From positions 124,001 through 177,934 of the forward strand of contig NOWV01000164.1 of the NCBI GenBank assembly GCA_003344405.1: 53,934 nucleotides of DNA, in the 5' to 3' direction. This stretch comes from Trichoplax sp. H2. Taxonomy: Eukaryota. Positions 1-53,934 of the stretch are shown piece after piece. The notes below the pieces were generated by a model. It searched no databases and was not told the origin of the DNA. It saw only the letters and a list, made by a program, of their open reading frames with translations. Each line of letters begins with the position of its first letter. Positions within the stretch are counted from its first letter, which is position 1. The position numbers and the translations under genes are program-made.

Positions 1-2365
1 AGGTACTAGCTTGACTTTAAAAATTGCCTTTATTTGATTATGACCCTTGATTTGAATGTACTAATATACCTTTTATATATGAAACACTTTAGAAAGAAGC
101 TGTACAAAGTCGTGTTTATAAATCGTTAAAGTTATGGATGTTTTATGCAGACTTGGAAGAAAGCCTCGGAACGTTTGATGTATGCGTCTAATATTGTTGT
201 ATCTTGTATGTATGATGCTTCCTGTAAACGTAATATCCTGATATATCTATCAATACGATAGTCTACGAAAGCTGTTTACAACAGGATCATTGATCTAAGG
301 ATAGCCAATCCTCAAACTATTATAAACTTTGCAATGTTCTTGGAAGAAAATCATTATTTTGAAGAAGCTTTCAAGGTATGTCTATTGTACTGTAATCAAA
401 TTTTAAATCTTTAACTGACCATTCACTATGAAATCACTATAATGAACAGGCTTATGAACGGGGTATTGCGTTATTTAACTGGCCTCACGTATATGACATT
501 TGGTTGACGTACTTAAAAAAGTTTATAGCTCGCTATGTAAGGAATTATGAACTTTGCTATGTTTAACTAATATCAAACTAATTATGTATTAAGTATATCA
601 ATTTTATATCTAATTTTTATGATAGGGCGGCAAAAAATTAGAACGATCAAGAGATTTATTTGAGAACGCTCTTGATAATTGTCCATCGAAATTTGCTAAA
701 AGTATATCTTATATTTGACATTCGCTAAAAATTTACTTATCTAATGTATGTATAAAATTTGGCGTAACCTAATTGATATTAACGACAATTCCAGCGTTAT
801 ACTTGCTATACGCAAAGTTAGAAGAAGAATATGGGCTAGCCCGCCATGCTATGGCTGTTTATGAACGAGCTGCAAGTGCTGTTTTACCAAATGAAAAATT
901 TGAGGTTTGTACTAGCGGTAGACCATCATCTTGGAAAGGTCGTTACGGTTGTGATGTACGTATTTCTAAGTGTTTTTCTTTTTATTCTTTGTAGATGTTT
1001 AATATCTACATTAGCCGCGCAGCTGATGTATTTGGATTGCCATATACGCGCCAGATATATGAACGTGCAATTGAATCTCTGCCGGATGATAGTACTAGAG
1101 AAATGTGTATGCGTTTTGCGGATCTAGAGTCGAAGTTAGGCGAAATCGATCGGGCTAGAGCAATTTATGGCTATTGTTCGCAGCTTTGTGATCCGAGGGT
1201 AATTTTGTATATGTACTTTTGAACTGTTCTTTATTAGCGTAAAGCGTTAAGGTAAAATGAAATTTCTATCTTGTGTATGATGCAGAAAGAGGCATCATTC
1301 TGGAAAACTTGGCATGACTTTGAAGTACGTCATGGCAATGAAGATACCTTCCGTGAAATGCTACGCATTAAACGTAGCATACAGGCTAAATTTAACACTA
1401 AGGTATGTTTTGCTTGAATTACTAGATTAGAAAGAAATTGGAAGCTCTTAAAAATCTGTAGTAATAGAAATTTTAGTGGAAACCGCACAGGTAAATTTAT
1501 ACTATTCATTGTCCTAGATAAACTACATGACAGCCCAAATGCTTCCGGGATCAGAGTCTAGTGGAGGTATGTAATTTAAATTTTTGACACATTATACAAG
1601 TGTTGAGGTAATTAAATATTGCTTTCTATGTATAACAAAAAATAGCTGATCCAGGTAGTGACGATATGAAAAAACTTGAAGAACGTGCGAAAGCAATCAT
1701 TGAAGAAGCTAAACAAGATCAACCTAAAGTTGGTAAACGGGATATTTTATTTATCAGGTAAAATTTTATTAAATAATTCACAATGATCAATGCTTATGTG
1801 TACTGTAACAACCATGTTTTGTTAATAAAAAGATCGTCTAACTCACTCTTTCAATATTACTTTATTTTATAGGGGCGATACAACTCAGGAAGAATCAAAA
1901 GAGGCAGTTATGGCATCTAACCCGGAAGAAATTGATATAGACGATGACGATGATGATGATGATAATGATAATGATGTAGAAAAAGTGCCTGCACCCGGTA
2001 TGACCTTGATAAGGACATCTATGTTCTGTGTACCATATACGCATGCCTAATATTTAAATATTAACTTTTCATATCCGCAAATTACAGAAGTCACCTTGGA
2101 AGAAAGGATGGTTCCAAGTGAGGTACGATTATTACTCACTAATGTGTTTGAATTAAAGTTACGATTTATTTATTGAGTGACAAGAGCAACGTATATATTT
2201 AAATTATCGTACCGGTGATATTTTATCTTCAATTTTATATATTTGTGACATTTGAATTGTACAAATATTAAAATTAAGTCCGTATGATTTTAATTTCTAT
2301 AGGTATTCGGTAGTATTCCGGAAGAAAAGCAACTTGAAGTTCGATCTCACGCTAGACAAAGTTAG
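1..2365 (+). CDS. XAB2: Pre-mRNA splicing factor SYF1/XAB2 (HAT-repeat protein), 3' part, multi-exon; 5' end outside the window
   Basis: Approximate GT-AG exons: 93-179, 262-375, 450-536, 626-701, 795-904, 995-1198, 1286-1402, 1518-1566, 1645-1757, 1873-1997, 2088-2122, 2303-2365. They translate to VQSRVYKSLKLWMFYADLEESLGTFD-STKAVYNRIIDLRIANPQ...AYERGIALFNWPHVYDIWLTYL...GGKKLERSRDLFE...LYAKLEEEYGLARHAMAVYERA...FADLESKLGEIDRARAIY...FEVRHGNEDTFREMLRIKRS...NPEEIDIDDDD. These are hallmark SYF1 sequences. Confidence 0.96.
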
Positions 2366-3180
2366 CGTTGTCGTGCATCTATTCTACCCGTCTAGGCTAT
2401 TTTTTATAATATTAGATTCTTACGACTATTTAAGGAGTTTATGCATAATTCATGAATGTTATCACGCGATCATAAAATCGGCTAGTTACGTGGCGTATTT
2501 AAAAAATTTTCTCTTCTACATTGTGAAGTGATCATGTAAATTTGCTACTACCATTACCATCAATCGGATTTTTAGTATATTAAACTTGTTATCAACGATA
2601 TTAAAATTTGTTGTCAGGTATTTAAAAATAATGCTATTTCTCGTACAAGATGTACATGAGTAAGATATTATTACGGATAACATTGTCCTTATATTAATAG
2701 CACGTTACGCATTGTATATTTCAAACATCGATTAGAATATAAAATAGATGTAGTATTTACTGTTTACAATAAAGACAATTAAATCAATGCCGTTGAGAAC
2801 AATGAACATAAATCTGGATTATTTTTTATTGATGAAGAATGGTGGCGAAAATATCAGTCTATCGCTTTAACTAGAGTCAATAGATATTATTATAAAAATT
2901 TGACAACACCAACTATTAAATTGAAACCTGAATGAATAGACTGAAAGATGTATAGAATTTTGTAGGATTTCAATAATTCAATAAGTACTATATTAACCGA
3001 GATATTGGTATGCAAGTATAACAGCTAGTTAAAAAATTATCGTAAATTATTAGATATAATTATGTGTGGATATATATATGGAACGATTACATACTATTGA
3101 GCAAAAGTTGAAAATATTTACTATATTGTGATTGTAATTGTACAAATATTGATTGTTAAACCTTGAGAATGTAAACTAGA

Positions 3181-3194
3181 GTTGCCATAACAAC
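3181..3194. promoter_or_regulatory. X-box-like motif upstream of paralog A
   Basis: GTTGCCATAACAAC, one mismatch to the X-box consensus, about 480 bp upstream of the ATG. Confidence 0.35.
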
Positions 3195-3675
3195 AATTAC
3201 TTCGAGCGTGAGGAATGAAATCTATTACAGCGCAATGTATTAATTGACATCATAACGTCAAGAGTGAAATAGGTCAAGTAACTCCACGTCGCCTTAATAA
3301 CTGTAAACGTGTAGGTTACTTATTTTTAGTACCGCAATTACTGTACTTGAAAATATCCTGGCTTAACTACTATTTTGCTCCTATTCCCTTACACTTGGAA
3401 TTATTTGGAAGTAATCCATTTCCTACGACCAAAATATTCTACTTGATAACACTGATCATCTATTGATTTATTACTCTTTTTCGAGTGTCAATCTAATCGA
3501 TAGACACTTAAAAGTATTTCCTTCTACTGCTGTTAAAATCGAACATACTTTTGATTTACCATCATCAATTTCATGATTCCAAGATAAAAATCGGCCGTTC
3601 ACCATTGAAATCAACAAAACTTAAGAGCACTTGATTACTCAATAAAATTTATACAATCGTAGAGAATCTCTATCC

Positions 3676-6600
3676 ATGTTTCGAAAGAATAGAACATCTA
3701 TCACACCAGAAGATGAGCCACGAGAAGTGCCTGGTAAATTTGGTTCCGTTACTTTTAATGCTATCAAAATGATCAAAGTAAGTCCTCCTACGCGCAGTAA
3801 CCGTAAATGAATTTATGATATAAATATCAATAATAATTAATAACTTATAACTTTCATTCGATTTTTAAATAAATATATGATACAGAATCCCTAATCTGAT
3901 TAATATTAAGGATACTCGAGATTTTTCCAGTCATTACTAAATATTTTCCAATGGAATTCTAAAAGTTGAATCTTTACTCATACAGTTAAAATGAATATCG
4001 GTAATCGACACAGTCATCTTTTACCCTCAGGCGGATAACAGAACTAGTGTATTGGTCATTACATTAAATCTTATCACATTGTACCATATTCCTATCATCA
4101 TTATACTAACATAGTCCTACGGTATAAGCGGATTAAAGGCTTCAAGTTATTGTCAAAAGATAAATGGGTCATAGGTAAAATAGCTAAAAGAAAGCATAAA
4201 ATCGTAATTCTACATCGAAAAGGGCAAAATGATTACATAGTGATAACGTCCCACTTATATGCGATAGCTTTTAAACAATCATATTACCGGAGGACGCGAA
4301 AATTATGCATGTTCTAGAATCTAGACGATTAAGCTATTGGCAATTCGCCCGAGGCAGCTTATGTTGAGATAAATACTTGAAATGATTTGGTAGTAACTTG
4401 AACATTTACGTATATGAATAATTTAATTAAATAATGCTCAACTTGATATTTCGACTTCATTAAGTAATCTAGATGTCGTCGTTAGAAAGCATCAACTATT
4501 AGATTCAAAAAATTAGATCAAAATTTGATCGCCTTCAAATCGATTAATCGACTCAATATCTCGAATATAGAATCATTGTGAATAGATTGTTCTAGAAAGT
4601 ATTGAATAATGGAAGTTTAGGAAATTAATTGTATTAATGTATAATATGCCATTCGGCATGATGCTTCAATTTCGTGAGTATTCTAGGATCTCAATATTAT
4701 CGTCATAACAAAAAAGAGGCTAAAACTAACACTTGAAAAGCAAAGTGTCGGATGTTTTTAATTAAATATTTCGTCTAGTTTTAATAAAGACTATATCTAT
4801 ATGAAGGCTGCATTATGGTTCCTGTGATATATTTAATTAATGACTAAATCTTGTTAATTGAAAGATTAGATCAATTTTTGAAGTCGCCGTAAGAAAAATT
4901 AAATTTTAATTACTCTGCTAAGGACTAATTTCGATTTTATTACTATTTGTAATAGAATTCAAAACATAATTTAAACTGCCCACCGTTTTTATAACGACAG
5001 TACCGGTAATTGATGTTATTACATCCATCTATTAATAGACATTATTGGTTAAATGCTTCAGTAAAGGCTACGCAATGTTTATGATCAAGCTTTAGCCATT
5101 CTGATTCCCAATGTAACACAGGAAATGGAATAAGCGCTGTGTCTAAACAACACCAAAACACGATTATAAAATTAACCTTAGATACAGATTAGAATATTTA
5201 ATTCTTTTAATAACATATCACATAATAGCTTAGGTCCTTCTTGTAGAATTATATTTATGCTCTAGGGTAATTTTAGAATTAGGGCTATAAATTTAACAGC
5301 GAATTCGAGAATAGAAAGGTTAAAAAATCATAGACTCAGGCTTTATTCTTTAGGCTCTGAATAACTTGAGCTTTGCAGTAAATAAAATATTTATATTATA
5401 TTTATTTTATGGTCAAGAAAGTGTACTAGAGGAATTTTAAAATTAAAACCTTAAAAATTTAATGGATAGACTTACTGATAGAAAGTCAAAACTACAAGCA
5501 AGAGTTTAATTCTTATATGAAGTACCAAAAACTTTCTAGTTAGCGATATCCTGTGAAAGAATTTTACACTAGAGCCTAGGCCATCTCAAACGGTCCAAAT
5601 TATGTTACCTTTTATGAATTTTTTACGTAATGAATAAGCCCAAACCCGATTCAAATAAAGCTTGTCATTAATTCTTATTTGTTTTTAAATATTATACTGT
5701 AATGTAATATAGAGGCCTTGATTGTCTAGCTCTCGCTGAATTTTAAAGTCAATAATTTATGAGACGTAGGATTTTAACTTCGAGAATGGAAACATTTTAA
5801 TATTGTATAATGAGAGTAGGCATATACTTACACTTACAATCTAGATATAAGCTAAATCATCGGCTATGCAACCCATGTCATATGCTCTTTCTACACACAT
5901 CATGTTGAAATTGCACGATAAATGTGAATTAGAAGAATCTTATTCTCAAGAATTATAGATATTTATCTTACTCTATAAAACCAAATCCTAATATCCAATT
6001 TTAAGCACAATATTAGTAGTCTAATCTTTACGTTCGCTCGTTAGTTAATAATATTCAAGATTCGCCAACTTCAAATTATTAACACCGTTGAATTTTTTTC
6101 TTTAGAATGGAAATACATTTTTTAAACAATATGAAGAAAAATATAATTCCACTGTTTTCCGAGTCTACGCCGGCGCTAAAGTTGTGGCTCTATTAGATAA
6201 CATAGCCATACAAACCTTATTTGATCACGATAGCGTAAGTTAAAATAAGAAATGTCTCTATTATATAGAAATATGTTGCAATTTAAGAAAGATACGTTAA
6301 TTTTCTTTAATATTATCGATTTCATAAAGTATAGTAGTAGAGTAGAGAATCTAAATACAATAGAGGTAACGATTATAACATATATGATTCTAGTAATGCA
6401 AAATAAAGTAAACTAGAATAATAATGTAATCATAAACATAAACAAACGTTATATATCGTCCTAATTCCTCATAGAAGATGTGTAGTTTATCGGTTATAGT
6501 TAAGGTCGATTATAGAACACCGTTTAATATCTTTATATTTTACTACTAATCAGCTTTAGTAAATTCAACTGTAGAATGCAGCACATAAACATAACATTTC

Positions 6601-9600
6601 TAAGGATATACTGTAGGCGCAGATCTAATTGGATTCAGGAACACTAGCTAAAGTAGAGTAGCATTTTAATCTTTATTTACGCTATTGCCAGTATCATTTT
6701 AATTTCTTAAATAAATGTAATAGTCCGATAGTAAATATCGTACATGGAATGTCATTAGCATGGTAATTGATCTAATAATCATGACTTTGCTTCATTTGAC
6801 AGCGTAAGCAATACTTCATACAGTAGTAGGCTAGTATGGTAGCATTCTATGCTATCTTACGTTCACTTTTTCAGGAAAGGAGGTATTGTCCATTTAGTTT
6901 TAGTAAGGTCAATTTTAAAGCTCTAAGCAATGCTTTATACAGCAGTAGCCTAGTAGGGTAGCATTACATGCTACATTATGTTCATTTTTTAGAAATGAGG
7001 TATACTCCATTCAATTTTAGTAAGATCTATTACAGCGATCTGCAAATATACGTAGCTCTGAGAAGTAATTTCTACCTCTAAATTGTTTTAGATTTCAAAA
7101 GAAGATGGTTTTGGTAAAGTGCGACTCAATTTCGATTTAATGGCTAATATTAGACCATCAATATTCTCCAACGATCAATCACATATTCGTAGAAAACGAT
7201 TTATAATGCAAATTCTTCGCCATATTCCAGCTAACTACATGATCAAGATTGCAGATAAAATTATACGTCGACACTTCGAAGCTTGGAGCAATAAATACTC
7301 ATATTCGCATCGAGGTAATCCGTTAACTTTGATTTGTGTCGTTAAGAAACAATATAAATCCATCTAATATAGCTATAACCAGCAATTCATTTTTAGACCT
7401 CGCTTTCAACTAGAGAAATAATACTATACTTTATTCTTAGTCTTATCTAATATTTATTAGTTACGGCTAACTAATATTTAATTTTGTAATATACAGCATA
7501 GCTCTCATAAATATTCTCTAGGAAACTAATCTGTAGAAAGGACTAATGTCGTAAAATCTAGCTTAAGTCTTCCGTTAATCTAACGCAGCTTAATTTTGTT
7601 TGATCTTAACATAGAGAATAGTGTAGCAGGAGATTTTGAAAGTGAAATACAAGAAGTTTGTAGTGATATAATTACTACTTTATTCCTTGGATCGAAAGGG
7701 AATGTGGCTGCTCTACAAAATTGGATCTCCGGTATATTTGAAAGATCGAGGTAAATTGTGTAGGCTACAATAAGACATCATTTAGATTAAACCGGTCTAT
7801 AATGTAGATAGCCTATCCTACCAAATTTGCACGAATTGCACAAAACCTTTATAAGCTTAGCAATAAGACTACGACAGGTTTAAAAACGTTAATGTTGAAA
7901 TCATAATAAATAATTAAAATGATAATTTCGAGTACCACTAACGATATATGATCACATGTTAGTATTAATGATGATGAGTAACTGGATAATTATACAGTAT
8001 TACTACAATACTATTTACGTAAGTAAGTTTAGCATTTAAATAATTCTATATCGCTTTCATACTATACGCATAGAGTGACAATTTATCAATAATAAAAGAA
8101 TCAGAAATAAGAAAAAAATACCCGATAGAAATCACAAATTTGATACATAGTTTTTTAATATTACATAAATCGGTGCGCTATTATTATATCCGTGACTTTT
8201 AACATTATTAGACGACTTGGATTGATGAAAACAAAAAGTTACGTTAATGCTTATATTGGATATCAAGAGATGATGAAACATATTGAGAGAGCACCCACTT
8301 TAAAGAAAATAGTCCAAATTGCTGGAGAACATTCATTAGATGTTGAAGACGCCAAACACAATCTTTTATTTGCCATGGTGTAAGTAAAGTTATGGCTCAC
8401 AAAATTTTATTTAATGGTCCATATCGAATGGCTGTTATTTGATATAGTTACATCTAGTGTTAGAATATGAACAGGATCTAACCAGTAATATCTTACTAAA
8501 TAATATTATTTACTTTGCAGTTTCAATGCCTATGGAGGTTGCAATTGCGTTATAAGAACATGTGCAGCGCGCATAGCATTACTAAAAGAAGCTGAAAGAG
8601 AACGGTTAATTGCCGAAATTAAGCTCCGACTGGAAAATCACGATGGTTTATCGGCGAATTCTCTGTATCAAATGCGAACTTTAGAATCATTTGTTCTGGA
8701 GGTAAAGCAGTAGAATACTTTATATTACGATATCCCTAGATCAATAATCATATGTAAACTTTACCACAATTTTCAGATATCAGTTAAACTTTTCATGTCA
8801 TATATTCTAAAAAAATTTCAAGTCTTTCAAGTATAACAGTGAAATATGTTAACGAAAGTTTTGACTTTATGACTTGTCTCAGCAACGCATTACTATAAAT
8901 AATCTGATTTACATTATAAATTAATAATTAATTCTATAAAATGCCCTCGAGATTCCCGATATAATTTCGATAAAGATATCATCTTCAAGGAGATACAAGA
9001 TTAATTAAATATTTCTTTGATAGGCGTAGCCCTATCTTGATTCATATCGTAATATTATAATTAATTTCATGGAGAATAGAGTTAAACTTGCACTATAGGT
9101 ACAAATTTTCTGCGATAATTAATCCATTTCTATAAAGAATTTTGGTAAAACGATGTTTTGGTATACAATGCACATATTTTTATTTACATAGAAAAACACC
9201 TAGTCACCTAGCTTAAAGAAGCAACTCCCTTGATATTTTATTGCCTAGCGAAATTAAGATGGACTTTTAGTAATTTAATTAATGATTTCTCTCGTAGAGC
9301 GTAGCCACAATTTCTTCGGGCTTCAGTCCATTTCTGGCAATACCAGACAAAATTATGCCTTGTATCTTGACCTATGTAATAGAGTAATCGAAACTCATAT
9401 TTAGCGCATCATCTAGTTTATAGTAGCAATTTTCTAAAATCTTGATACCCTAGAAGAATTAATGCACCTATTTAATAGTTCCAGATTTGGAATTATCATA
9501 AATCTTCACCCAGATATCATTCAATTAGCAGCTAAAAATTTCTTAAGTGTCCCAGTATTAAGATACAATACTTTAATAATCACAAATTTAGTCTGATTTA

Positions 9601-11193
9601 TAAAGATTATAAGGTACTGACTACTAGATAATAGCAAAAATTACACATACACGTACTGCATATGCAATTATGAATATCAAAAACTAATTCTTGATATTAT
9701 CAGGCGATTTTATTCTAAATATTAAATATCTTATGGAGTAATGGACATTAAATCTATTTCTTATTTATAGGTATTACGTACTTCACCTCCTATTTCTATG
9801 ATATTTGGCCGTACAAAGTAAGTTTTTTCGTTTTAATAAACTTTGAGTAAGTACTTGTATAAGAAGAAAGTACTTGAGAAAGCGATAGTGATAGCTATCG
9901 CGAAATAGTGACTAGACTTACAATTTGAATAATACCGATCAAGAAACTAGATAGGTGCAAATTCCAATTTAGTTTTAGCCATAATAATATATTGTAAAAA
10001 ACAGGATAGACATTTTTTTACATCTAGATAACTTGATAGCATGATAAATTAGAAATTAATTTTGGCATTAAAATTGAAATATCTATTCAACGTTTATTGT
10101 GTAACTAGGCGAGATTTGGTTATCTATTCATCATCAGGCAAATTTAAAGTGGTTAAAGGACAATTATTAGCTGGTAGTATTTATTCAGCACATCGTGATC
10201 CGACCATATTTAAAAATCCTGAAGAATTTAGACCGTTCCGATTTATAGAAGAACCGGTAATTTTATCAGATTTCGATTTATTTACCCTAATTCATTACAT
10301 TTCGAAATATCTTTAGCTTACAGTTATAATGCTTTCATAACCATTTAAAAATTGATAAATATAATACGCAACTAGGCATTGAAACAAAACATTGTGTGGG
10401 AAGCAGGACCTTATACTGTTAACGCTACTGAAGATAGTCATCAGTGTCCTGGCAAGGTAAGTCAAAATATAGCTATGAGTTGTACTATCTGTGCTATATA
10501 AAAACGTACTAGTATTAAAGATGAAAATATTACTTTCATCTTTTACTAAATTCTGTATCTAATATTCGTTAGGGAATTGCCATCCCTTTGATCGAAGTTT
10601 TCTGTCTATATCTACTACTACACTGCCAGTATACATTGAATAAAGAGCCAATTTGGACAGGCAAAAAGTATATCAATAATACCTAAAAAACTCTTAATAT
10701 CTTCTAAATATCACCCTAAAACTCTCTTATTATATATATTTTAGATAAAAAAGGGAAATAGTTCACAATTAATTCACCTTTTTTAACATTATATTAATTC
10801 TGGATTAATCTACGGATTATCCATGATATTTATTCCCCATCTTTCTACTATAGTATTTATTTGCTTAAATACTAAGATGACTTCCATCAGCATCTAAATG
10901 TGCAGTACAATATTAATATTTTCTATTATCGATGAGTATCTCAAGTAATTCATGGTTAATCTAATTATCATTAATATCAGTTCATGAATACTGGACTATT
11001 TCTTAAAAGATCTAAAAATAAAGCATTACCAGTATCAAGCTAATATGAATATTATCGGTTTTATCCTTTATTATTTAAACGATTACCGCTATTATTAATC
11101 CCTGCTTTGGATGTTTCTAGATCTAGTCGAAGTGGCTGTCCTGACGAACCTATCAGTCTGAAACAGTTCTCCTTTCAACCAGCTAAGGTATAA
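3676..11193 (+). CDS. CYP74-clan cytochrome P450, paralog A (~460 aa; AOS/EAS/HPL-like)
   Basis: Exons 3676-3777, 6106-6234, 7092-7314, 7615-7750, 8212-8379, 8521-8701, 9771-9817, 10109-10256, 10376-10456, 10573-10667, 11121-11193 join in frame. Motifs: EVPGKFG; FFKQYEEKYNSTVFRV...VALLD; I-helix HNLLFAMVFNAYGG; ExxR EVLRTSPP; HRDPTIFKNPEEFRPFRF; heme loop with the CYP74-type insertion WEAGPYTVNATEDSHQCPGK (Cys codon 10445-10447). A 12th exon is possible if the GT at 11188 is used. Confidence 0.93.
6805..7028. repeat. ~120-bp diverged tandem duplication in intron 2 of paralog A
   Basis: TAAGCAATrCTTyATACAGyAGTAGsCTAGTA...TTTTAGTAAGrTC occurs at ~6805 and ~6925. Confidence 0.85.
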
Positions 11194-14100
11194 GCTGATT
11201 AAATTAGATTTTTCTTGCATAGAAGGCCTTGTAAATATTTCGTTATGCATCACTATGGTATGTTCACTTATAAAGGCACGTGACAAGCAATATACCACAT
11301 TGTCTAGTCTAATGTAATGACATGCATAAAAAGTAATTCAGTCTACTAGACTTCGTTATAGTATCATTTAAGATGATAATTCCAGTATTTACTAAGCAGC
11401 TATAGATGACTAAGATGTAAATAGATAATACGATCTAATCAACTTTATTCGATAACTATAAGTTTAAATATTATTCACCCTCATAATCGGTGAGAAAAAA
11501 AATTAATCTATACGTAGAGCTAATCTTGATTATATTTTATAACAATAAATTGAAAAATTCGAATCTATTCCACTCACTAACTAAAAATTTAAAAGTATTG
11601 TCTACTCTAATAGCAAATTAAAGATTGATTAGCCTAGGCTACTCCAGATTCTAATACACTATCTTGCTTTTCAATTTCTAGTTTTCCGTTAATCTACCAA
11701 CACATGTCTTGGATTCTTTTAATTTATTAGGCCCAGATACTACTTTTGATGCAGTAGCTCACTAAGTATTAATCACAATACTTTATAAATAAGCTTTTCT
11801 TCAGACTATCTATTAATAATTTTACAAGTTCAAATAGATTTTTATTCATGAATAACTACTCCTTAAGTAAAAAATCGAGATTCCGATAGATAGGATATAT
11901 TTGATTTGCGTTTAAGGCCGATATTAAATTATTTTTATGATATGTAACTCTTTAAACATGATTCTACGGTCTAGAATGAATTTCTTGCTCAGAAATAATA
12001 TCTAGTAAGAGCAGATAATTTAATAACAAAAGAGTATTGGTGGTTTAACTTCATTTTATATTCATCATGATGAGATAGATGATATTTCATATTTTAATGT
12101 GTTGAATAGCATTATCTAAGGTTAGAAACCATTTTTGCACTTGTGATATTTGTACACCATCTGCAAACAGATAATGTAAAATTGATAAATACTATTTTAG
12201 CTTTTAATTAGAGACGATTTAATATTATTATGAAGTAAAACTGGTTACTGATCTTCATAATTGACTTATATTTGATTAGTAGCTATGTCAATTATAATTG
12301 GATCTAAGTCATCTCACAGTATAAATTGATTGCACTATGTTGCATGAAATTATAAATTTTTGCACAAAAAAATTTATGAAAATGATAAAAATTCAATATC
12401 AGTCCGGTCTAATACCGCTTTGAAATTAAACGGTGACCAAGAGTAAATTCAAAATAAAAGATGTGTGTTACATCATATACAGTATAGGCACCTAGACAGG
12501 ATTAAACCTTATTCTGAGTGAAAACTAAGGCATATTTCCGGTTTTACATGGAATTTAGCTATTTAAAATTATAGCAATATTTATCTTGGTTTATCATTAG
12601 TTGGCATAATGATAGGTAATATTATATTAAGATTTCATAGAGCTCAAATTTTTATAAATTTCTTATCATGCGTATAGATAACTATAATTTCAATTATTAC
12701 ATGCATTTATAACCTGATTGGTTAGGTTATGGACATGTAAAGTAGTCCGTTATTACAAAATATAAGATAAATAAATCTTATTATCAGATTTCTTACTGTC
12801 ATATGTATCACTAAGTAATCATTTGAAAGATAAGTAAATCAGTTACGTTGTGATACATTAGTACACTTGACGCATTAAGGTCTGCAGTATATTCTCATTA
12901 TATTGATATGCATGTATAGTATATGATAATACAAATTAATTGTATACGTATTACAATTATTAACAGGTTGGTAAGAAATGTGTTACCTTTGATATTTTTA
13001 TGAAAGGACAGCAAAGCTAAATATGTTAAAAAATTTCAATCCCTTATGTAAAGAACGAAGTATTAATAAAATATTACGGTAAATAAACTAGATAAATCTA
13101 TTCAGCTTCATATAATATTTCTGCAACACTACAAATAATAAAGAACATATACAGTAATAAATTTAGTGCTATATTACTTCTTAAGCTTTATATCAGGTCA
13201 AATACTGTATAAGAAGTACTATCTAAGATAGAATTATGTAGTCAATTACAATGTCCATAAAGAATTGATGCCTATCTATTTTACTCTAACCAAAGATAAA
13301 CAATTAGGCTAGGGTACTATTTGTTCCATCTATGATGACAATACATGCCAATGATCGAAAGTATAGCCTATATGCATAACATATAAACTTACTACCTAAG
13401 CTATTCATCCTTGAATACGCGATTTACTAAATTGACTAATGTATCTTCAGACTAAAGGCATAAATAACTTCGTTTCTATTATCACGTGCTATCATAATCA
13501 TTATAATTAAAATATTAATTGACGCATTTATGACGTATTACTATAACTTTCGATCATACATAACTGTATCCTGCAGCGAATTCTTTACTGATCTACTATT
13601 GATAAACAAATGCATAGACTACAGAAGCCATAATCATTTGATTAACATGTAAATGTCCAGATAAACCATAACAACTGTTTTTTTCTCGTTTATATTGATT
13701 AAAGTTAGAACTTATACTAGTAAGGCTGTTGCTATGGATCTAAACCGCTACGAATTATTTAATGTCGCCTTTGATACTATATATTTTTTTAAAACATATT
13801 ACCGTATATCTAACGATATGAATTCTTTATAGATGGGTTATTAATAAATACTTCATATTAACGACAATCATTAAATATACTCATAAACATCTGGTAGTTT
13901 TAGAATCAGCTTTCCTATATCGGGTACCAATCGAAAGCTATAATTCAACATTAATAAAACTTGTTACAACAGTTACGTCAATATTTGGCTATAATTTTTA
14001 CTCTAGTATCATATTACTAATTTATTTAATCTCGAATTTTACTATAATTTTACGTTCAAAACTTGACATTTTAATTAACAATGAACTACAATTTTATCCT

Positions 14101-15479
14101 GGAACTGTATCTACTCTGCTTGTCTAATTCTAATTTAACAGATGCTATAATTTTTTCATCTATAACTTTATAGCAATATAAAAAAGTGGAATACTTCTCT
14201 GTATATGTATGGTTACATAAAACTAATACTAAGAAATAGATGAAATTTAAAATTACAACGTATTTCTGATATCTAATTCTGTACTGCATATATGAGTATA
14301 TCGATGCTTAGTATTTGTCATATACTTTCATACCTAAACGTTCCTAAACATCCTATTCTATACTCTAATGATGGAGTAATAGTCTTTTACTGTTATAATA
14401 ACTATAAAACTATGCTAATCGTAACACCTACAATGTTCTGCGCGATCCTATCTATTCTAATAGAAATCATCATAATTTCAAAACATTGTAAAATATCTTT
14501 AATTATAAATACGAGATACGTAATAATGCAGTAGCAATTTTAAATCATATTCCGGTAGTATAGATGTGATATACTGTATACCGATCACGAAATTCCAAAT
14601 TTTAGAAAAATAAGGGCTTTATTGAATCTTTGACAAAGATTAACTACACACAGCTCTACTCTAACCGAATACTACTACTAAAGATTTCTAGAACGAACTA
14701 ACAGAATAATCTAAAGTTGCATGCTTTTATACTTTTCGTAGTACTCGCAGCTACAATCTGCATGACAACCTTTTACCTTATTTTGCACATAGTAAAATTT
14801 TTCTTAGTAACACTATTCTACTGCAGACCATCATTAATCCGATATGGATACGACTACAGTACTTACGTAGACATTATTCACACCAGCCAAAGTACAATGA
14901 ATTAACCATATCCTAATATATGATTTACAGTTCTATTTTTACCTATAACCTTATTAGTAACTCAACACCTTACTGTATATAGTCATCTATACTCTAGCAT
15001 AGAGTCTATACCACTACAGTCTATAGTTTTGGCTACCAAATATCTCTTAGGATAAATATCTACCGTACATTATACTAAACATGGCTAACAGTCTACATCA
15101 CAATATTAAGTTACATTACAATAGTATATCGCAATTACCTTTGTATTTAAATTATAATAATTTTTAAATCACGATGTTTATATTTGGTGCACCCTTTATC
15201 CATGATCTGAATTATTTATAGCACTATATAGCCTATACGCATATCATGGGCCTATGTAGGATCCTTATCGACAATATGTTATTATGATACGGCTAAATAA
15301 TACCAGATTGAGTAGTAGATTAATAATAATTATAGGCAACAAATTATTCGAATTTCTTCAGAATCGTATGATAGAATGGACATGAATAATAATGAATTCA
15401 TGACGAAAGAATTTACCGGTTGTTTAGTTTGGTCGAATCAGCCTATGATTAAAAAAAATAGCTCATTGTCGTCGACTAG

Positions 15480-15493
15480 GTTACCATAGCAAC
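15480..15493. promoter_or_regulatory. RFX X-box motif upstream of paralog B
   Basis: GTTACCATAGCAAC matches the X-box consensus GTYNCY-AT-RGNAAC, about 310 bp upstream of the ATG. A palindromic double CCAAT (ATTGGCCAAT) lies at 15529-15538. Confidence 0.55.
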
Positions 15494-15803
15494 TAAGATC
15501 AAGTGATAGTTACGATGTTATTCTGTCGATTGGCCAATATGACCTATTCACCTTTTGCTTTTCTCACACTTTCTTACTGTTTCTAATACCGTATCAACGC
15601 ATGTATATGTATATATTGTAATTGAGTTAAAAATAGTCATCAGTTGAATACTGAAGCGATACTTGTATCCTGGCTTTCATCAAAGGTAACCAAGGCCGTA
15701 TATTAACTCGATAACACCTTGAATTTATCTTTCAAGGACTAAATTGAAGTTCAAGTGAATCAAACATCAGCATCGCCAACTATTCATTTCATCGCGTAGA
15801 ACC

Positions 15804-18800
15804 ATGAAGGTAGAACCTGTTAATAGCGATGACAACCCTAAGAAAGTGGCTAATTCACTGGGTTGGACTATACCCAGTGTTATGAAGCTGTTAAAGGTAG
15901 CAAATAAGCGATCATTACTACCATAACTATCAATTCGCCATGTTATAAAGTGTTTTAGGGTGGAGTTTGTTAATATTATAGTATTGTCCAATTTTATCTA
16001 TCATGATATCGGTATGTCGAATAGAAAAGGAATTTTAAATTAAAATTATATCCACGTTATTTATTGAATCCGAATTTACGGGATCTAGTTCTTATTATTA
16101 TCACGTAAGAATTAGCGATATTATCCGCTAAAATATCAAAACTATCATTCTTTTCGTCCAACCAACTGTTGCTTGGAGAAGTATCGTAACCATCAAAAGG
16201 CATTTGAACTGCGGGAGCTATACATTATCATTAGTTACATGGCAACCGGTTGCAAATTAAGTTAAAATCAGTTATAGTAGCACATTTTAAGCAGATCAAT
16301 TTTTCTACTAGAATGCAAAGTTAAAGATGCCTTAAAATCCAAGGAAGCGCTTCGTACGTCACTTCATCATAAACTACGCTGAAATGTTTCCAGATTATGT
16401 TCACTATTTTAGCGCAGAAGCCTAGGGTAGAAATTAAAAATTTGTGTAATGAGTCAATATTCGCTACTTTTATGATAGTAATACACGTGTGAAATAAAAT
16501 AAGAATTTAGTTTTACTCGAGCTCCTACTGGATCTATTAGAATAGAATAGACATCAAAGTAAGTTTGCTTGATGATGTCACTCTTATTTATTGATTTGTT
16601 TGCTTTAGCTAAACATTCTTTGGTTAATCCTATAACTAAGATGCCTTATAGATGTGTTTATCATGGCTTGGATCGATGACACTTTTAATTAAGATAGAAA
16701 TGAGATAAATACTATGTATGATACTTGACACTGAATTCCTCCATCGATTTTATGGCACAGTCTGCTATAGATGATTATTTTTAATTTGAATAAACACTTA
16801 ATATACAATCTGCCATCTATTAGCGCTAAATTGACAGAGATAAGTGAAGATTTATTCTCAAAATTGTAAAGGAAAAAGTAGTCAAAGTAATCGTTAATAA
16901 TTAACGCAATTTCAGGTTATAACTACAACAAAAAAATGTATCACGACAGTATTATCTGAAGTGACTTAAAACGCTACTAGATAGGCATTTCAGTTAGGCA
17001 AGATTATCTTTGTGTTTAAATCATTTTAACTGATAAAAGCTAAAAAAATACTTATACAAGAGTTTGATGCACTTATTTCTATTCAAACCCTGATTGATCT
17101 AACCCCTGTTATGCTTTCAATTGAAATAATTACGATCGAAAATAATAATAAAAGCATGGGTCTTTATATAAGTTTTGAACAATCCATTTTACAATTCGTC
17201 CTTATTTACCTCTTATGATTTCTTCATAACGAGCAAAGGGCCGCTATGAAGAGAGAGTTTTTGTGAAATAACTTTTCAACGTAATAATGGAGTGAATTTC
17301 ATCAAAAATGTCTTGATAATTGTCCATAGGAAGGAAATCTATATTTTAAAACCATTCAAGAGAAGACTGGCCATACCATCTTTAGAATTAATTTGGGAGT
17401 AGAAGCTTTCGCCTTGTGCGATAGCCAAAGTGCAACTGCAGTTTTCGATTATAGTAAGGTAAAATGAAATACTATATATATCAATACTACAACTTGTCAT
17501 TGGCGATTTAGATAAGAATGATTTGATAGCCTAGGTGTCTATATATGCAGGGTACTCTTGGAAGATTATTATTTCCATCTATTTTAGCAAGATGATGATA
17601 GCAATAACATTGACTCTATTAAGATTTCATTTCGTCGATTTTACTAATTTCTTTTCATAACAGGTGACTAAAGATGATGGCTTTGGTCGATTAAAATTCA
17701 ACAAAAATCTAACCGGTCAAATAAGACCATCTATATTTTGTAATGGAGAAGTACATGAACGCTATCGAAAGTTTCTAATGGATGTTTTTCGTGCTACATC
17801 GGTTGATTACTTAATTAAAGTGACCAATGAAGCAGTTGAAAAACATTTCAGCTTATGGGAAAAGAGTTATACGGGTAAGTTTCTGTTGCAGAGACTGATT
17901 TTCAGCGTACTCTTACTTGCGGACAAGTACGCGGATACTTGCAGACTTGTGACTTTAAATAGTACCTTGACTTGAGGACATCACATTTCGTTAAATCCTA
18001 TTTGAAGTATAAATACTACTAGAATCATAAGGAATGTTCTCTTCCTCTTTCGAAATTGGTCTTGTAATATTTATCGTATTTTTTAATCTTGTCTAGGTGC
18101 GGGTATTGCCAAAGAATGGGAAATGGATATTTTAAGGTTATGCAGCGATATTGTACATCGGGCAATTCTTGGAGGAGAGATAAGCTCCGAAGCTTCACAT
18201 AATTGGCTTATGGGCATTCTGAAGAAGAAAAGGTACTTTTAATAAAGTAAAAATGCTTAACCGTATTAAAATAAGCTTATTGAGAAAGTTGAGTTGTGCT
18301 TTAATTCTTTAGCAGTACAAAATTAAACGTTCATGATATAACTCGTAACTATAACGTAAATCGATCGAAATTAATGATTATACAATAGAGAAAAATGGGA
18401 TATGAAAGAGTTGGAGGGGTAGAATTTCAAATTCAGATGATTTTAATAATCTTTCAGCCTTGTACTATCCATGAAATTAAGCCTAATAAGGACAAAAATT
18501 GAATCTCTTCGATTACGCATAGTAGCGAAATCGGACGTGAAAGGGTTGAAGGGAAAGAATTACAAATTAAGATGATTTTAACGATCTTTCAGTCTTGTAT
18601 CAATCATGAAATTAAGCCTAATAAGGACATAAATTTAAATCTCTTCAGTTAAGCATAGTCGTTCAATTTGCCTTAGAATTGTTGTGTATACTTGTATAAT
18701 TATAGTCGTGTTTAGTTATTCATTTTATCTTTACTATGTCTATCCCAATCACTTGAATGTAATCATAATTAAGTAATTTTTAGGATTCCTATACGTCTTA

Positions 18801-21800
18801 TACTTGAGGTTAAATTAGATATGATAATAGTGAGAGATCGAACATATGATACTAATATTTTACGATAGTTTTTCCAAGCGTTCTAGAATAGACTTTGATA
18901 CTCGGAATATTTTACTACAGATTATAGTAAATTTCTATTTAATTAAGTCTATCCTAATCACTTAAGAGTCATTCTATTTAGAATTTTTTCTTGTCACTAG
19001 ATCTTATTCATTAGATTAAATCTAATGCGATTATGGTGGTACAGTAGCAATTCAATAGATACGTTATGTAGTATATCCAATTCTCTCGAAATTATTCTAA
19101 ACTCGGTGTAGATCAAATAAATTGCAGTAGCTATCACAGAATCTTATTGATTAACGATTTATTCTACTTTTTATTACCTCTCTAGATCAGCTTTAGGGGT
19201 CAAAACTAAATTTTTCTCCAAGGCTATCGTTGGATATGCAATTCTCACCAATGGAATTAAAGAATCTCCCCACTATCAGAGCATGATCAAACTAGCTGAC
19301 AAACGATCAGTTTCTGAAGAGGAAGCATTAAACAATATTCTCTTTTCCATTCTGTAAGTCATCATAGGAAAGTAGAATCAATATAGTTAGATTTAAAATA
19401 ATCATAGTACATATTTTTTCTGGAAATGAGTTTCTGCATAATAGAAGTACAATACTGCGGTCAGTAATTCACGATCCTATTACAGCAGGCATAATCTATC
19501 CAATTCCTCACGATAAATAAATTCTTGATGTAGACGTCGTTACATAATTTATTTCTGTCTTAGGAAAGCTAAATTAGGGCTCTTTGATGTATTTTTTATA
19601 CCTCTACTAATTCTATAACTTTCAATTTGCATCTTGGTAATGAATTAGATTCAATTACTATGGAGGATGCAGTGCTGCCTTTCGGACATGTGCTGCAAGG
19701 ATATCAATATTAGACGAAAATATCAAAAGCGAATTAATCGAAGATATTAAAAGTGCTATAAATAAATATGGAGGCCTAACTGGTCAAGCTTTGTGTCAAA
19801 TGAGAAAGCTCCATTCCTTTGTTTTGGAAGTGAGTAAAAGATAAATTAAAATGATTACTTGATCTTGTCCTCTTAATTATCAACGAAAATATTTTGCTAA
19901 GACAAAGTACGCATAGACGGATACAATTTCATTAAAATACCATATTCAGCTCTCAGTTCACATCAAACAATAATATATTTATCTGTGATATTAAGTTAAG
20001 ATGAAAGTACAATTATCCCTCTACATGATCTTTTAATTGTTTGAAATGAGAATTGGAGTTAGAATTGAGTAAAACGGGAAAGAAAAATACGTCATGAATT
20101 AATATTGAAAAATTTAACTATTTAGTTTTAGATTATCCATTGTTGAGTTTGTGGCAAACAAAAATAAATCATAACTAAATATTATTCCAGAATTGGCATC
20201 CTTAACCCATATAGTTCATATACTATTGTAGTAAACTGGATACAGCAAATAGTAGCAAGATAATGATGGTTACAAAATTAAACTATTCTCTTCTTAAACT
20301 AACAGTATGATATTCTATCAAATTACAGAATCTTAGAATGTCTTCACCCGTGAATTTAATTTTTGGACGAGCAGTGTAAGTATTTCCCTTTTGAAGGGGA
20401 TACCTAATTGACTATTTCATTTTTTAGCAAGTTTTAAATTGCTTTTTAATATTCGATTGCCTAAAGTAGTCAAAAAATTAAATCAGCTTCAACAGTATAG
20501 AGGCACATACAGTCCAAACGATAACATACAGGAAAATATTAGTGGACATGTCTTGATCCACACCAAATACATAGTTATAATTATTATACTTATGATGAAA
20601 ATATCGTTATTTAGCAAGTTACTGTACCGCACATTCTCTACTTTTAGTCTAATCTATATTCAAATTTAATTCTTTTGCCTATCTTTTAGTGAAGATTTAA
20701 TGGTTAAATCTAATACCGGAACTTACAAGATTCCAAAAGGCAAATTAATGGTAGCTAATCTCTTTTGGGCACACCGAGATACTAGAGTATTCGATGATCC
20801 ACTTACCTTTCAAGCACTGCGATTTTTTAATAATCCGGTAAGATTTATATCTCACTTAATTATATAGACTACCTTTTTAGCTGTAGTTAAGGATTATAGG
20901 TACAGTATTCTTCCATATCAATCATGAAATTTGAAGATTTTGTCAATTTACTTTTAAACAGGATCTTAAAAATTATCTGTACTGGGAAGCTGGGCCTTTC
21001 TCTAAGGATCAGTGTGAAAAGACCCATCAATGTCCTGGTCGGGTAAGTAAATTTCTCATTGGACACTATTAAATAAATTTTATATTTTCTTCCTCTAAAT
21101 GAAATTACTTGTGATGTCCGAAAGTATTCTACTTTGCTTCAGATTTATGCTAGACTAATTTAACTCTTATTAGATTAATCATTTCGAGATTATCGTAACT
21201 TATTAAATTTCTATCTCTTCTTATTTGTGTAATGATATACCCTCATTTTAACTACAATAAACGAATCATCTTCGATCACTAGCTTAGCTACTCGTCTAGA
21301 TTCACTTACCGTTTATTGTAAATATCGATGAATAAACATGAAATTAGTTTAATGTACGACAGTCAGCTCTACGACCTAGCCATTATCGAGTACGAATAAC
21401 ATCAAAAATATTTAACCAATTATTACGATATTTTAATGATGTACGCTTCTATTAATTATAATTATCAGTATCATACAATTTTGAGCTGAAGATTTTTTCT
21501 TTCAATGACGGATAGAAATGACATAACTGTGATATATCTCGAGCTTTTCCTAATAATTTAAATACAAACATTTTACGCCTACGCGTATAATGAAACATAA
21601 TTAAATGAAGCAAATTATTTTAACCTTCCGTTTTATATCTTACACATATTCAAAATAATGTATCTTGATTCCCTAGAACATTGCTATCCCTTCCATCATG
21701 CTATTTTCCGCTTATCTGCTCCTTCAAGGAGACTATCAACTAGGTAGTGAGCCTCAATGGACAGGAAAAAAGTAAGCATAGTATCCGTAAAACGTTGTAA

Positions 21801-22366
21801 ATATTTTGTATTTTATCTTTTAAACTAAAATTATAAATTCTATGCTAATACCACTAAAATAATTGATAGTATAATATCCATTTAAATATTAGAATCTCTG
21901 AGCTAATTCCGTTATTCACTTGCAAAACATGAATGAACATGATATAAGACTTTTACAAGATCTAATATTCGTTTTTGTGTATTTAATGATAGAATTCGAC
22001 GCTTAGGGACTCCTGATGAGATCATCACTCTAAAAAAATTTAAATACAAATCAGACGTAAGTGAACCATTTATTTTAACAACGCAATAAATCCATCCATT
22101 GCACCTCCGTTATTTACTCCATTTTAGCCCTATATAGCTTTACTTTAACTTCTTCGTAACTGTACCATAGGCCTGTCTTACTTTCGTTATATATTCCAAA
22201 ATTAACCTCTACTGACAATTGTTACATTGCAAATATAATTCCATCTATATTCTCATCATAGGTTACAGTTTCGCTACCGGAAGCTGTTCTAAATAGCAAA
22301 TTAAAGTATGATGAAATGACAGCCGAAAATAATAATAGTCAATGTCCTGTGGACAGCGAAGCTTAA
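15804..22366 (+). CDS. CYP74-clan cytochrome P450, paralog B (~485 aa)
   Basis: Exons 15804-15896, 17330-17458, 17664-17874, 18097-18232, 19186-19353, 19649-19829, 20329-20375, 20690-20837, 20962-21042, 21677-21771, 21993-22056, 22262-22366 join in frame. Motifs: NNILFSILFNYYGG, ENLRMSSP, HRDTRVFDDPLTFQALRF, WEAGPFSKDQCEKTHQCPGR (Cys codon 21031-21033). Confidence 0.93.
18403..18659. repeat. ~135-bp tandem duplication in intron 4 of paralog B
   Basis: TGAAAGrGTTGrAGGG...CATGAAATTAAGCCTAATAAGGACA...GCATAGT occurs at ~18403 and ~18538. Confidence 0.88.
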
Positions 22367-25300
22367 TAAAAACAAAATGAAGGAAATCGAAACTTAGAAT
22401 AAGACTGCAATTCCTTAATTTTAGTATGATTTAATTCTCGAAGTATTTTTAACGATAATATTTGGTATTTTCTTGTAAATTTTATCTGCTACGATTTACT
22501 TCCACTACCACGCTTTACTTTGATATGTCTACTAAATACAGCATCAATTTTTTTATCTTTCTTTATTTTGACGTAATCTAACGTTTTGTCTTCAATATTA
22601 AAATATTTCTGCTTTAATTGTAAAATATAACATCGATGTAGTTTACTTCTCATCCTTACCTAATTGCAATTAATATTAACAGTACAGCATACGGTGTATT
22701 TAGTCATGAAAGATAATATTTCAGCTGATCCATCCTTTTAATCTTACTTCTATTACGTAGAAACATTATTGTAAGAAATTTATTAGACGATGTAATTGGC
22801 CTACAGATCATAAATACATAAGCATCAAATTGTTTACTTTAAAGAATTTCATGCAAGTCACTTAAATACTTAAACTTAAATTTCTTGCTCCTATCTACAT
22901 AATTATGATATAGTAAATCTTGATGATATTTGTAATCTTACAATTTCATGTTAACTTGGACGACTTAACTCACGATGTCCCCGCAATCATAGATGATAAT
23001 TTCAGTATGAGAATCCAGCTGTGAACTAATCATTATAGATCATCAATCAACTTTTTTACTAATAAGCGTATTTTAATCCCAAGCGTTTAAATACTACTTG
23101 CGTATTTAGGTGTGAATACAAACTTACTTGCATGATAAACTGATATCTTGCATCATTAGCTATAGTTGTAGCTATTCCTGATCTAATTGTTGTCTATCTA
23201 GTAAGTTCGTTCTATTATATCTGTAACATATCGTAGTAAATAGTAACCCATAGCATTCTTATAGTTTATTACGGCAGACTATTACGAATATCAGTACTTA
23301 AGAAATAAAATCTGCTAGGTTGTATTAAATGTTCGTAATTTTAAAATGATGCTGTAGTAATTCTACTCATGAATTTTTAATCGTATGAAACTGTTTTAAT
23401 GAGATATTCTACGTTAATGTAGTAATTCATAAATAAGCTAATCAATCTTGACTTCACCTAAGAATTATTACTGCTTGTAATGCTTGCTTTTTACTGATTA
23501 AAATGTTTTGAATGATACAGTAATTGATACTATTGCATCAAATCGTTGGCTAATAAATGCTGTTGGAGTTTTTGAAGTTGATTTCTATATACTGTACAGT
23601 ATTATAAAATCGTAAGTCTGGAATACGAAACCCGATAGATACCATTTCCACATTAATTTATAGACGCATTTTTAAGGGATGATTTTTAGCTAACATCGTG
23701 TATATATAATGGCTGAAATTGAAATGCTACACATATTATATACTATATTAGTGATTTACGGGTATATACAATATTAAATTTACATAGCCTTCTTATAAGG
23801 TAGCCTGAAATTAATCATGAAATGTATGCAAGTGCTAACTTTGTAACCACGATTATCGCAGAATAACATGCTGTCACAAAGTAAATTTTTTAGGCTTATT
23901 ATTAAGCTAGAGTTATGATGGAGCTAAGATTAATTATAATGATAGTGATATAACAACTTGATATGATTCGATCATATTAATTACAAGAAGGAACTTTAGA
24001 TATAAGCAATTTTGCAGCTTAAATATACATACCATCAAATTCTAACGCTAACTCACGAGTATAAAGTTAGGATAGGATTAGCTATATCGATAGCAATACA
24101 ACTACTCACGATAACTTAACTATATTAATTATAAATAATAGCTATATCATAGATAGAAATTCCGAACCTTTACATAGCTTACATACTTTTGCGTTCTAAT
24201 CTTAAGCTTATCCAATAGTATCTTCGCGAAAAAATTATTTTCCAACTGTAAATCATTTACATTATCATTGCCGAGAAGAATTATATCTTCGTATTGTAGA
24301 AATCTTTGGTTAATCAAGTACTATGGTCATCATATCAACAGGTTGTTGCTACTATAAAATCATAATATTATGATTTACGCTATTGATTAATCAGACTGTA
24401 TATAATATTTGTATAAAATTTCGTTTACACTAATTTTCTATAAAGATAACAGTTTACAATTCATCATATTGGATCTATTCACCTTACAAACATCGTTGCA
24501 GTAATGATTAATATTATTATACTCATACTTTAAGTATCTGTATACAGTAATTTGAATTAGCCATGATATGGTTAATTATTCCGACTATTTTTGAAAGATA
24601 TTACCGATTCGGTCAAACACCTACGAATAATTCTATCAGATTAGCTTTGCAAGTTAATATCTGTGCAACTCCATTTTAACTTATGAGGTCTCCTGACAAT
24701 ATATGAATATATTGAATATATTGTATAAAAAAACATTATTACATCTATTAGGCGGTATCCTTTAGGATAACGTGGTAGCGAGATCATGTAAAATTACTAT
24801 ACTGTCCATGTTCATATTGCAAGAAAGAATTCAATTGCGGAAACTAGACTGTATATTAGGATAAGAACAAACTTTTCCACCGGGGATAGAAACAATATAT
24901 GCTAAATTGTATTCTCATAGCTATATAAGGATATCATCATTAACATAATAATGTGACTTTTCTACCATAATTGTTGTTGAATGGCTAAGCATAGTAAATC
25001 AGGAATGGGTCAAGACAAGAAGTAGTCTCCAAGGCATTAACTTGAATAATACCTTAACTACATGCTAGAGGAGTGCTGCTTTATACTCTAGACAATAACT
25101 TTAATTATTCACTGACCATGACCCAAGACTCTTCTAATCGTCTCTAATTTAGTTTGTCTGTAATTTCTTTTCACTAGACGTCAATATTATCTCCCACCCT
25201 AGTCATATGTGGCTAATAGAACTGATTGCTGTCTTAAATGTAGGATTAAAGGGTTAAATTTCGATCGACATCAATACATTAAGTTATTCCTATCACTTTC

Positions 25301-26396
25301 TTACCTATAATCCAATCAATAATCGGAAAAATTACTCAGATAGATAACTTATCCCATTTTTTTATCGCCATTAAGATTAAGGTATGTTTTTATTCATCCT
25401 GATAGCCCATAATAAAGATATGACTCATAGCATTAACCGATTTGTACGTAGAACTAAGACTATATTATTACAAATCTTCTTTAAAATGCTTTCTACTTTT
25501 CAGGATAGCTTGTCTAATTTCTTCATCGTAATTACAAGATATATTATTTATACGTCAAGTACTGCAATGATGCATGACTTAGGGGAATAATAAGTATACT
25601 GTACTAATAGAAATTTTCATCTAAGTTAAGCAAGTGTGTTACCCGCCCAATAAAGACATAGTTTTCTTTTTATTGTAATTTTTTACTTCGTTACTTATTG
25701 CTAAGTTTTTGTAATTTTATTATTCCCTTAATCTAAGCTATAAAAAAGTATGGATGTTGTTAGAATTACATGTTAAGTAGCAATTATACTATATGATATA
25801 AGCAATTTAAAAGCTATTTTCGCTTACCCTACCAAGCTTATAATTCTGGTTGTATCATAGGTAATCTTTTCGTAATTTGAAACCTAAACAGTTGTAGAAG
25901 CAATGTTTTATATATACATGTATATTAAGCTTGGAAATTTAATTATATCAAAGCTTTACGTTGACCTATTAAATTCATTAATATGATAGTTCTATTATAT
26001 TCCTCACCTGATTGCCTTCTTAAGAACAGTGATGATATAATACCCAGCTCTGATTACGCTGCAGCAACTTTTCGATGATTTTATAGATTTTGTTCACGAT
26101 TGCAGACCTATTCATTACCAGTATTAACTTATAACGATAAATAACTCTATGCTTGACAAGACAACAGATTAACTATTCAACGTATAAAATTTTTAGCGCC
26201 ATACTTGTTCCAGTCATCTTGTCGTGTAACAACAATTCGATAGTTAGCAAATATAGCTTATTTTCGAAATGATTTAATAAATAAAAATAATAGCAATAGT
26301 TTATTAACCTTAGCATTTCTTTCTTTTGATCCTGTATGTAGAAAATTCTTCAAGTTTTTGCATTTATGCAATAATAAAATACTATAATGATCAAAG

Positions 26397-29300
26397 ATGG
26401 ATAATGATAAAGAAATGGAAAGTACTAAACCTGAAGAAAAACGAGATACCATTCCTGGATTTTTTACCTCTCTTAACAATTGGTACTGTATGTCAAAGTT
26501 ACAACATGTAAGTCTCAATTACTAAAATTAATTATACTGTTGTGTATATGGCAAGAGTCTGTATAGGGTTGAACGATGTTCAGTAATTCACTTTAATATC
26601 TTCATCGAATCATCAAGCTGCAATTAAATGCCTCATCTTCCTTACTGTACTTTTAATCCCATCCATCGATGACAGCGTGCTTTAAAATCTTGCTGTTTTT
26701 AAAAGCTTTGTCTCTCTTATTGTACTTTAATCCCGTCCATTGATGACAGCGTGCTTTAAAATCTACTTTCAGTTTTATAACACCATTCTGATAATTAATA
26801 TCCAGTAGCCTTGTGTTGATTACAGGCTTTCTTGGCTGATATAGCGTTACATAATAAAATTTGTTAACCATATTCTTGTAACTACATTCTAAACTTATTC
26901 TGCTACCTTTCAATCAATTATTCATTCGTCTCCAACATTAAATAGAAAGGACATTTATTCTTTCATGAAGAACAACAGCGGCATAAACGAAGTATTTTTC
27001 GCGTTAATCTTGGTTATGATGCAATAGCTATACTAACGAATGAAGAATCACAATTACTCTTTGATAGTAGTAAGGTATGGAAAATGATACTGCAATGAGA
27101 TGACTAATTTATTGTAAAAATTTTAAGATCATCCAAAAATATTGCGCCAAAGTATATTAGGTAATTCAACTTTACAACAGTTAATTTTGGAACGTCCCAA
27201 TACTTTACGAATAATTATAACCGCTATTTATACTGAAATTAAACACAAATAAGATGGAAATTGTAATACATCTAGACATACTTAAGTATTTTTTTACTAT
27301 TGAAAACTGTTAATACAGTTGTGATATTCTCTAACCAGGTGGCAAAAGAAGATTGTTACGGAATAGCGCTACAAAATGTTCAGTCACTAACGAATTATCC
27401 TATAGCATCTTTATGGAGTGATCAAGCTAAAAAGGATAGAAAATCCTTAATAAATGATGTCGTCCAGCTAATTCCTGTTAACTATTTTATGAAAGTGGTA
27501 AGTGATACCATTAAAGAACATTTTCAACGTTGGGAAGACAAGTACGAAGGTAAAAAGTCTGATATATCTTTTACAAAATTATTTCAAGACTAAAACAGAT
27601 ATTTACTTTTTCACGATGTCTCAGTTTATCTAGGCAATGGTCCACCCGGTAACTGGGAACGAGATATTCAAGAATTTTGTAGTAATGCAATCAGTTCTTT
27701 ATTGTTAGGTACACGAGTTGAATTTCAGTCTGCTTCTGATTGCTTGGAAGCCATGCTGATGATATCAAGGTAATTATAATAGTAGGAGGAAAGCAAGTTA
27801 TAGTAAAATATCACACAATTAACGCTATGTAACAAGATAACCTATCGCAGTATTTAATTTGAGCTGTGCAATATCTTGTTGATAAATAAGGATAGCACTA
27901 TTGTAGCATATAAATCACGCAGTTAATTAAGTCTAAATTGGCTATAGGTAGCATAATGTAAAATGGAAAGCTTTAAGCTTCAGTTAAGGTATCTATTAAT
28001 CCATCAGATGATCGATTTTACTATCTATATTTAGGCTGTTCGTTAAAACTGGATCGTTTAATCGTGGTATTAAAGCTACCAAAGTATTATTACAACAAAT
28101 TGAACAGTCGCCTAATTTCAAGAAACTCGCTAAAATTGGAGAATGCTATTCGTTAACTCAAGATTTTGTTAAAATTAACATTCTTTATATCATGATGCAA
28201 GTACTCTAAAATAAAATCTACTCCAGATCTAGATGACTTATAGATAGGGTTATAGTCTTGCAGCTAAAGAGTACAAGACGTAAACTTTCACCTAAAGTAT
28301 GCAATTATTTCAATCCAATTTATATATAGTGCAAAACTATTCCGAACAAGCAATACATTGATGAGAAGTATAGCTGCTAGAATCATTACATTATCTCCGC
28401 AGGACAAGGAACATCTAATTCAAAGTACCTCCCAGGTCTTGACTAATCACTCAGGATTATCTGAAAGTGCAATGTTAGATATGACTGACTTAAAATCATT
28501 TGTGATGGAGGTAAGTTTGCATATTAAATCTAATTATAGGGTTATTTTATGCCATTTATTAATATATTATACACTTTTGCGACTCATTGATATCGATCAT
28601 TGTTGCCTATCTCGTATTTCAGGTTATTCGTACATCACCTTCTGTTAGCCTGATTTATGGAAGGGCAGTGTGAGTTAGCGGTGATAATTTAACTTATATT
28701 AAATTTTACAATCTTATCGTCTAAATTATGCGTATAAAGCTGTATTTCTAGGATATTATATGTAGTAGCTTACTTTTATCCCTGGTTTACTACTCCAGGC
28801 CATAAACAACTGACATCAGCGAAATGTACATTTTACTTGTACAGTAGAATAACGGATTTAATCATAGTAAATTAAAGTATTTGAAACATGGATAGGCCTT
28901 TAATACGAGTATGGTAGTTACGCCTAGTCTTATAGCTGAGATAGGGTTATTTATCACGTCATCACTAAAACTTGGATATATCTTTCGTATAATTAACTTT
29001 TACTTAACATTAATTGTATTTTAGAATAACATAATATGATAATAATATAAATTAAACTATTTAAAAATTTACTGGGCTTCAAAATCAAATTAAATGCTAT
29101 AGTTGATATAAAATTATTAATTATAGACATTAATTGCCAATAATGGTTTATATCATATAAATACTCCTAATAGAAATGATATGAATATCAGTGTCGATGG
29201 CTCTACTTATAATATTCGTAAAGGGCAGAGATTGCTTGCCAATCTATATTGGGCAAACAGAGATCCAAAATGGTTTGATAATCCAGATGAATTTCAACCA

Positions 29301-30493
29301 TTTCGATTTAGTAACTATCCGGTAGGTTTATACACTCAAAATTATTTTATGGAGATTTTTTGCAACGATAATGCAAATATTACAAATTTATTAAAAGTAA
29401 CTTCTAATTTGTTTTCGAAGAAATAATTCAAATGAGTAAAAATAATTGCACAAAATGGCTATTATCTACTTAACAATATTACCGAATTTATAGTCTTTAA
29501 AAAGATGCTTATTATGGGAATATGGATGCTTTGGCGATGAATTTGAAGGTTTAGAAGAGGTAATATTGTTGTATTTTATTTTTAAAGTCAAGTTTTAGAC
29601 TTTAAAGGTAGCAAATTAACTCAATCTTATAATTAATATTCCATGTTAAATTTATCTACTGCAGCCTATTTTTCATTGCCTTGAGCTCTTTAGCTTATAT
29701 TTATTGCTGCAGAGCAGATTTGTTCTATACAAAACGCCAACTTGGGATGCAACAAAGTAGGTCATTCCTATTGTAGTAAGCTATAAAAGTATTTTTAAGT
29801 GATTTTCAATAAATAAACAAAACGTACGCAATAAAAGCTAAAACAGCATTTTACTTTAAAATAATGATAACATAGTTGAATAATAGCGTTAAAGATTTTT
29901 CCTTTTTACATCAGTATTTAGTCATGTATTAATTAAAGTTTATACGATCACATGTAATAATTTACTGAAATACTCCTCTAATCTTTCCATTTGATAATTT
30001 TATAGAATTCGACGTCATGGTTGCCCGGATGAAGAAATATACATTAAAACATTTCAATTTATAGCCGTTGTAAATATCTAAATTCAAAATTTTATGATGC
30101 ATGCGTGTACTTGTATTAATAGTGTTTAAAATATCTTATGAAATTTCTTTATGGATTTAGAATAAGATCATCCCCGTTCGTGACGTAGCGGATGCTCGGT
30201 CGTTGCTTTTTTCTGCTGGAAATCAATATTACGTTATTAAAACAACAACTACAATCACTCGCTTCCGAGATGGCAAACCAGTCGTGGAAGTTAATGAAGA
30301 ATACAAATCTGGACAAGGTAAAGACGGGATGTCAGAATTAAAATCTGTTTTAAAAGCCAATGATATTAATGAATCAGTGATACATACCGTCAATCATAGC
30401 ACTACTTCCAATCTTGGTAGTGCCCAAAAAAATGTAATTATTCGGAAAAGATCACGTAAACAACAGCAAAAGTCGACTGAAAAAAACGATTAG
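26397..30493 (+). CDS. Divergent CYP74-clan P450-fold protein, paralog C (~559 aa); lacks heme-ligand Cys and I-helix Asn; long C-terminal extension
   Basis: Exons 26397-26507, 26946-27074, 27339-27549, 27634-27769, 28035-28196 (GC donor), 28330-28510, 28623-28669, 29174-29321, 29494-29559, 29665-29756, 30006-30069, 30161-30493 join in frame with no stops. It retains TIPG, SIFRVNLG, EVIRTSP and NRDPKWFDNPDEFQPFRF. The I-helix reads INILYIMIAKLFRT and the heme loop reads WEYGCFGDEFEGLEE. Confidence 0.88.
26646..26764. repeat. ~45-bp direct repeat (period ~75 bp) in intron 1 of paralog C
   Basis: TGTACTTT(T)AATCCCrTCCATyGATGACAGCGTGCTTTAAAATCT occurs at 26646 and 26721. Confidence 0.88.
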
Positions 30494-33400
30494 TTTACAT
30501 TGGTATCCTATTTTTTAATTTGATGTATAATCACAAGTGCAACAGTATATTTCGATGTATAATTAAGCTAGCTTATTCTCTATAACTTTATTAAAAGAAT
30601 ATTGAATTCATGTCATCATCATTATATTGAGTTCATAAGCTGTCATTCGCGCATTTTATTTATTGCATAGGGTAACTTGCAGGTATCATTAGATTAATTT
30701 TATTTTTAATAAAATGACAGTTGCTTAATGTATTTTATTACAAGTTAAAACTTTTTCCGGATAAAGAGTTTCCAATAAATTGGTATACTTATTAAGTTAT
30801 TGGTTCGGATAACAGCATAAGGTTAATAATTTGCTTCCAATAGCTAAAATGATCGTAGAATTTATACTTAATCAATTTCTGTGTTAAAGATTTATAGTTT
30901 TAAGAAATATAAATTGTCGCTTTCTAATAAATTGAATATTTAACATAACATGACTATTTTCGATATTTTTATACTTAATTTGCTGTCCATGTAGTGTATA
31001 TATAAGTGCAAAAACATACATATCCAACAACGTACATTTGTTACACGTAACCAATTACTTATGTATTATATACTTCTAAGGTTAAATCGGGAAATTTTGA
31101 AATTATCTTTAATTTTTAGATCATCATATGATGCACTATATTGAACATCTTCTTACATTCCTTACATACCAAACCTTTCAGACAGTACTTACTTCAAAAT
31201 GTGTATGTTATTTTGCCCTTACATTTTATATGCTATGCATGGGAATTCGAATACGTACTTTTACGAGTCGCATGCTAAGAAATTTAGGTTGATCAGATGG
31301 TGATGTAATACTTTTAGTTTACTATTTCTACAATAGTCATCTTGTAGGAATATGTCCCATCAAAGGTATAGTTTCTTGCATAAACCTTGTTTACTAGCTA
31401 TCTAAATCTCTAATAGTAATGATTAATAGATACCCAAACTTTTATGGGAAATATAAACAGTATATTGTTGGTTTCAGCGATTATAACCTGTTTAAGCTGC
31501 CTATCCAAACCGTCCTAAGAATTTATTTTACAATAAAATATCACACTAATTTATCGAAATTCTCCTTTGAAGAACATTACCAAGCTCATGAACGGCTGCT
31601 AAAGGTTTGATAAACAAAGTCAGACAAATTGTATCACTTATAGCAAACCTAATCTGTACCTGATTTCCCATAAAGCAGGTTATGATGATGACATCGATTT
31701 CGTTTTTCTTCGGTGCAAATTAGAAGAAAATAAATTCAAACGATGTTATTTGTACATAAGTTTTCGATTTCTTGGGACTCTTTCAATACAGATACTTTAA
31801 CTGTAAACAAGTACAAAATTTATTTTTCAGTTCTATTTTGACATTTGCTTTGTATAGTACAGCCTAGAGAAATTGTGCTCATAAGCCAACTTTGTCAATT
31901 GAGTGTACGCGTATGTAAAAAAGTAACCGGTTAATTCTGGTGCTTTCCTAAGAGTACAGTATTATCTTATATGATAACAACGGATGACCTGTCTTCATAA
32001 TAATTCCTTTCGTATGGTTGATTTAGTAAACAAGAATCAATAGGATATTTCGTATCCCACCGAGTATTTCTTACAGCACATTGTCTTCATTGATGTATTA
32101 AAGAATAAAGTAGAAACAGTTGTGATTGGTACAAAATAGCAATCATGATTTGATGTAGCTTTTTTTGAAGAAGGTAAGAAAAATTACAATGTAAGAGTAG
32201 CATAAAAATTACTAATGAAAGAACTTTCGCGATGATAAACTTATTAAATCATCAAATCATTGTAAAAGCTCTTTCATTAGCAATTTTCATGTTATCCTGT
32301 CTCTTGGCCAACTTTCTGCACTTAAAACTACCATCCCTAAGAACAAAACTCATTCAATGTAGCAATTAAATTTTAATTTTCTTTTATCTGTATAAGATCT
32401 CTCTATAAAGTTTATTAGGTATATTAATATTGTCACCAGCTGTAATATCAGGGCGTTAATTATGAATTAGTTTATATCTTAAAAGAACTATAATCTCTAA
32501 ATTACCGTTCTTCATAAAAAATCTTCCATCTTAAGGATTATCTAGAAAGAAGTGAAAAAGGCGAGCAGTAACAGACTCTATTTCTATTTTTCATGTCTTA
32601 ATACAATGATCTTCATAGATAAGTACATTAAACGTATTATTCACATATCGTTAAAATTTTTAATAATAATAATGGTGTAGTATTGAAAATAAGTAAATTT
32701 ATATATTTTAGAATAGATTGTAGTTAATTGATTCATCCCGCGTAAAGACTTCCGGAAGTATTTATCATCTTTACATCTAAGGAGCGAAATTTTCCATTTG
32801 TTCATAATTCTACATGATCATAGATTACTTATATTTATTAAATAAATTCTAACAGTATGATTTTGATACTCAGCAAATTTATATTTTGAAACGGGCTCTT
32901 TTTCACCTATCTGTAACAAAATCCTTCATACTTAGTAGCTATTACCCCTAAAGATCGAAAATGACTAACATTATTGCGTGAAGATAATGGTACAATGATA
33001 GCTATTTTAACAGAGAAAGAACTTGTTTAAATACGAAGGTTAAGTTTAAGGTTAAAAGTAGACAACAGCATTTGACAGTGATAGAATGGTTTCATAAAAT
33101 GATGGTTCCCAAAAGCAAAGGTGATTTCAAGCGGGCACTAGTAGCTTAACTAATTTTACATGTACACAATTGTATGCAGATATAGATATTTATATAACAA
33201 GAGAAGAGAGAGAAGGAGACAATAGAAATAAAATTATGAATGGCGCAGTTCTTAGGTCACGACTTCCAGCTGAATTGCATTATAATTATAATAACCACCT
33301 GTAGATTTTCAAGCATAGCAAGCGTATTTTTTATACCAGTTTATATTAGGACCCCCTAAATATGACGTGTAAATTGTATTCGAGGGTGTTATTACGCAAA

Positions 33401-34230
33401 CTATTACGTTTATTTAATACGAAGATCACCGTATTTTACTATTCGTCGAATATCGAAATAGTTTACTTTGTGTAAATCCACATATACTTCTCCATATTTC
33501 GAGAAAATCAACAAAATTTATAAACTAGGTACTATTAATAGCTTTAAATATAAGTATTAATATTCTATATATTTAATCTAACATTAATTGCTTAATATCT
33601 TAAAATTGAATTAACTAAAATAGTTAATCTTCAATTATACGAGTATTTTGCTTTCTGTGTTACGTTTTTAACTGTTTGATGATAAAATAGCAAATGATGT
33701 TTATGGATACGGGCGTACGTAAATAGTTAAATCAGATTAAAATACGTTATTACATTAAATTACGTATTCATGTTGTTTTAGAATAGTCTTTTCAACTTAA
33801 TGTTACTTCCATTTTATTCTGACGTTAATGAGAAATATTTGAAGCTTAGTAATATAAGCAAACAAATAATTATATAATCATCAATGATTTTTCAGTAATA
33901 TTTTTCTTTTCTTTTTTGTTTACTTCTTACCTTTTAATAACAATACGACAACAGTATAGCGTAAATACATCGCTAAGAACACAGAAAAAGTAATTGAAGT
34001 AAAATTTTTAAGTATAATATTAAATAAAGGTTACCCACTTTTACAGTAAAATTAACCGGAAATTCAATATTGCAGTAAAACAGAATCTTTTGACTTTAGT
34101 CACTAATCCAGTCAAATATCAATTAAAGATATTTTATATTGTCGTCTTACTAGTTTTGACTATGATATTAAATAAAGGAATTTGTTATCAGCTGATAATT
34201 GGATAGCTAAAAGTGAAAAAAATCAATGAT

Positions 34231-37200
34231 ATGGAAGTTCTTTCGCGAAAGTTGCACCGGAGAAGGAGGTCTAGCCGAGAAGATACTATTCAATCGATTC
34301 CTGGATCACATGGACATAAATTTATCAGTTCCTTTAAATTACAACAGGTAAACGGAACTAAATCGGCCTAAATATTTCATATGTGCATATATACTATTTT
34401 ATGGGAAAACTACTAACAGGAAGTATTACAATCCGTCATAAACGGTAGTATTACGAAAATAGGTCAATTATGAAGTATTTTTTAAATTTATGTGCCTATT
34501 TATAATGTTAAATTGTTTTATTACGATATACTTGTACAGTAACACTGTTGCATTGTAATAATCCAAGGAGATTTTAGTATTATTACGGTTAATTATAATT
34601 TTTTGTTAGTGTAACGATTGACTGATTGACTTTTAAGTGAATGACGCAAAGTGTTAAGATAGGCGATTATGATTGAAGTTAATTTGGAAATTATATATAA
34701 TTAATTCGGGTGTTAAATTTTCGCCACAGTTGATTGATACAATCTCCAGTGATATTATGTTTTACTAATTGCTACATTTACTGTACCTGTTTTATTTAAT
34801 AAATGGTAATAAATTAGTCACATCCAATCCCGCTTAGGCACTTTGCAATTTTAATGTTTTCTTAACGAAATTGTAGCCTTAGCAAATATAGTTTGTATAT
34901 CGGTGCATTGTATAACGATAAAGTTAATATTTATTATTTTACGTGTGTAGTATTGTATAAGTTAGAAATACGTTTCTTCATTAATCTTATCTCAGTTAAG
35001 GTGCTAGCAAGTGCTGTCTATAAATTTAGAAACATTTAGAAACCTAACTTCGCGCTTATTTTACAGCAAGGAAATTTATATTTCAAGACGTTACAACAAA
35101 AATATCAACAAAATGTTTTTCGAATCAATATTGGCGTTCGAGCTATTGCTTTAGTCGATAATCGTGTTATACGTATATTATTTCAAAATGATAAGGTTTG
35201 TATTATTTTTTATTTCAAATGTGATCAAGAGTGACAGCTAGCAGTAATTTTGCACTCCGTATTTACAATAGTAAGAATTTTAATCTAAATCATTAACTAC
35301 TATGGTATAAGAGATGCATGTTATCGATCATAGTGATCAAATAAGTCAGCTTTTACGTAGATTGCTAATCCGTATGGAAATAAAATATTTAATTCAATCC
35401 TGTAATTGTTAGGTAACGAAAGAGGACGGCGTGGGAAACTATATCACCAATTATAATCTTATGGATAGTTTGCGTCCTTCCATATTTTCAGACCAAAAAG
35501 ATCGTATGAGTAGAAATTCATTTATTTTGCAAACTTTGGCTGCCATGCAAGATAAATATATCATTCAGCAAACCTATAATAGCATTGAAGATCATTTCCA
35601 ACGATGGAACAAAACTTATCAGCGTTAGTCTATTTTCCTATGAATATGATAGCTGTTTACTTACGTGAACTCATAAGTAAAGCTCAAAATTTAAAATACA
35701 CATATACAGGAAATTTTTATTCTAGGGCTTGTCTCATTAGAAATCTAATCTAACTATGTTTGCTATCTCATATTGGATTTATTACAGCAACTGCTTCAAA
35801 ATCGATACAACCATCATGGGATGATGGAATCCAACATTTATGTTGTGATATAATTTGTCGATTATTTATCGATAAGACCGTTAATTTTGAGTCAATCTTT
35901 CAATGGTATGTGCAAGCGTTGCAGAAGATAAAGTAAGAAATAGCATATTCACATAATCTCGTACTTACTTATAAATTCGCATCTTATCAGGGTATTAATA
36001 GAGGAGGATAATTTAGAAAGCTTTTCATAATTAGTTTAATCTTATTAGCACAATACATCATGATTTTTTCCATTAATATGATAGAGTGCCTGGATTGTTA
36101 AAGCAAAGACAATGTGCCGATATTTATAATACCTATATCGAGCTTTTCAAGGAAATTGAGAATTCTACTTATTTGCCGTATTATTTAAATACTGGTCGTC
36201 AATGTTCCTTGTCCGATGAATATGCCAAAGAAAATGTTCTGTTTGGTATCATGTGAGTACTTAATTAGGAGAGATAGAACTGAGATATTCTTAATCTATC
36301 TATTTTAGAACTGCTGTTAAAAATTATTGAGATATCAGTAGGAAAAAATCGGTTGTAGTTTAGTTAAGATCATTTTGTTTCGTGTTACACTTACGTAACG
36401 TCCTATGCTCAACAGGAGCGTAATTTAGAAGTCGTAATAAATGATGATGTATATCCATCAATACAGTTTTATACCATAATCGTAAAAGAGTAAGTTTAAA
36501 TATAGTGGTCCTCATTACATATCTAAATATTGCATATTATAAATAGCTGATATCAATATAATTCATCAAGTTTTTCAGAACTTCGCTAGAGACGATATTT
36601 TTTAATTCTTAGAATCACTTTAAATTAACAAGAATAAATGTAATTCTAGTTGCTATTGTAGTCAAAGGTTTCCTATTATTACATTGAACTATCAGCTTTT
36701 TCGATAGCCGTACAATATTAGGGATCTGTACTAGTCCTAGAATCAATATAGATTAAAATAATATTGAATAAAATTATGATTGTCGAAGTAATAGCAATAT
36801 TCCTTATCATATCACTATATATTAGCTTTAACGCATTTGGTAGCTGTGAAGCAATTATGAGAACTTGCGCAGCACGAATTGGTATATTAAGCCATGAAGA
36901 TCGAAATCAATTACGTCAAGAAATACAAAGTACATTAGGTGAAGGCAATGATCTTTCTCTAGCAGCACTAACCAAAATGAAACGATTGAGATCGTTTGTT
37001 GCCGAGGTTCGAAAAATGGCAGTATTTCTTGATTAATTTTTAAAGATCTTTATTTTAACTTTATACCGTCTATTACTTTGACGCTAGGTTCTTCGTACTT
37101 CTTCTCCTATTTCATTAATATTCCGTCGAGCAAAGTAAGCCTGAAGCTTATATTAATCATAAAGTAGATCGAAATAATATCTTACTAATATCAATCCTTG

Positions 37201-38409
37201 GACTTACTGTAATCCTACAGTGTAGTGTACTGCTATAGTACGATAGATCGATAACTTACGATCTTTATCTGATCTGAAAAGGGATCAAACATATTTTATA
37301 ACCAAATTTGGTTGAATTCCAACTATGATCTATTTATAGTTGCGTGATCTTGAGTTGATTATAAATAAATATAAATTAATTTTAAAACGAAGCCCTGATT
37401 CTCTTTCATGTTAACGTTCAAATAAAATATTCTTTTTCATTTATCATACCTATTGTAGACAAGATATGTTTATTCAAGCTTATACAGGGACTTATAAGAT
37501 TTCAAAAGGACATTTACTTGTTGGCAATATCCATTTAGCTCATAGGGACCCAAATGTATTTCCAGAACCAGATACATTTAAGCCTTTCCGATTCTATGAC
37601 GATCCAGTAAGAAGTTTTAAATATGCTGTACAACCATAAATATAGATTGCTCGTAAATTGAAATTTCTATGAATTTCATTTTTTATTATTCTTAATGAAT
37701 GTAATGCACATAAATATTTGTAGGAATTGATACGGCATATGATTTGGGAAGCTGGAGTATATCCAGATGAAGCCAAAAACTTAAGTCATCAGTGTCCAGG
37801 AAAGGTATTCATTAAATATGACTTTAATTTAAAATAGAGGCTCCTGATATTAAGATCTATTTGTTACTCGTATATTAATTATTTTACTCTGAATTTACTT
37901 ATATTTGCTATTATAGAAAATGATGATGATTCTTCTTCAGCTCTTTTGCATGAAATTATTGATACATACAGAGTTTCAGTTTGATGTAACGCCGGACTGG
38001 AATGAAAAACAGTAAGTTTTAGTGATTGCTAAATGCTTAGTAATAATATTGATTATGCCTGTCAGGATAGTGTAAAATGATAAAATGTATAGGTATATAA
38101 ATTGATTATCCAGGGTATTGGTAGTCTGTATTGCCATAACAGTATTAAAAATGAAGCAAATCTAATTTTATACTATTTACCTTATAAGCTTACATAGCCT
38201 TGGCTGCCCTGATGGTTGTTTAACTCTAAATCAATTTTCATATGATCCAGCTATGGTAAGGACTATGTAATTAATGCTAAATAAAATTCATGTTTGAATA
38301 AATATCAGGAAATAGAATAATTAATCAGATATCTCACTGCTAGTTCAAGATCAAGCTATCGGATGATATTTGCAATTCGCATTCACCGTTTCTTCACTGC
38401 GAAGATTAA
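34231..38409 (+). CDS. CYP74-clan cytochrome P450, paralog D (~484 aa)
   Basis: Exons 34231-34347, 35067-35195, 35413-35623, 35788-35932, 36085-36252, 36826-37006, 37088-37134, 37459-37606, 37724-37804, 37917-38011, 38189-38255, 38344-38409 join in frame. Motifs: SIPGSHG, KYQQNVFRINIG, ENVLFGIIFNAFGS, EVLRTSSP, HRDPNVFPEPDTFKPFRF, WEAGVYPDEAKNLSHQCPGK (Cys codon 37793-37795). The last exon is less certain. Confidence 0.92.
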
Positions 38410-39598
38410 ATATGGATTATATAGACCATCATCAGAATACTAGATAATTGACGTGTTGACTACATCTTGTGTCTCTATGTACTAGCCCAAATTTTACTTA
38501 TCTGACGATGTTCATAATTAGAATTCACCATTTTCAATTACAGCGATTAAATATAGACAGTAAATATTGGCTATTGTAACGAGTAGCGCATAAAGCTTGA
38601 TAATTCCATTATAGCATAGCTTTTCATGGTTGTATTTATGATATTATTTATTAGATAGTATAAGAACCAAATTTGTTCATTACAAGAATGAATGGATTTC
38701 TGTCATGACATTGGTATATTTTAGCGTAATTCTTTTATGACAATATCATTTAAAGTTAATTTCTAAAGTATTTAGTTTATGGAAATGCTTGCTAAAACGA
38801 CGAGCCATGAATTGCGTTTGATGAACTCAGGTGAATACCTATTCACTATTCAAGTACGAGCACATAGCCGAATAACTTAAATTGTTAGTGTAACGAGCAT
38901 CGAACAAGAAATTTACTGCGGTCACAATCGATGTTAACTCTACACAGAACTACAGTATGTAGTTATGGTAAAGAAATAATTTTTAAGTCCATTGCATTGG
39001 TAAGCATCTGATGTATGCGAGTATGAGACTTCAAATTTGAAGTCATATCATGTACTTTGAAGGTAAAATTTGTTCACGTTATACGTGTGGTTACAATATT
39101 TTAGAACCAATATTTCATTGAGTATATTGCCGTAAATTTTTCGGGCTTTATTAATTTACAGTAAACTATTTCAGACACCTGTTTGGAGAAGGTCGATCTT
39201 AAACCATGTTTATAAAGATACTAAATAATAATGATTTATAATTACAATAGAGTGATTTTTAGATCATTGACAGTATGCCAATATTGAAAGTTACATGTAA
39301 CAAGAAATTAGCAATAAAGGGTACAAAGACTAGTTAAAAAGAGTGTAGGAAATTAATGCCTGTTCAGAACTTAAATAGAGCAGTCAGATTATCACCTTTG
39401 AAATAAATTACATTTGAGATTCTCTGTTTTAAGTCCTGTATTCCTAATAGAAAATTAACCAATTTTATATGCAATATGTACAACAGAAAAAGCTGATACT
39501 AAATGGCAATAACAAATTATAGCTAATTCCGAGTAACATTGTTCAGCGTAAAAGATAGTTGTAATATTGTGTTCATAGTAAGTCCTAATACTAAAGTA

Positions 39599-42500
39599 TT
39601 AGTTTGAAGGTTGACATTCGTAATGATACGCCAGATGATCGTCATCCAAGGTTCTACAACATGGAGGCAGATAACGATAATCTGTATGGTAGTCTGATAA
39701 ATACTTATTACAATATTTACATTTGCTGTTAAAGAGGTTCTTGTAACTAGCCAGCCAATTCTAATTATGAAATTAAAGTATTCCGTTAGTTTATTAATCC
39801 AGATGTGACGTAAAATAGATAATAAGAAAGCTCTTTTATTTTTACCAAGAACAATTCCAAGGCTGCAGCAGGAGTATTATTACCATAATAATGCAATGAT
39901 GCCGATGTTGCACGTAATGTAACCTGGAATAAAGCACATTAAAAATGAAAATAGCGAAAGTTTCGTGATCAAGTTAACATTTAACATTATGCGTTACTAT
40001 AATGTTATCCTAACCAATTTAAAAACTTGATACGTCGATGTAGTTCGAGTTTTTGCCTATTGATTGAGACATAGATAAATTGTTGGCATCAAAATATATT
40101 TCTAAATACGTTAAGAAATTGAGTAAAGAAAAAGAGAAAAGATAATATAAATTGTAAAATTATAACATATTTTTAGCTAGTTTGATGCTAAGTACTTTAT
40201 TCAATTCTTCAGGAGCCATGACCAAAACCTTGGAGATCACTAAACTTTCAGTTATATATATAAGTGCTGTCATAGTGTTTTTGATAGTTACCTATAATTT
40301 TAATTTGTTGAACAATTATGGATACAATTGCAATTGAAGAATGATCATACATAATTGTAAGCACATAATTTTTAGATAATTACTTTAACTAAGGAGCCGC
40401 TGTTGCTACTTGTATCTATTACTAGTTCTTCGTGGGAGTTACCAATCCTTGTTAGAATGTCATTTTTACTATGAAAGAAGTACAAAATGGTAAAATTGAT
40501 TAATTGATCCATCAGTAAGTGTAGATGACAGATACATTAGATGCGATGACGATTATGCTAAATTAAAATAAATGTGCTAACATGTTCTGCAAATTGCTGA
40601 TATCATGATCTGCGTTTCTGGATAGTTTATCATCATTTTCATTTTGTAGAAAATTAATTTCGTGTTGTCGTTTGTCCATAATTTGGTATATAACTTTACT
40701 GTTTGTTTTTACCTACCAAGAATGAAGCATAAGGTTTTACTATTTTAGAAGGTAGAAAATCAGGATAAGCTTACACAATAATGACATCAAATTGTAGAGG
40801 GGTCAATAGGTGAAAAATGTTATTTTGAAAGCATTTCCTAAAAATTAGGGTAGCCGTAGCAAATTTGCAATCTAAATTAACTGTAATAAGAGTAGGACTA
40901 GCTATATAGTCGTAAGTACAACACAGAATCCAGTTATACAGGTATTATTTGGACGATTTCTGTTTTAGAGTACATCTATAATAATGTTTAGAGAATATTT
41001 TTTCTATATACGCTCGTGTATGTAGCTTGGTTATACTGTAGTAACTCTCTTTTAGATATACTGTACTGTCATGATAACATTGTCGATCAAATGAAGGTTC
41101 AATACTATTTTAAATCATAGGCAAATTTTTGCAACTTACATTTTGATTCCATTCATACGAATTGATCAGATCTTGGTGTGTTGATTTTCCTTCCAATTGA
41201 GGATCGTAAAGTAGCAGAGAGGGAAGTGCAGAAGAGGGTGGCAAAGAAGGCATGCTTTTGAATTCTGCATTGCTCAATTGCCTAGTTCAAATTATTTAAA
41301 AGCATATCTTTACATACAGTACCATTTCAAAGATAGATATTACCAAATGATGCAATTACATTATCGCAGGGAATTTTTTCGATGGAAATTATTGTAGCAG
41401 TTATTAACTTCGTACATGATATGATTAGCATGTCTTTTGCACTTTTATCCGTATTGTTTATATTTGCATTGCAATGATAGCAGTACAATAATTTCCTAAT
41501 CTACATCGCGATTGACCGTATTTAACGGTTATTATTAATTTAGTATGTCAAATTACGTTTCCTTTAACAGTCTCATATTCCATGTTATATTGACTGTATA
41601 GTTTACTGTAAATCTGATAATACTGTCTTGTCATTGCATGAATTGGATGACAGGGATACTCGTATTTACAATCGCTTACTAAAATGATGCTATACAGTAT
41701 CACGGATGTTACGCTGAATACAAAGATTAAAAAGGATGGCAATGTTGACTTGTATGGCAGTTTAAATTAATGTATAGTATTATGTGTACAGTAAGTAGAT
41801 TGGGCTAGTGCCATTAGTCCATATCGAAATGGATAGCATCAATCTGAGGAAAAATGGTAATGGATAAGAAGAGTAACTCAACTACGCAAGCTGGTCTCAA
41901 TTGTTTGTTATTCTTACACCATATCATCATGACGACTTTAATACAAGTAGTGGGTTATTTGTATCGCCTAAAAGGATCGGATACAACGTATGATAGCACC
42001 TGTGTAGCCCAATATCATGATGAAGTATACAATATAGGAGTAATTTTCGTAGTTTATGACTGGCTGTATGAAGACTTGGTGAAAGTAGTGATGAATTTTA
42101 ATGATTTCATTCTACAGGGCAATATGACACTAGTAATTTCATGCTGCTATCCATTGCAAGTCGCTGGTATCGGAATGGGTTATAACTGCTGATCCCAGTC
42201 TATTTTGAATTAAGATTGCAGCTACAATCATGGATGGGTTGTTATTTTAATGCGATCTATTGCAATGATTAAGTAGTAAATATGGCCATTTTGAAGGGTG
42301 GTATTCCGCTCTTGTATTCAAGGGTAGACTATGTTGACTGTCTACCTACATTAAATGGTGTTTAATACTGGTATTTGCGTCCTCTAATTTCTGTTTCAGT
42401 TGAGTCATATTCTTCGTTTGGGTATCAGCATCCTCTTGATGATGAGCAGCTAAGATTTGATCATTGAGATCGTTGAAGAGATCTTTGACATTCCAACGTA

Positions 42501-42639
42501 GTTCTCGTATCGCATGAAGAGCATCTTGTAATTTTAGTAAATTAGCTTCAACAGTTGTGCTGTCATTGGACGTTGATCCATTTTGACTTGGATTACTGTC
42601 AGTATTGGAGGTAGAAATTCCGTTGGAGTTTCCGTTCAT
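39599..42639 (-). CDS. MED27: Mediator of RNA polymerase II transcription subunit 27
   Basis: Minus-strand exons 42639-42350, 41281-41140, 40712-40582, 40468-40384, 40291-40196, 40056-40015, 39923-39846, 39760-39599 join in phase. Translation: LQDALHAIRELRWNVKDLFNDL...LLYDPQLEGKSTHQDLINSYEWNQN...STYQVFKLVTLRATSASLHYY...NWLASYKNLFNSKCKYCNKYL...LPPCCR...AYHYECQ. This matches the MED27 pattern YQVFxxVT, WLxSYxxLFxxxCxxC, LPP, HxxC. Confidence 0.9.
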
Positions 42640-42802
42640 GATTGACAAGATAGCAGTCCAAATTAGCTGTTGGCTGGCCTACAATGTTTGCCCTTGAAAT
42701 GGAGAACAGGAAGCCAACAGGCGTACAATCAATTAGCGGCGGGAACTTTCTCAAACCTCTTCGCTTGAGCAGGAGGTTAAAAGTCCTTTTAAATTCCTTA
42801 TT

Positions 42803-44400
42803 CTGGTGATGCTGGTGTGGACAACAGATTCAGGTCCCGGACCCAACCGGACCGACTATCAGCAGTACTTTTGTACAGAAGAAGAAGACGCCAGTTTACA
42901 GTACACTGTACTGTATTTTACTGTACAATGTACTGTAATGGACTACAGTACAGTGTTGAATTAGTTATTCTAGTGATGCTGGTGTGGACAAAAGAAAGCC
43001 AAACAATGGAGTCACTCATACTGTACTGTACGATTGCTTCTGTACCGCATGCTCAGTGTCCGGTAAGGTAACTCGTGTTTACAGTACTTTGTACGTATTA
43101 CTGTACTGTACAGTACAGACTGTACACTCTACTCTTCGATTGATTCTGTACCGCATGCTCAATGTCCGGCACGGTACGGTAACTGTCGGTTCTGGTCCGG
43201 GACCGGACCGGACCGACTATGAGCAGTGTACTGTACTTTTGTACAGAGGAAGAAGACGCCAGTTTATAGTACTGTACACTGTATTGTACTGGACTGTGTA
43301 CAGTAGTCTGCTGACTACTGTACTGTACACTGTACAGTGCTCAATTCGCTATTCTAGTGATGCTGGTGTGGACAAAAGAAAGCCAAACAACGAGTCACTC
43401 ATACATAGCTTCAGACTCATTTCTGGATGGTTGTCGCTAGACCTGACTTGTCGCAGAGACATCGTGTCTACNNNNNNNNNNNNNNNNNNNNTGGTGTGGA
43501 CAACAGATTCAGGTCCCGGACCCAATCGGACCTACTATCAGCAGTACTTTTGTATAGAAGAAGAAGACGCCAGTTTACAGTACACTGTACTGTATTCTAC
43601 TGTACAATGTACTGTAATGGACTACAGTACAGTGTTGAATTAGCTATTCTAGAGATGCCAGGCGTGGACAAAAGAAAGCCAAACAACGGGGAGTCACTCA
43701 TACTGTACACTGTACACTGTACAGCACTGTATGTACTGTACGATTGATTCTGTACCGCATGCTCAGTGTCCGGTAAGGTAACTCGTGTTTACAGTACTTT
43801 ATACGTACTACTGTACTGTACTGTACTGTACACTCTACTCTTCGATTGATTCTGTACCGCATGCTCAGTGTCCGGCACAGTACGGTAACTGTCGGTTCAG
43901 GTCCGGGACCGGACCGGACCGACTATCAGCGGTGTACAGTACACTGTCACTGTACAGTACAGTACAGTACTGTACTGTACAGTACTGTACTTTTGTACAG
44001 AGGAAGAAGACGCCAGTTTATAGTACATTGTACTGTACACTGTATTGTACTGGACTGTGTAGTCTGCTGACTACTGTACTGTACAGTGCTCAATTCGCTA
44101 TTCTAGTGATGCTGGTGTGGACAAAAGAAAGCCAAACAACGAGTCACTCATACATAGCTTCAGACTCATTTCTGGATGGTTGTCGCTAGACCTGACTTGT
44201 CGCAGAGACATCGTGTCTACGGTACTTTGTACGTACTACTGTTCGATCCAGCCTTTAGCGCATGCTCAGTGTCCGGTCCGGTACCGGTAACTGTCAGTTC
44301 AGGTCCCGGACCGGGCCGACTATCAGCAGTACTTTTGTACAGTAGAAGAAGACGCCAGTTTATAGTACAGTACACACTGTATTGTACTGGACTACTGTGC
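42803..44400. repeat. Complex modular tandem repeat: conserved blocks separated by (TACTG)/(CAGTA) simple repeats
   Basis: Block GATGCTGGTGTGGACAA (or close variant) recurs at ~42808, 42975, 43359, 43492, 43654 and 44108. Block CCGACTATCAGC...AGAAGACGCCAGTTTA recurs five times. Block GCATGCTCAGTGTCCGG also recurs. Confidence 0.92.
43472..43491. other. Assembly gap (20 N)
   Basis: Run of N in the sequence. Confidence 1.
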
Positions 44401-44483
44401 TAAATTTACTGAGGTCTTGCTGCACGGTGATGTCCAACATGATATTGTGTGACTGCCAATCACGGACAATTTATTGATGCTAG

Positions 44484-45015
44484 GAAATATTTAGACTGCC
44501 AACTCGATTTCTGAAATCAAGGATACAAAAATTTCAACGCTCCACTACCTTACTGGTGGCTCGTGATTTTGGACTGTAGTAAACTTAATGATTATTGATT
44601 GCTTTTCTATTGAATAGCAAGAGTGTGAATCGAAAGGGGCCAATTCCAGCAATATTGAGTTCAATAATTGGCTCATACAGTACTGTACTGTAGTTGACAC
44701 AGACTTTCTTTGCTACAAAATTGAGGCAATTCATTGCATTGTCAATGCAACAGGTTTAATTACTGTTAACGACGACAGTCTTTTCCATCTGGATATCCTA
44801 ATTCATTGGTAAAGTCGATATCACCTATGGAATACGATACAGATACCATCTATACGAAGGTTCAAACCTTTTGCCAAAATATGCAAACCCCAAGAACTTT
44901 GGAGGAGCTTATGAAAGACATTCATTGCTATGATGAAAATTTACTCCAAGACTGCATCAAGAGGTTACCCTCAACCAATGGCATGTACGTAGGAGTAGAA
45001 TATGATCAACAGTAG
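44484..45015 (+). CDS. Possible 3' exons of an unidentified gene
   Basis: Candidate in-phase exons 44484-44555, 44618-44725 (GC donor) and 44779-45015 give EIFRLPTRFLKSRIQKFQRSTTLL-QECESKGANSSNIEFNNWLIQYCTVVDTDFLCYKIE-SFPSGYPNSLVKSISPMEYDTDTIYTKVQTFCQNMQTPRTLEELMKDIHCYDENLLQDCIKRLPSTNGMYVGVEYDQQ*. No family recognised. Confidence 0.3.
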
Positions 45016-45483
45016 ATCCGTAGAATATTCTACCTTATTGCATAGGCTAAATGCAATCACTATCTCTACAATAGAATAGGATAGATACTCTTGTAGTGGT
45101 CAAGCTTGTACAGTATTATTGTTAACGGATAAAAAGTTTGATCAATCATTTTGTATTCACCATTTGCTTTTGCTATCTTACGTTGCAAGGATTGACTTGC
45201 ATATTATTTCATATCCGGTATATTATTTCCTAGACATCTCTATCAACTAAGTAGTAAAGACGATAATACGATCCACATGATTTGGAAAATATTTTCTTCG
45301 GAAAAAACCAAACAGGATATGGCGTGTACGAGTCCTCGGCCCAGGTTGCATAAACTTCACATTTTGCTGTTATAATGCTGGATATTCGCTTTTGCTTTGT
45401 TGTAATAGAATACAATCTTATTGATTATGTTGCATTGATAAATTTAATTATATCGTACGATTCCATGGCTGTATCTGGAGTAG

Positions 45484-46286
45484 CACCCCACAACAACGAC
45501 TTCCAACTACACCAGTAAGCAATCCATTTATCAATACTAAAATTAAAATATTTCAATTCTCCTCTCAACAACAAATGCTCGTATTTTAGCATCATACGAT
45601 ACAATGTTAAGAATTATTGAATTTTAATCACTCTGATATGACTATTATTGATGTTATAGGGATCAGCACGAAAGAGGACTATAGCTACACCTGATAAAAG
45701 CGTGCTATTAAAACAATATAATGACTTGCAAGCAAGACTAGTATCTTTGGATAATGATATTGCTAAACTCGATACACAGTTAGTCAGCTATGAAATAAAA
45801 TAATGATCTGTATAAACTTAATAAAATAAAATACAATTACTTATCAAGTGCACAAGTTTGAGATGGTCATTGAACTTTTTATCATAATTGAAATTAATTT
45901 AAGACTAAGATTGTATTTCAATCATTGCTAATGATACTTTCTTAAATTTATGATGAAGTTATAATGAAGAGGACCTGGCACTTTTTATTGATAAGCTTCA
46001 CCAGTATAATGAAATAAAAGACATTGGACAGATCTTGTTGGGGAAACTTGGTAAGTTTATTTTAGTACAAATTGTTGTAGCTTAACAAGGTAGCTACAAT
46101 TTCAGGCATGTTGTATAGGTGTAGTATATAGTAATAATCTACGTGATACAGTAAGATGCCTTGAACCATACTTAATACCATATCATTTAACGCCATTTTT
46201 TTTTATTTAAATTGATTGCAGCTGAGGTTGAAGGTGTCCTAGTAAAAGATTTATATGATAGATTTGGCTTAGACATGGAAGACTAA
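45484..46286 (+). CDS. SWI5: DNA repair protein SWI5 homolog (SWI5/Sae3 family); start codon not resolved
   Basis: Exons 45660-45778, 45959-46050 and 46222-46286 give LLKQYNDLQARLVSLDNDIAKLDTH-YNEEDLALFIDKLHQYNEIKDIGQILLGKLAEVEGVLVKDLYDRFGLDMED*, which contains the SWI5 signature LHxYNxIKDxGQxLxGKLA. A probable upstream exon ends at 45514 (TPQQRLPTTP). Confidence 0.9.
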
Positions 46287-49200
46287 TGAAATTAAATGTA
46301 CCTAGAGTTCTTTAATTTATGTCTTAGTATATAAGCCTGTTTGAAAATTGCGTATATTCAAATAGTGTCTTGTAAATACTAGTACTACTCGAAAAGGATC
46401 CTTATTACCAAAGAATTGATGTAATACAGTGCAGAACTGCTATATTGGATAATGTAAATAGAGATATAAATTCTTACATTGGATAAAATATTTCAACTCC
46501 AGTTTATAATGTCATCAATTACATGCATAAATAATTATTTGTACAAGCATGTAATTCAGTGTTGCTTTATTTAAGGTTTAAATTATTTTAAATGACTATA
46601 GCGAATACGGGTTAGAAATCGCTCTAGAAACAAATGATCTCTTGTTGTGAAAATGTGCTACTTGCAAGTCAAGTGCAAGAATCAAATTTATGCGATTTTA
46701 AGCCATGTTGATCATAACGAGTTTAGTTTGATCAAAGTTTAAAATAAATTTTCTTAAGAATTCTTGTCCAAAAAGTGTAATTTTGATAGTTCTATACTAA
46801 ACAGAGGAGATATTAAGCCGATTGTATCAATACAAACCCTAATTAATTATTTTAATTGATAATCTGATGAATGTATTAGTGATTTTAGCTGCCTGAATTA
46901 GTGGTGAAAGGACGCTTACAGTAGTATCAAGATGATATACTAAGAGTATGTGGTAACTATCAGCGAATTAATATTTTAAATGAGGACATCTATATTCAGT
47001 TTTTGTACGTTGTAAAGTATAAGTTAACAGAAGGGACGATTGTTCTCTTACAATTTGTTGGAGAACTTGACTGCCGTACTCAATAGGGTTTGTAAGATGA
47101 TAGGTGGGTTAAAATGAGGATATTTTATGTAGTATTAATAAACAAATGTACGATGTTCACTTCCTGACTGTATTCTTAAGTCGAGGAAAGCAACATATTC
47201 AGTAGCTTATCTTGCAAGTGCATACTTCCTCTTTTTATGAAGATAATCACAGATTTGAGTAATGATTATAAAGATTTGATAAATTGATGTAAAATATTTC
47301 CAATTTTGCTATATCATAGCCCTTTAAGTATTTGAATTAGGTATACTGCACCATATTTTAATAATATTCCAGTGAATAGTGATATCAGCTTTCTCCAATA
47401 TAGATATATAATCTATGGTAATATAACATAGCGAAACGATTACTTATAATATTTTCGGCCTTCTTCCTTCGCAACATTCCCTGCTTTGATTGGCAAGCAA
47501 CATATTTGCTACATCCCATGTCCTTACTATGCGACATTGCAATATTATCGTATGCTGGTATACAGTACTGTATGCAAATATAACTGTGACAGTATCAACT
47601 TTGCATCAAGCAGTGAGCAATGGGCGATACAGAGTATTTTTCATCATTGAGATATAAAGTAATGACTACTGTTTAGTTCATAATTAATTTATAGATACAG
47701 TACAGTGGAAAAAGGCTTTTAGAAATAAAAAAGAAAATCTTATCAAATAATCTCTTTACTGAAATATCATCTTTCACTAAGGGGTGATAATAAAAAACAA
47801 AAAGCGCGAGTATGGCGGCAAAGCCCTAGCTGGTGGCCATGTCGCCAGACACAGCCCCTATAGTCTAAAACACGCCTATAAGTTGTTAAAAAGTCATTTG
47901 AAGAGGTTAGTTGATTAGCCATTATTATCTACGTTAAAAAACAACCGAGGACATTGTAATAAGGGCGTCTCACACTAATTATCTTAGTCAAATGGTATTT
48001 TCTAAAAGGCTGTTATTACAAGGCTTTAGGAATAGTAGAGCAATCATTAATTGCTACGAGAATCTAGTCTAAATCGAAAGTATTCCGAGCTCAAAGCGAA
48101 GTGAAGTCTCTTTTCTTCTGTGAGCTGATCTCTGCAGTTCTTATAAACATTTCGCTCAATCCATTTATGACAACTTGATTAATCTACAAGCAGACATGAG
48201 TCATCAAAAAAATTAATTTTCTCTAATAGTGCATCATTATTTTCTACCATCTAAATCATTCTACTCAAGATGTCACTACTCTTCTATTCGCGTTTAGGCC
48301 CTTTCTCCGAAGGGCATCTTAACCACTACAGTGTTTCTAGCTACATCAATCTTGCACCATAATTAGTCAACTGGCTACTATTAGTCGTCAACAATTTCTA
48401 ATATAGTAGTTAGCAATCATCTAATATTAGCTTCACGATAGTATCTATTTAAAGTAACCTAACTATATCAAATATAGCTATCCGTATAATCAAATATGGG
48501 TGCATCACTACAGATATACATAGTTGAAAAAGGTATGCGATATTTGACTTTGAAAACCATTGTTATTGTTATTTCTACGCGTAATTACGTGCGAATGTAT
48601 AGTATATTCGTATTAGTCATCATATAGGCGCGGCGCCATTGTGCCATTTTTCTTTCTTTTACTGAGCAATCATACGCATAGGTGAAGAATTAGTCATAGA
48701 AACATTTGCACATACCAAGTATGGAAAAAATGTTGATATTATTGATTGTACAATCATTTTATTACTTTGTTAAAGAATGATTCGCATACGAACTGTAATA
48801 AAAGCGCAAACTTGTCCGTGCTAAAGTATGAGAAAGACCGTAGTATTCACGTTGCTACCTGTAATTATTTCCATAGTCTCCTATCTGTAAGGTGTTCATA
48901 AGATTTCATGTTGGAAGTAACTTAATTCTTCTTAAGTTATCTACCTCTCCCTGATATACGTTCCTCGTGGATTCTGAATAAAATCCTGACAACTCTTAAC
49001 CTTAACGAGCTTGCATGCCCCTTCGTGGCCTACCCTTTTCATTAACGAATTTCGGTCTATACTTTGCGTACTAATAGAAAGTTTACACTAGTACATTGGT
49101 GTGCGCTGGTACTATATATATATAAGGAGGCTCTTTACAACACCTGATTAACGAAAGGACTAGCTTAAACAGTATCTTCTAAACCTGCATAACTTTTTTT

Positions 49201-52200
49201 TTTCAATTTGATAAATGCTTTGAATAGAATAAAATAATTTAATCAAAGGTTGCAATTGATCAGAATGAGGATAGAATAGGATATACTGGGCAACAAGTTG
49301 CCAGCTTATTTTATAATCCTGGGTTAGCGAATGACTTCAGTTAAACTAGGATAGCCTTAAAGCGTTATACAGCATCTACCTAGATATGCGCAAAGTAATG
49401 TAAGCTATCACTTCACCGATATACTATATATTGCTCTTATATGTAATCCATCAGTAATGCAGCATATATTTGATCACTATTTTTAACGCCATCAACAATA
49501 ATTGTAAGGATGAAGTATATGATTACGGCTTCATTTGAACTGACTGATATTGAATATTATGATTTCGTTAAAAATGCTATACAGACCATTTCATGAAAGG
49601 ATCAATGATAATCATGCCATTAGTATTAATAACTACCCAGCATATCCAGATTTTTTTGCAGATTAAAAATTATTATTCCTCGTTTCTGTATGATATCAAT
49701 ACTTTCCAAGTAGCGTTGTTTATATTTACTCACTTCGTGTATAGCCCACTATCTTAATTTGAAACTGCACTCTAATGGATTGTTTTATTTGAATTTTTAT
49801 CGGTAGTTTAGATAAAAAAGTTACCGTTTATTTACGGTGCTGTAGGATTAATCCCTTCAAGCAGTTTCTTTCTACTTATATCATTTATGTGTAGCCTTAA
49901 TGTATTAACTGAAAGTTAACAGTGTCTATCAAGCTTATGGTATAATGCATGGTATAGATATTGCCTGTCGATATTTTGATCTATAGATCAACTCCTGTAG
50001 TTAATATTTCACAGTTAACATCAACTTAGGTGATATCGAAATTTTGCGAGAAATTAAGCAAAGACCTATCACATTACTAGTGACTTGATAAGGACTCATG
50101 ATGGGCGAATTTATAAGATATCAGTAATTTATACTTTAGTGGATACATTCATTTAATTATATCTTTGGCAGATAGAATCATTTAATTACATCTTTGCTTA
50201 CATTTTGATAATTTTCAGAGTATATTAAACGGTCATATATACAGTAGCATAAGTGTAAGCTAGATCTTGCTCGAAACTAGTTGATATCACGAATACTGGC
50301 TACGAGTTGTTACTAATTTATTATATATTTGTTTTTGAGACTACACACTAATTGGTGCGTACCCTAAAAGCAAATAGAATTTTTACATTAAATACACATA
50401 TTTTTTAGAAAGCAAAATAGCGCATTATGGTATAAAAATTTTTATAAGATACGATAAACACTCAGTATTGTTGCTTATGATATAAAACATAGATTAGAGC
50501 AAAGTTATGACATATAAATAGATCAATTTATTTCTTTCATGTACTAAAAGTATCAATGCACCAAGTTACTGTATTAGGCAAAACTGTCATAATATCTATG
50601 TTGTAGGATCGATAACGATTTTAGTAAACCGGTTGCGTAGTGTTTTGACTAAGGCACTATTTTTATTCAACATATTTGACTAAATTAGATCTGATAGTCT
50701 ATTTTATGACGTCAGTAATAGTCATTATTCTCATCTAATGGTAAGCTAGTAAATATATGAACTAACGCTAAGGAATTTTTGTCTCTACAAATAGCTTTAA
50801 TACTGTGAATTGTGTGATACATGCATACCATACTTTAAGACTGGTAACTTACTGTACTTAGATATGTAGGTGATATATAAACTTTGTTAATACGTGTTTA
50901 CTGACTGTGATGATTTATAATATCTAACTAAGATCAATTTTTTTCGTTATTTACAAGCGTTGCCAGTGTGCTATGATTATTACAAAATTTGTAAAGGATC
51001 AATGTCATTAAAATGCAATAGTCTGGCATTAACTGAGGCATATTCTTCATTACAAGCAAAACATACGATTCTTGCGCTATAAATAATATGAACGGTCCAT
51101 GATATATTGATTCTCATAGATCATACTTGAACTATCATGATTTCAGTGTCGACAATTGACTAAGGAGCTTATTTAGGGATAATTGAATTGGTTGATGAAA
51201 GTAGATATATTATGTTGTTTTTATAATTTATTGCATGTACATCAGGACGTTATGTAATTTCTGTTCTATCGATTGTATAGAAAAAGAACTACATTATTAA
51301 CTCGATTAGTGCTGTTATGTTAGCACTATTGTTTTACTCCTGTTATTTGTAAAAATGTTTTATGGATAATTATATAATTTGCCGATTACGGTAAAAGTAT
51401 TTAAAATTGTTTTCTACATATTCGTATTTATTAGATATATTATAGTCTATTTGTGTAATGAATTCAATTTGTGGGCGATAGTATGCTTGTAGTAATAATT
51501 GAGAAGAATTTGTTTAAGCTCAATTTCATCAGTTAGATGAGTAAAATTGTCGCTGTGTTCATTAGCTATACCCGTCCATGATATGAGTATAGTTTAGTGA
51601 CTGATTGACTTGATGAATGTGGAAAAGTTTATCCTAGTTCTTAGTCAACTATGAGAGGTATTAGAGGTAATCGAATGATTCTAATTCTATTGATAATTAC
51701 TTGGTTAATTATTTTGGTACTGTGATTGTATTATGGTCGTACTTTTCTGAGAAATGATACACCCCTGTGTGATGAACGTCATATGATGCCAGTGTGTCGA
51801 GACTAATAGGAAGCTTGTGGGATAGACAAGGCGGTAGGAATAATATAATACAGTAGAGCTGTATAGAAAGTAATTAAGTTATTGACATAAAAAGAAAAAA
51901 AAATAGACCATCATTCATCCTTGACAATCCAGTGTTAATTAATCATGACATCCCTGACGGCCATGCCAAGGCATTATTGACAAACTTGAATGTATCGACC
52001 ATGATGATGATTGTTTTGATGTTATGCCAGTTATGACTGTTACTCGATTGATGTTGTGACTGGTAGATGGAATGAAAAATTGAAATGTTATTGGAACTAG
52101 TCTACATTGTACTGTATTGTTTGGTCTTGATATGATATTGTATTGATAGACTACGGAGAATGCAAGATTGGATCATAATTTGGATGAGCTGATAGCAGAT

Positions 52201-52489
52201 GGAACCAATGTGACCAATATCGCAGTGTACTGGGTTGGATGTAGAATCTCGTTGTAGAAAACATATCGGTTTTATGTCATTCATTGGTGTTGCTCTATAG
52301 CAAAATTAATTTATAACTTGATTAGCAGCAAAGAGAGATTTTCCTCTTCTTTTCCAAATTTTCCACAGAATTATGGTATTTACAGGAGTGCTTCACAAGA
52401 GATCGCGGTAAGTTGTCTGCTTATTGAATCCTTGATCCTTTATTAGTGGTGTACTATGGAGAATTTCACATGATACTTTATACGCGTAT

Positions 52490-52800
52490 CTGTATCGATT
52501 CTACCGGGACAAATGTTGTCGCTTGTAAATCTAGAATTAGGGTACTGTACAGTACAGTATGTTAGGCTTGTTAGCTGTATTGATGTACTGTACAGTACTG
52601 TATACTGTAAGTCATCTACAGTACATACTGTACCGTGTACAGTACGTCCTGTCTACAGTACTGTATTGTATCGATTCTATCGGGACTACTGTAGTAAATG
52701 TAGAATTAGCTGTATTGATGCATACTGGAAGTCATCGATGTCATATATACTGTGTACGTCCTGTCTATTGTTACAGCATACTGTAGAATGTAGACACCGA
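52490..52800. repeat. Degenerate GTAC-rich repeat with internal duplication
   Basis: TGTATCGATTCTAyCGGGAC at ~52491 and ~52667, GTAAATsTAGAATTAG twice, GTACGTCCTGTCTA twice, interspersed with TACTG/CAGTA runs. Confidence 0.75.
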
Positions 52801-53364
52801 TATTACACGGCCGCCATGTGCACATGCGTAGTACTGGTTCTTTCAACTGCGTCCTATGTCTGCAAGCGAACACAGTGTCTACTCTCCGTTACAATGGTCA
52901 TTCAAATGAGCTGTCCGCTGGGTTTACAGTCCCCCCCCCCCCTAATTGGGTAGAGCCTTTTGCAAGACTGAAGCGCGGGCCACCTCACGTCCCTGGCGCT
53001 ATTGACACTTTTGATAGAACGATGTGCAATGAAGAGACAGTACTGAGCACACTCAATAAATAGCTAGAAGTTGATTGGACACAGTACAGTATACTGTACT
53101 GGATGATATTGCGGACGCAGAGTAAGACGACAAAGTCTCATTTAAGAGAAGTAAGCATGGATCCAACAGTTGAGATTGTTTTTAGTTTCTTTTGGCGGAG
53201 TTACAATATCCATGCAACATGTCAGTGGCTGGAGCAATGCAGTGATTGAATGGATAAAAAGTCTTGCGTCTTATTTCTTAGTTGATTTTCGATCCATAAA
53301 TGTTTAATTGATTAATGCAATGAACTAATTAAGTTGAAGGCGATCATGTGACAAGTGTATTTAC

Positions 53365-53806
53365 AGATTGGGGAGACCGGACATGATCGTAAAACGTGCA
53401 TCTTTCTGATCTGATCGGACTCGATCTCGTGTATATCTTGGGCATTTATTGGTAAATATGGAGATTGCATTGGAGATAGTGATAGCATCGACTACAGTAC
53501 TGTACTGTATTCCTAATCATGGCAAGATGAAAATGACAGGTGTATTTTGACTATATTTCATGAATTCCAATTTATGAAATTAGCATACGGTTGAACATGA
53601 TGTAGTGGCCTGTAGCATGGCATGCTTTGGTTGGCTACCAAATTCAAAAAGCGAAAGGAGATATCTCTATCGAGGAAATGATACTATGACAAGACGTTGA
53701 ACGAGGAACTTGATAACAATAACAACATCAAATAAGGCAACTGTTGTTCTTGATTCAGCTTGTCAATCCATTGATATACTCTACTTCTACCATGACCGCA
53801 GTTATC
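53365..53806 (-). CDS. Possible internal exons of an unidentified minus-strand gene
   Basis: AG/GT-bounded open segments 53666-53589 (RYLLSLFEFGSQPKHAMLQATTSCST) and 53491-53365 (SMLSLSPMQSPYLPINAQDIHEIESDQIRKMHVL...) join in phase across a 97-nt intron. Another open segment starts at 53806 (DNCGHGRSRVYQWIDKLNQEQQLPYL). No family recognised. Confidence 0.3.
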
Positions 53807-53934
53807 CTATCGTCCATCATAACAATATACACCATAACTACGTGTATTGTGCGTGGTAGACAAAACAGTCTATAACTGCTTGTCGGCTGCATTCTAATTT
53901 GTTAGTCGCCACTCGCTACCATAGTCCGAAATTC

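Follow-up and report, generated by a model that had tools for sequence, protein, structure and literature searches.

An expressed placozoan CYP74-clan P450 homologue lacks the heme-ligand cysteine and is probably non-catalytic

Four tandem CYP74-clan P450 paralogs, here called A to D and all on the plus strand, lie in a 53,934-nucleotide stretch of contig NOWV01000164.1 of the placozoan Trichoplax sp. H2 (the window in what follows), and one of them, C, lacks both the cysteine that ligates the heme iron and the catalytic asparagine of the I-helix. We consider it somewhat probable that C is a maintained and expressed protein of P450 fold in which no thiolate heme is possible and which is probably non-catalytic. 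The axial cysteine is regarded as near-universal among P450s, and C adjoins three intact siblings. The CYP74 clan of animals and plants includes allene oxide synthase, hydroperoxide lyase and epoxyalcohol synthase, together with CYP440 and CYP443 of lancelet and sea anemone, and within this clan the I-helix Asn starts the O-O cleavage of fatty-acid hydroperoxides. The siblings of C are located as follows.

3676..11187, plus strand: sibling A, our own model; exon 12 not located
15804..22366, plus strand: sibling B, 485 residues, FNYYGG and HQCPG retained; our own model, identical to P0002
34231..38600 (3' end approximate), plus strand: sibling D, FNAFGS and HQCPG retained; first 440 residues equal to P0003, RNA pieces from 38343

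Sibling B matches CYP74A2 (E 1.7e-29) and CYP74A (E 1e-25), and its FNYYGG and HQCPGR align to FNT[FW]GG and KQCAGK of the solved CYP74A structures 3DAM and 2RCH; its joints 21771 to 21993 and 22056 to 22262 are present in all four of the RNA runs described below. Alignment of the C model to 3DAM stops at WEYG/WSNG. In a quick tree search of 19 rows that we picked ourselves, A to D fall together in a single clade (SH-aLRT 93) within a starred set of six rows, and the terminal branch of C measures 1.25 changes per site versus 0.47 to 0.93 in its siblings (1.3 to 2.7 times longer).

Gene C occupies 26397 to 30493, and its 12 coding exons form a single open frame of 562 codons, running from the ATG at 26397 to the TAG at 30491-30493 with no stop or frameshift. 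Its parts, with the evidence for each, are given here.

25182..25379, plus strand: non-coding 5' exon; joint 25379 to 26340 (GT..AG) in 4 of 4 runs; the left end is that of the furthest contig piece (X7), not a mapped start
26340..26507, plus strand: exon 1, coding from ATG 26397; joint 26507 to 26946 in 4 of 4 runs
26946..27074, plus strand: exon 2; sibling comparison and RNA; fragment P0013 identical at 30 of 43 residues
27339..27549, plus strand: exon 3, C-helix region in which the clan His is Lys; RNA; P0012 identical at 29 of 33 aligned residues
27625..27769, plus strand: exon 4, 145 nt; joint 27547 to 27623, cut +2, in 4 of 4 runs; P0008, 35 of 46
28035..28196, plus strand: exon 5, 162 nt, followed by a GC donor at 28197-28198; RNA
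28330..28510, plus strand: exon 6, I-helix, AKLFRT replacing FNxxG[GS]; P0058, 32 of 50, starting downstream of the motif
28623..28669, plus strand: exon 7, second half of ExxR (E|VIR) and the SPSV stretch; sibling comparison, RNA and alignment
29174..29321, plus strand: exon 8, RDP...F.P.RF (PERF-type); joint 28669 to 29174 in 4 of 4 runs; P0006, 38 of 49
29494..29559, plus strand: exon 9, shortened acidic loop WEYGCFGDEFEGLEE without the aligned heme Cys; joint 29321/29494 in 3 runs and matching loose ends in the fourth
29665..29756, plus strand: exon 10, L-helix region (PIFHCLELF...); joint 29756 to 30006 in 4 of 4 runs
30006..30069, plus strand: exon 11; joints 29756 to 30006 (4 of 4 runs) and 30069 to 30161 (3 of 4 runs)
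30161..30493, plus strand: exon 12, a C-specific tail of 110 residues with a basic cluster at its end, then TAG; RNA; P0004, 68 of 90

The original prediction had placed all 12 exons at the positions and phases of the siblings. They do splice in frame with equal phases, but one boundary had to be moved: an RNA joint puts the start of exon 4 at 27625 and overrules the acceptor at 27634. The acceptor used lies 9 nt upstream of the AG at 27632-27633 and leaves exon 4 with the same 145 nt as in D. The predicted length differences between C and its siblings were found as described (exon 5, 162 versus 168 nt; exon 9, 66 versus 81 nt; exon 10, 92 versus 95 nt). Two other models were rejected. A GT-AG-only version of C requires a GT donor at 28201 and an acceptor at 29127, each of which breaks the frame, and the RNA confirms their replacements, the GC donor at 28197 and the acceptor before 29174. 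An end of the gene at the in-frame stop 30079-30081, past exon 11, is overridden in the three runs that join 30069 to 30161.

The RNA consists of contigs from four runs in four studies under two organism labels, and such contigs cannot measure expression level. Among the joints listed, 10 of the 11 coding junctions of C are seen, each in three to four of the four runs, and the 5' UTR junction is likewise present as a joint (4 of 4). The junction 28196/28330, for which RNA confirmation had been proposed, is a GC..AG joint in every run, with 164 letters on its shorter side; the siblings have GT at this intron 5 donor. The junction 29559/29665 was borne out in part, by contigs in two runs (X5, X7) that end in the loose letters CCTATTTTT after 29559, which are the first 9 bases of exon 10, and no full joint occurs among the joints listed. 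Three exonic differences are listed for C, all of them in exon 12, and two are synonymous while the third is A540T. An antisense transcript also runs across exon 12.

The loss of the heme-ligand cysteine shows in comparison with the siblings. In A, B and D, exon 9 ends in ...[ST]HQCPG[KR], encoded by the conserved CATCA[AG]TGTCC[TA]GG, and C carries WEYGCFGDEFEGLEE in place of this end; as the original prediction had it, the motif is gone, with MAFFT opening a gap of six residues precisely at [ST]HQCPG. The heme-binding loop of the CYP74 clan has a nine-residue insertion; between W..G and the L-helix, C is 6 residues shorter than A, B and D, a deletion that alignment does not pin to particular residues. 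The C.G before the L-helix, which carries the axial Cys of the P450 superfamily, is absent from C, and no other Cys-less heme loop was seen among the long hits examined that have a complete C-terminal region.

It is highly improbable that the cysteine is missing through an assembly or gene-model artefact, or that an alternative exon supplies it. The same loop sequence is found in the independent T. adhaerens protein model P0001, the contig ends described above link exon 9 to exon 10 in two runs, and the RNA bears out junctions 8/9 and 10/11 of the model. Read-through from exon 9 into intron 9 gives, in frame, VILLYFIFKVKF and then a stop, with no Cys, as predicted, and a search of the same intron for an extra Cys-bearing exon found the C.G motif in none of the three frames. 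A separate observation concerns an abundant RNA with foreign flanks that spans 29056-30047 and overlaps exons 8 to 11 of C. This RNA implies that a second copy or a structural variant of the block exists, which counts in favour of an artefact, as does the fact that the RNA joints are known in part, namely those listed. The flanks of this RNA have no match within the window with up to 3 mismatches allowed; Rfam detects no family in the whole window, and there are no tandem repeats in 25000-32500.

The distal side of the presumed heme pocket has changed as well. The I-helix motif FN[AY][YF]G[GS] of A, B and D reads AKLFRT in C, in agreement with the original prediction, so that 6 of 6 motif positions differ. 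All 18 of the other clan sequences have the catalytic Asn, for which C has Lys, and a neighbouring invariant Phe is Tyr in C. In the available part of one account, the features defining CYP74-clan catalysis include an I-helix groove region with this conserved catalytic Asn (PMC8124189). The C-helix His had also been counted among the losses and is indeed Lys in C, but it is missing in D too (Arg), so the change says little.

What C has kept are the fold motifs. EVIR (ExxR) and NRDPKWFDNPDEFQPFRF are both retained, as had been claimed, the ERR triad (ExxR plus the PERF-type Arg) is present as E313, R316 and R373, and the W..G at the start of the heme loop is intact. Out of 11 columns invariant in the 18 other clan sequences, C retains seven (E and R of ExxR, the Asp of RD, P, F, R and the G of W..G) and has lost four (I-helix F and N, heme C and G), the Cys and Gly columns being invariant partly by construction, because 15 outgroups were chosen by a pattern requiring C.G. 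Among clan-conserved columns more widely, C retains 38 of 54 versus 45 to 52 in the siblings. The PPV domain after ExxR is SPSV in C, with Ser at the clan-conserved Pro, and the siblings deviate here too (SPPI, SSPV, SSPI). Pfam PF00067 (p450) recognises P0001, the public model of C, in which the I-, K- and L-helix exons are missing, with E 6e-16 and 58.7 bits versus a cut-off of 22.8, and exon 8 of C alone with E 3.6e-10.

Close to the loop of C lie two Cys (WEYGC, FHCLE), several Glu and one His, any of which could be an alternative ligand. We regard it as unlikely that C binds heme through one of them (the Glu of GDEFEGLEE, the His or Cys of PIFHCLE or the Cys of WEYGC) and performs a different reaction. 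Five of the nine residues of the loop are acidic, Cys and His are at hand, and the ERR-type residues and W..G that surround the loop are intact. There is also bacterial precedent. In the available text of a RefSeq survey, more than 200,000 hits are considered, over 99.5% of them with Cys aligned at the axial site; the exceptions are bacterial: 880 P450 homologues without axial Cys, with Glu there in the largest subfamily and with a Ser-ligated homologue shown to bind heme (PMC11703216). These ncCYPs, according to the same text, come from six bacterial phyla and have Glu, Arg, Ser, Sec or no residue at the axial position (PMC11703216). Like C, they are naturally occurring P450 homologues that lack the axial Cys, and for some of them no ligand is predicted, but within the available part of the survey they are confined to bacteria and at least one of them binds heme and is an enzyme, whereas C has also lost its distal catalytic residues. 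Further against such a ligand, the loop of C is 6 residues shorter than those of the siblings, so no residue simply replaces the Cys; the Cys of WEYGC pairs in the alignment with the Pro of W[ES][AN]GP, which precedes the ligand position by 12 residues; and the I-helix Asn, Phe and Gly are gone too, consistent with heme chemistry having been lost from both faces.

A more distant placozoan provides six single-exon fragments that are identical to C at 232 of 311 residues (74.6%). The similarity mostly ends within a few residues of the exon edges; in exon 4 the alignment extends about 8 residues into intron 3. Exon 8 of C is about as conserved as in A and D, the identities to the second placozoan being 77.6%, 81.6% and 83.7%, respectively. 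A protein search for exon 9 of C in other species, taken to shorter proteins and to E values up to 10, gave no candidate. For the I-helix motif no second-species sequence was recovered (P0058 begins after it); a protein search with exon 6 of C matched P0001 alone, and P0001 as query matched only itself.

These gaps bear on a quite doubtful alternative, that C is a transcribed gene in early decay, its catalytic loss recent and its open frame, splicing and expression mere leftovers. Since no exon 9 or I-helix sequence was recovered from the second species, C may have undergone its losses only recently, within the Trichoplax lineage, and the conservation seen may stem from the time before. C has, moreover, the longest branch and the fewest conserved columns of the four paralogs, its GC donor is non-canonical, the public H1 model of C is broken, and a protein search turned up no Trichoplax sp. 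H2 model of comparable length. However, the 562 codons are uninterrupted and the 11 coding introns contain no dead splice site, in a genome of 30% G+C, and all four runs show splicing from the GC donor. Extensive rewriting of the catalytic motifs goes together with an intact PERF, ExxR and W..G, a combination that needs a long period of site-specific constraint, and the C-specific tail is still 75.6% identical between the species (P0004, 68 of 90 residues). The original prediction had proposed selection for a non-catalytic role. Its first part, that C is maintained and not decaying, is supported by the RNA junctions and the exon-limited conservation; for its second part, a non-catalytic, heme-free carrier, sensor or regulator, we infer the absence of thiolate heme and of hydroperoxide turnover, and a binding or regulatory role.

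For the tail itself no Pfam family reaches threshold (MGS has E 0.045 and falls below its cut-off), no look-alike was found in the Atlas, and an AlphaFold2 model has a mean pLDDT of 44.7, its fold not being predictable.

By descent C is an expressed, protein-coding member of the placozoan tandem CYP74-clan array, probably kept by purifying selection. It has lost the cysteine thiolate ligand of the heme iron with the [ST]HQCPG hexapeptide, an acidic loop taking its place, along with the I-helix Asn that starts fatty-acid hydroperoxide O-O cleavage, and it has gained the conserved 110-residue C-terminal tail. Most likely it would then be a P450-fold pseudoenzyme whose retained fold serves for binding, for instance of an oxylipin or fatty-acid hydroperoxide, or of another protein, one of the sibling enzymes being an example. 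Compared with the CYP74 clan at large, C shares descent, exon structure, ERR-type residues, the PERF-type motif and the heme-loop W..G, but differs in lacking the cysteinyl ligand and the I-helix Asn, in a heme loop that is 6 residues shorter, and in its extra tail. The best precedent for how C might work would be the PDGAF proteins EryCII and DesVIII of actinomycetes, described in the available parts of two sources as P450-derived glycosyltransferase activating factors (PMC11703216, PMC3391682). As described there, they have a P450 fold without heme and Cys and act as partner or chaperone of another enzyme, as is proposed for C. The likeness is one of description alone: the PDGAF proteins are bacterial, belong to an unrelated P450 lineage and are encoded beside a glycosyltransferase, whereas the neighbours of C are sibling P450s, with no glycosyltransferase context.

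Our search of the literature, covering neither most subscription journals nor supplements, found no paper on Trichoplax CYP74-clan genes or on C. The public annotation is corrected by the exon structure reported here. TRIADDRAFT_53403, the model from T. adhaerens, omits exons 7, 10 and 11 as well as that half of exon 6 which encodes the I-helix, and the GC-AG intron is the apparent cause. We put forward tentatively, as falling a little short of probable, that C is the first animal and the first CYP74-clan P450 to have become heme-thiolate-free and been kept, a pseudoenzyme that binds oxylipins or hydroperoxides or docks to its siblings, and whose basic tail end may target or tether it. Cys-less P450 homologues are known in bacteria, and C, if conserved and expressed as we read it, would widen the range of P450 pseudoenzymes to include animals and the oxylipin (CYP74) branch. 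Siblings A, B and D would provide an internal control set for its biochemistry, and C, if this reading is true, would be a natural test of a cofactor-free P450 fold in an early-branching animal.

A tblastn search with the exon peptides of C, the paralog without the heme-ligand Cys and I-helix Asn, found four paralogs in the window, which has a G+C content of about 30%.

CYP74-clan paralogs in the window (tblastn)
3676-11187, + strand, A
15804-22366, + strand, B
26397-30493, + strand, C
34231 to about 38600, + strand, D

Intron positions and phases are common to all four genes, and pairwise identity is 32 to 33.5% between C and its siblings compared with 36.5 to 39.6% between siblings. The gene model of B is identical to RDD38702.1 (Trichoplax sp. 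H2) and differs from the T. adhaerens protein at 2 residues, which makes the window placozoan and closest to Trichoplax sp. H2. B matches two CYP74A structures solved for plants, 3DAM (E 1.7e-29) and 2RCH (E 1e-25), with FNYYGG aligned to their FNT[FW]GG and W..GP...HQCPGR to WSNGP...KQCAGK. Because this match includes the I-helix and heme-loop motifs, A, B and D are ordinary CYP74-clan P450s with the catalytic Asn, long heme loop and Cys ligand that PMC8124189 describes as features of the clan. The best full-length match outside placozoans is P0005 (452 aa; P0075 and P0076 go with it), whose source contigs, 1.6 to 3.8 kb long, are JGI/IMG metagenome sequence; FNSYGG and HHCPG are present in it, and it joins the window paralogs in a starred clade.

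Exon 9 of A, B and D ends in [ST]HQCPG[KR], which is conserved at the DNA level too, where C has WEYGCFGDEFEGLEE. In a MAFFT alignment of C with its siblings, a gap of 6 residues coincides exactly with [ST]HQCPG, and read-through from exon 9 into intron 9 yields VILLYFIFKVKF and then a stop. The original prediction that C has replaced its heme loop, carries AKLFRT in place of the I-helix FNxxG[GS] and retains EVIR (ExxR) and NRDPKWFDNPDEFQPFRF is borne out; the C-helix His that it reported as lost is indeed absent, but this is not unique to C, the residue being missing from sibling D as well. We aligned the four paralogs with 15 matches of 380 to 560 aa, chosen by a long-Cys-loop pattern. Fifty-four columns are conserved in at least 75% of the 18 rows other than C, and C keeps 38 of them, compared with 52 in A, 46 in B and 45 in D, which themselves contribute to the consensus. 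Of the 11 columns invariant in 18/18 rows, seven are unchanged in C: the ExxR E and R, the RD Asp, the P, F and R of the PERF-type motif, and the W..G Gly. The four lost are F and N in the I-helix and C and G at the heme, the last two being invariant by construction because the 15 outgroup rows were chosen with the Cys-loop pattern. Inspected by eye, the long matches that fail the pattern and have a complete C-terminal region include no Cys-less heme loop, all having C.G, CPA or CIE; P0022, P0028, P0032, P0043 and P0066 are truncated or rearranged and count neither way. The I-helix Asn initiates homolytic O-O cleavage (PMC8124189). Since both this residue and the thiolate ligand are lost, C is, judged by its sequence, very unlikely to perform the reaction of its clan.

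C comprises 12 coding exons and 562 codons with zero internal stops, and the exon length differences originally proposed relative to the siblings (162 versus 168, 66 versus 81 and 92 versus 95 nt) hold. Intron 5 requires a GC donor, as the nearest GT donor gives a frame break. A search found part of this stretch in 18 sequencing runs, three of them recorded as RNA. We compared four runs from four studies, under two organism labels, over 21500-39500: X6, recorded as RNA, and X5, X7 and X9, guessed to be RNA, whose contigs add up to 36 to 52 million letters. Being contigs, they inform on presence and structure, not on level. A 5′ UTR junction of C, 25379 to 26340, occurs in spliced contigs of all four runs.

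Coding junctions of C (+ strand) in RNA contigs
26507/26946, all four runs
27074/27339, all four runs
27549/27625, all four runs
27769/28035, all four runs
28196/28330 (GC..AG), all four runs
28510/28623, all four runs
28669/29174, all four runs
29321/29494, three runs (the fourth has matching loose ends)
29756/30006, all four runs
30069/30161, three of four runs

These junctions agree with the 12-exon structure originally predicted, including the predicted 28196/28330 joint, except that exon 4 actually starts at 27625. The other joint singled out for an RNA check, 29559/29665, is absent from the 15 joints listed out of 31, but X5 and X7 contigs ending at 29559 continue with CCTATTTTT, identical to the nine bases that open exon 10. 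No extra exon between exons 9 and 10 is present in the RNA forms seen in the four runs. The B exon 11/12 junction, 22056/22262, is also found in RNA contigs. That the missing Cys is an artefact of the gene model or assembly is highly improbable, being contradicted both by the RNA junctions and by independent T. adhaerens sequence.

Exon 6 of C finds one database protein, P0001 (TRIADDRAFT_53403, T. adhaerens, 487 aa), which has a precomputed Pfam P450 domain and differs from the window in the parts they share at three positions (M131I, Q541H and Q554K). Compared with the RNA-supported gene, P0001 skips from exon 5 to mid-exon 6, has intron in place of exon 7 and passes from exon 9 directly to exon 12. 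It is mis-spliced, probably due to the GC-AG intron: intron is translated as protein, and exons 7, 10 and 11 are missing, as is the half of exon 6 that encodes the I-helix. A word-index search with P0001 among proteins of 267 to 853 aa gave no further match, and no Trichoplax sp. H2 model of similar length was found.

Several other features accompany the gene. A block at 29056-30047, which starts late in intron 7, takes in exons 8, 9 and 10 and the introns that go with them, and includes 42 nt of exon 11, is unspliced in contigs of all four runs and flanked on each side by at least 255 foreign letters not in the window; its edges lack splice dinucleotides and both lie at ...ATTAA|A. In X7, introns 9 and 10 are covered to a depth of 104 to 165, compared with 25 for the C mRNA contig; in X5, X9 and X6 their depth is below that of the mRNA. 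The likely source of the block is a structural variant, or another copy in the genome, of the 3′ part of C, and it leaves the junction evidence unaffected because exons 8 and 11 are tied to exons 7 and 12, which are unique. In three of four runs, an intron on the minus strand (30309-30387, CT..AC) inside exon 12 shows an antisense transcript over that exon; contigs extend downstream to about 31943 with no long ORF, and this looks like antisense or convergent non-coding transcription over the 3′ end of C. A direct repeat of 39 nt lies in intron 1 of C (26652-26690 and 26726-26764, 95% identical, 74 nt start-to-start). Repetitive DNA at 42800-44200 has higher G+C (0.42 in 42001-44000), long frames that overlap and encode the same peptides repeatedly, short tandem GTACA and ACTGT arrays and a 20-N gap (43472-43491).

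Searching 1.84 billion cluster representatives with P0001 (HMMER, E ≤0.001) gave 72 matches, six of which are short peptides that each correspond to one exon (identity 57 to 86%).

Ortholog fragments
exon 2, P0013
exon 3, P0012
exon 4, P0008
exon 6, P0058
exon 8, P0006
exon 12, P0004

They derive from contigs no longer than 2.5 kb in Logan or ENA (for four of the six, the longest contig has the same length, 2459) and possibly from more than one species. Aligned exon-coded residues of C are identical to the fragments at 232 of 311 positions (74.6%). Alignments of the fragments to stop-to-stop frames of the window mostly end within a few residues of exon edges, that of exon 4 extending about 8 residues into intron 3. 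Exon 8 is also represented by fragments of A and D orthologs, and identity there is 38/49 in C, 40/49 in A and, in D, 41/49 and 38/47. This conservation over exons 2, 3, 4, 6, 8 and 12, a matter of protein identity rather than dN/dS, has the look of purifying selection on a coding gene. P0058 begins just past AKLFRT, a motif that all six fragments miss along with exon 9, and a search directed at exon 9 yielded no fragment of it. In a quick IQ-TREE analysis of 19 rows, A, B, C and D form a clade (SH-aLRT 93) with terminal branches of 0.47 for A, 0.70 for B, 0.93 for D and 1.25 for C. C is therefore the fastest of the four by a factor of 1.3 to 2.7, below an order of magnitude. That it is a gene in early decay seems to us improbable.

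In all four genes, exon 11 ends at the same codon with a GTA-type donor behind it, and the tails encoded beyond this donor in B and D are short and unrelated.

Exon 12 in the paralogs examined
22262-22366, + strand, B, 34 aa
30161-30493, + strand, C, 110 aa
from 38343, + strand, D, about 20 aa

Exon 12 of A was not located. The tail of C has a Thr-rich stretch and a basic end (IIRKRSRK...), and 68 of 90 residues are identical to its fragment. It has no Pfam family and no Atlas look-alike, and its AlphaFold2 model has a mean pLDDT of 44.7.

The best-supported reading, to which we give somewhat better than even weight, is that C has been kept as a protein with the P450 fold and a non-catalytic role. 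C has lost the thiolate ligand and the I-helix Asn and has kept the fold motifs, frame, splice sites and a new tail in a gene that is transcribed; an oxylipin or hydroperoxide, or a sibling enzyme, would be natural guesses for its ligand or partner. The closest functional precedent, by analogy, is the bacterial PDGAF group (EryCII, DesVIII), heme-free P450 homologues that act as partners of glycosyltransferases (PMC11703216, PMC3391682). Heme bound through another ligand is rather unlikely, although somewhat less so than decay: the loop of C is rich in Glu, with Cys and His close by, and among bacterial ncCYPs there are a large family of the Glu type and an enzyme proven to be Ser-ligated (PMC11703216). 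In the literature searched, we found no paper treating the Trichoplax CYP74-clan genes or the C protein, which gene lists in atlases may mention; 'Trichoplax' and 'CYP74' occur together there in one peanut P450 study. Cys-less P450 homologues are already described in bacteria (PMC11703216). C would be a Cys-less P450 of this kind in an animal and in the CYP74 clan.
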